Origin: a virus
Taxonomy: Duplodnaviria > Caudoviricetes
DNA length: 55,751 nucleotides
Strand: one strand, 5' to 3'
Virus record (IMG/VR): IMGVR_UViG_3300048888_000044
Coordinates: 1 to 55,751 of that record
The translations under genes and the position numbers were made by a program. Positions 1 through 55,751 of this stretch are shown one piece after another. Under the pieces are notes generated by a model. The model searched no databases, had not been told where the DNA came from, and was given only the letters and a program-made list of their open reading frames with translations. Every line of letters starts with the position of its first letter. The first letter of the stretch is position 1.

Positions 1-18
1 CATCTTCGTCGGAAGGGA
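1..18 (+). repeat. Terminal 18-nt direct repeat (copy at 55734-55751)
   Basis: CATCTTCGTCGGAAGGGA at both ends. Confidence 0.95.
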
Positions 19-29
19 TTTCGGGAGTG

Positions 30-1289
30 TCAGATTTCGATTCCGATTTCCTTCGCGCTGTGGATCTCTTCAAGCGCCTTGTCGATTGAGTCGAGCTTGA
101 TTTCAAGGTAATAGCCCTTCACCTGTTCGGCGTTCGACCGCAAATGTTCGATGCACTCATCCAGCGTGTCACCGACGCCGATCACCGCTCCGATCTCAGG
201 CAGTTCGTAGAGTTGGGGAACGAAAAAATCCTTCCCGTCGATCTTGCAATGGTTGCGCAGCTTCACGAACTTTCGGATTTCCTCCGGGAACTCCACGGCC
301 TGCCAGTTGTTCGTGGCCCAGGACGAGTGAATCATGGCGATGGCGGCGTACTGGTGCGCCGTTTCAGGTGACGCCATGTTGCCTTCAGCACCTTCAGCGA
401 TGATTTCCGGCCAGTTGGAGAACACTTCCTGCATGGCCTCGTTGGGAGGTGAAGGCAGTCTCGCGCATGGGTCTATGAGAAACACGTCCTTCTCGGGTGT
501 GATGCGAAGCTCCGTGGAAAACCAGCCACGGTAACGTTGTTCCCGAAACCAATCGCTCATCTTCTCGTTGGGACGGCGATACGCCTCGGGGATCTCGGTC
601 CAATCCATCACGCGGCCTATGAATCCGAGGTCTTTTATTTCACAACCTGAGTACGTCTTTGATGGCCACTGTCCGTCCACCGTCCAGGCATCAATACCCC
701 ACTCTACTGCCGGCGATATGTCCGGCTCGACGATGAATTGAACGAGCGTTTTCTTGGCTCCCAATTTGTGCTCCAGCTCGTCGAGCTTGGGCTCCGACAA
801 ATGATAGTTCTCGTTCTTGAACGTCTCGAAGTCACCACGATTGGCGCTGATCTTGACCCACACCTTCTCATGTTCTTTCAAATACTCGCGCAGTGCTTCG
901 ATTCCAACGACTACCGTGGCCGGACTGGGATCGACTCCGTGCTCGTTCAGGATGCGTTTGGAAGCAACCCGGTTGAGCTCGATCAATTCACCCTTTCGAG
1001 CGCCCCAAACCTGCTTTCCCATCTTCTCGCACGCCACCTGCATGTCCCCAAAGTAAACGTCCGGGAAAATGATGATGTCCGATTTCTCGATGGCGTCCCA
1101 GACCCAACGAACACGGTCCATTTCCTCGAAACCGTCTCCCGGCAACAGCGAGTTGGACTTGGGAAACCCGGAAGCCCAAGGGGTCCAGTAGTACGTGTGT
1201 TTGAAACCGGGAGCGCAGGACAGGGCGAAGTCAACGAACAAACCGTTGTCCACCCACGTCACGATCTTGTCTTTCGGGTTGCAACTCAT
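30..1289 (-). CDS. ATP-grasp enzyme, PurD/GARS-like
   Basis: ELIELNRVASKRIL, VWVKI, FIVE...EWGIDAW, LIDPCARLPSPP ATP-grasp-type motifs; overlaps portal stop. Confidence 0.7.
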   Translation of the reverse strand: MSCNPKDKIVTWVDNGLFVDFALSCAPGFKHTYYWTPWASGFPKSNSLLPGDGFEEMDRVRWVWDAIEKSDIIIFPDVYFGDMQVACEKMGKQVWGARKGELIELNRVASKRILNEHGVDPSPATVVVGIEALREYLKEHEKVWVKISANRGDFETFKNENYHLSEPKLDELEHKLGAKKTLVQFIVEPDISPAVEWGIDAWTVDGQWPSKTYSGCEIKDLGFIGRVMDWTEIPEAYRRPNEKMSDWFREQRYRGWFSTELRITPEKDVFLIDPCARLPSPPNEAMQEVFSNWPEIIAEGAEGNMASPETAHQYAAIAMIHSSWATNNWQAVEFPEEIRKFVKLRNHCKIDGKDFFVPQLYELPEIGAVIGVGDTLDECIEHLRSNAEQVKGYYLEIKLDSIDKALEEIHSAKEIGIEI

Positions 1290-3556
1290 TCCTCGTTGAA
1301 GGCGTACCGTTTGGCATGGGCTTCAGCGGCGTCTTTCATTCCCTGGCCCATCAAATCAGCCCTGGTCATCGCGTTCTTGCGTTGAATCTCCGAGGCCGTG
1401 GACAGGTTCTTGCGCTGCTGTTCGGATTGGAAGTCGATTTGTTTGTGAGTCCGCTTCTGCACCGCGGCGGCTTCCTTTTCCTGCAACTTCTGTTTCGTCT
1501 TGGCCTGATTGGCAGCCAGGTCGGCCATGACCTTGGGGTCCAGGTGACCGTTGCCGTTCTGCTGCGCCTGCCGTTGCTCCATTGCCTTGACCTCGTTCAT
1601 CAACTTCCCAAGAGACTTCTGGTAGGCCGTCACCTTTTCCTTGGCTGTTTCGTCCTCGGACAGCTTCCTGATGTGCCTGGCGATGAAGACTGCCACCGCA
1701 TTGAATCCTCGAACGTCTTCGGGCGTGCCGACGCCACCAGATTGCATCACCTGCTGAATCTTTAGCGCGAGAAGATCCAGACACGTCTCGATTTGTTCCG
1801 TGTGGTTCATTCCGGGCTTTGGCTTCATGGGAACTCCTGACCCCATCATCGAACCGAAAGACAACTCGGCGTTGTTCACACTGTCCGTGACCTTGGCTCC
1901 GCCGCTCAATGGCACCAGTTCATTGGCCAGTTTGCTGTCGGACAACGCCTCGGTGTACATGTGAAGAACTTTCCGCTGCGGTTCCGGGTCGAGCAACGGT
2001 CGGATGGCCAACAGTTCCTTCGACTGCGCGATTTCCAGCATCTTGTTGCCACCTCCAACCACCCGCTCGGCCGTAATCTCCCAGGTGTCCACGTCGAGAA
2101 AGGCGTCGGGAATACCTCGGCGTTTACACGCTTCCTGAAACTTCTGAGCATCCTTGTTCTCGGTCTTCTTTTGCGTGAACCGCCGGCACTCTTCCCGGTA
2201 GGCGAATTCCTCCTGTACGTAGGCAAGGTTGAGCAACCCTCCCATGAGTGCGTTGACCTGGTTCACCTTGGCGATGGTTTCGGTGGCGGTCTGTTCACGT
2301 TGAGTTCCGGTGTCGATGTCCTGAGTGTAGGCGCTGCTGGACTCGCTCATTAACTGACGGAACCCGGATTTGGTCTGGTTTATCAGCTCCACGTTGACTT
2401 GGTGCCGTTCCTCGTTCTTAACGATCTGGATGCCCTCCTGCAACACGCCCTTGTCGAAGAAGGTCATACGGTTCAAACGCGCCAGGTCTGCCGGGTTGGC
2501 TACCCGGTACCACGTCTGCAAATCTTCCATCGTACATTCAACTTCCTTGCACCGAAGCCGGTTCATCAAATGGCACACGTCGAACAACTGAAAACCAAGG
2601 CTGCGAACCGAGTGATAGTGGAATGGTGGCTTGTTCGACAGGTCTCCAAACTGGATGTGCAACAGGTTGGACAATTCACGCGCGAAGATTCGTTCTGATT
2701 TGTACACCCACTCGGCGTCGGTCGAGTTGTAATTGGCGTAGGACGCTCCCGGAGCCGGTCCTTCCACGTCCTGAATGATACGCCGCTTCCAACCTTTCGC
2801 GTCACTGTCGTAGAAGAAGAAGTCCCAAAGAACCACTGCCGGCGCGCTGTCGATGGAGTAGAACGTCCCGGTCTGCTTGTACAACTCGAACATCTTTTCC
2901 GGGTTATCAACCCAGGTGTAGTTAGAGGAAGTCAGGTTCTCGTTCTTGATCGCGTCGAGAAGCTTTCTGACCATCGGTTGACGCCATCCCGGGTCAACCG
3001 TCTTTCCCTGAGTTCGGTCAATCAACTCGGAAGGTGGGTACACCCGGCGCACAGCGAAGAAGGGAAGATTCTCCAGGGACGTATCCGTGTCGGTTGGTAT
3101 CAACAGGTCTTCCACGGCCACGTAGCGAGGCCGCCAGTCCCACCGTGACTCCCACAATTGGGCACCGATGCCGTGCAACACCACTCCTGAAAACTTGGAT
3201 CGGATGAGTTGGATATAGGGCCAGCTCCGTTTCATCACCCGGTTGATCCTGGTGGTGACGAAGGAACTCCACTCCGATCGTTTGGTGACATCCCCCCGGT
3301 CTCCACGGATGGTGAAGAAATTCTCCGGTTTCAGGAAGGCGTTCTCGTACTGGGAAAGCGCCTGTTTACCCAGAACGCAGGCTTCCTTGAAATTGACGTT
3401 GACCGGGATCTTGTTGTCGGTTGCCTCCTGTTGCGTGTAGGGAGGCCAGCCGTCGAACAGCTTGTTGATCTTGGTGCGGTTGTCGGAGCGGGTCAGGTCA
3501 GCCCACTTCATGTCCCAGATTACTGATCCGACGTGCGCGGGCGTGGAAAAGTTCAC
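1286..3556 (-). CDS. Portal protein
   Basis: 756 aa; TATETIAK motif, helical C-terminal region; same strand/operon as TerL. Confidence 0.75.
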   Translation of the reverse strand: MNFSTPAHVGSVIWDMKWADLTRSDNRTKINKLFDGWPPYTQQEATDNKIPVNVNFKEACVLGKQALSQYENAFLKPENFFTIRGDRGDVTKRSEWSSFVTTRINRVMKRSWPYIQLIRSKFSGVVLHGIGAQLWESRWDWRPRYVAVEDLLIPTDTDTSLENLPFFAVRRVYPPSELIDRTQGKTVDPGWRQPMVRKLLDAIKNENLTSSNYTWVDNPEKMFELYKQTGTFYSIDSAPAVVLWDFFFYDSDAKGWKRRIIQDVEGPAPGASYANYNSTDAEWVYKSERIFARELSNLLHIQFGDLSNKPPFHYHSVRSLGFQLFDVCHLMNRLRCKEVECTMEDLQTWYRVANPADLARLNRMTFFDKGVLQEGIQIVKNEERHQVNVELINQTKSGFRQLMSESSSAYTQDIDTGTQREQTATETIAKVNQVNALMGGLLNLAYVQEEFAYREECRRFTQKKTENKDAQKFQEACKRRGIPDAFLDVDTWEITAERVVGGGNKMLEIAQSKELLAIRPLLDPEPQRKVLHMYTEALSDSKLANELVPLSGGAKVTDSVNNAELSFGSMMGSGVPMKPKPGMNHTEQIETCLDLLALKIQQVMQSGGVGTPEDVRGFNAVAVFIARHIRKLSEDETAKEKVTAYQKSLGKLMNEVKAMEQRQAQQNGNGHLDPKVMADLAANQAKTKQKLQEKEAAAVQKRTHKQIDFQSEQQRKNLSTASEIQRKNAMTRADLMGQGMKDAAEAHAKRYAFNEE

Positions 3557-3588
3557 TCCGCACTTCTACGCTGTGAAAGACGGTCTGT

Positions 3589-3834
3589 CTAGCCCGGAAG
3601 CAACGCTCCGATGCCGGTAAACATCGTCTTGAAAAACGAGTCGTCGGGAGCGGCTGTCTGTCCTCCGTAAGCCTGGAATGAACCGTCAACCTTTTTGAAG
3701 AGTTGGCCGAGCCGGTTTCCGTTCCCCTGGGTGATCTTGAATTGCCACTCCTGTCCGTTTGAGTCGGTGTAGGAGTAGTCCCGTTCTGCTGGAGAGTTTT
3801 CAGTCCACATGCAGGGACTTCTACACTCACTCAC
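3589..3834 (-). CDS. Hypothetical protein
   Basis: Open frame filling gap before portal; start uncertain. Confidence 0.45.
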   Translation of the reverse strand: MSECRSPCMWTENSPAERDYSYTDSNGQEWQFKITQGNGNRLGQLFKKVDGSFQAYGGQTAAPDDSFFKTMFTGIGALLPG

Positions 3835-4006
3835 AGCCCTCGTCAACGTCTCTTGTGCAACTCGGACACAACTGATCCGCTCCCAGTTTGTCGGCATAGA
3901 CCTCTCGACCGCAACTTGGACAGCAAGACCATTCGTTGTTCGACCGTTCGATGTCACGGTCAGTGACACCTGGAGGAAGATTAGGATTGCCTGGAAGCGA
4001 GTTCAT
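3827..4006 (-). CDS. Small Zn-ribbon protein
   Basis: CPSC...CPSC; NLPPGVT motif. Confidence 0.55.
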   Translation of the reverse strand: MNSLPGNPNLPPGVTDRDIERSNNEWSCCPSCGREVYADKLGADQLCPSCTRDVDEGCE

Positions 4007-4571
4007 TTTCCTCTTTGGTGTGATTGGAGCGATATGTTTCCAAAGCCTGTTCAGAAACATCAACGTAACGCTGATTACTTCCGACATCATGCCCGTTTAA
4101 GACATAGCCTTTAGCGAGTGGAAGTATAAGCATGACAGCACTCGCCAACGCTTCGGCATCGGTGCGGAGTGCTTCAACTAATTCATAAATTGATTTTCCT
4201 CCTGCTTGTTCGTAGGTGGAAACGCCAAACGCTTTCCAAATACGATTCACGATTTCTTTTTCTTCCTCATAATCTTTTTGGAGTTGTTGATTTTCCTCTC
4301 TTAATTGGGTATTCTCAGCACTTAATAATCTCGCTGTGCTTTGCGAAGCAGATAATTCACTTGCTGGAACATCTTGTCTTTGACATGTGGATAGTTCAAA
4401 AACTAATTGAGATACTTCTAATTGAAGTGCTTTAGTTTCCTCTCGCGCATACTCCTGGCAGGCGGTTCGGATTATATTACTTTCTTCTTCGCACATCTCG
4501 TATTTGGCGAGCATGGCTACTGTATTCTGTATGATTTCCTCCAACCTGTCGTTTGTGTTTGTGGTGGTCAT
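3981..4571 (-). CDS. Coiled-coil hypothetical protein (AT-rich)
   Basis: 196 aa ORF, heptad-like pattern. Confidence 0.6.
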   Translation of the reverse strand: MTTTNTNDRLEEIIQNTVAMLAKYEMCEEESNIIRTACQEYAREETKALQLEVSQLVFELSTCQRQDVPASELSASQSTARLLSAENTQLREENQQLQKDYEEEKEIVNRIWKAFGVSTYEQAGGKSIYELVEALRTDAEALASAVMLILPLAKGYVLNGHDVGSNQRYVDVSEQALETYRSNHTKEENELASRQS

Positions 4572-4576
4572 TTGAT

Positions 4577-4972
4577 TTAGTCGTTAAAACCGTGCTCGAC
4601 AATTCTCTGCGCGTCTTCGTTTTCTTGCGCGAGAAGTTCCGCGTCTTTTCTGCGACTCATATGGAGTGCAGCGTGAACATCATCCACCCAATAAAACATT
4701 CCGTTTTTCGGCTCAAATGCGAGATATTGTAGTCCATGCCCTTGAGCCTTTCCGTTTTCAATTAACCATGCGCTTCGTGTTGCCATATTTTCTCCTTGTA
4801 ACAGTTTCCTATATTTCTCAAACCCTTTTCTCAATATCGCTTGCCTGTGTTCGCGCAGTCCCGCCATTGAACATTCTTGCTCAACGTCGTGAATGAGTTT
4901 TTCCAGTTGTGGGGTCATTTCGTTTTCCTCCAAATCATCACAATATAAAATATCATCGTTCTGGTTAGACAT
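4577..4972 (-). CDS. Hypothetical protein
   Basis: 131 aa ORF in operon. Confidence 0.55.
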   Translation of the reverse strand: MSNQNDDILYCDDLEENEMTPQLEKLIHDVEQECSMAGLREHRQAILRKGFEKYRKLLQGENMATRSAWLIENGKAQGHGLQYLAFEPKNGMFYWVDDVHAALHMSRRKDAELLAQENEDAQRIVEHGFND

Positions 4973-5042
4973 CCTAGTAGGAACGCAATTAGAATTTGTA
5001 AGTTAGTTCTCATTTGATTTGATCGCGGGCGTTGAAAGAGTT

Positions 5043-5163
5043 GAGCGCGGCAGACAATTTCAGTCTGCATGCTGTTTGATTCCTGGGCCAAGTCAGCACT
5101 TTCCAGCATCGCCACTTTTCGCATTGCTTGGCGTGCGATTGAGTCTTATTCCTCCACGCGCTC
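5043..5163 (-). ncRNA. tRNA-like structured RNA
   Basis: 7-bp GAGCGCG/CGCGCTC acceptor-like stem, D-like arm, T-like arm GCAGAC-TGAAATT-GTCTGC; no normal anticodon loop. Confidence 0.45.
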
Positions 5164-5362
5164 ATAAATTAAAGGCAACGACGGCCAAAGCTCTTAAAAA
5201 ATTGACTCGCCAAGCTCAGGCTGGATGCGTTCTCCACATTCGTCGTTGCCAAAGTGCATGGCTTTCCGTTATTTGCTTTCAGGGCGCTGTCAGCAACCCC
5301 GGATGTTTTGCAATCCGGCACTTCTTGCAGTCCGGCCACGGTTGGAGCCATGCGTCCAAAAG

Positions 5363-6160
5363 TCATTTCGCCTTGTTCGCCGGGTGCAGCTTCTTCAAGT
5401 CCGGTGACAAATCAGGAGGAACGATCACACGATCTCGTAGAACATTTATCAACGAACCGTCCTTGGACTGGTGAAACAATACCGCTTCGGGCCAGATGCT
5501 CTTCACCGTCCGAACGTTCACCGGGTCCTCATCCGTTCGCTCGGTCTTGAACGTGATCTGGTTATCAGGTCCAGCCCAAAAATGGTGAATGAGTTTTTGG
5601 TCGGTCGCCCTTGGTGGCAGAAACTCGTGACTGGCCATGTCCCAACAACGCGCGCCTTTGGTGTACTCGGCTAGGTCGGAATGAGCGTTCACAGGATACA
5701 CCGACACCGCCGCCAGATGTTGTTTGATGTCTGCCGGCGCCGACACTGCCCCTTCGCTCTTGATGATCGGTCCAAAGTAACGGCGCGGTTGTGAGTAGTA
5801 ACCGTCTGCCAGTTCGTCCAGCCAACCTTTTTTCAATGGAACACAGTCAGGTTCCAGCCAAAGGAAGGGCCATTTCGTCGTCTGCATCAGTTGAAATGAC
5901 AACCGTTCAAACATGCGATTGCACGCCTGCTGATACTGTTCCACCTGGCCAACTGTCACGATGACACTGGAAGCGTGACCGAACACGTCCTGGGCGAGCT
6001 TCTTCAACTCGTCACGATCCTCCTGTTTGATGGCTGAATCAGCACCAAGCAAACAGGAGTGGTTGGGGCAACCTCCAAGCTCTCCGATCCACAGGAGAAG
6101 ATTGCGAGCGAGGGTGAGGTCTTTGGTACAATATGGCAGGAGGACGGTTAAGTGGTTCAT
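5363..6160 (-). CDS. Putative glycosyltransferase (GT-A-like)
   Basis: FLWLEPDCVPL..WLD, VLFHQSKDG motifs. Confidence 0.55.
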   Translation of the reverse strand: MNHLTVLLPYCTKDLTLARNLLLWIGELGGCPNHSCLLGADSAIKQEDRDELKKLAQDVFGHASSVIVTVGQVEQYQQACNRMFERLSFQLMQTTKWPFLWLEPDCVPLKKGWLDELADGYYSQPRRYFGPIIKSEGAVSAPADIKQHLAAVSVYPVNAHSDLAEYTKGARCWDMASHEFLPPRATDQKLIHHFWAGPDNQITFKTERTDEDPVNVRTVKSIWPEAVLFHQSKDGSLINVLRDRVIVPPDLSPDLKKLHPANKAK

Positions 6161-6161
6161 A

Positions 6162-6338
6162 TCATTTCAACAGTTTCGGGTTCAGGCGGACGAGTTCTCC
6201 AGGAGGGATCGGGAACGATTTATTCTTGGGTTTGCAAGAACCAGTCGAAGCGTCGTAACGCAAAGGGTGGCGGTCGAGTGCCTCAAAGTTTTTGAGTATC
6301 CAAGCGTGCTCGTCGGAATTTGGCCAATTTTCACCCAT
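6162..6338 (-). CDS. Small hypothetical protein (58 aa)
   Basis: MGENWPNSDEHAW..., exactly fills gap between neighbours. Confidence 0.45.
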   Translation of the reverse strand: MGENWPNSDEHAWILKNFEALDRHPLRYDASTGSCKPKNKSFPIPPGELVRLNPKLLK

Positions 6339-7005
6339 TGGATTTCTCCTTATTCACCCAACAATCTGTCACTGCCTCGAACTCCTTCCACTGAACGTCC
6401 GTCGTGCGTTCAGCGATGGTCTGGAAAGGCACCCAGACTTTGAGCGGTAGGTGACATGAACACACCGCGCATGTGTGAAGCTCTTCTTCACCGTCAACTC
6501 GAAGTGCCATGCGAAGTTTCTCGCGACGTTGATCGTGGATAGCCTTCGCGATGATCGTGGTGAGCTTTTGGACGAAATGACCTTCCTGATTCTGTGGACA
6601 ATTCAGACAGATATTAGCGCGTGATTGCGCCAGTTCTTGTGTGACTGGTATGCCACCTTCCCCGAGCCAGTCTTTCAGGATGTTAGCGCCGGCCGCAAGT
6701 GCGGCACCCTGTCTGAGGACGTGGCTCGGACTGAACTGATTCGCTGCCCACGGAGACTTTTTTTTTGACTCAACCCAATTCGGGTCAAAGCCGAGTCGTT
6801 CGCATTGATAGGAGTCCAACTCTGTGGCGATGGCTTGCAGGTCGGTTGGTAGGAGACCGTTGCCAACCCGATACTCCTTGATGCGCGCGCACTGATCCCA
6901 AAATCCGTAGGTCAGTCCGTCGAACTTGTGGACCGTGCCGTCGGCCTTCTTCTGAATGTAGGGAAAGCCTCCCGGTGGAAATGTTTGTCGAGTTTTAAGG
7001 GGCAT
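6331..7005 (-). CDS. Cys-containing phage protein
   Basis: RANICLNCPQN, CAVCSC..LKVWVP, CW motifs. Confidence 0.7.
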   Translation of the reverse strand: MPLKTRQTFPPGGFPYIQKKADGTVHKFDGLTYGFWDQCARIKEYRVGNGLLPTDLQAIATELDSYQCERLGFDPNWVESKKKSPWAANQFSPSHVLRQGAALAAGANILKDWLGEGGIPVTQELAQSRANICLNCPQNQEGHFVQKLTTIIAKAIHDQRREKLRMALRVDGEEELHTCAVCSCHLPLKVWVPFQTIAERTTDVQWKEFEAVTDCWVNKEKSNG

Positions 7006-7011
7006 AGGAAA

Positions 7012-7296
7012 TCATCGTAACTTTCTGTTCGCAGCTTTGTCAGCCTGTTTGTTTATGACAGAGAGGCATCCCAGTAGCTGTTCGGAGTATGAGCCAGCGC
7101 GAGATGGGTTTAGTTCTTTCAGACGTTCGGCCTGCCTGATACATCTCTTTGCGTCGGCTTGAAGTTGCACAAGCTCTTCGTAATTGTGCATCGAAGATTC
7201 CAATGTCATGTTTTCGATCCGTCCTTCCCATTCGCCTCTGCCGTTACACTCGGGGCACCTTCCTGTTCCACCGCATTCTTCGCACTCGCATTTCAT
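7012..7296 (-). CDS. Protein with DnaJ-type zinc-finger repeats
   Basis: CEECGGTG-CPECNGRG. Confidence 0.65.
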   Translation of the reverse strand: MKCECEECGGTGRCPECNGRGEWEGRIENMTLESSMHNYEELVQLQADAKRCIRQAERLKELNPSRAGSYSEQLLGCLSVINKQADKAANRKLR

Positions 7297-7302
7297 TGGT
7301 GG

Positions 7303-9114
7303 TCACGCATGGGTCAACATTTTCGACATAAGTAAATTTTGAGTTTTCTTCTCTTCCTTGTCAAGGAAGTTGTTTTGTTCCAACTCGAATGCTCCGGGAA
7401 GACGGTTGATTTGAAATCCAAGACGACGCGCGCCTTCAACGGCGGTGGCCAGCCAGTCGAACTTGTCAGGGGAACGGCCGATGCGTTCCTTCATCTTTTC
7501 CTTGGTCTCGACCTGAACCTTGTTTCCCCTAACTTCCTTCCACTCCCTGAGACATCCCTCTTCCATCACGTCCGGTGGGAGTCCTCGTAGCTGCTCGCTC
7601 TCGATGGTGTAACGAACTGAGTACCACAACTCGGTGACGAAGTTGGCGTACTTCTCGTGACACAACATCAGCCTCTTTTCACCCGTTCGAGGATCTCGAA
7701 TGAACGTGTCGTGTGTTACCGGACGCGATGTGGGTGATCCGCCGAACTCAACCGGATTGACCGCCGGACTCCAAACACGACCGAAGCTGGTTCCCAGTGA
7801 ACCTCGTCCGGTGGCGTCGTGGAAGACGTTCTCCGGTGGAATGTCCTGTGGAATGCAAGCGTCTCGAACAAACGTGGCAATCTGGTCCTCGGGAGAAATT
7901 CCAACGTTCATCTGAATCGGAATGGTGACTGGTATTGGAACGTAGAGAATTAGCCGTCCAGTTTCGTCCATCCCAAACTCGATATGACCACCAACGCAAC
8001 GGTCACCTCCGACAACACCGTAAGCGGCATCGACCGCGTACGCTTTCACTCGCCGGTTGTTCATCCAAATTGGAGATTCGAGGGCGTGATGTGTCTCACA
8101 CAAGTCTCGTGTGATGACCTTGCGCGCGATGAGTCCGGTGATGCGTGCGCCTTTGCACTGTGACCAGTACTCCGACGAGTTGGGACCGTAATCGCGCAAG
8201 GTGTCCTGAATGACGTCGGGTCGGGTGAGGTACGGAAACCGGACTTCACCGGGGAAATCGAAGTTGGGGGAGTCCGTGCCGATCAGGTTGACACAGACGC
8301 CACCGAACTTTCTGGTTTTCCACACCGCAGTCTTTTCCGGCACCGGATGATTGCTCCAACCGCACTCCGGCTCGGCCACCTGATCGAGGGGATCGCCCAT
8401 GCCCAAAGGGTTACCCAGGAAAGCAGCCTTGAAATCGGGGTTGTTACGCAGGTTCGCGATGGCCGCAAGGAAACTCGTGGCCATGAACTGACATTCATCA
8501 GCGAACAGTCTGACTCGCTTCTGTTTTGCGCCGGCGTAACGGCCAAGTCCCTTGTATTGTCCGCGGTCGGACAGGCAGGGAATACAGATGATCCCTTTGC
8601 GAAGGTCGCGAATTTTTCCATCGCCGGCTTCCTGGCTGCTGATCGCGTGCAGGTAATCGACCACGAAACCGGGGAAATCATCGTCCATCTCGTGCGCGCG
8701 TTCCCAAAGTGATTTGATCGAACCCCAGACACGCAACTCCAACCCACGAACGTCGGTGCTGCTCACGAGAGTCAGTGTTTCCTCGGGGAAACAGGCGTAA
8801 TCTGTGAGACCGATCTTGGCGATGGTGTAGGTTTTGCCGCTGTTGGCCGATCCCATCAGTGTCGTGTACTGGTGTGAGAGATATTCCTTCAAGATGAGGT
8901 CAGCCCAACGATGATCGTCGTCATCGGGCCACCACAGGCGCCACAAGTTCTTGTAATGTTGGAACAGACCAAGGCCGAATACGGTTCCGTCTTCGTCTTT
9001 CCACTGACCACCTTTTCGGATGCAGGCTTTCTCGACTTCGATCTCAGGATCGCCGCTGTGGATCTTCCACGTTATCCCGTATTTCGTGGTCGTTTTCATG
9101 CTTGCGTGAGGCAC
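7303..9114 (-). CDS. terL: Terminase large subunit
   Basis: Walker A GSANSGKT, Walker B LFADE, LGNP motif, RNase H-like VDAAYG..GDR and RSPDKFD. Confidence 0.9.
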   Translation of the reverse strand: MPHASMKTTTKYGITWKIHSGDPEIEVEKACIRKGGQWKDEDGTVFGLGLFQHYKNLWRLWWPDDDDHRWADLILKEYLSHQYTTLMGSANSGKTYTIAKIGLTDYACFPEETLTLVSSTDVRGLELRVWGSIKSLWERAHEMDDDFPGFVVDYLHAISSQEAGDGKIRDLRKGIICIPCLSDRGQYKGLGRYAGAKQKRVRLFADECQFMATSFLAAIANLRNNPDFKAAFLGNPLGMGDPLDQVAEPECGWSNHPVPEKTAVWKTRKFGGVCVNLIGTDSPNFDFPGEVRFPYLTRPDVIQDTLRDYGPNSSEYWSQCKGARITGLIARKVITRDLCETHHALESPIWMNNRRVKAYAVDAAYGVVGGDRCVGGHIEFGMDETGRLILYVPIPVTIPIQMNVGISPEDQIATFVRDACIPQDIPPENVFHDATGRGSLGTSFGRVWSPAVNPVEFGGSPTSRPVTHDTFIRDPRTGEKRLMLCHEKYANFVTELWYSVRYTIESEQLRGLPPDVMEEGCLREWKEVRGNKVQVETKEKMKERIGRSPDKFDWLATAVEGARRLGFQINRLPGAFELEQNNFLDKEEKKTQNLLMSKMLTHA

Positions 9115-9149
9115 ACCTTAGTGCAACGGTTGATTTAATTGCAAATCCT

Positions 9150-10145
9150 ATGAGTTCTCCAAATAACTGTTGTAACCCCTGCGCCACAGTTGAGACCGTG
9201 AATGTTCCCGGTCTCGAAGGCGACGCCGGGTTGGCTGGTGATGATGGGACAAACGGGATAGACTCTTTTACGTTCACCACGGCGGACTTCACGATGCCCG
9301 CCGCCAGTGGAACAGAGGTGGTCGAGGTGGCCAATACCGACTGGATGGTCGTGGGCCAACCGATCTTCGTTCAGGTGGCCGGCATGATGCAGGTGGTGTC
9401 GATCGTGGATGGCACACACGTTGAACTCGAAAACCTGGGTTACTCCCAGAACGCGGCGGGTGGAACGAACATTCCGAGCGGCAGCGGCGTGGCACCTGGA
9501 GGGTTTGAACCGGACGTGAGCGGGTTTGCTGCTTCTGGAGTCAACAGTGACATTACCAGGCTGACCGGATTGACGACACCACTGCCGGTAAACGAAGGTG
9601 GAACTGGAGCGACGACGGCGACAAATGCTCGAACTAATTTCGGGTTGAAGTCCAACGCCAACATTGCCGACGTGGTGGCGAATGCGGCGGACACCTACCT
9701 CACCGGATCGGCTCTGCTGATTCCCACGGATGGATTGAAGGCCGGAACGGTGGCGCGATGGAGATTTTTCCTGACCAAGACAGCGGCGGGAGTAGCGGCT
9801 CCAGTCTGGTCGGTTCGAGTTGGAGTAGCGGGAACGACCGGTGACACGGCTCGGCTCACATTCACTGGACCGGCACAGACGGCGGCAGCGGATACTGCCG
9901 AGGTCATCATTGAAGCTGTTTTGAGGAACATCGGTGCGGCCGGAGTGCTGGCTGGAGGTCTGACTCTCAATCACAACCTGGCAGCGACAGGATTCGCCAA
10001 TCAGGGAGCGGTGGTGTTGCAGAACACTTCGGCTGGATTTGACACGACGCCGGCCAACCTGATTCTTGGGGTATCGGTCGATCCGGGTGCGGCGGGAGTG
10101 TGGACGCATCAACTCGTTCGCGCTGAACTTTGGTTGAACAATTGA
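9150..10145 (+). CDS. Virion structural / tail fibre-like protein
   Basis: Short collagen-like stretch, LPVNEGGTGATT fibre motif, Gly/Ala/Thr-rich. Confidence 0.65.
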   Translation: MSSPNNCCNPCATVETVNVPGLEGDAGLAGDDGTNGIDSFTFTTADFTMPAASGTEVVEVANTDWMVVGQPIFVQVAGMMQVVSIVDGTHVELENLGYSQNAAGGTNIPSGSGVAPGGFEPDVSGFAASGVNSDITRLTGLTTPLPVNEGGTGATTATNARTNFGLKSNANIADVVANAADTYLTGSALLIPTDGLKAGTVARWRFFLTKTAAGVAAPVWSVRVGVAGTTGDTARLTFTGPAQTAAADTAEVIIEAVLRNIGAAGVLAGGLTLNHNLAATGFANQGAVVLQNTSAGFDTTPANLILGVSVDPGAAGVWTHQLVRAELWLNN

Positions 10146-10146
10146 A

Positions 10147-10377
10147 ATGCGAATTGACGACTACGCAACGATAGATATTTGGAACGTTGCGGTGGCCAGG
10201 AGAAAATTGGGTATTGACCCAAAGTCTTACACGGTGGCGACTCTGCCGGCGGCCAACAAAGGCGACCGTGCTTTCGTGACCGACGCAAACTCCCCGACAT
10301 TTCTTGGTATCGCAGTGGGTGGAGGCTCGGTGCTTTCCCCGGTGTTTTTCGATGGAACAAACTGGTTGACCGGATAA
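10147..10377 (+). CDS. Small structural protein
   Basis: YTVATLPAA..G.RAFVTDA...PVFFDGTNW motif common at tailspike termini. Confidence 0.65.
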   Translation: MRIDDYATIDIWNVAVARRKLGIDPKSYTVATLPAANKGDRAFVTDANSPTFLGIAVGGGSVLSPVFFDGTNWLTG

Positions 10378-10381
10378 ATGT

Positions 10382-12502
10382 GTGGCTGAAAAAGAAAAAT
10401 CGAAAGATGTCTTCGACGGCTTCACGACGCTGGAGGGTGGCGTCAATTCCGGTGTCGTCCCTTCGCTCGTAAAAGAGAACCAGCTTTCCTTCGCTGCCAA
10501 CGCCACTCTGCGAGGCGGGTATGCCACGGCGCGCGCCATGTTTCACCAGCGCGTTTTGGATTTCGGTGGCAACACGGTACTCGAGTCGCGCTTCAGAACA
10601 GGCCGATGGCAGGGAGGGGAATCCTACCAGTCGGACGCCGGACAGACGTATCTGATCTGGTGCATTGGCGGCCGGCAGTTCGTCATCAAACCTGGGCCGG
10701 TGAAGTTCAAGGTCCAGGAAATCACCATCAACATTCAGACGGTTACGACGCTGGCCTTCGTGGTGCCGGCAGTCGGCTCTACCGTTAGCGTAAGCGTTCT
10801 TGATACAAGTAACCTGCATAACGGGTATCAGGTTGAAATCGCTGGACACAACTACGTTGTGACATCGGTGACAAGTCCAACGACGGTGACCGTAAAAAAC
10901 GTGGACGATGTTCCTGGAAGCGTTATCGGTGTAGGAGCGCAGTTCATATTCTGGGACGTGAATCCCGCGTCCCGATCTCACGCTTGGCTGTGGCAGTCGG
11001 AGAAGTGGATGATAATTAACGACGGTCAGAGCGTTCCCATTTTTTTCGATGGCGCCACCTCGCGACGGTCGAATGTTGCAGGAGATGAACTGACGGCCGG
11101 GAGGATGGGAGTCTATTGGAAGGGACGTAACTGGTGGGTCAACCCGGACGGTCTGACATTTCGTGCGGGAGACTTGGTGTACTCGAGCAGCGGCACTCCC
11201 GCGGAACAGAAGCGCGACGCCGTGCTCAAGCAGACTCAGAATATCTTCCTGACCAGTGGTAATTTCTCAGTGCCAGCCAACGCAGGTCAGATCATGGCGA
11301 TGAAGGCCGTCGCCAACCTAGACGTGTCACTTGGGCAGGGACCGCTTCAGGTGTTGACGGCCACGACGATTTTCAACTGCGACGCTCCGGTTGATCTGAC
11401 GGAATGGCAGAACACCAACAGTGTTCTTTTGAGCGTCAGCCAGATCGAGGGTGGCGGGTTGTCACAGTACTCAACCGTGGTGGCCAACGGCGATTTGTTT
11501 TACCGCAGCTTCGCCGGCATTCAGACATTGATTCTTGGCCGGCGAGATTTTCAACAGCGTTGGGGAAACAAGCCGGTTAGCCGGGAGATGAACCGCATCA
11601 TGCTCGCCGACAACCCGAGCCTACTGGAGTTCTCCACCGCGATCGTGTTCAACAACCGCCTGCTGATGAGCGCCAGTCCAACTGTGTCCGACCGAGGAAT
11701 CTATCATCGCGCCGTGGTGGCGTTGGATTTCGACATTCTTTCCACGTTGCAGGGCAGTCCTCCCCCGATTTACGATGGCGGTTGGACCGGGTTGCAGGTG
11801 TTGCAGATGATGAAGGGCGTCTTCGGTTCGATGGAACGCGCCTTTGCGGCGAGTTTCAACGGGAGTGGCGAGATCGACCTGTTCGAGATCATGCCCTCGG
11901 GCGTGGAGTTCGCCGACACCAACAACGACCTGGAATATCCGGTGGTGTGGTCTCTCGAAACCGGTGATATGTTCAAACGCACCGGTCTGGGAGCGTTTGA
12001 GCGCGTGAGGTTGCAGGATGGGGAGATTTATGTTGATGATATTCGCGGACGGGTGGACATCAGAATTTTTTATCGTCCCGATGCGTACCCGTGTTGGGTG
12101 TTCTGGCATGGCTGGAGCATTTGCGCGAAGCAGGAAGAGTGTCTTCCTGATCCGTTCACCTGTCTGTCGATCCTCAACGCACAGCCGCAATACCGGGTCC
12201 GCATGGGGTTTGGTGAACCTTCTCCGAAACCGTGCGACCCGATCACGAACAAACCGTTTCGCGAGTTCTACACCTGCCAGATCAGGATTCTGGTGCAGGG
12301 TTGGATGCGGATTAGCGGACTCAAACTGCGCGCGGTGGAGACGATGGAGCCGTTGATGGCGCCGATGATGTGCCAGAGTCCGACGTGCGACCTGCTGCCG
12401 GAACTTCCACCGGAACCGGACGTGAACGTGCGAGACGCGTGGTTGACCCACGAGAACAATTGGTGGAGTGTCGATGACGACACGTATTTCCTGATAAGCT
12501 GA
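10382..12502 (+). CDS. Tail tubular B / stabilization-like protein
   Basis: 706 aa beta-rich; position in virion operon. Confidence 0.55.
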   Translation: MAEKEKSKDVFDGFTTLEGGVNSGVVPSLVKENQLSFAANATLRGGYATARAMFHQRVLDFGGNTVLESRFRTGRWQGGESYQSDAGQTYLIWCIGGRQFVIKPGPVKFKVQEITINIQTVTTLAFVVPAVGSTVSVSVLDTSNLHNGYQVEIAGHNYVVTSVTSPTTVTVKNVDDVPGSVIGVGAQFIFWDVNPASRSHAWLWQSEKWMIINDGQSVPIFFDGATSRRSNVAGDELTAGRMGVYWKGRNWWVNPDGLTFRAGDLVYSSSGTPAEQKRDAVLKQTQNIFLTSGNFSVPANAGQIMAMKAVANLDVSLGQGPLQVLTATTIFNCDAPVDLTEWQNTNSVLLSVSQIEGGGLSQYSTVVANGDLFYRSFAGIQTLILGRRDFQQRWGNKPVSREMNRIMLADNPSLLEFSTAIVFNNRLLMSASPTVSDRGIYHRAVVALDFDILSTLQGSPPPIYDGGWTGLQVLQMMKGVFGSMERAFAASFNGSGEIDLFEIMPSGVEFADTNNDLEYPVVWSLETGDMFKRTGLGAFERVRLQDGEIYVDDIRGRVDIRIFYRPDAYPCWVFWHGWSICAKQEECLPDPFTCLSILNAQPQYRVRMGFGEPSPKPCDPITNKPFREFYTCQIRILVQGWMRISGLKLRAVETMEPLMAPMMCQSPTCDLLPELPPEPDVNVRDAWLTHENNWWSVDDDTYFLIS

Positions 12503-12512
12503 AAGGCAACCT

Positions 12513-13343
12513 ATGTCGCTAACCGGTCTCAGAGTAAACCAATTCCCGCTTACCGCCACCGCGATCAACGACGACGATTACTTCGGCATCGCCCAGGACG
12601 TTGGTGGAGGGGTGTACCAGACCAAGAAGGCAAAACGCAGCTTGTTGATGTCAGCAGACGAACAGGCGTATTGGATCATTCAGGCGGCGCTGCTGGATCC
12701 AAAAGCCTATGATTTCCTTGAAGGAGTCACGGTGACAGTTCCACCAAACGTAACCTGGGCTGCGGTGGCGTTTTGGGGTATGCAGGATGCTGGAGGAAAC
12801 CCTTCACAATACCAAAGAATTGCCGACTCCAAAAAGCCGATGGCTCTTGCTCCCGGTGTCGTGTTCACTCCCAGCTTTGCTTTCTCCCACATTTACATTT
12901 GTAAACCCGAACTGGTTACCGGTTCCGATGCTCGTTACTCTTCCGGTTTGAAGGCTAAAAACCTTTATTATCAAAGATTGCAGAGACTCTACACGATACC
13001 TGTTTCAAATCTTACGGTTCCAGTTCCAAACACAACTCCATTTGGAACCGGAGTTGTAGTGAACTTTCCGAATGACTTCACTTACGGAATGATCTGTGAA
13101 GTGTCTTCGTTTGACGTGGCTTGGACAGGATTACTGACAGCGAGTGGGTTGGGGGTAATGAACCTGGATCACGAAGTCGCCGACGACCACGAATCCAGAA
13201 TGACCAATGTTACGCTGACCCCTTTCGCCTTGTCTGCATTTCCATCAGTGAAAAGCAGGGCGGCCAGCATTTCTGGAACGACGGGAACCATGCTATCTGG
13301 TTTCGGAAACGTGTTTTACTACAAACTACCAGTAGATTGGTGA
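12513..13343 (+). CDS. Putative structural protein
   Basis: 276 aa ORF in virion operon. Confidence 0.55.
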   Translation: MSLTGLRVNQFPLTATAINDDDYFGIAQDVGGGVYQTKKAKRSLLMSADEQAYWIIQAALLDPKAYDFLEGVTVTVPPNVTWAAVAFWGMQDAGGNPSQYQRIADSKKPMALAPGVVFTPSFAFSHIYICKPELVTGSDARYSSGLKAKNLYYQRLQRLYTIPVSNLTVPVPNTTPFGTGVVVNFPNDFTYGMICEVSSFDVAWTGLLTASGLGVMNLDHEVADDHESRMTNVTLTPFALSAFPSVKSRAASISGTTGTMLSGFGNVFYYKLPVDW

Positions 13344-13346
13344 TTT

Positions 13347-13736
13347 ATGAGCGCAAACCAAGAGAGAGGATTTTCGGAAAGTGGTCTTTGGGTTCCCGCT
13401 GACGCAAGCGGCGCCGGATTGGTATTCACCAACCTCACAGGCAACTGTCGTTACTTGAGGATCGGAGATTTGGTGGTGTGTTTTTCCAGAATCAGCTATC
13501 CAGTCAACGCCTCCGGTGCTAGCGCCAGTTTCTCAGGATTGCCTTTTTCTTCCAAGGCTACGACCAACTCGGTTGCCAACGGAACAGTGTGGACCGATTC
13601 CGGTCTGGAGCTTCATCTGTTGGTGTCTGCCGGTGGAACCACGGTTTTCATCTACGGCAACGCAGGGATACAATTCACCAACACCCAATTGTCCGGTAAA
13701 GATGTGAGAGCGACTGTGATCTACGAAGCTGCCTGA
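13347..13736 (+). CDS. Fibre/receptor-binding-like small protein
   Basis: G.W.P...YLRIGDLV...SGLPF pattern. Confidence 0.6.
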   Translation: MSANQERGFSESGLWVPADASGAGLVFTNLTGNCRYLRIGDLVVCFSRISYPVNASGASASFSGLPFSSKATTNSVANGTVWTDSGLELHLLVSAGGTTVFIYGNAGIQFTNTQLSGKDVRATVIYEAA

Positions 13737-15625
13737 TGTCCGAAACTTCGTGTCCAACGTGCGATCAGGTTGTTGACTGCTGCGTTCCGAGCGGTCTGGA
13801 CGATTATTTGCTGGTTGGACCGACCTTCTTCAACAACCAGGTGGCGGTGTTGTTTCAATGTCCTCAAGGTTACGTCTGCACGCCAGGAACCTATCCCAAG
13901 CTCATCGTCATTGCGGCGCGAACGATTCCGTGGAACCCGCCGCCGACACCCAACTTCCTTCCACTGACGATCAACTGCTGTGACGGGCCGTTGACAGTTC
14001 AGTATGACCCGAACATTTCACAGTCGGACTACAACGCATTGCTTCAGTCGATGGTTGACGAGGCCGCGCGCCGGCTGGCTGGATGCCAGGAAAAGGCGTT
14101 TCGAGGCAAGAAGAAGAAACAGACGAGTGACGCGCAGACGGTGTTGTGTCCGAACGGCGACCCGATCACCAACGTATCAGGACTTCCTCTGTCCTCGTTC
14201 CTGCCAACCAGTATCACGATTTCGGCAGGTGGAAATGGTTTGACGATGAAAGCAGGAACTTTCACAGGAGCAACCAAGGATGAAGCCAATCAAAAGGCTT
14301 TGGATGAACTGACCAAGCAGTTCAACAAGGCAATCACGTCCGGCAAGCTGGTTTGTGGAACTGTGACAGCGCCATGTTCGATCTTCGAGAACGACAACAC
14401 GTCTCAGGGACATCGGACGATGCCGAACGGGCCTTTGCCAACGGGTGCCAATTTCGCTCCTGCTTGGGCGACTCTGGCTCCTGGGAATTACCAGCTTCAG
14501 TTTGTCAGTGGTGCATATCAGGTGGCGAGTGGTCCGAACCAATTTGCCGTAAACGGCGGAGCCGGAAGTCCGGTCATCGAGTTGTCGGTGCATCATGGCT
14601 CCACATGCACAACCGTTGGCGCGGACAACACCATTGCTGCGAATGCGTTGTTTGATGCGACTGAAGCCGCTGCCGCCGCTGACTTCCTGGCTCAGTACAC
14701 CGGAAATGAGAAAGAGTTCTTCGTTGGTGACGGTTCCGACGACAATGTTTGCATGGTAGAGGATTCAACCAACGGATTGTTGGGAGTCAGCGGAACGACC
14801 AAACCCATCTTCGACCTGGTAAAGATCAAGAAGCTGACCACCGCGCAGCCAGCTTCTCTTCAAATCCAGAATTTCGCCACCTACGCGAACGGTCGTTACC
14901 GGATCATCTACGGTGCTTCGACATCCGGTCTGCTGACGTTTACTTCCAATGCCGCCACGATTCAGGCCGCGCTCAACGCCATGCCGTCGATAATCTCGGA
15001 CGGGGGAGTGACCGTGGTGGTGAATCCGGCGATTCCAAATTTCGGTTCTGGTTTTGACATCACTTGGAACAACAATGGTCTGAGAACCGCGCTCAACCCG
15101 CAACTGACCACGGTGAATCCCGGCATCTTCGGACAACTGTTCATCACCCAGGCTGGCAACGCCGGGCTGCCGGCCATTCAAACGTTGTTCGTGGGCAAAC
15201 GATGCAGCTTCTTCGACGACGACCTGGTGGACCCGGAGTGGGATGGTTCCGTTACCAACCGTTACCTATCCTATCCGGTGTGGCGTCAGTCGGCCACCAG
15301 CTCGGTCAATCCGAATTACCCTATCGACCTGCCGGCCGCTCCGCTCGCTATCAAGGTCAACGAAATGGCGTTCATTGAGTGCTTCGTTTATCTCGCTGCC
15401 AGTGGATTGCCAGGATCGGGTAGTGGCTGCGGTTGGGTGATGATTATGGTGGGATTCATCGGCGCATTTGCCACTCCAAGTTTGCTGTGGTCGGGAGTGA
15501 AGTTCGACGGCCTTACACCAGCCGGCACCTATCACCAAGTCGATTCAACGCAGCTCGATCAACCGTGGACGGATGGCTGTCCGGTGGACATCACGCATGG
15601 GGTTGGACAGATCACTTTGGCATGA
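13736..15625 (+). CDS. Cys-rich virion protein
   Basis: 629 aa; NAATIQAALNAM motif; coupled to neighbours. Confidence 0.6.
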   Translation: MSETSCPTCDQVVDCCVPSGLDDYLLVGPTFFNNQVAVLFQCPQGYVCTPGTYPKLIVIAARTIPWNPPPTPNFLPLTINCCDGPLTVQYDPNISQSDYNALLQSMVDEAARRLAGCQEKAFRGKKKKQTSDAQTVLCPNGDPITNVSGLPLSSFLPTSITISAGGNGLTMKAGTFTGATKDEANQKALDELTKQFNKAITSGKLVCGTVTAPCSIFENDNTSQGHRTMPNGPLPTGANFAPAWATLAPGNYQLQFVSGAYQVASGPNQFAVNGGAGSPVIELSVHHGSTCTTVGADNTIAANALFDATEAAAAADFLAQYTGNEKEFFVGDGSDDNVCMVEDSTNGLLGVSGTTKPIFDLVKIKKLTTAQPASLQIQNFATYANGRYRIIYGASTSGLLTFTSNAATIQAALNAMPSIISDGGVTVVVNPAIPNFGSGFDITWNNNGLRTALNPQLTTVNPGIFGQLFITQAGNAGLPAIQTLFVGKRCSFFDDDLVDPEWDGSVTNRYLSYPVWRQSATSSVNPNYPIDLPAAPLAIKVNEMAFIECFVYLAASGLPGSGSGCGWVMIMVGFIGAFATPSLLWSGVKFDGLTPAGTYHQVDSTQLDQPWTDGCPVDITHGVGQITLA

Positions 15626-15672
15626 CTCCGAAACCCATTGCGGAAACACCAAGAAAGGCGTAAACACGACTT

Positions 15673-16236
15673 ATGGCTGACGAAACCGAGATGGACGTTA
15701 GAATTCCCCCGCTCCCCGCTGGATTCTGTTTCAACGCCACGTCCATTCACAATCTGCTGACTCAGATTCAGGTTTTCTTTCCGAGCGTGTTCGCGGTGTG
15801 GAATTTCGGTCCTGACGAACCAACCGTTGAGAACAGGTCTAAGCCGTGGCACAAGACCGATTCGTCAACCAGCATCGGCGTCGGCGATTTCGATTACAGT
15901 CCAATCTTCGGACTGTGGTTGAAGAATCACTGGATCAACAACGGTGGCAATCCTCCGTTCAACGAGAGGAAGATTTTTGTCGGTAGCCTGACTGATCTGG
16001 AACTCTTCGACGGCGGTGAACCTGGAACCGTCAGCGACACGACCGGGCCTTTCTGGCAGCAAGACACGACGTTCAACAATTTGTTGCCTGTGGGAGTGGG
16101 ATTATTCGCTCCTAATGTGAACGTCGCGGTGCCAGCGCCTGCCATTGCCTCGGCGGGTGCGGCGGGGAATGATCCGGGTGCGATGGCTGTGTACTTCATC
16201 AAACCGACTGGGAGATTGTACGACCGCTCAAGTTAA
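15673..16236 (+). CDS. Putative structural protein
   Basis: 187 aa; DGGE...GPFW..D and VYFIK.T.R..Y motifs. Confidence 0.55.
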   Translation: MADETEMDVRIPPLPAGFCFNATSIHNLLTQIQVFFPSVFAVWNFGPDEPTVENRSKPWHKTDSSTSIGVGDFDYSPIFGLWLKNHWINNGGNPPFNERKIFVGSLTDLELFDGGEPGTVSDTTGPFWQQDTTFNNLLPVGVGLFAPNVNVAVPAPAIASAGAAGNDPGAMAVYFIKPTGRLYDRSS

Positions 16237-17246
16237 TGGAAGACATCCTGACATACGCGGACATCAAGGCCGACGACGGAATCAACGCCGTAATCGGTTT
16301 TTGTCCGGGATCTCCCGAGTACGAGAGTCGTGTCAACGACGCGATTGAACGTATCTACCGCAAGGGCGACTGGTGGACGTCACTCAAGAAGGCGCAGTTC
16401 TGTGTCACCAACGGTTGTGTTGCCTGGCCGAAGTTCGTCGGTCGATTGCGCGCTCTGAAACGTTGCAATCACGCAATTCCAATTACGAACGTCTGGGGTT
16501 CCTTCCTTCCATTCGGTCCAACCGACCTGAACTCGTCCTGCTTCTGCTCGGATTACACGGCATTGAACGAAGGGACTACTCCAGTGTCACGCAACGTGGC
16601 TTGTGGAGCTCTCAATATCAAGGTGCGGGCGTACACGCAGTGTCAGAAAGACCTTGGAAAGATCATTCAACTCTTCGGCATCGACACCAACGGCCAACCG
16701 CTCAGGACGCGGAACAGCGATGATACCTGGGTGGATGGAATCAGTCTGGTTCTGGACAAGCCATTTGTGAGCACGACGATGGACATTCGCGAGATCACGA
16801 GAGCGATCAAGCCGGAGACTGAGTGTCCGATTCGACTTTTTCAGTATGACACGGTGAACGACGTGTTGATTGACATGGCCGAGTACCAGCCGCGCGAGAC
16901 CAACCCGCAATACCTGTTCACCCGCATTGGTGGCTTCAACTGCTGCAATACGACATGCGATGGTCAGCGGTCGATCACGGCGTTGTTCAAGATTGCCCTC
17001 ATCAAACTGCGTGACGACACGGACATCAGCCCGGTCCAGAACCTTCAGGCGATTGCCGCGATGGTGCAGTCGATCAAGGCTGGTCAAAGCGGGGATCGCA
17101 AGGCCAGGTTGGAATACGATTTGGATGCGGTTCACGAGATGAATTTGCAGGAGCGCGACTTTGTGCCGACCGACCAGATTGCGATTGACGTGGCGACGTG
17201 GGGCAGTGCGCGGTTGGAAAAGGCCGGAATCGGCTGGAACATCTGA
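16236..17246 (+). CDS. Head-tail adaptor / tail tubular A-like protein
   Basis: 336 aa; position before ejection-type genes. Confidence 0.5.
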   Translation: MEDILTYADIKADDGINAVIGFCPGSPEYESRVNDAIERIYRKGDWWTSLKKAQFCVTNGCVAWPKFVGRLRALKRCNHAIPITNVWGSFLPFGPTDLNSSCFCSDYTALNEGTTPVSRNVACGALNIKVRAYTQCQKDLGKIIQLFGIDTNGQPLRTRNSDDTWVDGISLVLDKPFVSTTMDIREITRAIKPETECPIRLFQYDTVNDVLIDMAEYQPRETNPQYLFTRIGGFNCCNTTCDGQRSITALFKIALIKLRDDTDISPVQNLQAIAAMVQSIKAGQSGDRKARLEYDLDAVHEMNLQERDFVPTDQIAIDVATWGSARLEKAGIGWNI

Positions 17247-17248
17247 TT

Positions 17249-18211
17249 ATGCCAACGACAACGATTACACGCTACATTGCCCCCGGAGTTGGAACCAAGG
17301 GAACTGGAGCTACCGGTTATGATGTCAACCCGGCACCGAGAACCGGTCAGGGTCCATACGGACTTGTTCCGGGAGCTACCGGACTTCCAGACCCGCACGC
17401 TGACCTGGCGAAGCTGATACCAGGTCTGGACTCTGCCACAGGACAGGCTTCTCAGAATGTGATTCACGAGTTGACGGGTGAATTGCCACCGGATGTGATT
17501 TCTTCAATCGAAGACGAGGGGGCAAGATATGGTGTGACCTCGGGGATGCCCGGTAGCACGCTGGCAAGGAACCGAACCGCCAAGAACGTGGGTTTGACTT
17601 CACTTGGTCTTCAGCGCAGTGGGTTACAGGATTATTTGGGACTGACAACGGGAGTGAAGTCCAATCAGACCGTTCCGCCGGCATTACAAGCCGAGATTGC
17701 GTCCAACAACGCGAACCTGAACGCTGCCCCTGATCCGGCGGCGCGAGCGGCGGAATTGGAAGCAGCCTTCAATCGCGGGCGTGGTGGAGTGCCTGGAGCC
17801 GGTGGTGGTTTCGGAGGTTCAATCGGAGCGCCAAATCTGAGTCCAAGTCCAGGAAATCCTTTCGGCATGGGTGCTCCCAATACGTTCCCGGTCGCTTCGG
17901 GCAACTTTCACGGAACGGGCGGCGGTGGAGGTGGTGGAGGGCCAACGTTTACTCCTGGACCAGCCATTTATCCCGGCGCGACTGGTGAGCCACTGGATTT
18001 CACTGGAGGTCAAAACTTCGATTGGGAGAATGAACTGTTCCCGACCAGCGCGCCAACATTTGATTGGGAAAATGAGTTGTTTCCAACGAGCGGGCCGTCG
18101 GGATTCAACATTGACGACGAGTTGTTTCCGACCAACGCTGGCAACGACCTGTACGACTGGGAAGACGAATTGTTTCCGTCGAACGATGCCGATTACGCGG
18201 ATTACGAATAA
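17249..18211 (+). CDS. Putative DNA ejection (pilot) protein
   Basis: Gly-rich; C-terminal FDWENELFP-type repeats. Confidence 0.55.
   Translation: MPTTTITRYIAPGVGTKGTGATGYDVNPAPRTGQGPYGLVPGATGLPDPHADLAKLIPGLDSATGQASQNVIHELTGELPPDVISSIEDEGARYGVTSGMPGSTLARNRTAKNVGLTSLGLQRSGLQDYLGLTTGVKSNQTVPPALQAEIASNNANLNAAPDPAARAAELEAAFNRGRGGVPGAGGGFGGSIGAPNLSPSPGNPFGMGAPNTFPVASGNFHGTGGGGGGGGPTFTPGPAIYPGATGEPLDFTGGQNFDWENELFPTSAPTFDWENELFPTSGPSGFNIDDELFPTNAGNDLYDWEDELFPSNDADYADYE
18017..18183 (+). repeat. Four coding repeats F/Y-D-W-E-x-E-L-F-P
   Basis: FDWENELFPT, FDWENELFPT, FNIDDELFPT, YDWEDELFPS. Confidence 0.85.
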
Positions 18212-19110
18212 TGGCACCACTGCCGTCATGGATTCAGGGGGAACCTTCACAGTTCTCCGATGCCTACGCTCGTGGGGCGCAGCATGGTATTGCCCTGGCC
18301 GAGATGCGAGACCGTCAGCGAGCGCGTCAAGAACAGCGACAGCTTCAAATGGAAGAGCTGGCGGCGCGGCAGGCTGAACGTCAGGCGATGGCGGCAGAGA
18401 AGGCCAGGGAATTTGAAGGCGAACAGGGTTTGGCGCGCGAGAAAATGGCCAGTGCCGAACGAATTGCCGGTTCGCGCGAGAGCGATCTGAAGGATTACCG
18501 AAAGTCGCAGCTTGACCTGCATGAGGCCGGGTTGAACCTCCAGAAGGCGCGTCTGGACATGCTCAGGAAGAAGTCCGAGGAAACACCCGAAGCATTGGGG
18601 CAACCGGAAGTCATTGTGGACCCGGAATCACAGACGAGAATCGGTTTGAGAATTCCCAACAGCCGGACCAGCGGCCATTTCCAACCGGATCGAGCGCCAG
18701 TGAAAGAGGGAGCTTTGACCGACGTGGACAAAGCGGAGTTGAAAATGGTGGATGCGGCTGAGAAAACCATCAACGCGGAAGCCAAGGCCATGCCTCCGAC
18801 GGACGAACTCAGCCTGGCTCAGATGCGGCGCCGGCTGGCCAACATCAACCGTCAACGCGACACGATTCTGAACCGTCACCGTACACCTGTGGCAATGCCA
18901 ATGGCAGCTCCCGAAGAGACTCCAGAAGATCAAGGTTCTGGAAACATCGACGCTGCGATCGGTACTCCGCGCATGATGTTTTCCAACCCAGGCGACAAAC
19001 CATTGTCTTCCGGGCCTGTGCGTGTCCGTCGCAAGTCGGACGGAAAACTGTTCAACTACAAGGGCGACGCCTCAGAAGTTCCTACTGACAGCTACGAGGT
19101 GTTGCAGTAG
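18211..19110 (+). CDS. Putative DNA ejection protein
   Basis: Helical Q/R/E-rich 299 aa, between pilot-like and very large protein. Confidence 0.5.
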   Translation: MAPLPSWIQGEPSQFSDAYARGAQHGIALAEMRDRQRARQEQRQLQMEELAARQAERQAMAAEKAREFEGEQGLAREKMASAERIAGSRESDLKDYRKSQLDLHEAGLNLQKARLDMLRKKSEETPEALGQPEVIVDPESQTRIGLRIPNSRTSGHFQPDRAPVKEGALTDVDKAELKMVDAAEKTINAEAKAMPPTDELSLAQMRRRLANINRQRDTILNRHRTPVAMPMAAPEETPEDQGSGNIDAAIGTPRMMFSNPGDKPLSSGPVRVRRKSDGKLFNYKGDASEVPTDSYEVLQ

Positions 19111-19119
19111 GGTGGTGTC

Positions 19120-22100
19120 ATGCCGTCCTTCGATGAATCTCTGCTTGAGCCGGTAGGTTTCAACGAAGACCTGTTGGAGCCGGCGGATGAACCACGACCG
19201 AGTTCATCACGATTTGTCGATCCTCTATCGGTTCAGCCATTTTCTCCAGAGGAAGAATCCAAGCTGTCTCAAGCGGTCGATATTGCTCGGATTCGGCAAC
19301 GTCACGCTGGCACTCCAACAGAGCCGGGCATCATCCCGTTGATCCAGTCGGGAATGCACTCGTTGGACGAGTTTATCCAGCCAACTCCGGAACCGGTTGC
19401 TCCCTCGGAATTGGCGAAGGCCGAGGAACAATCTACCACCTTGAATGACATGGTGAACCGAATCCGGTTGAAGGAGAAAATCCAAGCGATCGAGCAACCT
19501 GTAGAAACAGGTTTGAAACAGAGTGTCGTCGGTGGAGTCGAGGCCATGCGAAAACCCTCCGGACTTCTTACTCTTGGAGGCGCTGCTGTGGCCCCCGAAT
19601 TTGTCCTTCCTGCGCTCGCCGCGACGACGGTTCCTCAAATCCCGGACACGATCAAAGAGATTCAGGAAGCACGCAGGACTGGAGACCGCGCGGGGTACTA
19701 CAAGGGAGTGGGAGACCTGCTCCAAGAAGCAGCGGTCGTCGGTGGTTCAGTCAAAGGGATGCGTGGGCGTGGTACCGTCGAGACCGCGCGTCCAGCCGCC
19801 TTCGACGAGGCCAAGATGGAACCGTTGCCGACTGAGGCCGCGGCGAAACCGGATGAAGAAGCACAACCTAAAATTTCGATGGTTGATATAGCAACCAAGT
19901 CGGAAAAGTTTCCTGAAGAATTTTTATCGAATCAAGGTCCGTCTGGAGAAAAACTTTCATCACCTGTGTTTTCAAAAGAATGGGTGAGGTCTATTTCCGA
20001 TGAACTAAAAGACCCGGAAGCGTGGATAAAACTGACTAAGGCGGTTCAAAAAAACGACATCAACCAAACTCTTTCCAGCAAACAAATCGGATACGTGTTA
20101 AGAGAACAGGGAGATGCCTCAATTCCGCAATTGAAAGCTGCCGTAGAAGCAAAAAAGATGATTGAAAGTCACGTCAAGGAATTGATGGCAAAGGGCGACG
20201 AGCAATCAATGTCTGAAGCCATGCAGTATATGGGTTCAGCCCAATTACCTTCCGAAACGGTTGAGGCGGCGGTCAGAAGCGGAAAAACAGATCAGTTTTA
20301 TTCGGATTCAAAATTTCCACCTATCGAACTCACCCCCGAAGACACCTCGTTTGATTACATAGCTTCTGTCAAAAACAGACCAAAACAACCACAGGCGGAA
20401 CCAGCCGTCGGAAAGGAACCCAATGCCAGCAGTATCACAAGCCCAGCAGAAGTTCATGGCGATGTGCGCGAACAACCCGTCGAAGGCGAACAAGCCGTGC
20501 CCGTCAAAGAAGGTGTCTCGGGAGTTCGCCCAAACACCCCGGAAGGGACTGCCGAAGCGAAAGTCGGGGAACAACAAAATGTACTTCCATCACTGACGCC
20601 GGTTCCCATCGGTCCCGGCGCCGCCACGCCGTCAGAGTTCCTTCCTGAAAAGGCTCAGTTGATTCGCACCGCGTTCAAGCAGACGAACCAGCGCCGAGAA
20701 CAACGCGGTTTAAAGCCTGTAACAACTCCCGACGAGGAGAGCGGAAAGCAAGTGTGGGAACACGCGAAGAAGTTGATTGAAGACGACCCCACGGTTGAGG
20801 ACAGGTTGATAAAGGAAATCACGAACACCGGCGTGCCGGTGAATTGGGCGGATCTCAACACACAGGACGCGCTGTTACGGCACCGTTACGTCGATCTGAA
20901 TAACGACTTGGAGAAGGCCAAGAACCGGATGTTTGAGGCTGAGGACGCCGGTGATCCAGTGGCCTTGAGAGAGCATCAACTGAGGTTCTCGTCGATCCTT
21001 CAGGACCTCGATGAATTGGACTTGGCCAACAAGATGATTGGCACCCAATTGGGACGTGGGATGCAGGCTCGACAGAATTGGGTGAACCAGGACTTCTCAC
21101 TCGTGAAGATGCTGGGTGACAAGCGGGCTTCACTTGGCCGCAAGCTCACGCCAGACGAGGAAGCCAAGGTCGCAAAGGAACAGAAGGATTTACAGGCCAA
21201 AGAGGACACCGCGAAGATCGCTGTTGCCAAGGCGGACGCCGAAGCGCGCGCAAAAGACTCCAATCAGACCATGATGGAGCTTGGTGACACGGTGCGGAAG
21301 GAAACGGCTCAGGAAACGAGTCGTGGAGTTGAGCGTGACCTGGTGGGTGAACAGAGGGAAGTCACCGGGAACCTCAAGGACCGGTTCATGGAGCAAGGCG
21401 ACCTGGTGGGAAGCAATCAAGCCATTCGCAAGCTGATGGAGTTGTTGTACCGTCAAGGAATCACCGAACGAGTGCCGATGGAACAGGCGGTCCATGACAT
21501 CCTGACCAAGCAGGTTGACCCGACTCTGACGCTGGAGGAAACACAGGATTTGATGTACGGGTATGGGAAATACAAGCCTCTATCCAAAGACCCGATCAAG
21601 GCCGGCGTGAGAGATATTGTTGGTCAGGGGCAACAAGTCAGAAAGCTGCTCGACTTCTTCAAGGGAGAAGCGCCAAAGAAAACTGGCTTTGAACGTCGAA
21701 TTCCTTCGGACATCGAACGGAACTGGATCAAGGTGGTGAACGAGGCCAAGAAGGCGTTTGGCACAATCCCAACGGACCCCGCGGCAGCACTCAAGTCGGC
21801 TTTGGATTCGATCAACACCCGACTTAAGAACCGGCTGTTGGACTTGCAACAAGAAGTGGCTACACGCCAGAAGATCGTGCGGGAACGCAATCCTTCACCC
21901 TACAACGAGGAAACCATCCGTCTTCGTAACGAGATCGAGGAAGTCAAAAAACAACACGCAGAAATCTTCGGTAAGCCGGCTCTCACCGATGCTCAAAGGC
22001 TGGCCATTGCGGAGAAATCGGCTGACCGACAGATTGAAGAGTTGGAACGGCAGTTGAAGTCCGGTGAGATATTTCCGAAGACCAAGGAGCCTTCGAGTCT

Positions 22101-23724
22101 TACCAGCGCCAAACTCGAAGCGGCAAGAGCACGCATCGAGGAACTGAAGACTACCCGTGACTACGCCCGGGAACTGATTCAACCCAAGTTGGAACCGGAA
22201 GCGCGTAAATTGCTTGGGATCTCACTCCGCTACCTTGAAAAGGAAGCCGAGTACAAACAGAAGCTCGCTGAAGGTGATTTCTCGAAACAGACGCGGCAGC
22301 CGGTTGAACTGAATGCCAACGCTCAGGCAGCCAAAGCTCGCTTTGAAGAGGCCAAGATGAATTGGCGGCGTGGACTGGAAGTCAATCGGATGGCCAACCG
22401 CAGCACGACGGTCAAAGTGGCTGACGCCATTGCCAAGTGGAAGCGTACTGCTGTGCTGCTGTGGCCGACTTCACTCCTGAAGCTCACGGCCGCGGCGGCG
22501 GAAGGCATTGGGATCGGCACCGCAGAAGAAATTATTGGAACTCCTTACGCTCGATTGCTTCCAGAATCGGTCACGTCCAAGGCCGCGCGTTACGGGGAAG
22601 GACTGAAAATTTCAAACGAGGTCAAGGCTTACTCGGACACTTGGTCGAAGCTCATCAAAAACTTCGATTCTGCTCTGAGGACTGGCAACATCGAAACTGA
22701 CCTGTTGCACGGCAAACCGGACATCGTTCCCAAGTCGATGCTGGATTGGATCGGGAACCTTCACTACGCGCTCAAAACGCCGTTGAAGCAATTCGAGTTC
22801 AGCAGGTCACTTCCAATTCTGATGGAACACGCTCGAAGGAATGGCGTGGACATCACCGATCCAGGAGTCATTCAGAGACTCGGAAACGAAGCGTACCGAA
22901 TTGCTGAAGAGAGATTGTTCCTTGAACCAAACGTTTTGACCGACATGTACCAGCGTGCCTTGCAACGGGCGATGGAACCGGAGAAGACCACCGGCAAACC
23001 CACGTTCACCGGCAAGGCTGTGGAGACCCTGTTGCGTTACGAGTTGCCGATCGTGCGTATCCCAACCAACCTGGTGAAGCGGGCCTTCGAGTATTCTTTC
23101 GGCACCTTCACCGGTTCGGCGCGTCTCGCTCGCGCGTTCATGCAAGGAATCGACAACCTGCAACCGGCCGAAGCAGACGCCATCCTTAGAAACTTACGTC
23201 GTGGAACTCTTGGAAGCATGTTTCTGCTCTACGGATTTCTCCACCCGGAACAATTCGGCGGCTACTACCAGGAACGGGAGAAGCGAAGTCCGAACGACGT
23301 GAAGTATGGTGGTGCTCGGATCGGTGGAGTTGATGTTCCAACGGTTGTTCTACATCATCCATTGCTGGAGCAACCCCAAATTGGAGCCACAATGCGGCGA
23401 GTTGCGGATTCTGTATTGCACCGTCGGGACACCGACTTGGGCAAGCTCTCTGCCGGCGCATGGGCGGCGTTGATGGGATTGACCGACGAAGCGCCATTCG
23501 CGCGAGAGATCAAGGATACGGTGAAGAACCTTGGCCAGCCGGAGAAGTTCGTTGGCGAACAGATCAAGTCAGCGATTCCTGGGGCGGTACAATTCACCGC
23601 TCAAGAGCTCGACAAGGACGCTCATGGGAATGTGATTCGACGCAAGCCGAAGACCGTCAAGGAACACATTGAGATGGGAATTCCTGTAATGCGGAAGAAC
23701 GTCCCGGTCAACCCCCGGCCTTGA
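19120..23724 (+). CDS. Large internal virion / ejectosome-like protein
   Basis: 1534 aa, coiled-coil rich, last gene of virion operon. Confidence 0.65.
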   Translation: MPSFDESLLEPVGFNEDLLEPADEPRPSSSRFVDPLSVQPFSPEEESKLSQAVDIARIRQRHAGTPTEPGIIPLIQSGMHSLDEFIQPTPEPVAPSELAKAEEQSTTLNDMVNRIRLKEKIQAIEQPVETGLKQSVVGGVEAMRKPSGLLTLGGAAVAPEFVLPALAATTVPQIPDTIKEIQEARRTGDRAGYYKGVGDLLQEAAVVGGSVKGMRGRGTVETARPAAFDEAKMEPLPTEAAAKPDEEAQPKISMVDIATKSEKFPEEFLSNQGPSGEKLSSPVFSKEWVRSISDELKDPEAWIKLTKAVQKNDINQTLSSKQIGYVLREQGDASIPQLKAAVEAKKMIESHVKELMAKGDEQSMSEAMQYMGSAQLPSETVEAAVRSGKTDQFYSDSKFPPIELTPEDTSFDYIASVKNRPKQPQAEPAVGKEPNASSITSPAEVHGDVREQPVEGEQAVPVKEGVSGVRPNTPEGTAEAKVGEQQNVLPSLTPVPIGPGAATPSEFLPEKAQLIRTAFKQTNQRREQRGLKPVTTPDEESGKQVWEHAKKLIEDDPTVEDRLIKEITNTGVPVNWADLNTQDALLRHRYVDLNNDLEKAKNRMFEAEDAGDPVALREHQLRFSSILQDLDELDLANKMIGTQLGRGMQARQNWVNQDFSLVKMLGDKRASLGRKLTPDEEAKVAKEQKDLQAKEDTAKIAVAKADAEARAKDSNQTMMELGDTVRKETAQETSRGVERDLVGEQREVTGNLKDRFMEQGDLVGSNQAIRKLMELLYRQGITERVPMEQAVHDILTKQVDPTLTLEETQDLMYGYGKYKPLSKDPIKAGVRDIVGQGQQVRKLLDFFKGEAPKKTGFERRIPSDIERNWIKVVNEAKKAFGTIPTDPAAALKSALDSINTRLKNRLLDLQQEVATRQKIVRERNPSPYNEETIRLRNEIEEVKKQHAEIFGKPALTDAQRLAIAEKSADRQIEELERQLKSGEIFPKTKEPSSLTSAKLEAARARIEELKTTRDYARELIQPKLEPEARKLLGISLRYLEKEAEYKQKLAEGDFSKQTRQPVELNANAQAAKARFEEAKMNWRRGLEVNRMANRSTTVKVADAIAKWKRTAVLLWPTSLLKLTAAAAEGIGIGTAEEIIGTPYARLLPESVTSKAARYGEGLKISNEVKAYSDTWSKLIKNFDSALRTGNIETDLLHGKPDIVPKSMLDWIGNLHYALKTPLKQFEFSRSLPILMEHARRNGVDITDPGVIQRLGNEAYRIAEERLFLEPNVLTDMYQRALQRAMEPEKTTGKPTFTGKAVETLLRYELPIVRIPTNLVKRAFEYSFGTFTGSARLARAFMQGIDNLQPAEADAILRNLRRGTLGSMFLLYGFLHPEQFGGYYQEREKRSPNDVKYGGARIGGVDVPTVVLHHPLLEQPQIGATMRRVADSVLHRRDTDLGKLSAGAWAALMGLTDEAPFAREIKDTVKNLGQPEKFVGEQIKSAIPGAVQFTAQELDKDAHGNVIRRKPKTVKEHIEMGIPVMRKNVPVNPRP
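20423..20596 (+). CDS. Nested +1-frame basic protein, DUF3008-like (57 aa)
   Basis: GGAAAGGA upstream; MPAVSQAQQKFMAM...REFAQTPRKGLPKRK. Confidence 0.65.
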   Translation: MPAVSQAQQKFMAMCANNPSKANKPCPSKKVSREFAQTPRKGLPKRKSGNNKMYFHH

Positions 23725-24430
23725 ACCGCGCCACTAGCCACCCAAAACGCTCGGTGCCGGTTTCAATCACTTCCCAAAAACTGTTACCAACAATGGAGTT
23801 TGCGGTTCTGTTGTGTTTACAGTGCCGAACGTCATCAAGCACCAACACAAACGGCGACTTCACAAGTTTCATCAGGTAGGTGAACTCCAGGAAACCCAAG
23901 TGTCCGGCGCTGTCGAGCAACACGAGGTCAGGTCTGAATCCGAAGGCACCCAGAGCGACCCACAACAATTTGTCCGGTCCTTCCGTCTCCTGCTCCTTCA
24001 TATAAAGAGCCGCACGAACTTCTTTCGGATGATCGAAGTAAATTCCCGGGGTTTCATCATCGACGAACTGTTTCTGAATCTCGTCACGCGTCGGCAGGTT
24101 GGATCGGGGGATACTCAGTCCGTGTAGACAGACTACTTCCGGGTTGTTCCGGTAATGCGCGGAAGCAACCTTCCAATAGGTGTACTGCGCCTCGATGGTG
24201 ACGAAGGTGAAGTCGGGACCGTTGCTTTTCAGAGCATCATGCAACACGCGAGTCGTGCCGTTTCCCAGGTAGGTGCCGGTCTCGATCACGTTGCGCGGTT
24301 TGAACCGGGCGACCGTGCGGCGAATGGCGTCCTCGAATTCTCCGTGCTCAGGGGGACTGATAGTCATTCCAACGTTCACCAGAGGATTTGTTTCTACGTC
24401 CATCGACTCGAAAGTTTTTTGACCGTTCAT
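23708..24430 (-). CDS. Class I SAM-dependent methyltransferase-like
   Basis: VIETGTYLGNGTT, LVLLDS, LVLDD. Confidence 0.7.
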   Translation of the reverse strand: MNGQKTFESMDVETNPLVNVGMTISPPEHGEFEDAIRRTVARFKPRNVIETGTYLGNGTTRVLHDALKSNGPDFTFVTIEAQYTYWKVASAHYRNNPEVVCLHGLSIPRSNLPTRDEIQKQFVDDETPGIYFDHPKEVRAALYMKEQETEGPDKLLWVALGAFGFRPDLVLLDSAGHLGFLEFTYLMKLVKSPFVLVLDDVRHCKHNRTANSIVGNSFWEVIETGTERFGWLVARFKAGG

Positions 24431-24585
24431 TCCAAGAAATCTCTATGGCGTTAGCACCCTCAGTCAGCATGCCATTTACAATCACATTCAGTTGAGTGGC
24501 TACAACCTCCATGTTTTCTAGGTGAGAGGAAGTACAGACAATTTTCCTTTGTTGGATGAGCACAATTTGTTCGGGCATAATTTTT

Positions 24586-24840
24586 TCACAGAGGTTTATG
24601 GCAATGGGGGCAAACAAACATTTCCCGTGGAAGATTCAAGAATGCACGCAATTCGTCTTCAGCCATCTTGCCGAAGTTCCAATATTTTCGGCATTCTCCG
24701 CTTATCACTAATTTACGAAGTCGTCTTGTGTTCAATCTTCCATCTACCGTGAAGCACTGAGAATTGGCTATAAAATTCTGACAGCGCACACTCAATTTAT
24801 TCACCAAATCCGACCTCCCTTGACTGTGTGACATACTCAT
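24586..24840 (-). CDS. RNA polymerase alpha-CTD-like protein with C-terminal CxxC
   Basis: LSVRCQN...NFGKMAEDELRAFL...CPHC. Confidence 0.5.
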   Translation of the reverse strand: MSMSHSQGRSDLVNKLSVRCQNFIANSQCFTVDGRLNTRRLRKLVISGECRKYWNFGKMAEDELRAFLNLPREMFVCPHCHKPL

Positions 24841-24889
24841 AACTAAATTTTTACTTGCAAGTGTCGATTCAATGCAAGACAAATAGTGA

Positions 24890-25075
24890 ATGCCAGTAGC
24901 CGAGAGTCGAACATACACCCGCAAACGCGATGGGAAGAGCCGCACGCAGTTCACGGTTTGGATTCTCGACGAGCTGTTGCCGGCGCTGCAAAAGGTGTCC
25001 GCTGACACGGGCAAGGCACAAACCAAGGTGCTCGCCGAGTTCGGAGAGGCCAGATTGAGGAGGGTGAAGGTATGA
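24890..25075 (+). CDS. Small DNA-binding protein (RHH-like)
   Basis: Basic N-terminus, beta strand QFTVWI then two helices. Confidence 0.45.
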   Translation: MPVAESRTYTRKRDGKSRTQFTVWILDELLPALQKVSADTGKAQTKVLAEFGEARLRRVKV

Positions 25076-25084
25076 AACGCAAAA

Positions 25085-25175
25085 TTCTAACGCCAAAGCT
25101 GAGCCGGGACGCTCGAATGAGGACGAATGACTAAACCAACGTGCCAGCGGCCTTGGCTCCAGCGTCTGGTTAGGT
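25085..25175 (-). other. attC-like site 1
   Basis: Minus strand ACCTAAC-CAGAC-GCTGGAGC...GCTCAGC-TTTGGC-GTTAGAA. Confidence 0.9.
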
Positions 25176-25448
25176 GCATTCAGTTGGGGCACTCTCCAAA
25201 TAAAGAGTCTTGTGCTTCAGGATTTCCAAGTCCGACAGGGCAAGAAACTGCGTGGCAGCGTTCAAAGATAATGGCAAAGGAAACAGCCAAACATTGTCGA
25301 AGAGCAATTTGGTGTGCGAATCTTTCTTTTTTAGCGTTTCGTATTCACTTAAAAGATACTGCCAAGACTTCCATTTATCGGTTGGTGGTTCGTGCCCGTG
25401 AGATGGTGACGGCTTTTCGACGCAAATCAGTAAGTGTGGGGTGTTCAT
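25170..25448 (-). CDS. Cassette 1 gene (canonical orientation), hypothetical
   Basis: ATG shortly after GTTAGGT; stop TAA inside ACCTAAC of attC1. Confidence 0.7.
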   Translation of the reverse strand: MNTPHLLICVEKPSPSHGHEPPTDKWKSWQYLLSEYETLKKKDSHTKLLFDNVWLFPLPLSLNAATQFLALSDLEILKHKTLYLESAPTECT

Positions 25449-25464
25449 ATTGTGAAGGGAATGC

Positions 25465-25601
25465 ACCTAACGACCGAAGCTCACCCGCGACGCTGAAGGA
25501 AAAGGAGATTCATGAAAAAGAATAAAACCGATATGAAAAAGAATAAAACCGATGGTCTAACCTCAACGCCAGCGGCGTCGCGGTGCAGCGCATGGTTAGA
25601 C
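25465..25601 (-). other. attC-like site 2
   Basis: GTCTAAC-CATGC-GCTGCACC...GGTGAGC...GTTAGGT; loop holds a 21-nt tandem duplication. Confidence 0.88.
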
Positions 25602-25904
25602 ATCATGCCGAAGCTGTTTACTCTCCAACATCTTTCTCGTCTTCTCTTCCTCGTCAGACAGCCAATTTGGTGGAGTTTGAAGGGCAGCCAGTTTATTCTT
25701 CAATGCCGTATTATCTTTCATAAGTCGCTCTATCGTTTTTATCTGTGTCGCAAGTGTGTCGTCTTGTTTGTCAGCGCGCGCCTGGTACGCTTCCGCCTCT
25801 TCCAAGCCGAGCGAAAGCTGATTGCGCAATATGGCCGTGACTGGCGGCTTCGTGTGTTCAACAATGAGTGCGTCGAGTCTTTGAAGATGTTCGATAAGAT
25901 TCAT
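25596..25904 (-). CDS. Cassette 2 gene (canonical orientation), coiled-coil protein
   Basis: ATG about 15 nt after GTT; stop TAA inside GTCTAAC of attC2. Confidence 0.75.
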   Translation of the reverse strand: MNLIEHLQRLDALIVEHTKPPVTAILRNQLSLGLEEAEAYQARADKQDDTLATQIKTIERLMKDNTALKNKLAALQTPPNWLSDEEEKTRKMLESKQLRHDV

Positions 25905-25912
25905 ACGATGAT

Positions 25913-26002
25913 GTCTAACCCCGGAACTCAGCGACCCGGCGACCAGACGAAGGACTCACCCTCAACGCCCAAGCCGGGTTCGTTGGAGTGACCTGGTTAG
26001 AA
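25913..26002 (-). other. attC-like site 3 (probable founding site of array 1)
   Basis: Plus strand GTCTAAC...ACTCAGCGACCCGGC / GCCGGGTTCGTTGGAGT...GTTAGAA. Confidence 0.85.
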
Positions 26003-26004
26003 TT

Positions 26005-26295
26005 ATGATCTCCCCTCGCCAACTCTTCCTAAAACAGCCGTTCGCATCGAACGTTCAGAACTTTATCGTGCAAGACCAGTTTCAGGCGGCACTGGCCTAC
26101 GCGTTGGCGGACATGGCCACCAGCAGCGCCATCAGCGCCGATCAATTGTCCGGGGCCAAGCTGTTCATCGCGCACCTGAACGTCATCGGGGAACGCATCG
26201 AGGAAGAAAAGTCCGTCGAGTTGCCAACCCTGAGCCAGCCTGATCCACAGCAAATGCAACGCTTGAAAGAGCAACAGAAGAAGGGTAACAAGTAA
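26005..26295 (+). CDS. Hypothetical protein preceding scaffold
   Basis: 96 aa ORF, 2 nt before scaffold ATG. Confidence 0.7.
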   Translation: MISPRQLFLKQPFASNVQNFIVQDQFQAALAYALADMATSSAISADQLSGAKLFIAHLNVIGERIEEEKSVELPTLSQPDPQQMQRLKEQQKKGNK

Positions 26296-26297
26296 TT

Positions 26298-27527
26298 ATG
26301 CCAGCCTCACTCGAAGCCCCTCCAGCACCAGCTCAAACCACTCCAGCACCAGCGCCGTCGCCGACACCACCATCTCAGCCGGTGACGATGCCATCTCCGC
26401 AACCGGCCTCGACCGCTCCGGACCCGGACAAGTTTTTCGACACCCTGGACGACGCTCCCAAGCCACCCGAGCCAAAGCCTGCCTCGACGGAGGCCACCAA
26501 GCCCGATCCCAAGACTCCGGCAAAACCGGGTGAACCCAAGCCTGGAACTGAACCAGCCAAGCCGGCCGGCGAGAAGCCGGAACAGTTCAAGAGCCCGAAG
26601 GAACTGCGCCAGGCGTACGATCGCACGTCGAACGAACTGAAGGCCAAGAACGCCGAGGTGGTGCGCCTGCTGCAACAGCTTGAGACAGCCAAGGCTGGCG
26701 TACAGCCAAACACGACCGAGATAGCGGCACTCACCGAACGGCTGGCGCGACGCGAGAAGGAGTTCTCCGAGTTGGAATCCGAGCTCAAGGTCATCCGTTA
26801 CGAGAAGTCTCCTGAGTACAAGGCCAAATTCCTTGAACCTTTCAACGCGGCGACGAAACGAGCGCATGATGCGGTCAGCCAGTTGGTGATCACCGCCGAG
26901 AACAAGCAGACTGGAGAAAAGTCCGAACGCCGGGCGACCGTGGCCGATTTCAACGCTGTGGCAAGTCTTCCCGAGGGAGCCGCTTGGCAGAAGGCCAGGG
27001 CCATATTCGGCGAGGACGCGCACCTCGTCATGCGCCACTACAACAAGTTGAGTGAGATCGCCGAACAATCACAGGTCGAGATCGAGCGTTACCAGAAGGA
27101 AGCCGCGGACAGGGAGAAGACCGACGTGGCGCGCAGTGCCACTGAACGACAGGCGGCAGAGGCAATGTCACGCAAGGCCGATGAAGGCTGGCAGAAACGA
27201 AGCAAGTGGTTTGCTCCAGTCGAGGGTGACGACGAAGGAAATGCCCTGTTGAAAACCGGGTTTGAACGCGTGGACGCTGACACTGGAGCATTGACTCCGG
27301 CACAACGCATCATCCAGCAGAGTTACGTGCGCCACGCGGCGGCGGCGTATCCCAGGTTGAAGGCCAAGGTGACGGCCTACGAGACGCGCATTGCGGATTT
27401 GGAAGCTAAGCTCAAAGAGTTCGAGAATTCCGAACCTGGACCATCGCGAACGACTCCAGGACTGAAACCCGACAAGGGGATCGCTGAAGATGCCATGACC
27501 GATCCGAAAGCTCCGTGGAACCAATAA
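26298..27527 (+). CDS. Putative capsid scaffolding protein
   Basis: Pro/Ala/Lys-rich N-terminus then long coiled coils. Confidence 0.6.
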   Translation: MPASLEAPPAPAQTTPAPAPSPTPPSQPVTMPSPQPASTAPDPDKFFDTLDDAPKPPEPKPASTEATKPDPKTPAKPGEPKPGTEPAKPAGEKPEQFKSPKELRQAYDRTSNELKAKNAEVVRLLQQLETAKAGVQPNTTEIAALTERLARREKEFSELESELKVIRYEKSPEYKAKFLEPFNAATKRAHDAVSQLVITAENKQTGEKSERRATVADFNAVASLPEGAAWQKARAIFGEDAHLVMRHYNKLSEIAEQSQVEIERYQKEAADREKTDVARSATERQAAEAMSRKADEGWQKRSKWFAPVEGDDEGNALLKTGFERVDADTGALTPAQRIIQQSYVRHAAAAYPRLKAKVTAYETRIADLEAKLKEFENSEPGPSRTTPGLKPDKGIAEDAMTDPKAPWNQ

Positions 27528-27531
27528 CCCC

Positions 27532-27559
27532 TTGACACACGGCAAGGATTTTGTAATGT
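27532..27559 (+). promoter_or_regulatory. Sigma70-type promoter
   Basis: TTGACA-N16-TAATGT directly before HTH gene (probably leaderless). Confidence 0.65.
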
Positions 27560-27817
27560 GTGTCGATGTCACGTTCAAAAGGCCATCGCACGGGTGAGAT
27601 AGAGGGAATTCGGGTTCGTCCGAGTCTGCAACTGCTGAACATCATCAGCGCGTATCCCACGACCAACGCCGCAGCCAAATTTCTTGGTCTCGCCTATTCG
27701 ACGCTCGACAGTTTCATCAATCACGAGGGAGGAATCAGCCTCGACAACGCCGCGCAGATCATCACGCGGACGGGGTTGAGTTACGAACAACTGTTCAAGC
27801 ACAAGAAGGAGAAGTGA
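27560..27817 (+). CDS. Cro/CI-type HTH regulator
   Basis: NAAAKFLGLAYSTLDSFIN...ISLD...YEQLF. Confidence 0.75.
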   Translation: MSMSRSKGHRTGEIEGIRVRPSLQLLNIISAYPTTNAAAKFLGLAYSTLDSFINHEGGISLDNAAQIITRTGLSYEQLFKHKKEK

Positions 27818-28374
27818 GCGACAAACAGAAATACGGACGAGAGGTTGCTCTAAAGGTGGCTGAAGACCTTCAATCCCGACTCAAGCTGGCGTGCCGTAGA
27901 ATGGCTGTGGCTGGATCACTGCGTCGAGGAAAAGAAACCGTTGGAGATGTTGAGCTGCTTTTTGTGCCAGTGCTGGCGGAACGGGCCGATGGACTGTTTG
28001 ACCGCCGCTTGGTGTCCGTGGCGGACGAAGTGTGCAACGAACTGTTGCGCGACGGAATTCTAGCGAAACGCCCAAACGTCAAAGGTCACTTTACGTGGGG
28101 CGAGGCAAACAAGCTGGCGGTGCATGTTGCAAGCGGAGTGCCGGTGGACTTCTTTTCCACGACCGAAGACAACTGGTGGGTGAGTCTGGTGATTCGCACT
28201 GGCAGCAAGGAAACCAACCTGAAGCTGACCAACGGAGCCATTCACCTTGGCAGGAAATTACACGCTTACGGATCGGGAGTTACGATGCCGGACGGAAGCA
28301 CTCGAAAAGCCCAAAGCGAACAGGAAGTTTTTGAACTGTGCGGAGTCCCTTACCTTGAACCGAAAGACCGATAA
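27814..28374 (+). CDS. Minimal family X DNA polymerase
   Basis: AGSLRRGKETVGDVELL, VDFF, RTGS, SEQEVFE..G.PY.EP..R. Confidence 0.9.
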   Translation: MSDKQKYGREVALKVAEDLQSRLKLACRRMAVAGSLRRGKETVGDVELLFVPVLAERADGLFDRRLVSVADEVCNELLRDGILAKRPNVKGHFTWGEANKLAVHVASGVPVDFFSTTEDNWWVSLVIRTGSKETNLKLTNGAIHLGRKLHAYGSGVTMPDGSTRKAQSEQEVFELCGVPYLEPKDR

Positions 28375-28376
28375 AC

Positions 28377-29489
28377 ATGACCACCCAACTATCCAAACCG
28401 AACACCATCGAGTCGATGCTGGCGTCGCCTCAGATACGTCAACGCTTCAACGAGATGCTCGGGCAACGCGCGCCGCAGTTCATTTCGTCGATTATCACCG
28501 TTTACCGTGGATTTTCTTCCCCGGTAGATCCGGCGAGCGTCATTGCCAGCGCCGCCATCGCCGCCACCCTGGACCTTCCGATCGAGAAGAACCTTGGTTT
28601 CGCGCACATCGTTCCTTACGCGGGCGTGGCTCAATTTCAAATGGGAGCGAAAGGACTGACCCAGTTGGCTCTTCGCAGCAATCAGTATTCGGGGATGAAC
28701 GCCGTGGCCATCAATGCGGAGTGCTTCGGTGGGTACGACAACATTGGAGATCCGATCATTCGTTGGGACTTGCTTGACGAGACCAAGGAAGCGATTGGGT
28801 ACGTGTTCGCGTGGCGTCTGACTAGCGGATTTTCAAAGACGGTTTACTGGCCCAAAGCGAAGGTGGTTGCTCACGCTGAACGATTCAGCCAGGCGTACAA
28901 GAAAAAGAAGGCTGACAGTCCGTGGATGAACAACTTTGACGCAATGGCCCTGAAAACTGTGATAGCAAACTCACTGCGACGGTGGGGTATTTTGAGCGTT
29001 CAGATGCAAACCGCGTTCAAATACGACCAGGCGATCATCAAGAACATCGACGCCGAACCGCAGTACGAGGACGATATCCCGTTCGGTCCGGCGACGACCT
29101 CCAAACTGATTTCAGGCGGGAAGAAAACCCGCAAGCAGGAGCCTCAGGAACCGACTGAGCCTGAGCAACCAATTTCCGGCGAGGGTTCTGACGAGTCCAC
29201 CGCCGGCACTCCCGCGCCCATCGCCCCTGGTTCTCCAGATCAGCTCAATGGGCCGGGAGTTGTTCCTTTGGAGCACGGTGACAGTGAGGACGCCAACGAG
29301 GTCATTCGCATCATCATGGCCAACGCGCGTGAGCTGGGAATCGAGGAAAAGTTGCTGATGATGTGGTCCAAGGCGGCGAAACTGGCTTCTGAAAAACAGA
29401 GTCAACTGAGCGACCTGGCGACGCACAAGCTCAAGAAAATCTGCGAACAATGGCCGGCCGTGGTGAAGGAGATTACCGGGAAGTCATAA
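28377..29489 (+). CDS. recT: RecT-family ssDNA annealing protein
   Basis: AATLDLPI..NLGFAHIVPY..AQFQMG.KG..QLALRS, FDAMALKTV; stop is the TAA of attC4. Confidence 0.92.
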   Translation: MTTQLSKPNTIESMLASPQIRQRFNEMLGQRAPQFISSIITVYRGFSSPVDPASVIASAAIAATLDLPIEKNLGFAHIVPYAGVAQFQMGAKGLTQLALRSNQYSGMNAVAINAECFGGYDNIGDPIIRWDLLDETKEAIGYVFAWRLTSGFSKTVYWPKAKVVAHAERFSQAYKKKKADSPWMNNFDAMALKTVIANSLRRWGILSVQMQTAFKYDQAIIKNIDAEPQYEDDIPFGPATTSKLISGGKKTRKQEPQEPTEPEQPISGEGSDESTAGTPAPIAPGSPDQLNGPGVVPLEHGDSEDANEVIRIIMANARELGIEEKLLMMWSKAAKLASEKQSQLSDLATHKLKKICEQWPAVVKEITGKS

Positions 29490-29571
29490 CGACAAGCTGA
29501 GGCACGGCGGAGAAAACCAATGACCATGAAAAGCGAACAATCCCGCCGTTGCCTCCAGCGACTGGTTCGAG
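29484..29571 (-). other. attC-like site 4
   Basis: CTCGAAC-CAGTC-GCTGGAGG-CAACGGCGG / CCGCCGTG-CCTCAGC-TTGTC-GTTATGA. Confidence 0.9.
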
Positions 29572-29953
29572 GACATTCGTGTATCCCGTCGAAGCCAATC
29601 ACTCCACCGTCCTCGGCTACGGAGCAACCTCAAAAGCTGGAAAACCAATGTGGGCGGCGCTGGTGTGGGCTGGCGCACGCAAGGACGGCGGCGCACACAT
29701 GATGAATCCGACCGGAGGCGAATACCTGCACGTCCGCGTGAAGCCTCTGACGGACGGCTGCTGGTATCGCGTCCGCTGCTCCCACTCCCGCGGAAACAGA
29801 TGGCGTGGCGGCGTCGTGGAAAATGTCGAAGTAAAACAAAAACGGGGCAAGTGGCACTGGCACGTCACTGTGTCCTCGAACGTAGAGGTGAGCGGTCAGA
29901 GTGGGCGCGATAAGGCGTCCGCCTGCAAGCCGGACTCAATGCGCCCACTCTGA
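29549..29953 (+). CDS. Cassette A gene, hypothetical
   Basis: Frame open from attC4 into attC5; start uncertain. Confidence 0.5.
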   Translation: MPPATGSRTFVYPVEANHSTVLGYGATSKAGKPMWAALVWAGARKDGGAHMMNPTGGEYLHVRVKPLTDGCWYRVRCSHSRGNRWRGGVVENVEVKQKRGKWHWHVTVSSNVEVSGQSGRDKASACKPDSMRPL

Positions 29954-29976
29954 TTCGCTCGACCGATTTGTTAGAC
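29875..29976 (-). other. attC-like site 5
   Basis: Arms TCAGAGTGGGCGC / GCGCCCACTCTGA with extrahelical bases. Confidence 0.92.
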
Positions 29977-29984
29977 GACGATTT

Positions 29985-30236
29985 ATGAAACAAGACAACC
30001 AATGGCATGACGGAATCGTGTATCAGCACTCTGATGATGGCAAATTCGTGCTCGCTGAAAACTTAGAGGAAGCTGACAAAGACAATCGCCCGATGACGAT
30101 GGAAGGGGGAGGCGTGAAATACCAAGACGTGAAATACAACTGGAATCGCGGACAGCCAATCGTGGACTTCGGCGATTTCAAAATGGTCATCACAGACATC
30201 GGGTTCGTAAAACTGGACGAAACGCAAGTCGTCTAA
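29985..30236 (+). CDS. Cassette B gene, hypothetical
   Basis: ATG just after GTTAGAC; stop in GTCTAAC. Confidence 0.7.
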   Translation: MKQDNQWHDGIVYQHSDDGKFVLAENLEEADKDNRPMTMEGGGVKYQDVKYNWNRGQPIVDFGDFKMVITDIGFVKLDETQVV

Positions 30237-30338
30237 CGAAAAGCTGACGCACAGCCGCGATTAACTATGAGCACGAAATTAACCTGTGACGCTGGACTGC
30301 AACAGACCCCGGCTGTTGCGTCCGGCGTCTTGTTAGCA
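30231..30338 (-). other. attC-like site 6
   Basis: GCTGACGCACAGCCG / CGGCTGTTGCGTCCGGC arms flanked by AAC and GTT. Confidence 0.9.
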
Positions 30339-30617
30339 CCCAAAACCCTCGAAGAACTCATAAACCAAGCCGCCGAAGTGCTGCCTGACTGGTGGGAGAT
30401 ACGAATCGAAGTGCAGCAAGGATACGGGCAAGCAATCGTGACGCGGCCAGACGGCACGGAAGTGCAAATGTCCGATGGCGAGAACGACATCCGAGAACAG
30501 TTTCGTGATGCGCTGGGTCTGGTGCGTGATGAACTGGAAGCAGACAAACTCTTGGGTGCTAACGACAAGCTCAGAGATGGCGCGACAGAGAGGCGTCCAT
30601 ATTCACAGGAAACGTAA
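30267..30617 (+). CDS. Cassette C gene, hypothetical
   Basis: Starts in attC6 loop, ends in attC7 loop. Confidence 0.7.
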   Translation: MSTKLTCDAGLQQTPAVASGVLLAPKTLEELINQAAEVLPDWWEIRIEVQQGYGQAIVTRPDGTEVQMSDGENDIREQFRDALGLVRDELEADKLLGANDKLRDGATERRPYSQET

Positions 30618-30648
30618 TCGCGCCATTCTCTGAAGCGCATGGTTAGAG
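30557..30648 (-). other. attC-like site 7
   Basis: GCTCAGAGATGGCGCGA / TCGCGCCATTCTCTGAAGC arms. Confidence 0.92.
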
Positions 30649-30661
30649 CACGTCAAATACA

Positions 30662-30976
30662 ATGAAAACACTGACACCAGGACACAAATACGAACTCGAA
30701 AACTTCGAGGCCAAAGACCAACCCGGTCAGGTCATCCAGTTCATCGAGAAAACTCCAGTCGCCGGCGAACCCGGCAAACTGGTCACACTCAACGACGGCA
30801 CGACCAACGAGGAAGTGCTCAAGATGCTGATAGACCGCTGCCAGTCTCTCTACGACAAATTCCCGTCGGAGGAAACGGCGTGCTCCATCAGCCATCTCAA
30901 ATCGGCGCTATACGCGCAACAGTCCCGGACATACGAACGCTCTCAACGCGGCGTCGAAGGGAAGCACCTCAAGTGA
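30662..30976 (+). CDS. Cassette D gene: Tad1/Acb2-like anti-defence sponge
   Basis: H.Y...IQF...GTTNEEVL..LIDR...F.SEETAC.I.HL..AL....RT.ER..RGVEG matches the Tad1 pattern. Confidence 0.7.
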   Translation: MKTLTPGHKYELENFEAKDQPGQVIQFIEKTPVAGEPGKLVTLNDGTTNEEVLKMLIDRCQSLYDKFPSEETACSISHLKSALYAQQSRTYERSQRGVEGKHLK

Positions 30977-31001
30977 CAACCGAGCACGGGGAGACTAAGT
31001 G

Positions 31002-31127
31002 CTCTAACGCAGAAGTGAGCGGACAGCCGCCGAGTGCGACTCGCAATGACACCAAAAATCTATGAGCAAAAATAACGAATCGAAACGGAAAAGCGGGGCG
31101 GCTGTTCGCTCCACTGACGGGTTAGGC
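31002..31127 (-). other. attC-like site 8
   Basis: AGTGAGCGGACAGCCGCC / GGCGGCTGTTCGCTCCACT arms. Confidence 0.9.
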
Positions 31128-31325
31128 ATCGGCACAATCCACGACCCAAAAGCTATGTTCCTCCGCAACTACGTCGGGGAAGCAACGTGCGGAAAACTCA
31201 AATACGAAATTAGCACTGGAATGAACGGCTCGCCAATCGTCCACAGCAAGAAATCCGGCAAGTGGTTCTCGCTATCATGGCAAGACATTCTGGCGCTCGC
31301 GGAGAAGGCAGGCGTAGATGCCTAA
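31062..31325 (+). CDS. Cassette E gene, hypothetical
   Basis: Starts in attC8 loop; stop in GCCTAAC. Confidence 0.7.
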   Translation: MSKNNESKRKSGAAVRSTDGLGIGTIHDPKAMFLRNYVGEATCGKLKYEISTGMNGSPIVHSKKSGKWFSLSWQDILALAEKAGVDA

Positions 31326-31444
31326 CGCAGAAGTCAGCGACAGCCGCCGAGAGAAACCATGAACGACACTCTGACATTGGAACAGCCAGCAACGCCTCGA
31401 AACGGAGAGCGGGGCGGCTGTTCGTCTGCACTGATTGGTTCGGC
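31320..31444 (-). other. attC-like site 9
   Basis: AGTCAGCGACAGCCGCC / GGCGGCTGTTCGTCTGCACT; similar to attC8. Confidence 0.9.
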
Positions 31445-32048
31445 ATTTCGGTGTGTCGTAGCTGACCCTCCGTGGCTGCCAACGATGGCACTGGTGAATA
31501 GTCCTGCCAGCGGTATCGGTGCACCGAAGGCAAGTCCGCAACGCCACTACCCGACGATGAGCGTCGAGGAAATCTGCGCCCTGAATCCGCCGTCTGCCAC
31601 TCAATCTCACCTCTGGCTCTGGTGTCTGAATCAGCACACGGATTGGGGTCACACCGTCGCAAAGGCGTGGGGCTTTGAAGTGTTCCAGATGGTGACGTGG
31701 TGCAAACCCGGCCTCGGAACTGGCCGATTCCAATGCAACAGCGAGCAAGTGCTACTCTGCCGGAAAGGAACTCGCCACGGCAATCCGTTCGGGATGACCG
31801 GCGGCACATACTTCAACTGGCCGCGTGGCCGACACTCTGAAAAGCCGGATTCATTCTACGACCTCGTGGAGCGAGTATCACCTGGCCCGCGTCTGGAAAT
31901 GTTCGCTCGCACCCGCAGACTCGGCTGGTCTGCATGGGGCAACGAAATCTCCAGCGACGTAGAAATGCCGAACGCAGAGTCCAGCTATCGGAGTGGGCCG
32001 GTAGCGGCGTCGAATAAACCGGCGGCTCAATCGGCCCACTCCGATTAG
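31359..32048 (+). CDS. Cassette F gene: MT-A70-family adenine methyltransferase
   Basis: ADPPW, HLWLW, HSEKP, RLEMFAR, GWSAWGNE. Confidence 0.9.
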   Translation: MNDTLTLEQPATPRNGERGGCSSALIGSAFRCVVADPPWLPTMALVNSPASGIGAPKASPQRHYPTMSVEEICALNPPSATQSHLWLWCLNQHTDWGHTVAKAWGFEVFQMVTWCKPGLGTGRFQCNSEQVLLCRKGTRHGNPFGMTGGTYFNWPRGRHSEKPDSFYDLVERVSPGPRLEMFARTRRLGWSAWGNEISSDVEMPNAESSYRSGPVAASNKPAAQSAHSD

Positions 32049-32067
32049 CTGCGACGATTGGTTAGCT
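31967..32067 (-). other. attC-like site 10
   Basis: GTCCAGCTATCGGAGTGGGCCG / CGGCCCACTCCGATTAGCTGCGAC with two extrahelical bases. Confidence 0.93.
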
Positions 32068-32074
32068 GCTTTTT

Positions 32075-32503
32075 ATGGGAATGTTTGACGACATCAAGTG
32101 CAAGTATCCGCTGACGGTGGAAGGTGCGAACGCGCTCGCCTACCAGACGAAGGACACCGACGCGCAGCAACTCGACAACTACGAGATTCGAGAGGACGGA
32201 ACGCTGTGGCACGAGAACTACGATCCTCGATTTGAGGAGCACAAAGAAGCGCCTCTCGGCTTCTACATCCACCGCGACAACCTGAGATGGGAGCAAGTGC
32301 CCATAACTGGCGAAGTCCGATTCTACACGATGTATGGCGTCAAAGACGGGCAACTGGTGAACGCCAACGCCCGTGACGGCTGGCTGGAATGGTCGGCCTA
32401 CTTCGCGGACGGAAAACTCAATCAAATTCACCTGCTCGAAAACCGAGCGCCAGATGCAGCTAACGATGAGTTCAGGCGCACAGACCCGCCGTTGAAACCA
32501 TGA
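32075..32503 (+). CDS. Cassette G gene, phage-type hypothetical
   Basis: MGMFD...QTKD...Y.I.EDG.L...TG.VRFY...F.DG.L; stop in attC11 loop. Confidence 0.8.
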   Translation: MGMFDDIKCKYPLTVEGANALAYQTKDTDAQQLDNYEIREDGTLWHENYDPRFEEHKEAPLGFYIHRDNLRWEQVPITGEVRFYTMYGVKDGQLVNANARDGWLEWSAYFADGKLNQIHLLENRAPDAANDEFRRTDPPLKP

Positions 32504-32592
32504 CGCCACTCGAACAATCCAAGCCTGCCGACGAAGCCCGCGACTCTGTGCTGCGAAGCGGGGCTGTGTCGTCCTGCAACGATTTGTTAGGG
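32458..32592 (-). other. attC-like site 11
   Basis: GTTCAGGCGCACAGACCCGC / GCGGGGCTGTGTCGTCCTGCAAC. Confidence 0.88.
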
Positions 32593-33360
32593 CGCGTTTT
32601 GGTGGCGTGCGAATATAGCGGAACTGTCCGCGATGCGTTCAAACTCAAGGGATGGGATGCTTGGTCGTGTGACTTGCTTCCAACCGATGTTCCTGGACAA
32701 CACCATCAAGGAGACGTGGCAGAACTTCTGAAACAGCAATGGGACATAATCATCGCCTTCCCACCATGCACCTATCTCTGCTCGTCTGGAATGCACTGGA
32801 CTGTGCGAGGCAAGCGCGATCCTCAACTGACGGAAGACGCGCTCAGTTTCGTGCGCTCATTCCTCGATGCTCCCTGTGAACACATCGCGCTCGAAAATCC
32901 AGTCGGCTGCATCTCGACGCGCATCCGAAAACCGGACTGCGTGATTCACCCTTGGCAATTCGGACACCCCGAATCCAAGACAACCTGCCTATGGCTCAAA
33001 AATCTTCCGGCGCTCGTGCCGACAAATATCCTGACAAAGCCAGCAAGCGGCCACTGGGAAAACCAATGCTCAACCGGCTCGCAAAACCGACTAGGGCCAA
33101 GCCCAACCCGGTGGAAGGAACGAAGCAAAACATATCAAGGCATCGCCTCCGCGATGGCCGCACAGTGGAGCGCGTTCGTATTAAATTCGCGCACGACTGC
33201 CAAGAGTGTCCCGATTGCGGAGAACCTTTTTGCTTGGAGTGCCAGGAACACTACGCCGACTGCCGATGTGTCGGGCCAAGCAACGCCGAAGATGATGGAT
33301 GGACGCTCATTGAACGGCGTGGAGTGCTCTACGGCGAACGCAACGCGCCCTAACAAATGA
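32500..33360 (+). CDS. Cassette H gene: C5-cytosine methyltransferase-like
   Basis: VLVACEYSG, SCDL, FPPCTYL, ENPVG, HPWQFGH; ATG supplied by attC11 loop. Confidence 0.8.
   Translation: MTPLEQSKPADEARDSVLRSGAVSSCNDLLGRVLVACEYSGTVRDAFKLKGWDAWSCDLLPTDVPGQHHQGDVAELLKQQWDIIIAFPPCTYLCSSGMHWTVRGKRDPQLTEDALSFVRSFLDAPCEHIALENPVGCISTRIRKPDCVIHPWQFGHPESKTTCLWLKNLPALVPTNILTKPASGHWENQCSTGSQNRLGPSPTRWKERSKTYQGIASAMAAQWSAFVLNSRTTAKSVPIAENLFAWSARNTTPTADVSGQATPKMMDGRSLNGVECSTANATRPNK
33165..33353 (+). CDS. Cassette H second ORF, Cys-rich Zn finger
   Basis: CQECPDCGEPFCLECQEHYADCRC; stop in CCCTAAC. Confidence 0.55.
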   Translation: MERVRIKFAHDCQECPDCGEPFCLECQEHYADCRCVGPSNAEDDGWTLIERRGVLYGERNAP

Positions 33361-33366
33361 TTAGAC
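33348..33366 (-). other. attI-like simple site closing array 2
   Basis: Minus strand GTCTAAT-CATTT-GTTAGGG (L, 5-bp spacer, R); no attC arms. Confidence 0.6.
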
Positions 33367-33369
33367 AAC

Positions 33370-33678
33370 ATGGCGCGCCGAGCAAATAGCCGAAATGTCT
33401 GGTGGCAAAATCACTACGCCAAACTGCGCGCCGCCAAGGAACGCAAGCGTCTTGCCGATCCTGATTTCAGCCAGGAAACGAATCCCCTAGTGCCAATTCC
33501 GCGCCCCAAAGCGCGCTTCCGTATCTTGATTGAGGATCAGCAGGTGGGTGACCGGCTCCAGATCAAACTTTATCCCACTCCCTTCCGCGGCCAGTTTGCG
33601 ACGGGCGATGGGATCCGCAGCGTGCGCCAGCTCGAACGCGCCTTTGGCCATATTTTGAGAACAGCTTTTACCGTATGA
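33370..33678 (+). CDS. Hypothetical basic protein
   Basis: 102 aa, coupled to next gene. Confidence 0.6.
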   Translation: MARRANSRNVWWQNHYAKLRAAKERKRLADPDFSQETNPLVPIPRPKARFRILIEDQQVGDRLQIKLYPTPFRGQFATGDGIRSVRQLERAFGHILRTAFTV

Positions 33679-34769
33679 AAAGAACCCCATTCAGCGCCTC
33701 AAACTTTTCACGCCGTCGTCTCTGCAACGGCAGTCTCCCGATGGAGGACGGGTTGCCCGAGGTCGAGAACGAGTGGTCGGCGGAAGGGACGCTGCTGCAC
33801 CACGCCGCGGCGACACAAGTTCACACGGGTCTCAACCAATATCAGTCAGAAGTGGTTCAGCAAGCACTCGGTCATCGAAATCGGTTCATCGACACTCTCG
33901 CTCCACCAGACCCGGACGACTGGAAATTCTTCTTCGAGATCGAACTGCCGTACACTCTCAAGAACAAGACCGTGTTCCTGAACCACGCGGACTACGTGGC
34001 AGTGTTCCCAAAGGCCGTCGCCATCGTGGACTACAAATTCGGCTACGAGGAAGTCGATGCGCCGGAACTGAACGAGCAACTGGCGGTTTACATTGCCTGC
34101 TTGGCCGAGAAATTTGACGTACCGGAATACTACGGCCTGATAATCCCCAGGTTTGGCAATCCGGCGCCACCGGTGAAGTACACGCGCGCGGAGATTCCTG
34201 CCCTGCGAAAGATGATCGAGGACGTGTACGACGCCTGCACACCGAAGGCACCACGCACGCCTGGGGTGAGGCAGTGTACCTATTGCAAAGGTTTTCAGCT
34301 TGGTTTGTGCAAAGAGGCAATCAGCATGGCGATGAATCCAGTCCACAAGTTCAGCGGAAAGTTGCTTCAGAATCCCGGCCAAGTATTGCAATCACTCCCT
34401 GCGACTGACCGCACCAAACTCTTCGACGCCTTCGCGATGGCCGACAAGTTGCGCAAGACGTTCGTGGCCGCAGTCAAACCGATGATTGAGCGAGATCCTG
34501 AGTTCGTTCCTGGATACCGACTCAGCAAGGAGGGTGAGACAAGAAGCAAGGTTACGGATTTGTTCAGCTTAGAGGAAAGGCTGTGGAAAAAATTGAATTT
34601 GTCCCACGAAGGATTTGTGGCTCACTGCTCTATTTCCAACACGGAATTGAAAGATTTGGTTCGCGAGATTTCGGGCCTAAAAGGCAAAGAGCTGGACGCA
34701 AAGGTTGCTGAGTTGACTAAGGGACTGGTGGATACGACGCCGGTGGAAAGGAGTTTGGAGAGGGTATGA
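33675..34769 (+). CDS. Cas4-like PD-(D/E)XK exonuclease (DUF2800-like)
   Basis: C..S, AEGTLLH, AD, IVDYKFG, N.QL..Y, C..C....C. Confidence 0.8.
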   Translation: MKRTPFSASNFSRRRLCNGSLPMEDGLPEVENEWSAEGTLLHHAAATQVHTGLNQYQSEVVQQALGHRNRFIDTLAPPDPDDWKFFFEIELPYTLKNKTVFLNHADYVAVFPKAVAIVDYKFGYEEVDAPELNEQLAVYIACLAEKFDVPEYYGLIIPRFGNPAPPVKYTRAEIPALRKMIEDVYDACTPKAPRTPGVRQCTYCKGFQLGLCKEAISMAMNPVHKFSGKLLQNPGQVLQSLPATDRTKLFDAFAMADKLRKTFVAAVKPMIERDPEFVPGYRLSKEGETRSKVTDLFSLEERLWKKLNLSHEGFVAHCSISNTELKDLVREISGLKGKELDAKVAELTKGLVDTTPVERSLERV

Positions 34770-34996
34770 AAGTCAAAGAACTGATCGTGGCTTTATCATC
34801 TTTGCCACCGGACGCGAACGTGACTCATTTATGGGATGGAGAAGCCCGCACTGCAATCAATCATGTTTGGCTTGCTCGCAATGGTGAGGTTGTTACGGCC
34901 GACGACAACATGGTTTGCTATTCTGAAGGGAGCCGTCCCTGCACTGCTCCGACACAAGCCCAAGATAGATTTTGGAGAACTCCAAACTCAGAGTGA
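34766..34996 (+). CDS. Small hypothetical protein
   Basis: MKVKELI..L..LP.DA.V motif. Confidence 0.65.
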   Translation: MKVKELIVALSSLPPDANVTHLWDGEARTAINHVWLARNGEVVTADDNMVCYSEGSRPCTAPTQAQDRFWRTPNSE

Positions 34997-36429
34997 AAAC
35001 AGCCATGTGTTGTTTGGGCCGGTTCGGGGACATCATCAACACGCTGCCGATGGCGTATGAGGACAGCCGGGTTCGTGGCGCAGTGGACTGGATCGTGTCG
35101 GAAGAGTTCGCCAGTGTTCTCGAAGGTTGCTCCTACGTGCGGCCGGTGATCTACACAGGGCAGTACTGGGACTTGCAAGGAGCGGTGAAACAATTCAGTC
35201 CTCGTTACGCAGAACTACGTATTGTCCAGCCGTGGTCGAGCAATTATCCGGGCGTCCAGTTGACCGAGAGCTTCTGCAAGAGCGCCTGGTGCCAAGTTGG
35301 GCGTAGAGATTGGCCGGGAAGGCTCGTGTTTGATCGGCGGGATCGTGCTCGGGAGGAAAGGTTATGGTCAACGATGTTGAATTCGGTCTCAATGAATCCT
35401 GACCACAAACCTGTCCTGCTGTGCGTTGACAGCACCTCCAGTCCTTTCAAGCACCGGTTGGAACTAATCACCTCTTTGCGTAAACGGTTTGGGGCTGAAA
35501 ACGTTTGGATTCTGGACCCCAAGGCCACGCGCATCTACGACCTGCTCGGGCTCTACGAACGCGCTGCGTGCCTCGTGACGGTGGATACGGCGCACCTGCA
35601 CCTTTCCTGGGCTGTGCCTCGGCTGCCGGTGGTGGCTCTGATAGCCGACACGCCGACCATGTGGCACGGAACAGCCACGAGGCCGAATCAATCGTTTCGA
35701 TGTCGCTACGCGGATTACCCGGCGCGCGCGGAAGAACTGACGCGAGCCGTCGATCAAGCCATTCAACCACGCCCGGAACAGAAGCTGTGGCATTGCTGGA
35801 GCGATTACCAGCGGTCCGGAGACTCGTCGCACCGTCACGATCAAGTCTGTGTGTCCTGGCTGACCGAGTACAACAAGGGTCATTGGGAGCGTGGAGCGTA
35901 TTTCAACGGCAAAGGCCGGCAATTGGGCAACCGAGAGCTTCACGCGGTCAAAGACATCCTCAACCATGCCGCAGACAAGGCGCAGGACAGCGACCTGCTC
36001 GTTCTGACGAACGACGACACCGGTTTTGCGGTCGGAATCACGGAAACGCTCTTGGACGTCGCTGCGTGGCCTCTGCCAGCGGCGTACGCGCATCGGTTGG
36101 ACTGGGACAATAGCTGTCCAACCATTCTCGACGGCGAGACGTATCCTGGGGTTGACCTGTTCGCGATCGGCGTCAAGTTGTGGAAGCAATGGCGGCTGGA
36201 GTTCCCTGACTGCGTAATTGGCGCCGAGCAATGGGATCTGGCCATGCTGGCGTTCATGCGACGCGTTGGAGCTCCTAACCTGGCCGGCGCGATCTGGCAC
36301 CAATCTCACGCGCCAAGCTGGGTCGGTTTCAACTCGGTCGTGGCCAATAATCATAACCGATTGGCTTGCGGGAAATGGTTTGATTCTCAAGGCATTACGG
36401 CAGACCAGGTGATTAACAACGAGTTATGA
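34993..36429 (+). CDS. GT9 (heptosyltransferase-like) glycosyltransferase with second GT-like domain
   Basis: LGRFGDIINTLP, LVTVDTAHLHL; C-terminal LTNDD..G.DLF..WD..WH..H. Confidence 0.75.
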   Translation: MKTAMCCLGRFGDIINTLPMAYEDSRVRGAVDWIVSEEFASVLEGCSYVRPVIYTGQYWDLQGAVKQFSPRYAELRIVQPWSSNYPGVQLTESFCKSAWCQVGRRDWPGRLVFDRRDRAREERLWSTMLNSVSMNPDHKPVLLCVDSTSSPFKHRLELITSLRKRFGAENVWILDPKATRIYDLLGLYERAACLVTVDTAHLHLSWAVPRLPVVALIADTPTMWHGTATRPNQSFRCRYADYPARAEELTRAVDQAIQPRPEQKLWHCWSDYQRSGDSSHRHDQVCVSWLTEYNKGHWERGAYFNGKGRQLGNRELHAVKDILNHAADKAQDSDLLVLTNDDTGFAVGITETLLDVAAWPLPAAYAHRLDWDNSCPTILDGETYPGVDLFAIGVKLWKQWRLEFPDCVIGAEQWDLAMLAFMRRVGAPNLAGAIWHQSHAPSWVGFNSVVANNHNRLACGKWFDSQGITADQVINNEL

Positions 36430-36761
36430 ACACTTTGGGCGGCGCGCGTAGCGATAAAGACACTGACTGCTCTGGTGGTCCATGCCGATCACTCATCTGT
36501 TGGTGTCTCGCCGAGACCGCGCGTCCGTCCTCTATCTATGTCACTCCGGAACTGTGTTCTTTTCAAACGTTTCTGGCGGCAGAGCGTGCCCTCAATGACT
36601 TCGTGGAAAACATGGCTCATAACTATTCACTAAGGGTGCGATCTGTATTTGATCCACTACCACTCACCGCGAGCGAGCAATGGATGTATGACCGATTGCG
36701 AGGGCAACTCGAAGCTGCAAAAGCCGGATACCGAGAGATGGTGAATCGTTGCAAGAAGTAG
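36426..36761 (+). CDS. Hypothetical protein
   Basis: Coupled ORF. Confidence 0.5.
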   Translation: MNTLGGARSDKDTDCSGGPCRSLICWCLAETARPSSIYVTPELCSFQTFLAAERALNDFVENMAHNYSLRVRSVFDPLPLTASEQWMYDRLRGQLEAAKAGYREMVNRCKK

Positions 36762-36762
36762 T

Positions 36763-37290
36763 ATGACTTGGGAATCCATCGACGGCTGGTTCGACTTCGC
36801 CGACGTTTACGACATGATTGCGTCCAAACTCGTGCCCGGCGACATCGTGGTCGAGGTCGGCAGTTATTTGGGTCGGTCAACGGCGTACCTATCGAGCAAG
36901 GTGCCAGCAGACGTGACGATCATCGCCGTGGATCCGTGGCCGCATTTCTCGCCCATTGCTGAACGTGTCGAGGTGAGAGAGGATTTGTACGGTTGCTTCC
37001 TGTCCAACATGTTACAGTGCGGCTGCAAGAACGTCTTACCCCTACGCAAGACTAGCATCGAGGCATCAAAGTGCCTCAGAAACGATTTGGCAGCGGTTTT
37101 CCTGGACGGCGACCACAGTTACGAGGCTGTGAAGGCGGAAATCCCTGCCTGGCTGTCCAAGATCAGGCCCGGAGGCATTCTGGCCGGCCACGACTTCGGA
37201 GCGGAGCACGAGGGCGTCAAACAGGCTGTGATCGAGCTGCTTGGCTCTAAATTTTCGCTCATGGGCCAATGTTGGGTGGTGCAATTGTGA
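36763..37290 (+). CDS. SAM methyltransferase (Methyltransf_24-like)
   Basis: VEVGSYLGRST, FLDGDHSYE, GGILAGHDF. Confidence 0.88.
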   Translation: MTWESIDGWFDFADVYDMIASKLVPGDIVVEVGSYLGRSTAYLSSKVPADVTIIAVDPWPHFSPIAERVEVREDLYGCFLSNMLQCGCKNVLPLRKTSIEASKCLRNDLAAVFLDGDHSYEAVKAEIPAWLSKIRPGGILAGHDFGAEHEGVKQAVIELLGSKFSLMGQCWVVQL

Positions 37291-38063
37291 CCTGGACCTC
37301 GTTCACCATCGTTTGCAACGAAGCGGAGTGGATCGAGGCGCAGGTCCGCTCGTGCGCCGAGTTCTACGACCGAGTGGTGGTGGTGGACGGCGCTGCAAAG
37401 GGTGACGGTTACGGCAAGGGAAACGGGTCCAAGCTCACTGGTGGTCAAATGGGATCAACCGACGGCACTCAAGACATTCTCAGGCGTCTAGAGAAGGAGA
37501 TTCCAAAACTGAAGGTGGTTTATGCCACTAGACCGTGGCAGGGAAAGACTTTCATGTGCAATGCCGCATTGTTCCACGTGCCACACGGCTGGCTGATGCA
37601 AAGGGACGTGGACGAGTTCTGGCACCTCGACGATTTGAAACGCCTGCGCGACGTGGTGGAAGACTCAGACTACACGGACGCAGAGTTTTACGCGTACCAC
37701 TACTGGGGAGATCGCCGGCATCACATGCGCCTATCCAAGGAAATCTGGGGAAACCAACTGCCTTGGCGCCGGCTGTTTCGATACTCGGGCGAGAGGTGGG
37801 AAAGCCATGAACCTCCCAAGCTGGTACGAGAAGACGAGAACGTGTTGAGCATGGACGAAACTCGCGCGCTTGGCTTGATAATGCACCATTACAGCTATTG
37901 CGACCTTGGCCAACTGCGGAAGAAGGAGATTTTTTACAGCATCGAAGGCCAGTTGGTGCCGACGATCGAGCAATGGCGTCGTGATCCGGAGTCAGTGCCG
38001 AAGAACGCGGATCTCGTGGAGTTTACTGGAGTTCACCCCGTCAATCTGCCCGTCGTAGAGTAA
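37287..38063 (+). CDS. GT2-family glycosyltransferase
   Basis: VVVDG...STDGT, DVDEFW, HHYSY. Confidence 0.8.
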   Translation: MTWTSFTIVCNEAEWIEAQVRSCAEFYDRVVVVDGAAKGDGYGKGNGSKLTGGQMGSTDGTQDILRRLEKEIPKLKVVYATRPWQGKTFMCNAALFHVPHGWLMQRDVDEFWHLDDLKRLRDVVEDSDYTDAEFYAYHYWGDRRHHMRLSKEIWGNQLPWRRLFRYSGERWESHEPPKLVREDENVLSMDETRALGLIMHHYSYCDLGQLRKKEIFYSIEGQLVPTIEQWRRDPESVPKNADLVEFTGVHPVNLPVVE

Positions 38064-38489
38064 TCACTTCGACAACAGCCGGAAAAACCGCATCGGTTCG
38101 GTGCGTTCTCCTGACAACGCCTGCGACACGGCCGAATCCGCGGCGGCTGAATCCTGCGTCTCGAGTACCGGAGTCCAATCCACCAGGTTGGTCGAGGTTT
38201 GAAGCTGCCAGGTGACGGCCAGATTCAATTCCTGAGTGGCCCAGGTGATCGAGGTGAGAGTGAAAGCGCCGGTGTCGCCGGTCTCGGCCTTGTATTGCTC
38301 CAGGACGCTGCCGGCGAAGTTGTCCACCTCGTTGGTCTCGGCCTGCTTCCGTTTCTCGTTGAACTGGTCAACCTTCTTCTGCAGCTTGTACACGACGCAG
38401 CCGCCGAGACCGACGACCGCGACCGCTGCCACTACGATGAGGACGGCGAGGGTGAAGCTACCGCGTTGCGAGTTGGGTTTGATTTTCAT
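38064..38489 (-). CDS. Prepilin-like membrane protein with Verrucomicrobia-type C-terminal motif
   Basis: QRGSFTLAVLIVV hydrophobic segment; LQTSTNLVDWTPV...RFFRL. Confidence 0.6.
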   Translation of the reverse strand: MKIKPNSQRGSFTLAVLIVVAAVAVVGLGGCVVYKLQKKVDQFNEKRKQAETNEVDNFAGSVLEQYKAETGDTGAFTLTSITWATQELNLAVTWQLQTSTNLVDWTPVLETQDSAAADSAVSQALSGERTEPMRFFRLLSK

Positions 38490-38651
38490 GCGATTATTTT
38501 TCCTCCTTCGTAACACAGAACCAACGTTCTTTCCCGACCTGGGTTTGCAGCCACCAGCAGTAAAGCCGCGCGGTCCACTGAAACCGGAACCTGGTCGGCC
38601 ACAGCACCGGACCGTCCACGGCGAGTGAGTGAAACGCGATGCGGTAGCGGG

Positions 38652-38879
38652 TCATGGCCCTTTCCTCTTCAGGTCCGCGACGTGAGCCGCGGCGCCGACG
38701 AACAGGCCGACGAAAAAACCAGTGCAGAATATCGGACCTTGTTGACGCGCGCTGATTGAGTCCAGCCAGCACGCCAGCACCATGCCGACGAGACACAGCA
38801 CGCCAATCAGAATCAGCGAGTGCAACGGCTGACGATCCGTCCAGGCGTCCAGGCGTTTGAACCATTGTGGGGTTTTCAT
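38652..38879 (-). CDS. Two-TM membrane protein
   Basis: Two hydrophobic segments. Confidence 0.6.
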   Translation of the reverse strand: MKTPQWFKRLDAWTDRQPLHSLILIGVLCLVGMVLACWLDSISARQQGPIFCTGFFVGLFVGAAAHVADLKRKGP

Positions 38880-39148
38880 GGTGTCTCCTTCGTTGCGGCT
38901 GGGCCATTCGCTCTAAATTCGTTGTAAAGCCCAAATCTTGCGAAACGAATTGCGTCGGGATGAGCCGCAAATGCTTCTTTAAGTGTTAGGGTGCCAATAT
39001 AAATCCAAGTTCCCCTTGGGATAACTAATTTCATAAATACCGTTTCCTCTTTTTTCGGAGAACGGTAGCCGGTATCAAATCCCATGTATTGTGGCTTACC
39101 ACCGCGAGGGTGTTTTTTATGCCATCGCATTGTTTGTGCATAGCTCAT
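38876..39148 (-). CDS. Hypothetical protein
   Basis: Coupled ORF. Confidence 0.55.
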   Translation of the reverse strand: MSYAQTMRWHKKHPRGGKPQYMGFDTGYRSPKKEETVFMKLVIPRGTWIYIGTLTLKEAFAAHPDAIRFARFGLYNEFRANGPAATKETP

Positions 39149-39471
39149 ATTCCCTCCTTCGTTGCGGCGAGGGTGGAAGTCGCAAATTCAAAGTCATTCA
39201 ATGCTCCCTTGAAAGCAGCCTCATTTAACCATTCTTCACGATATGGCTTCCGATTGACTCGCTGCAACGCTTGCCTCAAAACCTTATTTTGCTCCACGAG
39301 GCGGGTTTGAACGGCTCGCAACCGGATTATTTCGTCCATCACGAGCGCGGAACTATCAGGAGACAAACCAAGACACTGCAACAGTTCATAATCAAGCTGC
39401 GTATGCGTCCCCCGCTGTTCCGTGCCGTTGTCGGTTGAGCGCAGGTTCTGGACTGTTTTTAGTTGAGTCAT
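39145..39471 (-). CDS. Hypothetical protein
   Basis: Coupled ORF. Confidence 0.55.
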   Translation of the reverse strand: MTQLKTVQNLRSTDNGTEQRGTHTQLDYELLQCLGLSPDSSALVMDEIIRLRAVQTRLVEQNKVLRQALQRVNRKPYREEWLNEAAFKGALNDFEFATSTLAATKEGI

Positions 39472-39543
39472 AGGGTCATACTTTCCAGCGTATCAGGTTG
39501 TCAGGCGTTTGAATAGCAGGACGATCATGTCAGATGCGCTGGG

Positions 39544-40233
39544 TTAATAGGTGAAACCGAGTGATTCAACAGCGGCCCTAAATTCGGCCATGAGCGCCGG
39601 CAGGCGATCCGCCAAGCGTTGCTCCAATCCTGGTGCTGTCAATTCCTCGTCCGTCGCATCCGGCCACACAGCGGAAGACCTGGCGCTATTCAGCTCGCGT
39701 TCTTTTCCTTCCCCGGTGCGTCCGTAAGGCTGCCATTCGAGTGTCACCGGCGCCGGCTTGGTTGCTGAATACACGTCGCGTTTGCTTCTGTCGGGAAGTT
39801 CCAACACCCAATTGGGAACACCCTCGACTCCGTTGTTCTGGTTTGGACCGCGCGAAGTGTGCTGTCGGAATTCTCCCTTCTTAAGCCCCCAGCAGTCTCG
39901 ATCCCCAGCCAGATAAAGGACGTTTGCGGGGTAGTGCGTCGGTCCATCTGAGCTTGTCAGATGCCATTTGATAAACGGCGCAAGTTCCGGGAAATGTTTG
40001 GCAACCTCGTCGTGACAGCAGCCACCTGAATCTTCACGCCACCGGCCAGCGTCATCTTTCACGTCAATGTCCGCCGTGATGGAAAAGGAGTTGTGTCCAT
40101 TTCCGCACTCGTCATCATAACGCACCTGCGCCTTTATCCGGTACGTGCATCCGTTTTCGCAATAAACCTTTGGTCCATAGAAACGCTTCTGCGACTTGGT
40201 TAATACTGACTCATTCGTTGTCGGTGTGTTCAT
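39544..40233 (-). CDS. Phage-type early protein
   Basis: [27 protein letters not shown]....GP.HY.AN. Confidence 0.75.
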
Positions 40234-40877
40234 AGTTTTAGTTCTCCCGATTCAATCGCGCTCAACATCGCGCGAAGATTGTTTCGGTGCTCCTTCGCCA
40301 GGCGCAAGTAGGCTTCCGGCGGTTTCCCGTTTAACCCTTCCTTGTCGGCAATTTCACGCGCTCTCGCCGCGAATGCCGGCGCCAAGTCACGCCGCGCAAG
40401 CTCGACGCGAATGCAACGCGACAACAGCGGCGAGCCGTCATCCGACTCGAATAACATGTCCTGTGTTCCCTCGTTCGTCGTTGTGAACACCCAAGCGACG
40501 TGGCCTGGAATCCTTTCGAGCGTCACCAGTAGTTGACGCACTGAATCTTTCCTCAGGCCGTGCGCTTCGTTCACAATGAACACGCGACCGTTGCGAACTC
40601 CCATGCCCAACGTCGCGCAATCGCGTTCAAGCTCACGTACGCGTTGCGGTGTCATCTCACCGGCGTCGATCTCAACCGTGTTCCAATCGTCCGCCATGTC
40701 CGCGGCAAGCAACTTGGCAATCGTCGTCTTGCCAGTTCCACTTTGGCCGGCGACCCAATACGCGCGTCCGCCAAATCCTCCCGTTTGCCGTACCGCCAGC
40801 AAACGGTTCACGGCCTTGTCTTGCGCGATAACCTCAGACCAGGTTTGCGGCCGGTATTTCTCGAAAAGGGGTTTCAT
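40230..40877 (-). CDS. Clamp-loader (DnaX/RFC)-like AAA+ ATPase
   Basis: [24 protein letters not shown]. Confidence 0.85.
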
Positions 40878-41062
40878 GGCTTTGTTTCCTGTTCAATCTG
40901 TCTTGCGACCGTCGCGCGTAGCTCGTTTAGCTTTTCCACGGAAACGATTTTGTTGAAAACCCGGTCCGGATAAAACCCGTTGAACATGTTTGGGCCGCCA
41001 GGGAAAATAACCGTTACACTATACTTGCCGTCCCTCCGTTGTTTTACGTTTGCAAGTTTCAT
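40874..41062 (-). CDS. Small hypothetical protein
   Basis: Coupled ORF. Confidence 0.5.
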
Positions 41063-41241
41063 GGCAGTATTTTCACGTCCAGGTTGCGAACGAAGTCAAC
41101 CATTTCGCCGCGCAACCAGGTTTGAAAACCTTGTGGATTTTTGCGCCATGCGTCCATGTCCTGAGTCGCGCACAAGCGTTTGAGAAACACAGTTAACGAC
41201 GCCTCTTCCCCATTGCAGTATTCGAGTCGGATTGTTTTCAT
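41059..41241 (-). CDS. Small hypothetical protein
   Basis: Coupled ORF. Confidence 0.5.
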   Translation of the reverse strand: MKTIRLEYCNGEEASLTVFLKRLCATQDMDAWRKNPQGFQTWLRGEMVDFVRNLDVKILP

Positions 41242-41242
41242 G

Positions 41243-41488
41243 TTAGACGTACTGAACCGGCTTGAATTGTTTCGCGAACACGCCAACGCCGAAGTCCATC
41301 ACGCAAGCGGCGTCAAACGAACTGCCACAGCTCATCAAATAGTCCACGTCTTTTCGCCCGATGCGTTTGACGCGCGGCTCGCAATCGTCCGCCAGACATT
41401 CAATGTAAAAACGGCCTTTGCTTTCAATGACTCGAAAGCGATCCGTTGTCTTGTGAACCAGTCCGCCTTTGCGTTTAGTTGTTTTCAT
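41243..41488 (-). CDS. Small hypothetical protein
   Basis: First gene after leftward promoter. Confidence 0.55.
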   Translation of the reverse strand: MKTTKRKGGLVHKTTDRFRVIESKGRFYIECLADDCEPRVKRIGRKDVDYLMSCGSSFDAACVMDFGVGVFAKQFKPVQYV

Positions 41489-41496
41489 CTGTCGTG

Positions 41497-41560
41497 AATC
41501 TACACTCCCCTTGCCTAGTGTCAACAAAAGATTTGACATGATTAAATCCCCCTGTATGGT
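41497..41560. promoter_or_regulatory. Back-to-back divergent sigma70 promoters
   Basis: Leftward TTGACA-N16-TAGATT; rightward TTGACA-N16-TATGGT, at strand switch. Confidence 0.75.
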
Positions 41561-41612
41561 TCACCCAAGCTCAATCAAGAGCGCAACGAAACAACAAACA
41601 AAACTCGTCACA

Positions 41613-41945
41613 ATGAATACAACAAATCGGATACTCGCCGGAATCGAAAGAGCAAAGGCCGCCATTGCTTCAAAAGGTCTCACAGCGGAAAAGATTGAAG
41701 CCATGCGCAAGTCAATGGACATGTCCTTGGATGAATACTCACGCTTCCAGGAATTGAAGTCACTCGCCAGCACAACAGGACGCCTAACGTTGGACGAAGC
41801 GCAAAGCGTTTATGCGTTCCTCGGGAATACCCCACAGCATTTCAACGATCAACCCCTCGCCGTGAAGTACACTCTAACCAGTGTTTTCCAGTCGTTACTC
41901 AACGATCAAATCATGGCGAAGAATCGAGTCGGCGCCGGTGCCTGA
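41613..41945 (+). CDS. Hypothetical early protein
   Basis: ATG after promoter. Confidence 0.6.
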   Translation: MNTTNRILAGIERAKAAIASKGLTAEKIEAMRKSMDMSLDEYSRFQELKSLASTTGRLTLDEAQSVYAFLGNTPQHFNDQPLAVKYTLTSVFQSLLNDQIMAKNRVGAGA

Positions 41946-41976
41946 TCTCAACTCCAAACATCAAAGACAAATCACA

Positions 41977-42150
41977 ATGAAAGCAAAAATCGAAAACGGC
42001 AAACTCGTCCTCGAACTTGATATTCAACCGACAATCTCGAAGTCGGGCAAAACTCTTCTTGTCGCCGGGACCAAGGGATTTACACAGACTACCGCGGTCC
42101 ACGATGGGAAACAAATCTCCGTGTCAGTCAACGCAACCGTGCCACGTTGA
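41977..42150 (+). CDS. Small beta-rich putative DNA-binding protein
   Basis: SKSGKTLLVA.T.G motif. Confidence 0.6.
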   Translation: MKAKIENGKLVLELDIQPTISKSGKTLLVAGTKGFTQTTAVHDGKQISVSVNATVPR

Positions 42151-42154
42151 GACT

Positions 42155-42457
42155 ATGAGCAAAACTTTAGACTTCGACGCGCGCTTCTCTGTCTCCGGTT
42201 GGCCGGGAATCGCTTTCTACGCTATTGGCTACGCTTCAAACCAAGTTCCCGTAATCGGTTTCACCCTCGACGACGAGGGAAACGAAATCGAATGCGAGAC
42301 TGGCGAGTTTGAACCCGAGACAGATTATTCTCGCGTCGTCGTTGTCATGGTTGGCGACGACCGCAAACATACGGTTGACGTTGACGATCTCACCGAGCTT
42401 GCCGACGGCGCCTATTGTCATTCGTGTGGACAAATCGGTTGCACTCACAACGCCTAA
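42155..42457 (+). CDS. Acidic protein with C-terminal CxxCxxxxC
   Basis: VMVGDDR.H.VD...YCHSCGQIGC. Confidence 0.65.
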   Translation: MSKTLDFDARFSVSGWPGIAFYAIGYASNQVPVIGFTLDDEGNEIECETGEFEPETDYSRVVVVMVGDDRKHTVDVDDLTELADGAYCHSCGQIGCTHNA

Positions 42458-42463
42458 ACCCCT

Positions 42464-42766
42464 ATGCCTAACAACAAATCGAACCCTACCTCAGGACCGT
42501 GGATTGTCTTCGAGGGCAAAGGAAACTTTTACGTCGAAGCACCAGGGTCAAATCCTTCGAGTCGTGTCATGGTTTGCACTATCCACGAAACTTCCGTTTC
42601 TATCGAACAAGCAACGAGAGCCGAACATGACGCCAAGCTCATCGCCGCAGCACCAGACTTATTCGAGGTCGCTCAAATGGTTGCCAGTTCAATCAAGGTT
42701 GAAGAGATGTCACTGATCTCCGCCGCGCGCGCTGCTATCAAAAAAGCAACCGGAGGTGACAAGTGA
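42464..42766 (+). CDS. Phage protein (GPW...AKLIAAAPDL family)
   Basis: Motif recognition. Confidence 0.75.
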   Translation: MPNNKSNPTSGPWIVFEGKGNFYVEAPGSNPSSRVMVCTIHETSVSIEQATRAEHDAKLIAAAPDLFEVAQMVASSIKVEEMSLISAARAAIKKATGGDK

Positions 42767-42981
42767 AAGAAGCAACGCCAATCCAAACTTGCGAGTGCGA
42801 CAATTGCGAGTGGACCGGACCAATAGACAAACTTCGCTGCCAATTGCCAGACATCGAAAATCTTTTTGAACGTCTCGACGTTGGCTCTGAGGTTCCAGCC
42901 GGCGAATGCCCGAAGTGTGGCGCACTAGCTTATCTTAAAACAGACGATTTGATTCTGACACCGGATCTTCTAAAATCGTAA
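42763..42981 (+). CDS. Zn-finger protein
   Basis: CDNC...PAGECPKCGAL. Confidence 0.65.
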   Translation: MKEATPIQTCECDNCEWTGPIDKLRCQLPDIENLFERLDVGSEVPAGECPKCGALAYLKTDDLILTPDLLKS

Positions 42982-42997
42982 TCACTTCTCTACTCTC

Positions 42998-43028
42998 ATC
43001 CCCCGGCTCACTACCGGGGATTTTTTTT
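42998..43028 (+). terminator. Rho-independent terminator
   Basis: CCCCGG-loop-CCGGGG followed by T8. Confidence 0.85.
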
Positions 43029-43066
43029 AGCTTGATTCATTCGCACTCAGGTTTTACGGTGCCAAC

Positions 43067-43534
43067 GTGGTCGCTGATGTTCAAGCTACAGAAGTCCCCG
43101 CCAAGTTGACTAAGCCTAAGCCTTACGTTGACAGAGCAAAGTATCCGCCGCCGAACCAACGCAACCGCGCTTCATTCATTCGCGACGCCCTTGACCTCCA
43201 AAAGGAAATGAAGCGAATGGCCCTTGCGAATGACACGCCTGTTCATCACAAGGCAGCTTGCGCACGCGCTTGGACCGATCTCTGCGAGCGCATTCGCATC
43301 CTCCGCGGTCAACCGATGCCTGGCGTTCTCAGGCCGGAAGGATCCGGCAAGCGAAAAGGCGGACGCGGCAAAGGTGCTGAAGCAGGCGTCAAAGAGGCAG
43401 GAAGCAAGTCCGATCTCAAGCCCCAAGTTACGCCAGCCGATCCGCCGGCGCCGATTGTGGTTGTCCAACCCCAACAGGTTGTGGATTTGCCGGGCGAAAA
43501 CACGGAGCCCGACCACAAGCGCGCAAACGGTTGA
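43067..43534 (+). CDS. Hypothetical protein, possibly terminase small subunit
   Basis: Helical core, ARAW..L.ERIRILRG.P.PG; function is a guess. Confidence 0.4.
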   Translation: MVADVQATEVPAKLTKPKPYVDRAKYPPPNQRNRASFIRDALDLQKEMKRMALANDTPVHHKAACARAWTDLCERIRILRGQPMPGVLRPEGSGKRKGGRGKGAEAGVKEAGSKSDLKPQVTPADPPAPIVVVQPQQVVDLPGENTEPDHKRANG

Positions 43535-43867
43535 CGTTGCAATGGTTTGCAATCGGTCGAAGTGAAGCTATCCAATGTTGTGCGAAACTCTCCTCTATTT
43601 CGATCCAGGATGCCCCAGGACGATTTGACCGCTACCAGGACACCTCCAGGACTCTAATCGTTGATCCTGCCCGGCAAAGCGCGCGCTCTTCAATGCTGTT
43701 TACTGGCTGTTTCAACCCTCGAAAGCATCCTTTTTTGCCCAGGGGTCCCCACACCACCGGCCCGGCGCCCCCCGCAGAGTGTGACGGGCGGGCGTAGAGG
43801 CTCCACATTTGCTAGACCCCATTTTTTCAAAATCATTGACGATGTTCCGACAGGAACGGAAGTGGAA

Positions 43868-44026
43868 TGTAACGCCATGTAACGTTTTGTAACAAACGTG
43901 GATGTTACAAAGTGTTACCCCTGCTTCTGAGTATGAGTATGAGAATGAGTACAGAGGGGGTGTGGGGGAGAGGCGAGAAAGAAATAATTTGACAGTGTAA
44001 CATTTCAGGTGTTACAAGGTGTTACG
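43868..44026. promoter_or_regulatory. Putative replication origin / iteron array with rep promoter
   Basis: 10-bp-phased TGTAAC and GTTAC repeats, GAGTAT-type repeats, TTGACA at 43989. Confidence 0.65.
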
Positions 44027-44766
44027 TGTTCAACAAATTATTTTCAAAGATATTGGATTCTTCGATTTGGCTGGAGCCGACGACGACGCGGATCGTGTGG
44101 ATCACGTTGTTGGCGGCGATGGATGAGGATGGGTATGCGCATTTTAGTGCGCTTCAAAACTTGGCGGATCGGGCGAGGGTAAGTTTGGAGGAGGTGGAGG
44201 AAGCGGTGAAATGTTTTGAATCACCGGATGAGAATTCAGGGAATCCCGACAATGAGGGGAGACGGATAGAGCGTGTGCCTGGAGGATTTCTGGTTTTGAA
44301 CGCGGCGTATCATCGGGACATGATGAACCGGGTGATACAGCGGGAGAAGACGAGGGTTCGGGTGGCAGAGTGGAGGAAAGGCAAGGGAAAGCCGGAGGAA
44401 AAAAAAGAGGCGACGAATTTCAAGGTGCCGGCGATTGAGGAAGTGAAGTTGCTTTTTGCAAAAGGAGGCGGGAGTGAGACGGAGGCGGAAAAGTTTTGGC
44501 ACCACTACAACTCGAAAGGTTGGCTGGTGGGGAAAAGCAAAATGCGTTCGGTATCGAGCGCGGCGGCGGGCTGGATAATGAGATCGAAAGAGGGAACTTA
44601 TGGAAACACAGGAAGCAAAAACGTCGGCAAAGTTAATCCCCGTCTTATTGGGGTCACTCGCGGAAGTACGGACTACGGAGAAGCCATTAAACGAAAATCG
44701 GCTAAGGGAGTGGTCGAACAAATGGCTGAAAATGAACTCAAGTCATCCCCGAATAAGGGAGCTTGA
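44026..44766 (+). CDS. Replication initiator protein
   Basis: KLFSKILDSSIW N-terminus, F..P.IEEV, KF..HY.SKGW.VGK..M C-terminal domain. Confidence 0.8.
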   Translation: MFNKLFSKILDSSIWLEPTTTRIVWITLLAAMDEDGYAHFSALQNLADRARVSLEEVEEAVKCFESPDENSGNPDNEGRRIERVPGGFLVLNAAYHRDMMNRVIQREKTRVRVAEWRKGKGKPEEKKEATNFKVPAIEEVKLLFAKGGGSETEAEKFWHHYNSKGWLVGKSKMRSVSSAAAGWIMRSKEGTYGNTGSKNVGKVNPRLIGVTRGSTDYGEAIKRKSAKGVVEQMAENELKSSPNKGA

Positions 44767-45256
44767 GGAACAGGTGATGAGATTTTGCTGCGGGTTCTAC
44801 AAGTCACCAGACAAGGGCAGGATGTTGCTCGTGCATGGAGAGAACGGTACGGGAAAGACCAGATGCCGGAAAGGGATTGAGCGATGGTATTGGAAGGCTG
44901 GAAGGACGGCGTTGTTTGTTCCGCGTGCTGATCTGGTTCGCGTGCCGGAATTGCAATCTTGGTCCTGGCCAAATTTACTGGACCATCTGAAGGAGGGAGG
45001 ATGGGGAATCGTGGAGGACTTGTGCAAGTGCGAGCTGTTGTTGATCGACGAGCTTGGTGGCGGATATGATCCGTCGTTCATTGGGGTGGACAAACTGTGT
45101 CAGATTTTGAGCGCGCGCGAAAACAAGTGGACAATGATCGTGACGAATATCAGGCCGGACGCGATGGAGAGCACGTTCGACCGCAGAGTGGCGAGCCGGA
45201 TCATGCGCAACTCGACGATTGTGGATTTGTCGGACGTGCCGGACTACAACGCATGA
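44600..45256 (+). CDS. DnaC/IstB-like helicase loader
   Basis: GENGTGKT, LLLIDELG, TN, RVASRI. Confidence 0.88.
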   Translation: METQEAKTSAKLIPVLLGSLAEVRTTEKPLNENRLREWSNKWLKMNSSHPRIRELEEQVMRFCCGFYKSPDKGRMLLVHGENGTGKTRCRKGIERWYWKAGRTALFVPRADLVRVPELQSWSWPNLLDHLKEGGWGIVEDLCKCELLLIDELGGGYDPSFIGVDKLCQILSARENKWTMIVTNIRPDAMESTFDRRVASRIMRNSTIVDLSDVPDYNA

Positions 45257-45429
45257 CAACGTGCCCCGAGTGCGGCCTCGAGTACGAGGAAGACGAGTGC
45301 CCGATTTGTGCGCCGCTGAAGCGAGCGTTGACGAAGGCGCGTGAGCATCGGCGTGAGTACGCGTTCAAAAAGATGGCCGAGCGCGCGGACAGTTTCATCG
45401 AACGCAGTCAACCGAGGGAAATGGAATGA
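45253..45429 (+). CDS. Small Zn-ribbon protein
   Basis: CPEC...CPIC, ATGA-coupled. Confidence 0.55.
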   Translation: MTTCPECGLEYEEDECPICAPLKRALTKAREHRREYAFKKMAERADSFIERSQPREME

Positions 45430-45686
45430 GTGACGCAGAGGTAGAAATTTTAAGAATCAGCCTCCCAATTTTACAGGGATTGCTTTCAAGCGGTCACTAT
45501 ACGTCTCCCGAAAGCGATACGGATTGTGCCAGGGTTTTGAAAATAGACAATGGGCCTGATTGGAAATCTTTGGATGGGGAAAATCAGGTTGTTCCTAAAA
45601 GGCATACCGCACAGGCCATCGAGGATGCTCTGGCATTATCCGCAGAATTGATTGCCACCATCCAACTGGAAATTAAAAACCGATGA
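45426..45686 (+). CDS. Hypothetical protein
   Basis: Coupled ORF. Confidence 0.55.
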   Translation: MSDAEVEILRISLPILQGLLSSGHYTSPESDTDCARVLKIDNGPDWKSLDGENQVVPKRHTAQAIEDALALSAELIATIQLEIKNR

Positions 45687-45777
45687 CCACACCCATCGAC
45701 GATGGCCGAAGAACCTTCTACCAGTCCCTCAAGGAATCGGGGTTCCGCGGGATGCTGCCTGAGAAAGCAACTGAAAC

Positions 45778-46437
45778 ATGACCCCCGAAATCATCAACGA
45801 CAGTCTGAGCTCGATGCTCACACAACTCGCGGCGCGAGACGACGTGAAGACCCTTCTGGAAGTTGGGAGTGGTGATGGCAGCGGGTCGACGCAGGCGTTG
45901 ATCTCCGGACTGAAGTCGAAGGCTGACGCGCGGATTGGCTGTTTGGAAACAAGATTGGACCGGATGAATAGTCTTTCGGAAAATGTTTCCAATCGGGGGG
46001 TCAAGGTGGTTTGCCTTCACTCTTCTTCCGTCCCGGTTTCCAGGTGGATGACGGAGATTCAAGTCAGGGATTTTTACCAGTCGCATCTCACCGCACTCAA
46101 CCAGTTCACGATCGAGGAAGTGATCGACTGGAGGCACGTCGAAATCATGCAGGCTCTCGACCTGGTTCAAAACGGTATCGAATGGCTCAAGTCTGGGTGG
46201 GAAATTCAGGAGTTTGACCTCGTGCTGCTTGACGGCTGCCCCTTCTGCGGTGTCGAAGATTTGAAGGCTGTGATCGGCAGCAAAATCATCGTGCTCGATG
46301 ATGTAAATTGCATCAAAAATTACGAAAACTTCAGAGACCTTAGACTCTATGCGAAACCGGAGTACGAGCTCGTTCACCTGGACATGCAGTGCCGTAACGG
46401 GTGGGCCGTGTTTGTGAGGAAGGACACGAAATGCTGA
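45778..46437 (+). CDS. Class I SAM methyltransferase-like
   Basis: LEVGSGDGSGST, FDLVLLDG, IVLDD; similar layout to 23708-24430. Confidence 0.75.
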   Translation: MTPEIINDSLSSMLTQLAARDDVKTLLEVGSGDGSGSTQALISGLKSKADARIGCLETRLDRMNSLSENVSNRGVKVVCLHSSSVPVSRWMTEIQVRDFYQSHLTALNQFTIEEVIDWRHVEIMQALDLVQNGIEWLKSGWEIQEFDLVLLDGCPFCGVEDLKAVIGSKIIVLDDVNCIKNYENFRDLRLYAKPEYELVHLDMQCRNGWAVFVRKDTKC

Positions 46438-46588
46438 CCGTATTTTTCCCCTCCAGTTTCACGGCCGAGGATTTCGAGTTCTGGGTAAGACAGCGTGAAA
46501 AAGTGTTCTGCAAATCCGGGCTCACTATTTTTTTTGAGCCCGGTGATTGGATTGAATGGTGGGTCGATAATGAAAGGAGTCTCGCTGC

Positions 46589-46951
46589 ATGACCGACAAC
46601 GAAATCAACCTGGAGATAGCGGAGGCTTGTGGGTGGAAGTTTTATGATCGAGTAACAGATAAAAAGTCTGGCACTTCTTGGGATGTATATGCAAAGGATG
46701 GTCGTCGTGCTTCATATATGACTCAATCTCTTCCCAACTACTGCACCGACCTGAACGCGATGCACGAGGTGGAGAAAATTATGGATACTCGGCAACAGGA
46801 TGTTTACGCCGGATTTCTTGGAAAACTTACAGGTGGAGTTCAACGCGATTTTGGAGCAATGGTGATTAAATCGACAACTAAAGTTGTTTCCGCCACTGCC
46901 CGCCAACGCGCCGAGGCTTTCTTGAGAACGATTGAGAAGTGGAAAGAATGA
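46589..46951 (+). CDS. Phage ABA-sandwich-like domain protein
   Basis: EIN..IAE..GW...P.YC.DLNAM.EVE...ATARQRAEAFL. Confidence 0.65.
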   Translation: MTDNEINLEIAEACGWKFYDRVTDKKSGTSWDVYAKDGRRASYMTQSLPNYCTDLNAMHEVEKIMDTRQQDVYAGFLGKLTGGVQRDFGAMVIKSTTKVVSATARQRAEAFLRTIEKWKE

Positions 46952-47118
46952 ACTCTCTCGAACAATGGATCGCCGCTCAAAACGTCATCACGGAAAAGGT
47001 CGTGATGAACCTGCTGCAAGACGAAGGAATCGTCAGCGACAATTGCGTGTGGGCGAAAGACGTGTGCGAGAGCGATTGCGTCCAGGCCGTCGCGTGGTTG
47101 GAAGGGAGAAGGGATTGA
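46948..47118 (+). CDS. Small hypothetical protein
   Basis: ATGA-coupled 56 aa ORF. Confidence 0.5.
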   Translation: MNSLEQWIAAQNVITEKVVMNLLQDEGIVSDNCVWAKDVCESDCVQAVAWLEGRRD

Positions 47119-47313
47119 AGTGACGACGCTCAAGTGGTACAACGAACACGGATTCCTCATGGGTGAACAGGTCATGCCCAAACTCATCAGCGAGTCGGCG
47201 ATCCTCAAGACCGCACGTCGCAAGTCCAGGGAGAAGTCGGGATTCTCCAGCCTGAGAGAAGGAAACAAATTGTCGTGGTTCCTGCGCGGGAAAAAGGTGA
47301 GGTTCAAAAAGAA

Positions 47314-47664
47314 GTGAAACTTCCAAACTATGTCAGCGAAACCATCAAGCGGCTCAACCCGAATTTGTTTGTTCGTCGAGTGGATTCCGAAATCTCCGAA
47401 CCGGACCCGCGGCGAGCACTGGTCGAAGACGTTCAAGCACGGGAAAAAAGCTCACGATGCGTGGCGTATCGCGTGGTACTCGTCGCCCACCGCAAGAGAC
47501 TGGTTGATGATGACAATAACGTCGCCGGCTGCAAACCTCTCAGAGATGCCATCGCAGAAACCTTGAGGATCGACGACGGCGACGAACGAATTCAGTGGGA
47601 GTACGGTCAGGTGAAAACGAGTGGAACCGGGGGTGTGTTCGTCATCATTGAAAAGACGTTGTGA
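47314..47664 (+). CDS. RusA-like Holliday junction resolvase
   Basis: DDDN....KPLRDAI...IDD motif. Confidence 0.6.
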   Translation: MKLPNYVSETIKRLNPNLFVRRVDSEISEPDPRRALVEDVQAREKSSRCVAYRVVLVAHRKRLVDDDNNVAGCKPLRDAIAETLRIDDGDERIQWEYGQVKTSGTGGVFVIIEKTL

Positions 47665-48728
47665 AGGACCGACTGACCATCATTTGCGGAGATGCGCTGA
47701 CGGAGTTGAGAAAACTGCCGGAAGAAAGCGTGCAATGCTGCGTCACGTCACCTCCCTATTGGGGACTCCGCAATTACGGGCATCCTGACCAAATCGGACA
47801 AGAGGCAACGCCAGAAGAATACGTCGAAAATCTCCGCCGCGTATTCGCGGAAGTGCGCCGCGTGCTCCGCAAGGATGGAACTTGCTGGCTGAATCTCGGT
47901 GACAGCTTCTTCGGGTCTTGGGGCAACTACTCCGGCCAGAATCGCGGCAACGGCAAGCAGCGCGAAATAGCCAACGGCTCGCAAGTGCCGAATCACGCCT
48001 ACGACGGCGAGGAAACGATGCGCCCGCCAACTTCCGGGAAGCATCCAACGCTCAAGCCGAAAGACCTCTGCATGATTCCAGCGCGCGTCGCGCTCGCGCT
48101 GCAAGCCGATGGCTGGTGGCTGCGCTCGGACATCATCTGGGCGAAACAAAACTGTATGCCCGAAAGTGTGACGGACCGACCGACGCGCTCCCATGAATAT
48201 CTGTTCCTGCTCACGAAGTCTGAACGCTACCACTACGACCACGAGGCCATCAAAGAACCCTGCATCTACGACACGGGCGCTCCCGGCACAAGCACCGCTG
48301 ACCGCAAGGCCCGCGCCGCCGGAAACAAACTTCTGCCGACTGCCGAGCGAAACGGAATCCGGGCGGCGAATCCGGACAAGCAGCGCGGCCACTCACGCCG
48401 GCACGATGGCTTCAATGACCGCTGGGATAAGATGGAGAAGGCGGAACAATGCTCCGGGATGAGAAACAAGCGCGATGTCTGGACTGTCGCTCCAGCAAAC
48501 TATCCCGAATCGCACTTCGCGACCTTCCCGCCGGACCTGATAAAACCCTGCATCCTCGCCGGCTCGAAGCCTGGAGACGTGGTGCTTGATCCTTTCGCGG
48601 GCAGCGGCACTACCGGAATGGTCGCACTGGAACTGGGACGCAAAGCTCTGTTGATAGAACTCAATCCGGATTACGTGAAGCTCATCGAGAAAAGAACTCA
48701 CGTCACTCCCGGTCTAGCGCTCTCCTGA
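47661..48728 (+). CDS. Beta-class N4C/N6A DNA methyltransferase
   Basis: TSPPY, HFATFP, VLDPFAGSGTT. Confidence 0.93.
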   Translation: MKDRLTIICGDALTELRKLPEESVQCCVTSPPYWGLRNYGHPDQIGQEATPEEYVENLRRVFAEVRRVLRKDGTCWLNLGDSFFGSWGNYSGQNRGNGKQREIANGSQVPNHAYDGEETMRPPTSGKHPTLKPKDLCMIPARVALALQADGWWLRSDIIWAKQNCMPESVTDRPTRSHEYLFLLTKSERYHYDHEAIKEPCIYDTGAPGTSTADRKARAAGNKLLPTAERNGIRAANPDKQRGHSRRHDGFNDRWDKMEKAEQCSGMRNKRDVWTVAPANYPESHFATFPPDLIKPCILAGSKPGDVVLDPFAGSGTTGMVALELGRKALLIELNPDYVKLIEKRTHVTPGLALS

Positions 48729-48912
48729 AAACTTTTTGTTGACACTTCTTCGCTTCCGTGGTTCCGTGACGACGCTGACACGCAAGTGTGACTCGTCCTT
48801 CAGCAAGACGCCGCCAGCGAACGGACAGACCTTCTGAGCCTGGCCAGTAGGCAACGGTTGTAAGGGACCCACCATCCCAACGTCGGTAAACCTGTTGTCT
48901 GAACTCTGGCTT

Positions 48913-50220
48913 ATGGCAAACGATTGCGACCTGTATAAGGACTATCTTTTTGATAGGGCTCCCCACTTCGACCTCGACATTCTCCGGGACTGGTTTCCCA
49001 CCGATGACGCCTGGGTAGGTCATTTTATGACCGGCACCTGGGGAGCGTTCACCGGCGCAGAACACACCTACGACCGGACGCACGTTGCTTTCCCGAACGT
49101 GAGCGGCTGTCGTACGCCCATCACGCGCACCGCCGACACCTGCGAAACGTGTTCCCTGCCCGAGAAGCTCATCGGCTGGGGCACTACGCGCAAGACCTAC
49201 GGTCTGGAAGGTGAATCCTTCCGCACGAACGTCCTGTGCTTCGACCAGATCAACAGCAAAGCCGCGGCGAAGGAACAATTCCAAGGAATCCTGGCCGGAC
49301 TCAAGGATGCCACGCGCATCATCCAGTCCAACTATCTGCGGTTACAGGCGCTTAAAGGTGCGGAAAACCTCTACATCTGCAACGCCGCCAACCCCGATTT
49401 GAAGGTCACCATCAACTCGACCCTGCTCGGAACCGATTGCACCGAGTTGCACCTGGCCGCGGCGAGCCTGCCGACGTCGCAGTTGACCATTCCGTATCTG
49501 GACAATTTCTTCGAGGAACTCCAGTTGACGGGCTATTTCAAGAGCAAATACGTCCCCAACGGCGTGATGAAGCTCATCACCGACCCCACCACGACCAAGA
49601 AACTCCGCAAGGACAACCTCAACGACAACTACCGCTACTCCGACATCGAGAAGGGCAGCGTCATGTGGAAGTTCGGTCTGTCGGGAGGCGTCGGCAACTG
49701 GGGTTTCGCCTGGGATCCCTACCCGGCCCGGTACGAGCGGGTCACCGGCGGTTTGCTCAAACGCATTTTCCCCTGGGACAACGTTCCTGCCACCATCGGG
49801 ATCAAGCCGGAAGTCGCCACGGCCTACAAACGGGCTCGTTACCAGGTCAGCTACATCTGGCACCCGGAAGCCGCGCGCGTCCTCACGCAACAGCTTGAGT
49901 CGATCAACTCGGAAATGCCCTTCCTCGTCCGTAACCTGGGCGGCAAGTGGTATTTCGCGGGCGGAAACAACAGCGAAGTGATCGTCTGGACCGACCCGGC
50001 GACAGGTCAGACCTGCACCGTGGACAACAAACGGCACAATCAGGGCTTGTTCTGGAGCGATTTCGTGAACGCGGTGCGCTACGAGCGACCTGAACTGGTG
50101 CGCGCGATCCTCCACTTGCACGAGCCTCCGTGCGTGGTCGATGATCCGACCTGCTCCAGCGAGCCGGCGTCGGTGGTGCAGAGTTACAGCAGCGGAAACG
50201 CTCTCTGCCCCGAGACTTAA
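48913..50220 (+). CDS. Major capsid protein
   Basis: 435 aa, strong C-ending codon bias, own upstream TTGACA and downstream hairpin. Confidence 0.7.
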   Translation: MANDCDLYKDYLFDRAPHFDLDILRDWFPTDDAWVGHFMTGTWGAFTGAEHTYDRTHVAFPNVSGCRTPITRTADTCETCSLPEKLIGWGTTRKTYGLEGESFRTNVLCFDQINSKAAAKEQFQGILAGLKDATRIIQSNYLRLQALKGAENLYICNAANPDLKVTINSTLLGTDCTELHLAAASLPTSQLTIPYLDNFFEELQLTGYFKSKYVPNGVMKLITDPTTTKKLRKDNLNDNYRYSDIEKGSVMWKFGLSGGVGNWGFAWDPYPARYERVTGGLLKRIFPWDNVPATIGIKPEVATAYKRARYQVSYIWHPEAARVLTQQLESINSEMPFLVRNLGGKWYFAGGNNSEVIVWTDPATGQTCTVDNKRHNQGLFWSDFVNAVRYERPELVRAILHLHEPPCVVDDPTCSSEPASVVQSYSSGNALCPET

Positions 50221-50275
50221 GATTCGGTTAATTCTCACGGGCGAAATTAAAACCTTCGCCCTGAACCTTTAATTT

Positions 50276-50491
50276 ATGGACGAAGGACGAGTATTGGAGC
50301 CGGCGCTGCCTTCCCAGCCGAAGGTCAGCTCGAAGTACACGGCCGGCAACGAGCCTGGCAAGGGATTGTCCAAACAGAAGGGCGCTTCCGACAAGCCTTC
50401 GGGCGGCACCGAGAACGTCATCCCAATGGGCAAAAAGATGGCCAATGACCCCGGCATGGGTCTCGGCAAGACGAACAGCGGTTCCTACTGA
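50276..50491 (+). CDS. Small Gly/Lys-rich protein
   Basis: ORF after capsid gene. Confidence 0.55.
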   Translation: MDEGRVLEPALPSQPKVSSKYTAGNEPGKGLSKQKGASDKPSGGTENVIPMGKKMANDPGMGLGKTNSGSY

Positions 50492-50772
50492 TGGCCTACG
50501 ACAATCCAGGCGAAGAGACTGACATGGAAGATTCACCGTCTTCCGGCGATCAGGAGGCTACCACGATCATCCCGCCGGAACTGACCGGTGGCCAGAAGTT
50601 CGAGCCCGGCGACATCATCGAACTCAAGGTGATGTCCGTGGACGAAGACGGTTCCCTGACCGTGAAGTACAACGATGAACCGGAACCCGACGACGCAATG
50701 AGCGCGATGGACAAGCATTTCGACGCACACAGCAACGACGGCGGTGGCGCGGGCTCCGATCCCACCTACTGA
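50491..50772 (+). CDS. Small acidic protein
   Basis: PGD.I.L.V..V motif; coupled. Confidence 0.65.
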   Translation: MAYDNPGEETDMEDSPSSGDQEATTIIPPELTGGQKFEPGDIIELKVMSVDEDGSLTVKYNDEPEPDDAMSAMDKHFDAHSNDGGGAGSDPTY

Positions 50773-51258
50773 ATGAACGACATTGGCGTCATCCAATTGA
50801 GAAACGGTGAATTTACCATCGTTGATTCAGAACACTTTCAGTGGTTGAATCGGTGGAAATGGTTCGTAAACCACTCTGGATACGCCATCCGTAGAAAGCT
50901 GACCAAAGGAAAATGTAAGGCGATATTTCTGCACCGTTTGGTTAACAAAACCCAAGACGGTCAATTCACTGATCATGTTAACGGGTTCAAGCTTGATAAC
51001 ACCTCCATAAATCTCAGGACAGCAAACAAATCCCAGAATGCCTGTAACTGTCCAAAAAGGAATGATGGCTCCTCATCCAGATTCAAAGGAGTTCGATGGG
51101 ACGAAAAAAGAAAAACCTGGGTCGCCTATCTGAGCGGTGGTAAAAACAAGCATTTGGGACAATTTGATTCTGAGGAAAAGGCGGCAGAAGCGTACAATCG
51201 AGCGGCAAAAGAAAAATACGGAGACTTCGCCAAGTTGAACGTCGTCTCGCAACCATAG
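50773..51258 (+). CDS. HNH-AP2 homing endonuclease
   Basis: LHR...DHVNG..LDN...NLR, SRFKGV.W, HLG.F..EE.AA.AYN.AA...YG.FA.LN. Confidence 0.92.
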   Translation: MNDIGVIQLRNGEFTIVDSEHFQWLNRWKWFVNHSGYAIRRKLTKGKCKAIFLHRLVNKTQDGQFTDHVNGFKLDNTSINLRTANKSQNACNCPKRNDGSSSRFKGVRWDEKRKTWVAYLSGGKNKHLGQFDSEEKAAEAYNRAAKEKYGDFAKLNVVSQP

Positions 51259-51266
51259 GATTTATT

Positions 51267-51623
51267 TTGGCTACCTGCACTCTGAGTAATCTAGACTCGA
51301 CCTCGACCTCACCGTTCGCCACGCTGCCACCGCGTCGGCGTCGCGCGCTGCTGATTTACATGCTCGCGCAGGAAGTGAAGGCTTTGGGTGGAACGGATTA
51401 CATCGCCGCTCCGAACACCCTGTTTGCGGACGTGGCGGCTTATGAGCCATTGATCGAGGCTCAACGTGACGCCGCTCTGATCGAGATTGCCAAGGAAAGC
51501 GCCGTGGCGGCTGGAGCCACGATTTCGTCCAACATCAACACGATCGTCCAGGACACGCCGGAGTTTGAGGAGTACCACGACCAGTTGTTGCTGATTCTTT
51601 TCCTGCGCTGCAAGGTTGGTTAA
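51267..51623 (+). CDS. Hypothetical (possibly virion) protein
   Basis: 118 aa; resembles N-terminus of 52473 ORF. Confidence 0.55.
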   Translation: MATCTLSNLDSTSTSPFATLPPRRRRALLIYMLAQEVKALGGTDYIAAPNTLFADVAAYEPLIEAQRDAALIEIAKESAVAAGATISSNINTIVQDTPEFEEYHDQLLLILFLRCKVG

Positions 51624-51649
51624 CTTCGGGGACCATGTTACGGTGAACG

Positions 51650-52006
51650 ATGGCACCGGAATTCGATGCGGTTGACGAGGGGGACAGGCGTTTCCGTCTG
51701 ATCGAAGACCCACCGTTGTTCGAGCACAACATTCCGCTGGAACAACTGGTGTCGGTCAAGGATGAGGTTACCAGGGAGAAGTGGAAGCTCGACAATGTGA
51801 TCGGTCAAAAGCTGGATTACCTGATAAAATTCAGCGTCCAGTCGAACAACAACCTGTATTACCTGGAAACGGAAGTCATCCGTGGCAAGCAGTTCCGAAA
51901 ATATCTCTGGGGCAGAATCACCATCTTCATCGCCCTGGCGGTGGCGTTTATGGAGTTCCTGGTTCGCATGGCGCCAGCAATCTTCGCTCACATATCAACC
52001 AAGTGA
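51650..52006 (+). CDS. Membrane protein with C-terminal TM segment
   Basis: ITIFIALAVAFMEFLV. Confidence 0.6.
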   Translation: MAPEFDAVDEGDRRFRLIEDPPLFEHNIPLEQLVSVKDEVTREKWKLDNVIGQKLDYLIKFSVQSNNNLYYLETEVIRGKQFRKYLWGRITIFIALAVAFMEFLVRMAPAIFAHISTK

Positions 52007-52007
52007 A

Positions 52008-52472
52008 ATGCCTGAATCCACCGTCAACCAGATCGACGAGTATTACCGGCTCATCGCCGAAAGAACGGCGCGCGGGGAATTGGAACGTCGGCCACTGCGT
52101 TTCCTGTTCATCGACGACGACGAAGAGTTCAATCAGATGGTTCAAATCACGTTCGGGAAATCAGGCATTGTAGTGGACTCCGCGCTCACGGCCAACGAGG
52201 GACATCGCAAGGCCGTCTCCCAAACTCCGCCCTACACGCTGATCGTGCTCGATGTTGTTGGAATAGGAAAACCGTTGCCGGACGCCTTCCGGGATTTGAA
52301 GCGGGACCTGCCTTCCGTTCCCGTCGCCATTTGCACCGGCTACGCCGCGGCGCCGGAAATCCAGGAGTGTTTGAAGTACGGAAACTTCTGGCTGCTGGAC
52401 AAACCACTCGACATAAAACGACTCGCGGGTATCTTCGAGCATTACCGTGACATGCTCGCACCACAAAACTGA
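52008..52472 (+). CDS. Single-domain response regulator (receiver)
   Basis: FLFIDDD, LIVLD, ICTG, LDKP. Confidence 0.88.
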   Translation: MPESTVNQIDEYYRLIAERTARGELERRPLRFLFIDDDEEFNQMVQITFGKSGIVVDSALTANEGHRKAVSQTPPYTLIVLDVVGIGKPLPDAFRDLKRDLPSVPVAICTGYAAAPEIQECLKYGNFWLLDKPLDIKRLAGIFEHYRDMLAPQN

Positions 52473-54038
52473 ATGGCCATAGATGTCAACGCGGTCGTGA
52501 CGGCGGGAAAATCCTACGGTGGTCTATCGCCACTCGCGCGCCGGAAGGTTTACGCGGCCATCCTGTGCGACATCGTGAAGGTTTATTCCCCGTCCTTCAA
52601 CTGCAACACGCAGTCCAACGGTTGCGTCTCGTGCCTGTCACCGGAAAAACTGTCGTTCCTCCAGGTTCAACTGCTCTGCCTCATCAACAAGGTGTCCACA
52701 CCTTCCTTCGATTGTTCCGCCTCGGCGCTCGTGACTTCACAGAGCTGTCTGCTGTGCGCCGAGCCGTCGGTGCAACTCACGGTTCTGGTAACCCTTGCTT
52801 CTGAATCTTTGCTCGTGCTGAACGGATCGGCCAATGTCGATCCCTCGGCGCTACTCACGGCCAACAACTGCATCGCCTGTCTGGATTCACAGGCGTTGGA
52901 GGTGGAAATCGCGTTGCTCCTAATTGGCTGGTTGAGTGTGTTTCAAACGGTGGATGTCCCGGGACTGGTGGATGATTGCGATTGCAATGCTTTTGCTGTT
53001 CCGGGTTCCGTATCGGGACCATTTGGGTTTCTACCGTTGCAGGCGATTCAGTTCGCTCCCCTGGCTACCAGTCCTCCTTCGGCTGGTCCGGATACTCCCG
53101 TGGCGACCGCGGCTACCAATGTGACTGACACCTCATTCAGCGCCAATTGGAACGCCGCCTCTGGCGCCACCAGTTATCGTCTGGATGTTTCCACCAGCGC
53201 CGGGTTCGGAAGTTTTGTCGGGATTTACAACAACCTGAACGTCGGCAACGTCACGACGTTTTCTGTCACCGGTCTTTCGGCGTTCACCCAATACTTTTAC
53301 CGGCTCAGGGCCGTCAACGGTGGAGGAACCAGCGCCAATTCCAACACGATAACGGTCACCACCACAATTCCTCTGACCAACCTCTTGGCTCAATGGGAAT
53401 CCGACACACTGGTGTTGAACGACGGAGATCCCGTGGCCACCTGGAACGACAGCAGCGTGAACGCGCGCAATGCCACGCAGGCCGTCGCCGGGCAACGCCC
53501 GCTCTACAAGGTGAACATTTTCGGGACCAAGCCGGCTATTTTGTTCGATGGCAGCAACGATCAGTTGGGTTTCACGTCCACGGTGATTGGAGCGTTCACC
53601 GCGTTCAGTGTGATCATGCCACTGGCCAGCGGTTCGCCTTACTCGGTAGGACACCTGACCTGGGGGGAAGTGGCCAACCTGAAGGGGTTCATGTTGGATG
53701 GAGACGGCAGCGGCAGTTTCTTCGCGCATTGCACCATCCGGTCCGGCGGGGCGGAAATCCTCAACAAAAAAGGATCCTCGACCAACGCCTCTACAAAGCA
53801 TCTGTTGACCTGGACTTTCGACGGCGCCGCCACAGTCGCCGCCCGCAACAACGGCGCGCCCTCTGTGCTGACCAATAACGACGGTGGATTTGGACCGATG
53901 ACCAACGGACAAATCGGCATGGCCTTTGTGAATTACAACGGGTACATCGCTGCCATCATGGTTTATAACGCCGTTCTGAGCGCGGGCGACATCACGGCCG
54001 TCGAGACCTATCTCAACGGAAAATATCCCTGCTTCTGA
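52473..54038 (+). CDS. Virion/surface protein with FN3 and LamG-like domains
   Basis: FSANW..ASGATSYRLDV..YFYRLRAVN; V..W.D.S, FDGSND, VYN.VLS..I..VE.YL..KY. Confidence 0.85.
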   Translation: MAIDVNAVVTAGKSYGGLSPLARRKVYAAILCDIVKVYSPSFNCNTQSNGCVSCLSPEKLSFLQVQLLCLINKVSTPSFDCSASALVTSQSCLLCAEPSVQLTVLVTLASESLLVLNGSANVDPSALLTANNCIACLDSQALEVEIALLLIGWLSVFQTVDVPGLVDDCDCNAFAVPGSVSGPFGFLPLQAIQFAPLATSPPSAGPDTPVATAATNVTDTSFSANWNAASGATSYRLDVSTSAGFGSFVGIYNNLNVGNVTTFSVTGLSAFTQYFYRLRAVNGGGTSANSNTITVTTTIPLTNLLAQWESDTLVLNDGDPVATWNDSSVNARNATQAVAGQRPLYKVNIFGTKPAILFDGSNDQLGFTSTVIGAFTAFSVIMPLASGSPYSVGHLTWGEVANLKGFMLDGDGSGSFFAHCTIRSGGAEILNKKGSSTNASTKHLLTWTFDGAATVAARNNGAPSVLTNNDGGFGPMTNGQIGMAFVNYNGYIAAIMVYNAVLSAGDITAVETYLNGKYPCF

Positions 54039-54099
54039 AAACGTGCATCCGTTTCAAATTAGTCTTGTGTCTCCTGGCTGTGGCGGTCTTTACTTCGGC

Positions 54100-54741
54100 A
54101 TGTCATATTACAATGGCAATTCACCAGACCGACACACCTTCACACGCCGAATCCAATTGGGTTGGAGATCCCTACTTTTCGCCGCGACGCTGATACTGCT
54201 GTTCGCCTGTCCGCTCTCCGAAGCAGCTTCCATCACCTTTGGCTGGACGGCTTCCAGCGGAACCGTTGCTGGCTACAAACTTTACCAGTCGAACAACGGC
54301 GGGGCTTCATTCGTTCCAGTACTCACAAACGTCACGACCACCTCCACGGTTTCCAATCTGGTCCAAGGCGTCACGTACCAGCATTACGTCACGGCTTTCA
54401 ACCAGGATGCCGAGAGTCTTCCGAGCAACATTTCCACGAACCGGATTCCGTTCGCCGCGCCGTCCGCTCCCCAGAACCTTGTCCCGACGGTGATCTCGGC
54501 CACGCGCATCGACTTGAACTGGCGTGACATGGCGTCCAACGAAAAGGGTTTCAAACTGGAGCGCACCAAGGGTTCCTCAACCGATTTCTCTCTGGTGGCC
54601 ACGCTGGCGCCGGACACGATTTCGTTCATCGACAATTCTTTGAAGCCACGGAGAAGCTACTGTTACCGAATCTACGCCTTCAACGATACTGGGAATTCAG
54701 GGTACTCCGGGCCGGCGTGCGTTAAAACCCTGAATCACTAG
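54100..54741 (+). CDS. Exported protein with two FN3 domains
   Basis: Signal-like hydrophobic stretch ending SEA; W..S..VAGY, L.W.D..NE.GF..ER, YRIYAFN..G.S. Confidence 0.8.
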   Translation: MSYYNGNSPDRHTFTRRIQLGWRSLLFAATLILLFACPLSEAASITFGWTASSGTVAGYKLYQSNNGGASFVPVLTNVTTTSTVSNLVQGVTYQHYVTAFNQDAESLPSNISTNRIPFAAPSAPQNLVPTVISATRIDLNWRDMASNEKGFKLERTKGSSTDFSLVATLAPDTISFIDNSLKPRRSYCYRIYAFNDTGNSGYSGPACVKTLNH

Positions 54742-54744
54742 GAT

Positions 54745-55023
54745 GTGCCGTACCCCGAACTCGGATTTCACCTATTCGTACCAAAAAACGGAGAGAGCCC
54801 GATGGTGGCCAATGTTTTCTCTTCTTACAGTGGCCGCAAGTTGGTCCGTTTCCACCGGATAGACGGCACAGTCATTGTTAGCGGCAAGACCCAGGTGCCG
54901 GTCATCCTTGGCATCGCCGAAAGCAGGGGAAAATTCCTGCCGCTTGGGGCGTTCAGCGGTGATCTTTGGGTGCCTCTGCAAGGTCTGAAAACAAGGCTTG
55001 CCCGCAACGGGAACGGTCATTAG
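54745..55023 (+). CDS. Hypothetical protein
   Basis: 92 aa ORF in operon. Confidence 0.45.
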   Translation: MPYPELGFHLFVPKNGESPMVANVFSSYSGRKLVRFHRIDGTVIVSGKTQVPVILGIAESRGKFLPLGAFSGDLWVPLQGLKTRLARNGNGH

Positions 55024-55034
55024 TGTTCTCAACC

Positions 55035-55604
55035 ATGAGAACAAAAATTACTTCGCTGATCGCTGGCGTCATTACCCTGTTTTCTTTCACGGCTCTGTCT
55101 CAGACCAGCACGAATCCACCGCCTGCTTCCACTTCCATATTTGAGGATATTGGAAACGGTCTCGGATCAGTCACCAACTGGGCCGGCAATCTTTATCTCA
55201 CCTACGCTGCGGACGCGCCCACGCATGTCGGTGGTGGATTGCTCGCGCTCTACAACGTCAACAACAACGTCGGAGCCGGACTCGGTATAGACTGGCTGGG
55301 CGAGTTCAATCTTGTCTCCGCTGACGTGACGCTAAAGCTGCCCATTCACCCTCTCGCTGGACTTGGTTTCTCCAACATTGTCACAACTCCGTTTGTGATC
55401 GGCGGCATTGCCACTCCGATGAGTGGCGCCGGTAAAGCCAACGGTAACATTGCGAGCATCGAAGGAGCAGGAATTGAAATCGACTTCCTGAAGTGGAAGT
55501 CAGTGTCGATCGGTGGTGGTTACGCTTTCGTGAACTGGACTGGAGCAGGGGCTTATTCAGGAAAGCATCACGAGGTATTTGTAAGCTTTCACAAAGGATT
55601 TTAG
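55035..55604 (+). CDS. Putative outer-membrane beta-barrel protein
   Basis: Signal peptide, Gly/aromatic alternating strands, terminal Phe (VSFHKGF). Confidence 0.6.
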   Translation: MRTKITSLIAGVITLFSFTALSQTSTNPPPASTSIFEDIGNGLGSVTNWAGNLYLTYAADAPTHVGGGLLALYNVNNNVGAGLGIDWLGEFNLVSADVTLKLPIHPLAGLGFSNIVTTPFVIGGIATPMSGAGKANGNIASIEGAGIEIDFLKWKSVSIGGGYAFVNWTGAGAYSGKHHEVFVSFHKGF

Positions 55605-55632
55605 TTCGGCGGCGAAAGCCCCACCTGCGACT

Positions 55633-55664
55633 CCCGCCGTGGATTTTTCTGCGGCGGGTTTTTT
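55633..55664 (+). terminator. Rho-independent terminator
   Basis: CCCGCCG...CGGCGGG followed by T6. Confidence 0.8.
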
Positions 55665-55751
55665 ATGGCATCCTCTCGCCTAAAGTGAACGGCCATTCAG
55701 TGTCCTTGAATCCAACGTCCTGATCCCCCTCGTCATCTTCGTCGGAAGGGA

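Follow-up and report, generated by a model that had tools for sequence, protein, structure and literature searches.

The soil phage genome considered here carries, between a small gene and a 96-aa gene, three hairpins and two minus-strand open reading frames (ORFs), which raises the question of whether these hairpins are integron attC sites, how they came to lie there, and whether the reading frame that their excision would open has a meaning. The window, namely the whole stretch of DNA analysed, is the IMG/VR record IMGVR_UViG_3300048888_000044 in full (a linear sequence of 55,751 bp, which CheckV estimates to be 99% complete). A first-pass annotation had proposed that two cassettes entered one founding attC, and that excision restores an in-frame gene. 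On the evidence presented below, we consider it quite probable that this locus (Array 1) is a CALIN (cluster of attC sites lacking an integrase) at an ATGA, that it entered by a non-canonical route, and that the open frame is likely a chance outcome or a by-product. Array 1 would then be a 933-bp integrase-less integron-type array located exactly in the ATGA stop/start overlap which, in relatives, couples the small upstream gene to the 96-aa gene starting at position 26005 (the 26005 gene).

Array 1 comprises three putative attC sites (attC-a, -b and -c) that delimit two minus-strand cassettes (Table 1). Neither TIGR02249 nor PF00589 had a match in the whole 55.7-kb record, i.e., no integron integrase or tyrosine recombinase was found, and we therefore filed the array as a CALIN rather than as a complete integron. 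For the ten genes around Array 1, RecT and a pol-beta-like nucleotidyltransferase were the sole informative Pfam/PHROGs results. A blastn search against a phage collection returned no matches, and Rfam gave nothing at E 0.1 or better in positions 23500-34000. A scan for promoters and terminators returned a single promoter-like site (24820-24849), an equal number being found in shuffled sequences.

Table 1. Coordinates of the features at the Array 1 locus, numbered from the first letter of the window
Feature	Position	Strand	Remarks
Small upstream gene, 61 aa	24890..25075	+	TGA overlaps ATG 25072; conserved in G001 and G002
GAGGAGG, Shine-Dalgarno-like	25057..25063	+	In relatives, used for starting the 26005 homologue
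933-nt insertion, as judged against the empty G002 allele	25072..26004		ATGA at either end
20-codon ORF	25072..25134	+	TAA stop in the attC-a loop
attC-a, putative attC of cassette 1	25085..25175	+ (bottom strand)	50.5 bits, E 3e-12; outer flank AATTCTAAC
Cassette 1 ORF, 98 aa	25170..25466	-	No homologue found
attC-b, putative attC of cassette 2	25465..25601	+	47.9 bits, E 2e-11
Cassette 2 ORF, 102 aa, coiled-coil	25596..25904	-	Family known from metagenome integron cassettes
attC-c, extra ('founding') putative attC adjoining the 26005 gene	25913..26002	+	40.8 bits, E 2e-9
DNA that attC-c x attC-a excision would remove, 828 nt, both cassettes	25091..25918
96-aa gene	26005..26295	+	Widespread phage protein family of ~90 aa; conserved start is its own ATG

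We scanned bacterial sequences and IMG/VR with a degenerate pattern made from the record's own sites, and found matches at no fewer than 120 bacterial loci, many of them in Verrucomicrobiota and Planctomycetota, and in 80 IMG/VR contigs. A covariance model trained on 34 attCs from 10 bacterial array loci detected ten sites in the record, all on the + strand, three of which lie in Array 1 and seven between 29484 and 32067; since the training sites were chosen with the record-derived pattern, the conserved anchors of this model are partly circular, the stem pairings lying outside the pattern. The regular-expression scans overlooked degenerate sites that the covariance model detected, and the site at 32460-32590 was found by the regular expression but not by the model. 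When compared with the core boxes RYYYAAC ... GTTRRRY, attC-a has TTCTAAC (6/7) and GTTAGGT (7/7), attC-b has ACCTAAC and GTTAGAC (7/7 each), and attC-c has GTCTAAC (7/7) and GTTAGAA (6/7), the two deviations being at the paired outer-flank positions. The three sites are 91, 137 and 90 nt long, within the range of 57-141 nt given for attC sites in PMC5371416. All three fold into imperfect hairpins with R pairing, an internal bubble, an L stem that is bulged on the 3' arm of the + strand, and variable loops, as attC sites do; in attC-c the bulged bases are T and G, and the loop of attC-b contains a 21-nt tandem duplication (25512-25553). The folding energies on the + strand (z of -0.7, -0.9 and -2.4 for attC-a, -b and -c) weigh little on their own. 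Both attC-a and the consensus of the bacterial family have a bulged C on the strand presumed to be the bottom one, whereas PMC5371416 gives G as the conserved bulged base, a point against our preferred explanation. In a Limisphaerales metagenome-assembled genome (MAG), two attCs that neighbour an intI pseudogene match attC-c with identities of 77% and 76% across 78 nt, and a further Verrucomicrobiota MAG has an attC that shares 87% identity across 91 nt with another attC of the record (30557-30648). Hence, as far as sequence can tell, attC-a, -b and -c appear to be true integron-type attC sites. Judged from this attC likeness alone, the phage probably infects a soil bacterium of the Verrucomicrobiota that itself has an integron.

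Which strand recombines matters, since it decides which attC survives an excision. In four of four bacterial genomes that have an intI near matches to the pattern, the pattern strand and intI point the same way, mirroring the direction of the cassettes. In agreement with this, the cassette ORFs of two bacterial arrays lie opposite the pattern strand, and of 27 bacterial inter-attC intervals, 15 have their longest ORF opposite the pattern strand and one has it on that strand, four being ambiguous and seven having no clear ORF. In the folded sites, the 3' arm of the + strand carries the bulged bases, an arrangement that, from general attC geometry, we take to be that of the bottom strand; the description in PMC5371416 fits this as well. 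The predicted recombining bottom strand of the record is therefore the + strand, and the minus strand is the top strand. It follows that the deletion of 25091-25918 put forward in the first-pass annotation is what a canonical excision between attC-c and attC-a would produce, and its end points coincide exactly with the canonical G|TT crossovers of these two sites. As the phage itself supplies no recombinase, movement of the cassettes would need an integron integrase of the host that works on the folded + strand, and attC-c x attC-a recombination would delete 25091-25918 and leave one attC. Recombination of these sites by an integron integrase is thus a prediction made from sequence.

Read on the minus (top) strand, the array would run from attC-c through cassette 2 (ORF 25904-25596 and attC-b) to cassette 1 (ORF 25466-25170 and attC-a). 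Both cassettes start after a G|TT and are complementary there to their own inverse-core flank, the inner junction pairs (25169-25181 with 25459-25471, and 25594-25606 with 25908-25920) being complementary at 13 of 13 positions each. The complementarity of the outer flanks reported in the first-pass annotation was confirmed: AATTCTAAC (25083-25091) and GTTAGAATT (25996-26004) are complementary at 9/9 positions, and a repeat finder extends the pairing (25080-25091 with 25996-26007) to 11/12. Since five of the nine bases (CTAAC/GTTAG) are conserved in the family, only AATT is informative, which corresponds to about 1 in 256. The outer flanks pair like a genuine cassette-end pair, as a founding attC would predict, and this observation counts against our preferred explanation. 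The 20-codon ORF at 25072-25134 is probably the tail of an ORF from a neighbouring cassette.

The contents of the cassettes were also found elsewhere. The cassette-2 protein has nine database homologues and relatives at 21 metagenome loci; an attC of the same family, oriented like the gene, stands right after the stop codon of the relative in at least seven of the 21 loci by eye, and in 4 of 17 by a strict script, which agrees with the strand assigned above. No match to this protein was found in 401 genomes of the phylum of G003, a Verrucomicrobiota MAG, or in IMG/VR, and a homologue search with the cassette-1 protein found none. At metagenome locus L232, a relative of the cassette-2 gene has an attC similar to attC-c in front of it, and in run X9 a different attC body lies beside the cassette-2 ORF in the position of attC-c. 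Run X8, from a landfill, contains 25087-25290 and 25475-25863 at 100% identity, with another left flank and without the phage flanks, on contigs of 251 and 389 nt and low depth, so that the two cassettes may be unlinked there. The unit of an ORF with its own attC therefore occurs in other contexts, for cassette 1 in X8 alone. Before attC-a, the X8 contig has an unrelated sequence ending in ATGAAACGC (the nine bases next to the left ATG of the record; a 6-nt difference). As ATGAAACGC stands there behind unrelated sequence, the left flank of Array 1 is donor cassette DNA rather than an old phage start. The 30-letter loose end of run X8 had no match in IMG/VR.

The state of the slot in related phages bears directly on the proposal that excision restores a gene. 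In G002, a 12.8-kb fragment, the slot is empty: the TGA of the upstream gene overlaps the ATG of the 26005 homologue, the sequence reads ...GGTGAAACC-ATGA-TCTC..., and there is no attC. In the complete genome G001 (55,865 bp), the slot holds a 54-codon ORF that is ATGA-coupled at both ends, and the GAATT-ATGA at the right end of Array 1 is common to this genome. We considered this ORF as a decayed attC and rejected the idea, since 121 of 500 shuffled sequences scored equally well against the attC remnant. A contig of run X9 departs from the record at 25075 into G001-like sequence, again with another small ORF in the slot, and in the distant relative L192 there is ATGA coupling to a different upstream gene, with no attC in the slot. 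Both Array 1 and a second array of the record (Array 2) are absent from the whole genome of G001 and from fragment G002; accordingly, the covariance model found no site in either, and one in L192. Further searches with the alignment of the 26005 family returned G001 and G002 again and nothing else from IMG/VR, and none of 199 candidate stretches in metagenome contigs was confirmed. An empty slot thus exists, but without an attC in it, and an allele with a single attC was not found in the two relatives, in the contigs of four runs, or in IMG/VR, where the exact 42-mer of attC-c had no match. The joint across 25091-25918 was not seen in X1, X7, X8 or X9, a comparison that covers contigs only and cannot show absence. 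Six runs (X1-X6) contain the phage, and the allele present there is the filled one, which suggests that the phage lives with it.

The 26005 family leads to the same view. All four homologues compared start with MIS, and the database protein P0011, which is 84% identical to the 26005 product, also has 96 aa. Among 1.84 billion representatives searched with a profile, 157 belonged to the family, and in 149 of the 150 listed the match begins within 13 residues of the expected place, i.e., there is no N-terminal extension, the single listed exception being P0152 with a lead of 63 residues. The real start of the 26005 gene is ATG 26005. Since the family lacks an N-terminal extension, the fused frame is not the restoration of an ancestral gene. 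That part of the first-pass annotation finds no support: in the empty G002 allele the upstream gene runs straight into the ATG of the homologue, and G001 and X9 have another small ORF in the slot.

What the first-pass annotation had seen of the frame itself is nevertheless correct. ATG 25072 is ATGA-coupled to the upstream gene with GAGGAGG nearby, and a script verified that deletion of 25091-25918 leaves 105 nt (35 codons) free of stops from ATG 25072, in frame with the 26005 ORF, while three other excisions that were examined (cassette 1 alone, cassette 2 alone, or with the body of attC-a kept) run into stops. However, when 171 attC sites from this family were examined, 22% of the bottom-strand frames (111 of 513) were free of stops, and with one in three for the phase, an open in-frame link would be expected by chance in about 7% of cases, which is suggestive but not significant. 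Moreover, attC-c has no ATG, and its translation is rich in Arg and Pro, as expected of a GC-rich hairpin that is read through; a frame running through a whole attC from an outside start, as predicted for Array 1, was seen in no relative. As a link of this kind would arise by chance in only about 7% of cases, selection for read-through is conceivable, and this counts against our preferred explanation. Most likely, the open in-frame remnant arose by chance or is at most a tolerated by-product, and a functional coding landing pad is quite improbable.

The junctions tell how the array may have entered. They read ATGA|AACGC... on the left and ...GAATT|ATGA on the right, and neither is G|TT. In contrast, the attC x attG events of Loot et al. 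(bioRxiv 10.1101/2022.09.11.507474), who describe integrase-mediated cassette insertion outside att sites with the attG consensus GWT, give G|TT at both junctions and one attC per cassette; here there is no G|TT or G|WT at the junctions, and three attCs go with two ORFs. Given the ATGA junctions, the cassette-derived left flank and the surplus attC, the first entry was not a canonical integrase event, whether attC x attI, attC x attC or attC x attG. The array would have first reached the phage at the ATGA by a non-canonical event, i.e., by microhomology or by replacement of a small ORF. Two histories fit, one in which a lone attC was filled later, and one in which a pre-assembled piece or a circle was captured in one step. 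The complementarity of the outer flanks favours a lone attC first, or a circle, and the flank shared with a donor together with the GAATT-ATGA common to G001 favours capture in one step. Of the claim that two cassettes entered one founding attC, the anatomy expected of two cassettes behind an extra attC and the canonical end points stand, while the cassette-derived left flank fits one-step capture at least as well.

The proposal that a coding attC at the 5' end of the 26005 gene serves as a landing pad holds that the emptied allele gives an N-terminally extended protein, and that occupancy reversibly tunes the expression of the downstream structural genes; taken together, we find this hard to credit. 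It draws on the canonical excision product being open and in frame over its 105 nt, on ATG 25072 retaining the strong GAGGAGG and the ATGA coupling, and on the lack of a comparable ribosome-binding site before ATG 26005. In addition, at least one gene of Array 2 must start inside an attC loop, and an ATGA occurs on the + strand in the central part of 7 of 11 attCs of the record, as compared with 20 of 116 bacterial sites. However, it is difficult to reconcile with the failure to find a single-attC allele in the two relatives, the contigs of four runs and the exact 42-mer search of IMG/VR, with slots free of attC in G002, G001 and L192, with the lack of an extension in 149 of 150 listed family representatives, with the presence of the filled allele in six runs, and with an attC-c that has no ATG of its own and a translation rich in Arg and Pro. 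A history that we hold as a serious though tentative possibility is that there never was a lone attC, and that a pre-assembled piece of a host array, or an excised circle, entered at the ATGA by illegitimate or microhomology recombination, or by replacing a G001-like small ORF; the piece would have consisted of a cassette tail with attC-c, cassette 2, cassette 1, and then the head of the next cassette. This would account for ATGA rather than G|TT on both sides of the phage junctions, for ATGAAACGC, which in X8 follows unrelated sequence yet immediately adjoins the same attC-a and cassette 1, for both cassettes at 100% identity without phage flanks in that run, for the shared GAATT-ATGA at the right end, and for the attC resembling attC-c before the relative of the cassette-2 gene in L232. 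On the other hand, the 11/12 outer pairing then requires that the flanking cassettes of the donor had shared ends, or a circular intermediate, and the X8 contigs are short and of low depth and could belong to another phage.

It could further be argued that the hairpins belong to a phage-specific cassette system with another recombinase or none, and that the + strand ORFs, chained as 25072-25134, 25127-25525 and 25512-25991, are the real genes, which we judge extremely improbable. The + strand is indeed open over both cassettes from ATGs in the attC loops, the antisense strand of cassette 1 stays open in just 30 of 2000 codon shuffles, and genes lie on the pattern strand in Array 2 and at the IMG/VR locus L152. 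However, a model from bacterial arrays next to intI scores all three sites strongly, the minus-strand protein of cassette 2, with its nine homologues and 21 loci, is in several cases in the context of a canonical cassette, and the + strand translations are rich in Cys, Trp and Arg. For cassette 2, a meaningful open + frame was rejected, since the open antisense frame follows from codon composition, being kept in 2000 of 2000 codon shuffles and open in 16 of 19 homologues. In Array 2, the MT-A70 domain (Pfam) begins at residue 30 of ORF 31359-32048, just behind an attC, and since no ATG, GTG or TTG lies between the attC and the domain, the gene must start inside the attC loop. At L152, an attC almost identical to one of Array 2 feeds a different gene. 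In Array 2 the strand presumed to be the bottom one carries the ORFs, whereas bacterial arrays show the opposite; phage arrays may therefore follow rules of their own, which weighs against our preferred explanation. One might speculate that phage attCs are adapted as translational couplers, in which loop starts or ATGA on the recombining strand keep ribosomes flowing once an array has landed in a translationally coupled phage operon, with the host integrase switching the translation mode of late genes; we regard this as very improbable. If it were true, the attC remaining in an emptied Array 1 would be read through in frame into the 26005 protein.

Compared with known systems, our preferred explanation, an integrase-less CALIN that entered at the ATGA, is in good agreement with the CALINs in phage genomes, with DNA methyltransferase genes among their cassettes, described by Qi et al. 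2023 (PMC9892861): in both cases phage attCs and cassettes stand without a nearby intI, and Array 2 holds an MT-A70 gene. The present case differs in the comparison before and after insertion with array-less relatives, the insertion into an ATGA, the nested outer-flank signature and the verrucomicrobial attC type; the terms 'in-frame' and 'start codon' are absent from its main text. The sedentary chromosomal integrons of Verrucomicrobiota (MAGs G003 and G007) share with Array 1 the attC family (76-87% identity), the covariance model and canonical cassettes in which the ORF is followed by its attC. Unlike them, the phage has no intI, attI or tyrosine recombinase, and its three-site array is antisense in a phage operon. 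Isolated attCs (SALINs) and small CALINs can arise without an integron platform according to Loot et al. (10.1101/2022.09.11.507474). Read-through or loss of an attC is reported to yield ORF fusions, and translation through an array to shape downstream expression (PMC4670013, PMC11511950, PMC8876359); the cases in those papers are class 1 arrays of bacteria, transcribed from the Pc promoter, whereas the gene behind Array 1 belongs to the phage and its fusion is a predicted one.

Array 1 is thus a further phage CALIN, with an unusually clear comparison to the empty site. It makes an exact prediction for integrase-mediated excision, namely the loss of 25091-25918. If read-through were true, host integron activity would be linked to the expression of late phage genes, and the present evidence points to coincidence. 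With two arrays in one phage, their absence in relatives and a preserved empty site, the locus offers a clean natural case of before and after. It indicates that integron cassettes of soil hosts of the Verrucomicrobiota type reach phage genomes, and that the first entry of an array into a phage need not be a canonical integrase crossover.

When start codons within attC sites were tallied on the plus strand, which is the presumed bottom (recombining) strand, the central part of the site carried an ATG in 9 of the 11 window attCs, 46 of 116 bacterial sites and 34 of 67 viral sites, and an ATGA in 7, 20 and 17 of them, respectively (all raw counts). The MT-A70 methyltransferase ORF of Array 2 must start at an ATG inside an attC loop: its Pfam MT-A70 domain begins at residue 30, directly behind the attC, and the stretch between the two lacks any ATG, GTG or TTG.

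Coordinates of the arrays, sites and reading frames in the window
Feature	Position	Strand	Remarks
Overlapping ORF chain	25072-25134, 25127-25525, 25512-25991	+	spans entire Array 1, antisense to cassette genes
Array 2	29474-33703 (~4.2 kb)	+ (all attCs)	seven attCs by covariance model, one by degenerate pattern
MT-A70 methyltransferase ORF	31320-32048		Pfam domain; predicted start in attC loop
attC found by degenerate pattern	32460-32590 (32458-32592 in the comparison with other contigs)	+	in Array 2, outside the seven model-scored sites

Array 2 lies between the RecT gene and the next gene of the window; the stop codon of RecT and the first attC of the array overlap. The array is wholly missing from the complete genome of a relative (G001), where RecT and the following gene overlap by GTGA. 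The ORFs of Array 2 are on the presumed bottom strand, whereas bacterial arrays have the opposite arrangement. Two other IMG/VR contigs (L152, 4566-4700; L130, 1857-1991) carry an attC that matches the one found by the degenerate pattern at 95% identity over 137 nt, and the gene after it is MT-A70 in both of these contigs but a 286-aa gene in the window. The homologue of this 286-aa gene at a further locus, L170, has its own ATG, is ATGA-coupled and lacks an attC.

As for the antisense chain over Array 1, the open plus-strand frame over cassette 2 follows from codon composition; over cassette 1, the plus-strand frame stays open in only 30 of 2000 codon shuffles. The loop of attC-b, the second site of this array, holds a perfect 21-nt tandem duplication (25512-25553). 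In a contig from a landfill metagenome run with Array 1 cassette DNA (X8), the arms of attC-b are identical and the loop differs, with 70 letters versus 78 in the window.

G001 also lacks a counterpart of the pol-beta-like nucleotidyltransferase gene (27808-28376), its flanking genes standing only 12 nt apart there, and it has no match to a low-GC stretch (24368-24832) with an 89-aa minus-strand ORF (24348-24617); no attC was found in this stretch. Near the position of this stretch, the 12.8-kb fragment of another relative (G002) has a different extra ORF. The GC minimum of the record is at 4001-5000 (0.42 versus about 0.55 elsewhere).

The attC most similar to the window's is carried by contig C249 (L239, 1366-4004) of a Verrucomicrobiota MAG, G007. 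Both ORFs flanking it share the strand of the attC pattern. Phage Array 2 has this arrangement too, bacterial arrays do not, and L239 may be a prophage, or a phage contig binned into this MAG.

What the first reader, a model, noticed from the sequence alone, without database searches (positions are those of the whole stretch)
25085..33366. Phage-borne integron-like system: 11 attC sites and 10 gene cassettes in two arrays, no integrase
Seen: 11 imperfect hairpins of 88-137 bp at 25085, 25465, 25913, 29484, 29875, 30231, 30557, 31002, 31320, 31967 and 32458. On the minus strand each reads R''(..AAC), spacer, 8-nt L'', variable loop, 7-nt L', spacer, R'(GTT..), with unpaired bases. They separate 318-890 bp mostly single-gene units. 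Established: this is integron attC architecture, recombined as a folded single strand by IntI; integrase-less clusters (CALINs) are known from bacterial genomes. Inference: the phage uses integron cassettes as a plug-in accessory-gene platform inside its own operons. I cannot check from here whether this has been described.
Basis: partly seen in the sequence, partly recalled or inferred. Interest (0 to 1): 0.95.

Follow-up and report, generated by a model that had tools for sequence, protein, structure and literature searches.

The report
Integron gene cassettes inside a phage
This phage genome carries eleven genuine integron recombination sites that frame ten small swappable gene units, including two DNA methylases, but it has no integrase of its own; most of the units have their gene on the opposite strand from the usual one.

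Summary
All 11 hairpins are real, lie within 2 nt of the stated starts and point the same way. A covariance model trained only on 44 attC sites from integrase-linked arrays elsewhere finds exactly these 11 (E 1e-13 to 2e-7; next best 0.46). Each unit's end is complementary to the far box of its own hairpin, as in control integrons. The window is a whole 55.7-kb phage record with no integron integrase and no other tyrosine or serine recombinase. Its closest relative lacks both arrays. So this is an integrase-less attC cluster (CALIN) in a phage.

That kind is already published (Qi et al. 2023: 17 phage CALINs, sites active with IntI1).

Three points seem new:
- In the 8-cassette array the genes lie on the attC bottom strand, co-directional with the phage operon. 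Several start codons sit in the hairpin loop.
- The same cassettes and a 95%-identical attC occur on unrelated viral contigs. Some of these carry a true IntI co-directional with its array.
- The same genes are ordinary, attC-free genes in other phages.

No recombination was shown. I rate this a new variant of a known kind, of moderate to high interest.

The parts
25083..25180 (+). attC e1. The + strand is the bottom (recombinogenic) strand. Crossover AA|C at 25090|25091.
   Evidence: R1 E 4.4e-9 as a held-out site; R2 E 1.2e-11; fold.
25463..25606 (+). attC e2. Crossover at 25470|25471. The loop holds a perfect 21-bp tandem duplication (25512-25553).
   Evidence: R1 E 2.5e-7 as a held-out site; R2 E 1.5e-9; repeat D9.
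25911..26007 (+). attC e3, read as the resident site of array 1. Its right box GTTAGAATT pairs with AATTCTAAC at the left edge of the array (25083-25091).
   Evidence: R1 E 9e-4; R2 E 1.6e-7; box matrix row 3, column 1 = 9 contiguous nt.
25091..25470 (-). Cassette 1 (380 bp). The ORF is on the minus strand (25170-25466, 98 aa), which is the attC top strand, so the polarity is canonical. Its stop codon lies in the R'' box.
   Evidence: Codon score 0.065 for the minus ORF against -0.147 for the + ORF. No homology search was run.
25471..25918 (-). Cassette 2 (448 bp). The ORF is on the minus strand (25596-25904, 102 aa, coiled-coil-like), so the polarity is canonical.
   Evidence: 9 homologues of about 100 aa at 51-74% identity; codon score and low GC2.
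29482..29576 (+). attC e4. Crossover at 29489|29490, which is the TAA stop codon of recT.
   Evidence: R2 E 1.4e-13.
29873..29981 (+). attC e5.
   Evidence: R2 E 2.3e-11.
30229..30343 (+). attC e6.
   Evidence: R2 E 2.4e-12.
30555..30653 (+). attC e7. It is 76.5% identical to an attC of the integrase-bearing contig G003.
31000..31132 (+). attC e8, a paralogue of e9.
   Evidence: (repeats D2, D3, D19).
31318..31449 (+). attC e9. The ATG of the MT-A70 gene (31359) lies in its loop.
31965..32072 (+). attC e10.
32456..32597 (+). attC e11. It is 94.9% identical over 137 nt to an attC in G002/G003 and is also present in G001. The ATG of the 286-aa gene (32500) lies in its loop.
29490..33353 (+). Array 2: eight cassettes bounded at AA|C (29490, 29881, 30237, 30563, 31008, 31326, 31973, 32464, 33354), with genes on the + strand, i.e. 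the attC bottom strand. c4: ORF unclear. c5: 29985/29901-30236. c6: 30267-30617. c7: 30662-30976 (phrog_2428). c8: 31062-31325. c9: 31359-32048 (MT-A70 methyltransferase). c10: 32075-32503 (phrog_1615). c11: 32500-33360 (phrog_757 DNA methyltransferase).
   Evidence: Pfam; PHROGs; homologues of c6; codon scores; box complementarity.
33342..33369 (+). Terminal half-site …AACGCGCCCTAA|C. It is the 17-nt perfect complement of e11's right box. It is followed by CAAATGATTAGACAAC, which resembles the attI flank next to intI in G001 and G003.
   Evidence: Inverted repeat I4; alignment; motif frequency.
28377..29489 (+). recT, the phage gene directly upstream of array 2. It is syntenic with the relative L001.
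   Evidence: Pfam RecT 3.1e-32; blastn synteny.
33370..33678 (+). 102-aa ORF between the attI-like site and the DUF2800 nuclease gene. It is absent from L001 together with array 2, and it shows no similarity to IntI.

Best explanation
The 11 hairpins are genuine integron attC sites, and the 10 units between them are integron gene cassettes. They form an integrase-less cluster (CALIN) embedded in the early/recombination region of a probably virulent phage.

**How the sites work.** The + strand is the attC bottom strand. As single-stranded DNA it folds into the R box, unpaired spacer and L box with extrahelical bases on the 3' arm. An integron integrase supplied in trans would bind this fold and cut between A and C of the 5' AAC. 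The integrase would come from the host, probably a member of Verrucomicrobiota, or from a co-infecting element of the G001/G003 type.

**How the arrays arose.**
- Array 1 arose by insertion of two ordinary cassettes (gene on the top strand, followed by its attC) into a resident attC, e3.
- Array 2 holds eight cassettes of inverse polarity. The attC comes first and the gene follows on the same (bottom) strand.
- Array 2 sits at an attI-like GTT site that coincides with the recT stop codon.

**How the array 2 genes are expressed.** They are co-directional with the phage operon, so they need no promoter of their own. They take their translation start from the attC loop (c6, c8, c9, c11) or from just behind the attC (c5, c7, c10).

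**Cargo.** It includes two DNA methyltransferases, which are likely anti-restriction genes.

**Shown:** site identity, orientation, cassette boundaries, absence of an integrase, absence of the arrays in the nearest relative, and sharing of cassettes with unrelated viral contigs.

**Inferred:** the source of the integrase, ongoing activity, the in-loop starts and the attI-likeness.
For: 1. **Model from genuine sites finds the window's sites.** Model R2 was trained on 44 attCs of integrase-linked arrays, none from the window. It finds 11 of 11 sites, all on the + strand, at E 1.1e-13 to 1.6e-7. The next best hit is E 0.46.
2. **Reciprocal test on known integrons.**
   - Model R1 was built from window elements 4-11. 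It hits the attCs behind aadA1, aadA2, psp, cmlA1, qacH, estX and dfrA in phage P1 record MH445380.
   - It also gives 14 hits at E <= 0.1 (16 at E < 1) in the cassette array of Vibrio phage record MK672802.
   - Every hit is on the strand opposite the cassette genes.
3. **Reciprocal test on bacterial loci.** In 80 bacterial intI loci, R1 gives 58 hits at E <= 0.001. 55 are on the intI strand and 53 of those lie upstream of intI. The 3 hits on the other strand are in one Gemmataceae locus with the known inverted-integrase layout.
4. **Covariation.** 12 of 20 pairs change on both sides, and 0 of 500 shuffles reach the observed score.
5. **Cassette-end signature.**
   - In 9 of 9 adjacent pairs the right box of element k is complementary over 9-13 contiguous nt to the left box of site k+1, but only 3-5 nt to its own left box.
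   - e11 pairs with the terminal half-site over 17 nt, and e3 pairs with the left edge of array 1 over 9 nt.
   - Over 47 adjacent pairs in eight loci (9 of them the window's), the next-site match is longer in 42.
6. **No recombinase.** No IntI and no tyrosine or serine recombinase was found.
7. **Relative without arrays.** The nearest relative L001 (RecT 84-87% identical) has 146 bp in place of array 1. It has 35 bp in place of array 2 plus the 102-aa ORF.
8. **Gene strand in array 2.**
   - MT-A70: Pfam 1.4e-17.
   - phrog_757 7e-66, phrog_2428 1e-16 and phrog_1615 7e-6.
   - c6 homologues are conserved exactly from the right box to the next AAC.
   - Codon scores favour + for c5-c11.
9. **Cassettes shared with unrelated contigs.**
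   - MT-A70 is flanked by attCs in G004 and G005.
   - The phrog_757 gene with an e11-like attC occurs in G001.
   - tblastx finds essentially only cassette regions in common.
10. **Link to real integrases.**
   - G001, G003 and G007 carry IntI (250, 268 and 249 bits against a cut-off of 265), with the IntI-specific insert.
   - The half-site and attI lie just before the intI ATG.
   - G003 also has a terminase match.
Against: - No integrase is present, and no recombination product was observed.
- The curated IntegronFinder/HattCI models were not available. My second model was trained on genuine sites, but those sites were picked and aligned with my first, window-derived model.
- Only one close relative was found, and it gives no clean empty site. 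The whole stretch 29474-33703 is missing there, so array 2 may have arrived as a block.
- The polarity of array 2 is the inverse of what defines a typical cassette.
- The longest-ORF heuristic also called array 1 'bottom', although homology (c2) and codon usage (c1, c2) say 'top' there. That heuristic is therefore weak on its own.
- c4 has no convincing ORF.
- For c11 an in-frame TTG/GTG just behind the attC could be the real start. Only c9 has no alternative to the in-loop ATG.
- The attI-likeness rests on three sequences.
Confidence: 0.8

Rival explanations
1. Relic, not platform. The arrays are true integron cassettes, but they were picked up as blocks from a phage-borne or host integron by illegitimate or homologous recombination. 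They are now fixed passengers, and no integrase acts on them in this phage.
For: - Relative to L001 the whole stretch 29474-33703 is one indel. It covers array 2, the attI-like site and a 102-aa ORF.
- The terminal flank resembles the attI next to intI in G001 and G003, as if intI had been lost.
- No integrase is present in the record.
Against: - All 11 sites keep the full fold with compensatory changes, and they score as well as the sites of integrase-linked arrays.
- Array 1 is best read as two insertions exactly at the AA|C of a resident attC.
- Cassettes and attCs are shared piecemeal, not as blocks, with unrelated contigs.
Confidence: 0.15
2. The hairpins are not recombination sites. They are RNA-level elements of the phage operon, such as processing sites, translational operators or terminators, and they only resemble attC.
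For: - They lie between genes of one transcription unit.
- Several carry a start codon in the loop.
- The + strand, which is the mRNA sense in array 2, is the one that folds with the bulges.
Against: - The fit to genuine attCs is strand-specific and mutual.
- The complementarity between each unit's end and its own distal box has no meaning for an RNA element.
- In array 1 the genes are on the other strand.
- Terminator-like sites are not above chance: 13 found against 13.2 expected. There is no Rfam match.
- An RNA role in addition to recombination is not excluded.
Confidence: 0.03
3. Assembly artefact: a chimera of a phage contig with a bacterial integron.
For: The record is a metagenome-derived contig with no end repeats.
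Against: - There are two separate arrays, each flanked on both sides by genes syntenic with the relative L001.
- The recT stop codon is formed by the first attC box.
- The cargo belongs to phage gene families.
Confidence: 0.02

Closest known systems
CALINs (clusters of attC sites lacking an integrase) in virulent and temperate phages, Qi et al. 2023, Front Microbiol (PMC9892861); example Tetrasphaera phage TJE1
   Same: - Integrase-less attC clusters inside phage genomes, with methyltransferases among the cargo.
- In that paper, 5 of the 6 tested phage attCs recombined with attI1 under IntI1.
- My model finds two TJE1 sites around its methyltransferase gene.
   Different: - The paper shows TJE1 with 3 attCs and 4 ORFs; here there are 11.
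- In TJE1 the genes are on the strand opposite the model hits, which is the canonical polarity. In array 2 here they are on the same strand.
- That survey covered 10,705 NCBI phage genomes, not IMG/VR.
They may list larger CALINs or orientation details.
Classical integrons: class 1 mobile integrons and sedentary chromosomal integrons (e.g. Vibrio)
   Same: - The same attC fold, the same AA|C / G|TT crossover logic and the same cassette-end complementarity.
- In G001 and G003 the attC bottom strand is on the intI strand and the array lies 5' of intI. The class 1 control has the same layout.
   Different: - There is no intI and no Pc promoter in the window.
- In control arrays the longer ORF is on the top strand in 38 of 43 units (4 undecided, 1 bottom).
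- In array 2, G001, G003 and G004 the genes are on the bottom strand and point towards attI and intI.
attG: integrase-mediated cassette insertion outside att sites, Loot et al., bioRxiv 10.1101/2022.09.11.507474
   Same: The rejoined flanks of array 2 give 5'-GTT-3' at the crossover on the top strand. This fits the reported GWT consensus. It offers a way to seed an array inside a phage gene row.
   Different: The flank here also resembles the attI of G001 and G003, so it may be an attI-type site rather than a random genomic one.
Inverted-integrase integrons (Treponema and others), as cited in Cury et al. 2016 (PMC4889954)
   Same: In both, intI and the cassette genes are co-directional.
   Different: There intI is on the same strand as the attC sites as annotated; I saw this layout in the Gemmataceae locus L087. 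In G001 and G003 the intI-attC relation is the ordinary one, and it is the genes inside the cassettes that are flipped.

Membership tests
integron attC site | Imperfect inverted repeat whose outer boxes end in …AAC and GTT… (R''/R'; consensus RYYYAAC / GTTRRRY, recalled; GTTRRRY is also given in Qi et al.) | tested here: met
   All 11 have AAC…GTT. 8 read YTAAC…GTTAG, and the rest have GAAC or GTTCG on one side.
integron attC site | Folded single strand with an R box, an unpaired central spacer, an L box with extrahelical bases on one arm only, and a variable terminal loop | tested here: met
   The spacer is 5-7/5 nt. There are 1-3 extra bases on the 3' arm of the + strand in 9 of the 10 window elements aligned; the tenth, e5, shows 8, which I take to be an alignment artefact. 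Loops are 32-79 nt. The alignment was fitted to the model.
integron attC site | Structure conserved through compensatory change while the sequence varies | tested here: met
   On the MAFFT alignment A3, 86.9% of cells pair against 25-45% when slid. 12 of 20 pairs have double changes, and 0 of 500 shuffles reach the score.
integron attC site | Recognised by an attC covariance model | tested here: met
   Home-made model R2, from 44 attCs of integrase-linked arrays, finds 11 of 11 at E <= 1.6e-7 with the next hit at 0.46. The curated IntegronFinder model was not available and not tested.
integron attC site | Recombined by an integron integrase as a folded bottom strand, with the crossover at AA|C | not testable with these tools
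   This needs the attC x attI conjugation assay. The indirect signature (the next row) is met.
integron gene cassette | The two ends of a cassette are complementary: its first bases pair with the R'' box of its own attC, because the R' box is split on insertion | tested here: met
   9 of 9 adjacent pairs show 9-13 nt against 3-5 nt with their own box. The last cassette shows 17 nt. The class 1 control shows the same in 4 of 5 pairs.
integron gene cassette | Typical (not obligatory): one promoterless gene on the top strand, followed by its attC | tested here: not met
   This is met by the two cassettes of array 1. It is not met by array 2, where 5 of 8 genes are placed on the bottom strand by homology and 2 more by codon score.
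CALIN (cluster of attC sites lacking an integrase) | At least two attC sites less than 4 kb apart on one strand, with no intI nearby (rule quoted) | tested here: met
   There are 11 sites on one strand. The largest gap is 3,475 bp (26007 to 29482). No intI occurs in the whole record.
complete integron | An intI gene with the IntI-specific insert, next to attI and the array | tested here: not met
   There are 0 matches to TIGR02249 and PF00589 in the window. The feature is met in the related contigs G001, G003 and G007.

The most novel reading that the evidence does not exclude
There is a phage-adapted branch of the integron system, with four features.
- The integrases are carried on phage genomes, with array, attI and intI all reading one way like a phage operon.
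- The cassettes have flipped polarity: the attC comes first, carries the ribosome-binding site and start codon in its loop, and is followed by the gene on the attC bottom strand.
- The cassette pool is made from ordinary phage genes (DNA methyltransferases and PHROG families). These genes occur attC-free in other phages, with the attC joined exactly at the native start codon.
- The pool is traded among unrelated phages.

The window would be an integrase-less client of this pool. The junctions at native start codons would then bear on the open question of how cassettes are born.
Probability: 0.4. Interest if true: 0.8.

Novelty: new variant of a known kind. Interest (0 to 1): 0.62.

Why it matters
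Integrons are known as bacterial gene-capture devices, and phage CALINs were reported only recently and with few sites.

- **Scale.** This record shows a phage with 11 well-formed attC sites whose cargo is phage-type, including two DNA methyltransferases that probably counter host restriction. This suggests that phages use the cassette system to swap counter-defence genes.
- **Expression.** The flipped polarity of most cassettes, and start codons inside the attC loop, would change how cassette expression is pictured. There would be no Pc promoter, with expression by read-through of a phage operon instead.
- **Cassette origin.** The same genes occur with and without an attC, with the join at the native start codon. 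This gives concrete material for the unsolved question of how cassettes originate.
- **Annotation.** Pipelines that expect the gene upstream of the attC on the same strand would mis-assign these cassettes.

Tried and rejected
**Searches that led nowhere**
- Megablast of 24000-34000 against 50,697 phage records found no match.
- The metagenome scan with RecT gave only 3 distant loci, none with attC hits.
- The nine RecT loci from IMG/VR had no attC hits at E <= 1.
- Only L001 is a close relative, and it offers no clean empty site.
- Rfam gave 0 matches.
- Promoter and terminator scans were at chance level.
- PHROGs on large ORFs of G001 and G003 gave no hallmark gene. A terminase match in G003 came only from a direct family search.
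- The 102-aa ORF behind array 2 is not an intI remnant (BLASTP E 0.54).
- The viral scan with the cassette 2 protein found nothing, but the large protein database gave 9 homologues.
- The five loci holding c10 homologues had no attC. I read this as the gene existing outside cassettes.

**Readings rejected**
- I first considered the crossover to be at the right-hand GTT, with each gene followed by its attC on the + strand. I rejected this for three reasons.
  - The arrays end in a hairpin-less half-site that pairs with the last attC's distal box, both in the window and next to intI in G001 and G003.
  - The models match only bottom strands of known attCs.
  - Conservation of c6 ends at the next AAC.
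- The longest-ORF heuristic mis-called array 1, so I do not use it alone.

**Literature**
- Searches found Qi et al. 2023 but no description of bottom-strand cassettes with in-loop starts, nor of integrons in IMG/VR phages.
- This covers only the held library, and supplements were closed.
- Papers and what I saw of each:

| Paper | What I saw |
|---|---|
| PMC9892861 | Abstract, sections 2.1 and 3.4, and passages with Tables 1-2 |
| 10.1101/2022.09.11.507474 | Listing abstract and passages |
| PMC4889954 | Passages |
| PMC13108822 | Passages |
| PMC8618304 | Passages, nothing relevant |
| 10.64898/2026.09.14.751636 | Passages, nothing relevant |

- The attC nomenclature, the RYYYAAC consensus and the placement of extrahelical bases on the R''/L'' arm are recalled. 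The orientation was then checked empirically.

Full report
**What the window is.** The 55,751-bp window is a complete IMG/VR virus record, estimated 99% complete, with no end repeats.
- It encodes a large terminase (phrog_2, E 1.9e-9), a virion or tail protein, and a DNA methyltransferase outside the arrays.
- It also encodes RecT (Pfam 3.1e-32), a DUF2800/PD-(D/E)XK nuclease and a pol-beta-like nucleotidyltransferase.
- It has no tRNA, no integron integrase and no tyrosine or serine recombinase. It looks like a non-integrating phage.

**The observation.** The sequence shows the eleven elements directly.
- Folded as DNA, each + strand gives the same plan.
  - It starts with a short AAC/GTT box and an unpaired spacer of about 5 nt on each side.
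  - A 3-bp helix follows, then one unpaired base on the 3' arm, about 6 bp, and a second unpaired base on the 3' arm.
  - A further stem and a loop of 32-79 nt close the hairpin.
- A covariance model (R1) built only from elements 4-11 recovered the held-out elements 1-3 (E 4.4e-9, 2.5e-7, 9e-4). Nothing else in the window scored below E 0.08. The reverse strands of true sites scored 13-15 bits against 75-82.
- On a MAFFT alignment made without regard to structure, 86.9% of cells pair, against 25-45% when partners are slid. 12 of 20 pairs change on both sides, and no shuffle of 500 reaches the observed score.

**Are they attC sites?** Three tests say yes.
- *R1 against known integrons.*
  - R1 hit the sites behind aadA1, aadA2, psp, cmlA1, qacH, estX and dfrA in the class 1 arrays of phage P1 record MH445380.
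  - It gave 14 sites at E <= 0.1 (16 at E < 1) in the Vibrio anguillarum array of MK672802.
  - Every hit was on the strand opposite the cassette genes, that is, on the bottom strand.
- *R1 against bacterial intI loci.* In 80 bacterial loci found with an integrase query, R1 gave 58 hits at E <= 0.001.
  - 55 were on the intI strand, and 53 of those were upstream of intI.
  - The 3 hits on the other strand lie in one Gemmataceae locus with the known inverted-integrase layout.
- *A model from genuine sites only.* A second model (R2) was trained only on 44 such genuine sites and no window sequence.
  - It found exactly the 11 window sites, all on +, at E 1.1e-13 to 1.6e-7. The next hit was at E 0.46.
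  - Caveat: the training sites were chosen and aligned with R1, and the curated IntegronFinder model was not available.
- *The cassette signature.*
  - In 9 of 9 adjacent pairs the right box of element k is complementary over 9-13 contiguous nt to the left box of site k+1. It matches its own left box over only 3-5 nt.
  - The last cassette ends in a hairpin-less half-site that pairs over 17 nt with e11's right box (I4).
  - The class 1 control and other arrays behave the same way. Over 47 adjacent pairs in eight loci (9 of them the window's), the next-site match is longer in 42.

**Orientation and boundaries.** The window's + strand matches bottom strands of known attCs, so the crossover is between A and C of the left-hand AAC. 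That gives ten cassettes.

| Cassette | Coordinates |
|---|---|
| c1 | 25091-25470 |
| c2 | 25471-25918 |
| c4 | 29490-29880 |
| c5 | 29881-30236 |
| c6 | 30237-30562 |
| c7 | 30563-31007 |
| c8 | 31008-31325 |
| c9 | 31326-31972 |
| c10 | 31973-32463 |
| c11 | 32464-33353 |

- *Array 1.* The resident attC e3 has a right box (GTTAGAATT) that pairs with the sequence left of e1 (AATTCTAAC). This is what is expected if cassettes 1 and 2 were inserted at the AA|C of e3.
- *Array 2.* The rejoined flanks give GTT at the crossover on the top strand, which fits the GWT consensus reported for insertions outside att sites.
- *An attI-like flank.*
  - The flank CAAATGATTAGACAAC shares AAC-N3-4-GATT-N3-CAAC with the attI flanks next to intI in G001 and G003.
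  - The motif GATTNNNCAAC occurs only 4 times on both strands of the window.
  - I treat this as suggestive only.

**Gene polarity.**
- *Array 1 is canonical.*
  - The genes are on the minus (top) strand, and their stop codons lie in the R'' box.
  - The 102-aa protein of cassette 2 has 9 homologues of the same length.
  - Codon scores agree for both cassettes.
- *Array 2 is inverse.* The genes are on the + (bottom) strand.

| Cassette | Evidence for the + strand |
|---|---|
| c9 | MT-A70, Pfam 1.4e-17 |
| c11 | phrog_757 DNA methyltransferase, 7e-66 |
| c7 | phrog_2428, 1e-16 |
| c10 | phrog_1615, 7e-6 |
| c6 | Two homologues with a conserved core |
| c5, c8 | Codon score only |
| c4 | Unclear |

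- The conserved core of c6 runs exactly from the right box to the next AAC. Its roughly 25 N-terminal residues and its C-terminal tail, both encoded by attCs, vary.
- For comparison, in control arrays the longer ORF is on the top strand in 38 of 43 units (4 undecided, 1 bottom).
- That ORF-length heuristic also called array 1 'bottom', so I rely on homology instead.
- The published TJE1 CALIN is canonical.

**Start codons.**
- c6, c8, c9 and c11 have their first in-frame ATG inside the attC loop.
- c5, c7 and c10 have an ATG 14-20 nt behind the right box.
- For c9 there is no ATG, GTG or TTG between the attC and the DPPW motif, so an attC-internal start is needed.
- For c11 a TTG/GTG just behind the attC is an alternative.
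- Homologues of c9 and c11 in other contigs align only from residues 27-32 onward.

**Relatives and mobility.**
- The only close relative is L001 (RecT 84% by tblastn, 87% in the alignment).
  - It is syntenic on both sides.
  - It has 146 bp in place of array 1 and 35 bp in place of 29474-33703.
- *The MT-A70 cassette.*
  - It recurs at 74% identity between two attCs in G004.
  - It also recurs between two attCs in G005, which is a 96%-complete phage with a terminase match.
- *The phrog_757 gene.*
  - It recurs with an e11-like attC in G001.
  - In G001 its two cassette ends are again complementary to each other, but with a different sequence.
- *The e11 attC.*
  - It is 94.9% identical to an attC in G002/G003, where an MT-A70 gene follows it instead.
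  - An exact 24-mer of it occurs in 5 IMG/VR contigs.
- tblastx finds essentially only the cassette regions in common between the window and G001-G005.
- The phrog_757 gene also exists without any attC in L034-L040. No model hit was found in those loci, and nucleotide homology there begins just past e11's right box. In L036, the one I read, the native start MRVLVGCEYSG lies exactly where the window's homology begins.
- c10 homologues likewise sit in five contigs without an attC.

**Where the integrase may come from.**
- G001, G003 (G002 partial) and G007 carry an integron integrase. Scores are 250, 268 and 249 bits against a cut-off of 265. G001 and G003 have the IntI-specific insert and, by eye, the catalytic motifs.
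- The array lies upstream of intI and is co-directional with it. The terminal half-site lies about 30-50 nt before the intI ATG.
- G003 also has a terminase match (3.6e-17).
  - So at least one of these integrons is probably phage-borne.
  - I cannot exclude a prophage-host junction, because glycosyltransferase genes flank it.
- The closest bacterial integrases (54-59% identity) are in Verrucomicrobiota MAGs. This is my basis for guessing the host.

**What is known already.**
- Qi et al. 2023 screened 10,705 NCBI phage genomes.
  - They found 3 complete integrons, one In0 and 17 CALINs.
  - They noted methyltransferases in the cassettes.
  - They showed that 5 of 6 phage attCs recombine with attI1 under IntI1.
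- The central claim is therefore not new.
- My four literature searches did not turn up four things:
  - a phage with this many sites;
  - cassettes with the gene on the attC bottom strand and the start codon in the loop;
  - a link to phage-borne integrases of a Verrucomicrobiota-like clade;
  - the same genes seen with and without an attC.
- The supplements of Qi et al. were closed and might bear on the first two points.

**Verdict.** The hairpins are genuine attC sites and cassettes forming a CALIN in a phage (confidence 0.8). This is a new variant of a known kind. Activity in this phage, the in-loop starts, the attI-like site and the idea of a phage-adapted integron branch remain inferences with defined tests.

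Noticed in passing
window 25512-25553: There is a perfect 21-bp tandem duplication (ATGAAAAAGAATAAAACCGAT x2) inside the loop of attC e2, preceded by a strong AAGGAG. It lies on the + strand, although the cassette's gene is on the minus strand.
   Followed up: partly
window 27807-28377: The pol-beta-like nucleotidyltransferase gene (27814-28374) is absent from the close relative L001, which has 13 bp in its place. It is not flanked by any attC, so it is an indel of another kind, right next to the arrays.
   Followed up: partly
L048 (G003) 14982-17792; L041/L047 (G001): These viral contigs carry a complete integron in which the array, attI and intI all read in one direction and the cassette genes point towards intI. 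The attI-proximal cassette of G003 holds two small ORFs behind a promoter-like TTGCAA…TACGAT.
   Followed up: partly
L036 3010-3030 against window 32586-32600: In attC-free phages the phrog_757 methyltransferase starts with its ATG exactly at the position where the cassette version has GGG, directly after the attC right box. This is a possible footprint of how the cassette was made.
   Followed up: partly
L017 (MK672802) 29527-30195: In the Vibrio anguillarum array, the one unit with its gene on the attC bottom strand is annotated as a methyltransferase.
   Followed up: no
L062 (Luteolibacter MAG contig) 8242-9300; L057 (Polyangiaceae MAG contig) 8408-9390: Two contigs binned as bacterial carry short arrays next to intI in which bottom-strand frames run open through the attCs, as in the viral contigs. 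I did not check whether these contigs are prophages.
   Followed up: no
window 31004-31052 / 31322-31369 and 31092-31108 / 31408-31424: attCs e8 and e9 are paralogues: the left arms are 94% identical and 17 nt of the right arms are identical. They differ by a one-base insertion that turns the second bulge of e9 into a G-T pair in e8.
   Followed up: partly
window 47661-48728: A third DNA methyltransferase (phrog_67, E 1.2e-75) lies outside the arrays with no attC nearby.
   Followed up: no
L001 8023-8168: Where the window has array 1, the relative has 146 bp with two unrelated hairpins (a 9-bp stem and a 10-bp bulged stem) and no AAC/GTT boxes.
   Followed up: no

What the first reader, a model, noticed from the sequence alone, without database searches (positions are those of the whole stretch)
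25091..33353. All 10 cassettes have mutually complementary ends: footprint of circular intermediates
Seen: the sequence starting at each GTT is the reverse complement of the sequence ending at the next AAC. Matches: GTTAGGTGCATTC (13), GTTAGACATCAT (12), GTTCGAGGACA (11), GTTAGACGAC (10), GTTAGCACCCAA (12), GTTAGAGCAC (10), GTTAGGCATC (10), GTTCGGCATTTC (12), GTTAGCTGC (9), GTTAGGGCGCGTT (13). The two outer boxes of the same linear attC pair much less well. Established: R''/R' pairing is restored in the excised circle after G|TT crossover. Inferred cassettes: 25091-25470, 25471-25918, 29490-29880, 29881-30236, 30237-30562, 30563-31007, 31008-31325, 31326-31972, 31973-32463, 32464-33353.
Basis: partly seen in the sequence, partly recalled or inferred. 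Interest (0 to 1): 0.85.

Follow-up and report, generated by a model that had tools for sequence, protein, structure and literature searches.

The report
Integron gene cassettes inside a phage
A soil phage genome with no integrase of its own carries two arrays of integron-type gene cassettes whose matching ends show that each was inserted as a separate circular unit, and most of its genes face the opposite way to those in bacterial integrons.

Summary
All 10 claimed end pairs exist, as perfect 9-13 nt inverted repeats. Non-cognate pairings average 4.5 nt, and 0 of 100,000 permutations reach the observed total.

The 11 intergenic elements are genuine attC sites. They have covariation-supported hairpins with two conserved bulges. 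A model built from them also finds attCs of a class 1 integron and of bacterial chromosomal integrons.

The window is a near-complete 55.7 kb virus record with no tyrosine recombinase, so the arrays are CALINs (attC clusters without an integrase). A relative that is 70-80% identical lacks both arrays exactly. Another relative carries different cassettes behind the same recT gene.

Other viral contigs with the same attC type encode an integron integrase next to the array.

Matched ends are a textbook integron property, and phage CALINs were reported in 2023. Two things look new. Eight of 10 genes are inverted relative to attC polarity, and several have start codons inside attC loops. The same layout recurs in many integrase-encoding viral contigs.

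No circle or deletion allele was seen.

The parts
25085..25175 (+). attC1, the first site of array 1. Its left box (ending AAC 25091) pairs with the right box of attC3, not with its own.
   Evidence: cmsearch 69.2 bits, E=3e-15; fold; outer-end pairing of 9 perfect and 12 of 16
25091..25470 (.). Cassette 1 (attC1 interior plus gene). The ORF is on the - strand, 25170-25448 (92 aa, no family), with its stop TAA inside the box. This is the canonical gene/attC orientation.
   Evidence: 13-nt matched ends; ORF read; no Pfam or PHROG hit
25465..25601 (+). attC2, with a long loop containing a 21-nt tandem duplication (25512-25553).
   Evidence: cmsearch 36.6 bits, E=1e-6, not in the training set; sequence
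25471..25918 (.). Cassette 2. The ORF is on the - strand, 25596-25904 (102 aa, coiled-coil-like), with its stop TAA in the box.
   Evidence: 12-nt matched ends; weak sub-threshold Pfam hits only
25913..26002 (+). attC3, the interior of a backbone-resident attC. Its right box GTTAGAATTATG overlaps the start codon of backbone gene 26005-26295.
   Evidence: cmsearch 51.7 bits; the relative L001 shares only GAATTATG onward
28377..29489 (+). recT (backbone). Its stop codon TAA plus C forms the AAC at which array 2 begins.
   Evidence: Pfam RecT E=3e-32; 84% identical protein in L001
29484..29571 (+). attC4
   Evidence: cmsearch 68.6 bits; two bulges on the 3' arm
29490..29880 (.). The gene call is uncertain (29648-29953 +, 101 aa, or 29520-29702 +, 60 aa).
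   Evidence: 11-nt matched ends; no family
29875..29976 (+). attC5
   Evidence: cmsearch 61.0 bits
29881..30236 (.). Cassette with ORF 29985-30236 + (83 aa), which has its own ATG after the box and its stop TAA in the next box.
   Evidence: 10-nt matched ends; sequence
30231..30338 (+). attC6. The loop holds ATG 30267, which is in frame with the downstream ORF.
   Evidence: cmsearch 46.8 bits, not in the training set
30237..30562 (.). Cassette with ORF 30267-30617 + (116 aa).
   Evidence: 12-nt matched ends
30557..30648 (+). attC7
   Evidence: cmsearch 83.6 bits
30563..31007 (.). Cassette with ORF 30662-30976 + (104 aa, phrog_2428, unknown function).
   Evidence: 10-nt matched ends; PHROG E=1e-16
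31002..31127 (+). attC8. The loop holds ATG 31062.
   Evidence: cmsearch 46.2 bits, not in the training set
31008..31325 (.). Cassette with ORF 31062-31325 + (87 aa).
   Evidence: 10-nt matched ends
31320..31444 (+). attC9. The loop holds ATG 31359 and TTG 31377, the only ATG/GTG/TTG start codons available to the methyltransferase.
   Evidence: cmsearch 49.1 bits, not in the training set; codon reading
31326..31972 (.). Cassette with an MT-A70 family DNA methyltransferase, ORF 31359-32048 +.
   Evidence: 12-nt matched ends; Pfam MT-A70 E=1e-17; phrog_359 E=1e-36
31967..32067 (+). attC10. It is 97% identical over 94 nt to an attC in viral contig L011, and the identity stops at the boxes.
   Evidence: cmsearch 66.9 bits; blastn
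31973..32463 (.). Cassette with ORF 32075-32503 + (142 aa, phrog_1615, unknown function).
   Evidence: 9-nt matched ends; PHROG E=7e-6
32458..32592 (+). attC11. The loop holds ATG 32500. The same attC (95% identical) precedes a different methyltransferase in L049/L050 and a homologous one in L046.
   Evidence: cmsearch 31.1 bits, not in the training set
32464..33353 (.). Cassette with a DNA methyltransferase (phrog_757), ORF 32500-33360 +.
   Evidence: 13-nt matched ends; PHROG E=7e-66
33354..33369 (+). End of array 2: an AAC with no attC interior behind it, followed by a GATTnnnCAAC motif. The same motif lies between the last cassette and the intI start codon in three integrase-encoding viral contigs (candidate attI remnant).
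   Evidence: alignment A3; sequences
33370..33678 (+). ORF of 102 aa with no family. It sits where intI sits in the integrase-encoding contigs and is absent from relative L001.
   Evidence: no similarity to IntI
33675..34769 (+). PD-(D/E)XK / DUF2800 nuclease (backbone). In L001 it follows recT directly.
   Evidence: Pfam

Best explanation
The region holds two arrays of integron gene cassettes, an attC cluster without an integrase (CALIN), in the early/recombination region of a phage genome.

Each cassette, written on the + strand, is [C + attC interior + GTT-box + gene + box ending in AA]. The + strand is the recombining 'bottom' strand. An integron integrase cuts between A and C of the 5' box (G|TT on the - strand). 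When a circular cassette with a fully paired R''/R' stem is inserted there, its two box halves end up at opposite ends of the unit. The result is the 9-13 nt complementary ends, and every linear attC becomes a hybrid of two cassettes.

Array 2 (8 cassettes) sits at an attI-like or secondary site formed by the recT stop codon TAA+C. Array 1 (2 cassettes) was inserted into an attC resident in the backbone.

The integrase must act in trans, either from the host (inferred) or from a co-infecting phage of the integrase-encoding kind found here (inferred). The arrays may also have been inherited already assembled.

Cargo includes two DNA methyltransferases, which probably act against restriction. 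Eight of 10 genes run with phage transcription and against canonical cassette polarity, and several use start codons inside the attC loop.
For: Observation and controls.

attC identity:
- Covariation on 19 sites from 4 viral contigs shows 15 of 15 stem pairs with compensatory changes. 88.4% of cells are paired, against 65.1% in shuffles (0 of 500 reach it) and 29-42% when the structure is slid.
- The model finds exactly 11 sites in the window, all on +, and 5 of them were not in the training set. It finds 0 in the 55.9 kb relative G001.
- It also hits a class 1 integron attC and attCs beside integron integrases on a cyanobacterial plasmid, and in one Acidobacteriota and two Planctomycetota chromosomes. 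Every such hit is on the intI strand and upstream of intI.
- The bulges lie on the 3' arm of + in 9 of 11 window sites, as in 2 of 2 class 1 control sites.

Polarity:
- In viral contigs with the same attC type, IntI lies just beyond the end of the array. TIGR02249 scores are 256, 250 and 268 bits against a cut-off of 265. The best solved relative is VchIntIA, E=8e-44, including the KYP..W.FLFP segment.
- In 54 such loci there are 165 attC hits: 155 on + upstream of intI, 6 on + downstream, 0 on - upstream and 4 on - downstream.

Mobility:
- L001/G001 (70-80% nt identity) goes from recT to the nuclease gene in about 36 nt, and has 147 nt of non-attC sequence at the site of array 1.
- L011 has other cassettes behind recT.
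- Homologous MT-A70 genes sit in three cassettes with different but internally matched ends.
- A non-cassette homologue of the second methyltransferase has its ATG where the window has the box.

Not a chimera: contigs of run X6, which is not flagged as the source, bridge all four array/backbone junctions.

No integrase.
Against: No circle junction or precise-deletion allele was seen in the contigs of 4 runs, although contigs drop rare variants.

No integrase is present, and no host was identified. A signature pattern of this attC subfamily found only 5 chance-level hits in 185,579 species genomes.

The test of which attC interior travels with which gene was inconclusive: 6 homologous unit pairs among 130 units, with neither interior conserved.

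Several + strand ORFs read on past their end box into the neighbouring attC, so part of each such ORF lies in another cassette under any model.

The attI-like motif is only about 11 nt. The cut between A and C of the bottom strand is recalled knowledge. Only G|TTRRRY is quoted from a paper seen here.
Confidence: 0.85

Rival explanations
1. The arrays are inert relics. A block of cassettes was acquired once, by homologous or illegitimate recombination with an integron-bearing phage. The matched ends are inherited history, with no cassette movement in this phage lineage.
For: The window has no integrase. An attI-like motif at the array end resembles that of integrase-encoding contigs, as if intI had been lost. 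No excision allele was seen in contigs. recT-type recombination genes flank the array.
Against: All 10 of 10 end pairs are still perfect over 9-13 nt and all 11 hairpins are intact. In other viral arrays only 20 of 31 units keep 8 nt or more. Related phages carry none (L001) or a different set (L011) at the same junction. Array 1 needs two separate insertions into a resident attC.
Confidence: 0.25
2. The units are small transposon-like or MITE-like elements with terminal inverted repeats, moved by a transposase and unrelated to integrons.
For: Each gene is flanked by a 9-13 nt perfect inverted repeat.
Against: The repeats always start at the invariant GTT/AAC of a hairpin element that a structure model also finds in genuine integrons. 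Integron integrases lie beside the same kind of array in 44 of 54 viral loci. No target-site duplication is visible in the sequence. No transposase was found among the ORFs scanned in 23.7-34.8 kb or the 10 large ORFs.
Confidence: 0.03
3. The hairpins are phage regulatory elements (terminators or RNA structures), and the end complementarity is chance or a by-product of conserved boxes.
For: They are intergenic, G+C-rich stem-loops in one orientation within an operon.
Against: Cognate pairing far exceeds all controls. The extension beyond the conserved 5 nt differs for every cassette and covaries between homologous cassettes. The relative phage has the same operon without any of them.
Confidence: 0.02
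4. The contig is an assembly chimera of a phage and a bacterial integron.
For: The record comes from a metagenome. attC repeats can mislead assemblers (G002's array wraps around its contig ends).
Against: Six runs hold 96-100% of the sampled words. X6 contigs bridge 24800-25813, 25793-28629, 29384-31276 and 33227-33818 without differences, apart from a 19-nt loop insertion. L011 has an array at the same recT junction. The cassette genes belong to phage families.
Confidence: 0.02

Closest known systems
CALINs (clusters of attC sites lacking an integrase) in virulent and temperate phages, Qi et al. 2023, Front Microbiol, PMC9892861 (abstract, sections 2.1, 3 and 3.4 read; supplements not available)
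   Same: These are attC arrays in phage genomes without intI. DNA methyltransferases are among the cargo. Some of the phage attCs were shown to recombine with IntI1.
   Different: That survey covered 10,705 NCBI phage genomes and found 17 CALINs and 3 complete integrons, the latter described as captured from hosts or plasmids. Here the phage is uncultivated and the array is larger (11 attCs). Most genes are inverted relative to attC polarity. The same attC type occurs beside phage-encoded integrases in many IMG/VR contigs. That paper calls its arrays typical of bacterial arrays. I could not check gene/attC polarity in its figures or supplements.
Bacterial integron cassette arrays (class 1 integron control L051; chromosomal integrons of one Acidobacteriota and two Planctomycetota genomes, L126-L128)
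   Same: They share the attC architecture (boxes, 4-nt spacers, two bulges on the bottom-strand 3' arm, variable loop), the same polarity relative to intI, and the same matched-end rule. Matched runs are 9 in the class 1 control and 3-13 in 11 chromosomal units.
   Different: In the bacterial arrays the longest open frame is on the strand opposite intI in 10 of 11 units, and the annotated genes of the two plasmid integrons are likewise opposite intI. In the window 8 of 10 genes are on the attC bottom strand. In 109 units of integrase-encoding viral loci the longest frame is on the intI strand in 63 and opposite in 21. The window has no intI and no canonical attI.
Cassette insertion at non-att genomic sites (attC x attG), Loot et al. 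preprint 10.1101/2022.09.11.507474 (search listing and abstract only)
   Same: Array 2 begins at a bare AAC, formed by the recT stop codon plus C, with no attC half on the backbone side. This is what insertion outside a full att site would leave.
   Different: The end of the array carries a short motif shared with the integrase-proximal ends of phage integrons. The site may therefore be a remnant attI rather than a random genomic site.

Membership tests
Integron attC recombination site | Inverse core / core boxes ending in AAC and beginning with GTT (RYYYAAC ... GTTRRRY) | tested here: met
   AAC and GTT are present in 11 of 11 sites. The boxes are mostly YTAAC / GTTAG, with CGAAC, ATAAC and GTTCG as variants. 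The outermost R/Y positions do not always fit the consensus.
Integron attC recombination site | Imperfect hairpin (L''/L') with extrahelical bases on one strand only, an unpaired spacer next to the boxes, and a variable terminal loop | tested here: met
   15 of 15 stem pairs covary. There are two conserved single-base bulges on the 3' arm of +, including a nearly invariant T. The spacers are mostly 4 nt, and the distance between the boxes is 74-123 nt. The class 1 control shows the same pattern.
Integron attC recombination site | Structural similarity to attCs of confirmed integrons | tested here: met
   Model R1, built only from viral sites, hits attC of the qacG2 cassette of a class 1 integron (E=1.5e-4). 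It also hits sites beside integron integrases on a cyanobacterial plasmid and in three bacterial chromosomes, always on the expected strand. The published attC models (IntegronFinder, HattCI) were not available.
Integron attC recombination site | Recombined by an integron integrase as folded bottom strand | not testable with these tools
   This needs a recombination assay.
Integron gene cassette | The two ends of a unit reconstitute one paired attC when circularised; the linear attC is a hybrid | tested here: met
   10 of 10 units have 9-13 nt matched ends, against 3-6 nt within the same linear attC.
Integron gene cassette | Gene upstream of its own attC on the top strand (canonical orientation) | tested here: not met
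   Only 2 of 10 units (cassettes 1 and 2) fit. In the other 8 the gene is on the bottom strand, with the attC at its 5' end.
Integron gene cassette | Independent presence or absence of units at the same boundaries | tested here: inconclusive
   Whole arrays are present or absent between relatives, and homologous genes lie in differently ended cassettes. No single-cassette variant of this phage was seen.
Complete integron | intI gene adjacent to the array | tested here: not met
   There was no TIGR02249 match at E<=0.001 and no PF00589 match at E<=1 in the whole record. tblastn with a phage IntI gave nothing better than E=1.4.
Complete integron | attI site at the integrase-proximal end | tested here: inconclusive
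   A GATTnnnCAAC motif after the last AAC is shared with 3 integrase-encoding contigs, but it is short and untested.

The most novel reading that the evidence does not exclude
A lineage of soil and freshwater phages runs its own integron system, and the window's phage is an intI-less member that draws on the same cassette pool through an integrase supplied in trans.

In this system intI sits in the phage recombination module. Cassettes are built 'backwards', so that phage early transcription reads through them towards intI. Translation starts are embedded in the attC loops.

A bolder corollary follows from the intact attC that remains once cassettes 1 and 2 are removed (outer ends of array 1 pair over 9 nt). 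It would make the whole phage genome a giant cassette that a host integrase could insert into a bacterial integron, a route to lysogeny without a phage integrase.
Probability: 0.4. Interest if true: 0.8.

Novelty: new variant of a known kind. Interest (0 to 1): 0.6.

Why it matters
Integrons are treated as bacterial devices, and phages are seen mainly as occasional carriers of fragments.

Here a near-complete phage genome holds a clean, 10-cassette array. Its architecture is adapted to phage transcription, and its attC type is shared with dozens of viral contigs that encode their own integron integrase.

If confirmed, phages would have a dedicated, site-specific way to swap small accessory genes such as anti-restriction methyltransferases. 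This would add to mosaicism by homologous recombination, and it would give a direct channel for cassette flow between phage and bacterial integrons.

The matched ends give exact, testable predictions for circle junctions.

Tried and rejected
Host or donor integron. A 21-nt signature of the attC5/attC10 subfamily found 5 places in the species-genome collection. None was in an attC array, which is about the number expected by chance on my own estimate. Searching for IntI in 301 Planctomycetota and 301 Acidobacteriota genomes gave 52 and 95 genomes with a match. The 95 include two unpublished genomes, G356 and G459; without them the count is 93 of 299. Best scores were about equal in both phyla, so no host could be named.

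Linkage test. Among 130 units from viral arrays only 6 homologous pairs were found (66-78% identity), and neither flanking attC interior was conserved (47-71%). This does not settle which interior travels with which gene.

Reads. Contigs of runs X6-X9 gave no circle junction or precise-deletion allele. Contigs cannot show rare forms, so this is not evidence against mobility.

Phage collection. blastn of array 2 against 50,697 phage records found only short methyltransferase matches.

Crude energy scan. Its background was 6-13 hits per shuffled window at -12 kcal/mol. Its extra hits in L001 lay inside genes. It was replaced by the covariance model.

The first MAFFT alignment of all 11 sites (A1) was misaligned and was not used.

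ORF 33370-33678 is not an intI remnant.

A bioRxiv paper on myxobacterial viruses mentions integrons only in host genomes.

Literature. Four full-text searches found only Qi et al. 2023 on integrons in phages. Its supplementary tables were closed and may hold polarity details.

Full report
WHAT THE WINDOW IS. The window is a whole IMG/VR virus record of 55,751 bp. CheckV rates it 99% complete and classes its ends as linear. It has a weak terminase large-subunit match, a tail/structural protein match, recT, a PD-(D/E)XK nuclease and several DNA methyltransferases. It has no tRNA. It has no integron integrase (TIGR02249) and no tyrosine recombinase at all (PF00589, even at E<=1). tblastn with a phage IntI found nothing better than E=1.4.

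THE OBSERVATION. All 10 quoted strings and their reverse complements occur exactly once, at the stated places. I treated the 11 GTT sides and 12 AAC sides as a matrix.
- The cognate perfect runs (a GTT side against the next AAC side) are 13, 12, 11, 10, 12, 10, 10, 12, 9 and 13 for the ten cassettes.
- The run is 4 for the 3.5 kb backbone stretch between the two arrays.
- The two boxes of one linear attC match over only 3-6 nt.
- The 110 remaining pairings average 4.5 nt, with a single 9.
- In 0 of 100,000 random re-pairings was the observed sum reached.

THE INTERGENIC ELEMENTS ARE attC SITES. Each element runs from a box ending in AAC to a box starting with GTT, 74-123 nt apart, and folds into an imperfect hairpin. 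Next to each box is a spacer of mostly 4 nt. Then come 3-4 bp, a bulged base, 5 bp, a bulged T and a long stem, with both bulges on the 3' arm of the + strand. Nine of 11 sites have more unpaired bases on that arm, one is tied and one is misfolded.

An alignment of 19 short-loop sites from the window and three other viral contigs (A2) supports the structure by covariation:
- 15 of 15 stem pairs have compensatory changes.
- 88.4% of cells are paired, against 65.1% in shuffles (0 of 500 reach it) and 29-42% when the structure is slid.

A covariance model built from this alignment gave these results:
- It finds exactly 11 sites in the window, all on +, and five were not in the training set.
- It finds none in the related phage G001.
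- It hits the attC of a class 1 integron cassette and sites beside an integron integrase on a cyanobacterial plasmid.
It also hits sites beside integron integrases in one Acidobacteriota and two Planctomycetota chromosomes.

POLARITY AND CROSSOVER POINT. A 21-nt signature of attC5/attC10 found two further viral contigs.
- L011 has recT followed by an array of other cassettes. One of its attCs is 97% identical to window attC10, and the identity stops at the boxes.
- G002 is 52 kb and 96% complete, with a DnaB-like helicase and weak terminase and tail matches. Its long array ends 27 nt before a 322-aa tyrosine recombinase.

That recombinase is an integron integrase:
- TIGR02249 scores 256 bits (cut-off 265) over the full profile.
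- The best solved relative is VchIntIA, E=8e-44, with the IntI-specific KYP..W.FLFP segment aligned.
- It is 35.6% identical to IntI1.
Homologues sit in the same position in L046 (250 bits) and L050 (268 bits, above the cut-off).

With an alignment of the three proteins, 61 IMG/VR loci were found. I searched 54 of them, leaving out the 5 partial matches and 2 duplicates of contigs already held. The model found 165 attCs in 44 loci: 155 on the intI strand upstream of intI, 6 on that strand downstream, 0 on the other strand upstream and 4 on the other strand downstream.

This is the geometry of the class 1 control. There intI1 is on + and the cassettes lie to its left, and the model hit and the bulged 3' arm are on +. 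So the window's + strand is the equivalent of the canonical bottom strand. The crossover lies between A and C of the 5' box on +, which is G|TT on the - strand. The bottom-strand cut position is recalled knowledge; G|TTRRRY is quoted from Qi et al..

Array 2 fits this model without remainder: 8 complete [C + interior + gene + AA] units lie between the recT stop (TAA+C) and a final AAC that has no attC interior behind it. The alternative, a crossover at the + strand GTT, would leave a first half-site without a cassette and a last cassette without an attC.

The sequence after the final AAC contains GATTnnnCAAC. The same is true of the sequence between the last cassette and intI in L046 and L050. 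G002 shows CATTnnnCAAAC there. This may be an attI remnant, but the evidence is weak.

ARRAY 1. The single non-cognate 9-nt match joins the left box of attC1 to the right box of attC3 (12 of 16 identities). Array 1 is therefore best read as a backbone-resident attC into which two cassettes were inserted. The right box overlaps the start codon of backbone gene 26005-26295. The relative L001 shares only GAATTATG onward.

EVIDENCE OF GAIN AND LOSS. G001/L001 is 55.9 kb, 100% complete, has direct terminal repeats and is 67-96% identical across 35 aligned segments. It goes from the recT stop to the nuclease gene within about 36 nt. It has 147 nt of unrelated sequence where array 1 lies, and it has no attC anywhere.

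Homologues of the cassette genes are bounded where the boxes are:
- Homologues of the MT-A70 protein match from residue 27-31 onward, that is, from the GTT box.
- The closest homologues of the second methyltransferase match residues 28-278.
- In a non-cassette homologue (L039) the ATG lies exactly where the window has GGG of the box.
- Two homologous MT-A70 genes (74% and 60% identical) sit in cassettes of their own. Their ends differ from the window's but are again self-complementary: GTTAGGGAAC and GTTCGGCG, against GTTCGGCATTTC in the window. The two ends covary.

Matched ends are general. Of 31 adjacent units in 8 other loci, 20 have runs of 8 or more, against 3 of 190 non-adjacent pairings. 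Eleven units of three bacterial integrons show runs of 3-13, and the class 1 control shows 9.

WHAT IS UNUSUAL. In the bacterial arrays the longest open frame lies opposite intI in 10 of 11 units. The annotated genes of the two plasmid integrons also lie opposite intI. In the window only cassettes 1 and 2 are like that: their - strand ORFs have stop codons in the box.

The other eight genes are on the + strand. Four have family support: MT-A70, phrog_757, phrog_2428 and phrog_1615. Their attC therefore lies at the 5' end of the gene. The same holds for domain-supported genes in G002 (PAPS-reductase-like and Dam), L049 and L046. In 109 units of the integrase-encoding viral loci the longest frame is on the intI strand in 63, opposite in 21 and undecided in 25.

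The long attC loops carry ATGs in frame with the downstream gene. Of 31 attCs, 17 have a loop ATG whose frame stays open at least 40 codons past the box on +, against 6 of 31 on the - strand. For the window's MT-A70 gene there is no ATG, GTG or TTG between the box and the catalytic DPPW motif. The start must therefore lie in the loop, at ATG 31359 or TTG 31377 (sequence).

The attC11 interior (95% identical copies) precedes three different gene bodies in frame: a phrog_757 enzyme in the window, a homologue with a different box in L046, and an MT-A70 enzyme in L049/L050. Use of these starts is inferred, not shown.

READS. Six soil or root runs hold 96-100% of the sampled words of 24800-34000. 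Contigs of X6 bridge all four array/backbone junctions. Their only difference is a 19-nt insertion in the attC4 loop.

X9 has attC1 plus the start of cassette 1 behind a different backbone junction (one 251-nt contig, depth 2, 34 nt on the shorter side). It also has an attC2 with a loop 78 nt shorter. Other contigs carry attC10-like and attC11-like sites in other contexts. No circle or precise-deletion joint was seen, and contigs could not have shown rare ones.

COMPARISON WITH WHAT IS KNOWN. Qi et al. 2023 screened 10,705 NCBI phage genomes. They found 17 CALINs, 3 complete integrons and one In0, with methyltransferases among the cargo. They showed that 5 of 6 tested phage attCs recombine with attI1 under IntI1. 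The kind is therefore known. Four full-text searches found nothing else on integrons in phages.

Three things are not described in the parts of that paper I could read: the inverted gene/attC polarity, the start codons inside attC loops, and the number of viral contigs with their own intI beside such arrays.

VERDICT. The window is a new, very clean phage CALIN. It belongs to what looks like a phage-adapted variant of the integron. Confidence that these are integron cassettes whose ends record circular insertion is 0.85. Confidence in the polarity and inversion reading is about 0.7. Who supplies the integrase, and whether the arrays are still active, remain open.

Noticed in passing
window 25081-25091 and 25996-26007: The outermost boxes of array 1 are complementary to each other (9 perfect, 12 of 16). 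It looks as though the backbone had one intact attC before two cassettes went in. Topologically the rest of the phage genome is then a giant cassette.
   Followed up: partly
window 33355-33369: After the last AAC of array 2 comes GATTAGACAAC. A GATTnnnCAAC-type motif lies between the last cassette and the intI start codon in G002, L046 and L050. It may be an attI remnant.
   Followed up: partly
window 25512-25553: There is a perfect 21-nt tandem duplication inside the attC2 loop. Each copy starts with ATG, behind a strong AAGGAG. Run X9 holds a variant of this attC lacking 78 nt of the loop.
   Followed up: no
window 29539: Run X6 has the same phage with a 19-nt insertion in the attC4 loop. 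attC loops seem free to vary by indels.
   Followed up: no
window 27527 / 25087: One low-depth X9 contig joins the end of gene 26298-27527, through 13 nt, to attC1 and cassette 1. Array 1 may therefore sit at another backbone position in a relative.
   Followed up: no
L053-L113 (IMG/VR loci): 61 viral loci encode relatives of an integron integrase, 37 of them at 48% identity or more over nearly the full length. 44 of the 54 loci searched have attC arrays upstream of the gene on the same strand.
   Followed up: partly
L018 6065-6158 (-) and L091 7120-8821 (-): A few attCs lie downstream of intI in the opposite orientation: one in G002 and four in L091. This may be a second, mirrored array.
   Followed up: no
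L011 2800-6100 (reverse strand): The array behind recT in this relative contains decayed parts. These are an attC with the interior largely deleted, an attC 5' arm running straight into a Dam-like gene, and a truncated methyltransferase at the nuclease end.
   Followed up: partly
window 47661-48728: A third DNA methyltransferase (phrog_67, E=1e-75) lies outside the arrays, so the phage carries at least three.
   Followed up: no
window 29490-33353 and G002 array: The integron sits inside the recombination module: recT upstream and an exonuclease downstream in the window, and intI directly before an exonuclease in G002. These enzymes make single-stranded DNA, which is the substrate for attC folding.
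   Followed up: no

What the first reader, a model, noticed from the sequence alone, without database searches (positions are those of the whole stretch)
29484..33360. Inverted cassettes whose attC sites are translated and supply start codons
Seen: all 8 array-2 cassettes encode genes on the plus strand, opposite to classical cassette orientation and co-directional with the HTH-PolX-RecT operon. ATGs lie in attC loops (30267, 31062, 31359, 32500; also 25127, 25512, 29520). Both methyltransferase domains begin right after GTT with no other ATG, so they depend on their own attC for initiation. Genes stop at the TAA of the next TAAC or run into the neighbour's attC (ANDKLRDG.., PNAESSYR.., ANDEFRR..). 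The G/H junction is ATGA-coupled inside attC11. Inference: a phage-adapted cassette class needing no Pc promoter, where shuffling swaps C-terminal tails and preserves translational coupling.
Basis: partly seen in the sequence, partly recalled or inferred. Interest (0 to 1): 0.85.

Follow-up and report, generated by a model that had tools for sequence, protein, structure and literature searches.

The report
Reversed integron cassettes in a phage
A soil phage carries eight integron gene cassettes built back to front, with the recombination hairpin ahead of each gene and often holding its start codon, an arrangement that integron research does not seem to have described.

Summary
The core observation holds. 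Window 29485-32592 has eight genuine integron attC sites, plus three more at 25086-26002. The 55.7-kb phage genome has no integron integrase, so this is a CALIN.

Three independent tests show that the + strand is the attC bottom (recombinogenic) strand:
- A covariance model of the + strand hits 10 class 1 attC sites, 4 sites beside two integrases of a MAG and 2 sites of phage TJE1. All 16 hits lie on the strand expected for classical cassettes.
- The array ends in an orphan box with no hairpin behind it.
- The MT-A70 cassette recurs in an unrelated phage as one block, "upstream attC + gene", bounded at AA|C on both sides.

All eight array-2 genes lie on +, seven with homology support, so each cassette is attC first and gene second. 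Four genes start at in-frame ATGs in the attC loops (30267, 31062, 31359, 32500). A fifth does so in sister populations. Four start just after the hairpin. Five read on into the neighbour's attC.

ATG 29520 is out of frame in this record. The second methyltransferase has TTG/GTG alternatives.

Expression and start-codon use remain inferred. This is a new variant of a known kind.

The parts
28377..29489 (+). Phage recT gene. Its TAA stop (29487-29489) is the TAA of the first 5' box. Array 2 begins at 29490.
   Evidence: Pfam RecT E 3e-32; sequence
29485..29571 (+). attC s4 (87 nt), bottom strand on +. The loop ATGs at 29520 and 29526 are out of frame with gene A in this record.
   Evidence: R1 70.8 bits; RNA fold z -3.7; 19-nt loop difference in runs X5 and X6
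29579..29953 (+). Cassette A gene, function unknown. It starts at GTG 29579 behind a GAGGA motif, or at TTG 29549. It ends inside attC s5.
   Evidence: 38 homologues, 11 at E<=1e-10, covering residues about 2-100; leaders and tails of relatives
29876..29976 (+). attC s5 (101 nt)
   Evidence: R1 59.8 bits; fold z -6.4
29985..30236 (+). Cassette B gene (83 aa, unknown). ATG lies 9 nt after s5. The stop is the TAA of the next TAAC box.
   Evidence: Open frame and codon-position GC only; no family hit
30232..30338 (+). attC s6 (107 nt) with loop ATG 30267
   Evidence: R1 73.7 bits
30267..30617 (+). Cassette C gene (116 aa). It starts in the s6 loop and ends in the s7 loop.
   Evidence: Two relatives. 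The conserved core runs from just after the GTT box to the next AAC; the ends differ.
30558..30648 (+). attC s7 (91 nt)
   Evidence: R1 71.8 bits; fold z -4.9
30662..30976 (+). Cassette D gene (104 aa). ATG lies 14 nt after s7. It has its own TGA stop.
   Evidence: phrog_2428 E 1e-16
31003..31127 (+). attC s8 (125 nt) with loop ATG 31062
   Evidence: R1 65.9 bits; ATG unpaired in the fold
31062..31325 (+). Cassette E gene (87 aa). The stop is the TAA of the next box.
   Evidence: A 73%-identical relative aligns from residue 21, which is the TTA-GGC of the 3' box
31321..31444 (+). attC s9 (124 nt) with loop ATG 31359. It travels together with the MT-A70 gene.
   Evidence: R1 67.7 bits; 73% identical to the attC ahead of the L035 homologue, while the flanks are 34-39%
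31359..32048 (+). Cassette F gene, an MT-A70 DNA methyltransferase (229 aa). The first 29 residues come from attC s9. The tail after PN comes from s10.
   Evidence: Pfam MT-A70 E 1e-17, residues 30-196; alignment A2
31968..32067 (+). attC s10 (100 nt)
   Evidence: R1 65.4 bits; fold z -7.0
32075..32503 (+). Cassette G gene (142 aa). ATG lies 8 nt after s10. It ends at the TGA inside the s11 loop.
   Evidence: phrog_1615, residues 1-85 against profile positions 1-83
32459..32592 (+). attC s11 (134 nt) with loop ATG 32500, which overlaps the stop of G (ATGA)
   Evidence: R1 56 bits
32500..33360 (+). Cassette H gene, a DNA methyltransferase (phrog_757) with a Cys-rich tail. The family core starts at residue 31, right after s11.
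   Evidence: phrog_757 E 7e-66, residues 31-241; homologues without an attC start M/V-R-V-L-V
33348..33354 (+). Orphan 5' box CCCTAAC, 7/7 complementary to the 3' box of s11. No hairpin follows it. The right end of array 2 is the crossover 33353|33354.
25086..26002 (+). Array 1: attC s1, s2 and s3 with the same polarity. Its two cassette genes lie on the minus strand (25170-25466 and 25599-25904), so these cassettes are classical.
   Evidence: R1 57-64 bits; 9 homologues of the minus-strand ORF

Best explanation
WHAT IT IS
Window 29490-33353 is a block of eight integron gene cassettes. The genome has no integrase, so the block is a CALIN. It sits directly behind the stop codon of the phage recT gene, inside a run of co-directional early genes.

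THE REVERSED BUILD
All attC sites show their recombinogenic bottom strand on the + strand, which is also the coding strand. Each cassette is therefore "attC first, gene second". This is the reverse of the classical "gene first, attC last". The unit that moves runs from the C of one AAC box to the AA of the next.

ORIGIN (INFERRED)
A host integron integrase inserted the block at a G|TT on the minus strand, and later shuffled cassettes by attC x attC exchange.

EXPRESSION (INFERRED)
The block is transcribed with the phage operon, so each attC hairpin forms the 5' leader of its gene's message.
- In four cassettes here (C, E, F, H), and in A in sister populations, the start codon sits in the unpaired loop of the hairpin. 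The 3' arm and box are then translated as a short, poorly conserved leader peptide.
- In the other cassettes the start lies 8-14 nt behind the hairpin.
- Five genes have no stop of their own before the crossover point. They end in the neighbour's attC, so their last residues depend on which cassette follows.

LIKELY CARGO FUNCTION
Two cassettes encode orphan DNA methyltransferases. These are the kind phages use against host restriction.
For: THE SITES ARE attC SITES
- 11 sites were found. 14 of 18 pairs carry compensatory changes.
- Box exchange between neighbouring sites is 7/7 in 10 of 10 pairs.
- Model R1, built from the sites, finds bona fide attC sites at 25-50 bits, one at 11 bits.

POLARITY
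- R1 models the + strand. It hits known attC sites only on the strand opposite their genes: R388 2 of 2, where the same sites score 6-7 bits on the gene strand, and two further class 1 arrays, 5 of 5 and 3 of 3.
- Beside two integrases of one MAG, 4 hits lie in classical geometry.
- In phage TJE1, 2 of 2 hits are classical.
- The bulged bases lie on the 3' arm of the + strand. Nivina 2016 describes this for the bottom strand (passages read).
- The array ends at an orphan box with no hairpin. That fits only a crossover at AA|C on the + strand.

THE UNIT THAT MOVES
- Window against L035: 39% identity before the AAC, 73% across attC s9, 74% across the gene, 34% after the next AAC.
- The two phages share nothing else. 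The L035 contig carries head, protease, portal and terminase genes.
- Replicate: the L088/L042 homology block starts at the 5' box of the upstream attC.

RECURRENCE
- 14 of 14 R1 hits around MT-A70 homologues in viral contigs lie on the gene strand. So do 29 of 29 in genome contigs.

ACCESSORY NATURE
- The sister phage L001 (RecT 84% identical, genome complete) has no attC site. Its recT abuts the next nuclease gene directly.

STARTS IN THE LOOPS
- 4 of 4 MT-A70 homologues preceded by an attC have an in-frame loop ATG. The homologue without an attC starts 6 codons before DPPW.
- 46 of 78 ATGs inside the sites are in the frame of the exiting ORF (binomial p 3e-6). On the top strand the figure is 17 of 49 (p 0.47).
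- Sites with a loop ATG have a median length of 102 nt. Sites without have a median of 70 nt.
- The loop ATGs are unpaired in the RNA folds.
- A 19-nt loop variant in runs X5 and X6 puts ATG 29520 in frame with gene A.

OPERON CONTEXT
- Gaps between genes are at most 90 nt.
- No terminator-like site was found on the + strand within the array.
Against: - No RNA or protein data exist. No RNA run was listed.
- Alternative starts exist: TTG/GTG for H, TTG 30329 for C, ATG 31155 for E.
- Few loop ATGs have a clear Shine-Dalgarno motif.
- The second bulged base is mostly C (8 of 11 sites), not the G of the best-studied attC sites.
- No empty-site relative was found, so the insertion point is a reconstruction. 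ORF 33370-33678 is also missing from the sister phage, so the block may have arrived by another route.
- The loci used for the counts were found through one gene family (MT-A70). They are neither independent nor unbiased.
- By open frames alone, 25 of 40 spacers could not be assigned to a strand.
- R1 E-values are rough.
Confidence: 0.8

Rival explanations
1. The cassettes are reversed as described, but the loop ATGs are not used. Translation starts at near-cognate or downstream codons next to or behind the hairpin, and the open frames through the attC arms are incidental.
For: - Four of the eight genes clearly start behind their attC.
- H has TTG 32584, TTG 32599 and GTG 32602. Its relatives without an attC start directly at M/V-R-V-L-V.
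- E has an internal ATG at 31155.
- Most loop ATGs lack a strong Shine-Dalgarno motif.
Against: - MT-A70 has no ATG, GTG or TTG between the attC and its catalytic DPPW motif. The same holds in L014.
- ATGs inside the sites are enriched in the exiting frame on the bottom strand only: 46 of 78 against 17 of 49.
- The E relative is conserved from the box onward, upstream of ATG 31155.
- Sites with a loop ATG are longer.
Confidence: 0.15
2. The array is a silent passenger. The cassettes were dropped into the phage by a host integrase and are carried along without being expressed or selected.
For: - Array 1 lies antisense to its flanking + strand genes, so at least some cassettes here seem badly placed for expression.
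- There are no expression data.
Against: - All eight genes of array 2 are intact and co-directional with the operon, with gaps of at most 90 nt.
- Six metagenome runs hold the stretch at a word share of 0.95-1.00. The contigs of the two of these that were laid cover the array at near-identity.
- Frame-specific ATG enrichment argues for selection on translation.
- The methyltransferases have an obvious use for a phage.
Confidence: 0.1
3. The polarity is misread. The minus strand is the recombinogenic one and the cassettes are classical, each gene followed by its own attC.
For: - Both strands of an attC read RYYYAAC...GTTRRRY.
- The second bulged base is C on the + strand, which is the canonical G on the minus strand.
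Against: - R1 hits 16 of 16 reference sites on the strand expected for classical cassettes.
- The homology block with L035 contains the upstream attC, not the downstream one.
- The array ends in an orphan box with no hairpin.
- A classical cassette would leave the MT-A70 gene without a start codon of its own.
Confidence: 0.03
4. The hairpins are not integron sites. They are phage intergenic repeats or transcription terminators that merely resemble attC.
For: No integrase was found in the genome. Rfam has no match.
Against: - Cross-detection of class 1 attC sites at up to 50 bits.
- Box swapping between neighbouring sites, 10 of 10.
- Cassette-sized homology blocks bounded at AA|C.
- No T-runs behind the hairpins.
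Confidence: 0.02

Closest known systems
Clusters of attC sites lacking an integrase (CALINs) in phage genomes (Qi et al. 2023, PMC9892861; abstract, section 3.4 and passages read)
   Same: attC arrays without an integrase in virulent or uncharacterised phages. DNA methyltransferases are among the cargo. R-box-like motifs are seen at the borders.
   Different: [quoted passage not shown] In its phage TJE1, R1 hits lie opposite the genes, which is classical. Reversed genes and start codons inside attC sites are not mentioned in the parts read. Its supplementary tables could not be opened.
Classical integron gene cassette (class 1 arrays on R388 and two other plasmids; an integron of a Verrucomicrobia-labelled MAG)
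   Same: The same kind of attC site with RYYYAAC/GTTRRRY boxes, a bulged hairpin and box exchange between neighbours. Array 1 of this phage is built this way.
   Different: In array 2 the gene lies on the attC bottom strand, so the attC precedes its gene within the mobile unit. There is no attI, intI or Pc.
Cassettes transcribed against the array in Vibrio chromosomal integrons, such as toxin-antitoxin cassettes with their own promoter (parD/E3 passage in 10.1101/2023.11.21.568050; the rest is recalled)
   Same: A gene oriented against the usual cassette direction.
   Different: Those are single cassettes with their own promoters scattered through a classical array. Here a whole array is reversed, appears promoterless, and sits inside a phage operon.
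ORF-11 and ORF-18 in attI1 (review PMC8876359, passages read)
   Same: A translation start inside an integron recombination site that serves a cassette gene. Stop-start coupling is involved.
   Different: ORF-11 lies in the platform's attI site and only helps the first cassette. Here the start lies in the cassette's own attC loop and moves with the gene.
Cassette insertion at non-classical attG sites, 5'-GWT-3' (Loot et al. preprint 10.1101/2022.09.11.507474, passages read)
   Same: The reconstructed target of array 2 is a G|TT on the minus strand outside any integron. Expression would depend on a resident promoter.
   Different: This is a multi-cassette block in a phage. The empty site was not observed.

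Membership tests
integron attC recombination site | Inverse core and core boxes RYYYAAC ... GTTRRRY at the two ends | tested here: met
   11 of 11 sites carry AAC...GTT. The boxes are mostly yyTAAC/GTTAgr; s4 has CATAAC.
integron attC recombination site | Imperfect hairpin of about 57-141 nt. The structure, not the sequence, is conserved. Bulged bases lie on one arm only. | tested here: met
   Lengths are 87-136 nt. 14 of 18 pairs covary. There are two bulges on the 3' arm of the + strand. 6 of the 8 array-2 sites fold better than all 200 shuffles.
integron attC recombination site | Likeness to accepted attC sites under a structure-aware model | tested here: met
   R1 finds 10 of 10 class 1 attC sites in three plasmids at 11-50 bits, all on one strand. 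IntegronFinder's own model was not available.
integron attC recombination site | Recombined by an integron integrase at AA|C of the bottom strand | tested here: inconclusive
   Only footprints were seen: box exchange in 10 of 10 pairs and homology blocks bounded at AA|C. No assay was possible.
complete integron | intI gene with attI and Pc next to the array | tested here: not met
   No TIGR02249 match in the 55,751-bp, 99%-complete record. The element is therefore a CALIN.
classical gene cassette (gene on the attC top strand, attC at its 3' end) | The gene lies on the strand opposite the recombinogenic bottom strand, and the unit is gene plus downstream attC | tested here: not met
   In array 2 the genes lie on the bottom strand, and the upstream attC is the one inherited with the gene. 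The feature is met for array 1.
MT-A70 family methyltransferase (cassette F) | Pfam PF05063 above its cut-off, with the DPPW motif | tested here: met
   64.6 bits against a cut-off of 23.9, residues 30-196. DPPW is invariant in alignment A2. Activity and target were not tested.

The most novel reading that the evidence does not exclude
There is a second, so far undescribed architecture of integron cassette. It is "attC first": the variable loop of the recombination hairpin carries the gene's translation start. Such cassettes circulate among unrelated phages through host integrases. Because their genes lie on the attC bottom strand, they can be expressed from phage operons without any integron platform. 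The message itself, and probably the lagging-strand template, then carries the recombinogenic strand, which could make these arrays unusually mobile.
Probability: 0.4. Interest if true: 0.8.

Novelty: new variant of a known kind. Interest (0 to 1): 0.66.

Why it matters
- The integron model assumes that a cassette is a promoterless gene followed by its attC, oriented for expression from Pc. Strand selection by the integrase is explained by that need.
- A whole array built the other way round, and moving as "attC + gene" units between unrelated phages, shows that the recombination chemistry is indifferent to gene direction. Phages can use it without the platform.
- It gives the attC loop a second job as the site of translation initiation.
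- It makes protein ends depend on cassette order.
- It warns that annotation pipelines will misplace the N- and C-termini of such genes and will assign cassettes to the wrong attC.
- It adds a route by which phages pick up anti-restriction methyltransferases.

Tried and rejected
- My first IUPAC pattern for attC sites gave 5 matches against 5.3 expected and missed most sites. A crude arm-alignment scan and a regex also failed. I then fixed the sites by hand and with the model.
- Rfam had no match. No tRNA was found.
- The promoter and terminator scan was at chance level: 4 promoter-like sites against 4.2 expected, 13 terminator-like against 14.8. The TTGACA-N16-TAATGT I read upstream of 27560 was not listed.
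- Search for an empty site. RecT relatives in viral contigs gave one close relative, which also lacks ORF 33370-33678. ORF 33370-33678 has no relatives in viral contigs. RecT in metagenome contigs gave 16 loci, none above 45% identity. No empty site was found.
- H homologues in 7 viral contigs carry no attC site.
- PDB and NCBIfam gave nothing for the cassette proteins. Only PolX matched NCBIfam.
- The Atlas holds B letter for letter but gave no usable hit.
- GC skew follows gene direction and says nothing about replication.
- Polaribacter phage P12002L gave only chance-level R1 hits (E 0.3-0.9). One lies between two methyltransferase genes on their strand. This is inconclusive.
- No RNA holder was listed among the sequencing runs. 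The laid contigs showed no joints that skip a cassette.
- Searches for a prior description of reversed arrays, or of start codons inside attC, found nothing that fits.

Full report
CONTEXT
The window is a whole IMG/VR virus record of 55,751 bp, rated 99% complete. It has no match to the integron-integrase family TIGR02249. The region of the finding lies in a run of + strand genes. These are a small HTH-like ORF (27560-27817), a PolX-like gene (27814-28374; Pfam and NCBIfam), recT (28377-29489; Pfam E 3e-32), the array, ORF 33370-33678, and a DUF2800/PD-(D/E)XK nuclease gene (33675-34769).

ARE THESE attC SITES?
- Reading the sequence and folding it gives eight hairpins in 29485-32592 and three more in 25086-26002. 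They are 87-136 nt long, and each reads 5'-yyTAAC ... GTTrg-3' on the + strand.
- In their alignment (A1), RNAalifold predicts 18 pairs. 14 of them show compensatory changes.
- The strongest internal sign of integron recombination is box exchange. The 7-nt 3' box of each site is a perfect complement of the 5' box of the next site in 10 of 10 neighbouring pairs, and in s3 against s1. A site's own two boxes match in only 3-6 of 7 positions. This pattern is expected when cassettes are cut and joined inside the AAC/GTT triplet.
- A covariance model of the 11 sites (R1) finds nothing else in the window. It does find accepted attC sites of class 1 integrons at 25-50 bits, one at 11 bits.
- I conclude that these are genuine attC sites. 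Because the genome has no integrase, the element is a CALIN.

WHICH STRAND IS RECOMBINOGENIC?
Both strands of an attC read alike at the boxes, so I tested polarity in three ways.
1. R1 models the window's + strand. In R388 it hits the dfrB2 and orfA attC sites at 43.6 and 46.3 bits on the strand opposite the genes. The same places score 6-7 bits on the gene strand. In two more class 1 arrays it hits 5 of 5 and 3 of 3 attC sites, again opposite the genes. In a Verrucomicrobia-labelled MAG with true integrases (473 and 352 bits), three hits lie beside intI on intI's strand, with the cassette ORFs on the other strand. A fourth hit beside the second intI also fits the classical layout. In phage TJE1, a published phage CALIN, 2 of 2 hits lie opposite the genes. 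All 16 reference hits therefore say that R1, and so the window's + strand, is the bottom strand. The bulges on the 3' arm agree with the description of the bottom strand in Nivina et al. 2016 (passages read). One difference is that the second bulge here is mostly C.
2. Array 2 starts with a full hairpin right at the recT stop (GTCATAA|C). It ends with an orphan box (CCCTAA|C, 33348-33354) with no hairpin behind it. An inserted block has that shape only if the crossover is AA|C on the + strand.
3. The MT-A70 cassette recurs in a 46-kb contig (L035/G006:C10). That contig is itself a phage, with major head, protease, portal and terminase hits, and it shares nothing else with the window. In the DNA alignment, identity is 39% before the AAC of s9, 73% through attC s9, 74% through the gene, and 34% after the AAC of s10. 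The unit that moved is therefore the upstream attC plus the gene. A second pair, L088/L042, shows a block that begins at the 5' box of the upstream attC.

GENE STRAND
- Seven of the eight array-2 genes are supported on the + strand by homologues or families. A has 38 relatives. C has 2. D, G and H have PHROG hits. E has one relative. F is MT-A70.
- B rests on its open frame and codon-position composition.
- Array 2 is therefore reversed relative to every classical cassette tested.
- Array 1 is not reversed. The minus-strand ORF 25599-25904 has 9 homologues with E from 1e-35 to 2e-18.
- All 11 sites share one polarity although the two arrays code in opposite directions. I cannot explain this.

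STARTS
- Cassettes B, D and G start at ATGs 8-14 nt behind their hairpin. For G the PHROG profile aligns from residue 1.
- A starts at GTG 29579 behind a GAGGA motif, or at TTG 29549.
- C, E, F and H have in-frame ATGs in the loops, at 30267, 31062, 31359 and 32500. All lie in unpaired stretches of the RNA folds.
- For F there is no ATG, GTG or TTG between the attC and the catalytic DPPW motif. The homologues in L011, L012 and L014, each behind a different attC, also have an in-frame loop ATG. The L013 homologue has no attC and starts six codons before DPPW.
- For H the family core begins at residue 31. Relatives without an attC start M/V-R-V-L-V. In the window that start codon is replaced by the GGG of the 3' box. 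TTG 32584, TTG 32599 and GTG 32602 remain as alternatives.
- For E the relative is conserved from the box onward, upstream of the internal ATG 31155.
- For A, contigs of two metagenome runs carry 19 more letters in the s4 loop. By my hand reading, this puts the loop ATG 29520 (GGAGA lies 8 nt upstream) in frame with gene A without a stop. Two relatives of A have long leaders that read through a Gly-Ser-Arg, which matches the GTTCGAG box.
- Across 51 sites in the window and related loci, 33 have an internal ATG on the bottom strand whose ORF runs at least 40 codons past the site, against 11 on the top strand. 46 of 78 internal ATGs are in the exiting frame (p 3e-6), against 17 of 49 on the top strand (p 0.47). 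Sites with a loop ATG are longer, with a median of 102 against 70 nt.
- These loci were found through MT-A70 homologues, so they are neither independent nor unbiased.

ENDS
- B and E stop at the TAA of the next TAAC box. D stops before the box.
- A, C, F, G and H read through the crossover point and stop 2-25 codons later.
- In three families the tails diverge just after the Asn encoded by AAC: F, C and A. Tail swapping by cassette order is therefore observed.
- "Preserved coupling" is not shown. Only G and H overlap (ATGA). 18 of 27 loop ATGs are followed by A, but this may simply reflect second-codon preference.

ORIGIN AND EXPRESSION (INFERRED)
- The sister phage L001 (RecT 84% identical, complete genome with terminal repeats) has no attC site. 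Its recT overlaps the nuclease gene directly. It also lacks the PolX gene and ORF 33370-33678. The arrays are therefore accessory.
- The reconstructed target, a G|TT on the minus strand at the recT stop, fits the GWT consensus of attG insertion (Loot et al. preprint). No empty site was found.
- Transcription from the phage operon is inferred from co-orientation, gaps of at most 90 nt, and the absence of terminator-like sites on the + strand in the array.
- No RNA run was listed.

PRIOR KNOWLEDGE
- CALINs in phages, including methyltransferase cassettes and IntI1-active attC sites, were reported by Qi et al. 2023. The parts I read describe typical arrays and do not mention reversed genes or starts inside attC.
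- Translation starts in attI1 (ORF-11) are known. So are single cassettes with promoters facing the other way in Vibrio.
- Eight searches found no description of reversed arrays or of attC-borne start codons.
- I therefore rate this a new variant of a known kind. Its structure is well supported. Its expression mechanism is still inferred.

Noticed in passing
window 25086-26002: Array 1 fills the whole gap between two + strand phage genes (24890-25075 and 26005-26295). Its two classical cassette genes point the other way, antisense to their surroundings. All 11 attC sites of the phage share one polarity. The 5' box of s1 (TTCTAAC) pairs 7/7 with the 3' box of s3, as if two cassettes had entered a single pre-existing site.
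   Followed up: partly
window 29535-29539 (loop of attC s4): Contigs of runs X5 and X6 carry 19 extra letters here, flanked by AACAA repeats. The window record therefore looks like a slippage deletion that took the loop ATG out of frame with gene A.
   Followed up: partly
window 27814-28374: The PolX-like gene is absent from the sister phage L001, where the flanking genes abut (window 27807 corresponds to L001 9988, and 28377 to 10001). No attC site flanks it. A PolX-like ORF (52% identical) also lies near the MT-A70 cassette in L053.
   Followed up: no
window 25512-25553 (loop of attC s2): A 21-nt stretch (ATGAAAAAGAATAAAACCGAT) is directly repeated twice inside the loop of s2.
   Followed up: no
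L139-L141 (G006:C10): A 46-kb contig binned in a MAG labelled Candidatus Saccharibacteria is a phage, with head, protease, portal and terminase hits. It carries at least 11 attC sites on the gene strand, some on both sides of the terminase-like gene. This is probably a binning artefact.
   Followed up: partly
L011 4210-4271, 4524-4625, 5116-5174: Three sites have the 3' box GTTATGC. At 4268 the ATG inside the box itself opens the downstream ORF, so a start codon can sit in the core site as well as in the loop.
   Followed up: no
L121 (G007:C54) 10572-13816: A complete integron in a Verrucomicrobia-labelled MAG has unusually long attC sites of 170 nt. The search reported one TGA inside the integrase match.
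   Followed up: no
window 31321-31340 and 31105-31127, run X8: A freshwater metagenome contig joins an s9-like 5' arm to an s8-like 3' arm through only 12 letters. It is a short-looped member of the same attC family and has no ATG.
   Followed up: no
window 33348-33367: The reconstructed target GTCATAA|CAAATGATTAGAC contains two imperfect inverted box-like motifs. This recalls the inverted GTTRRRY motifs that Qi et al. noted at the borders of phage CALINs.
   Followed up: no
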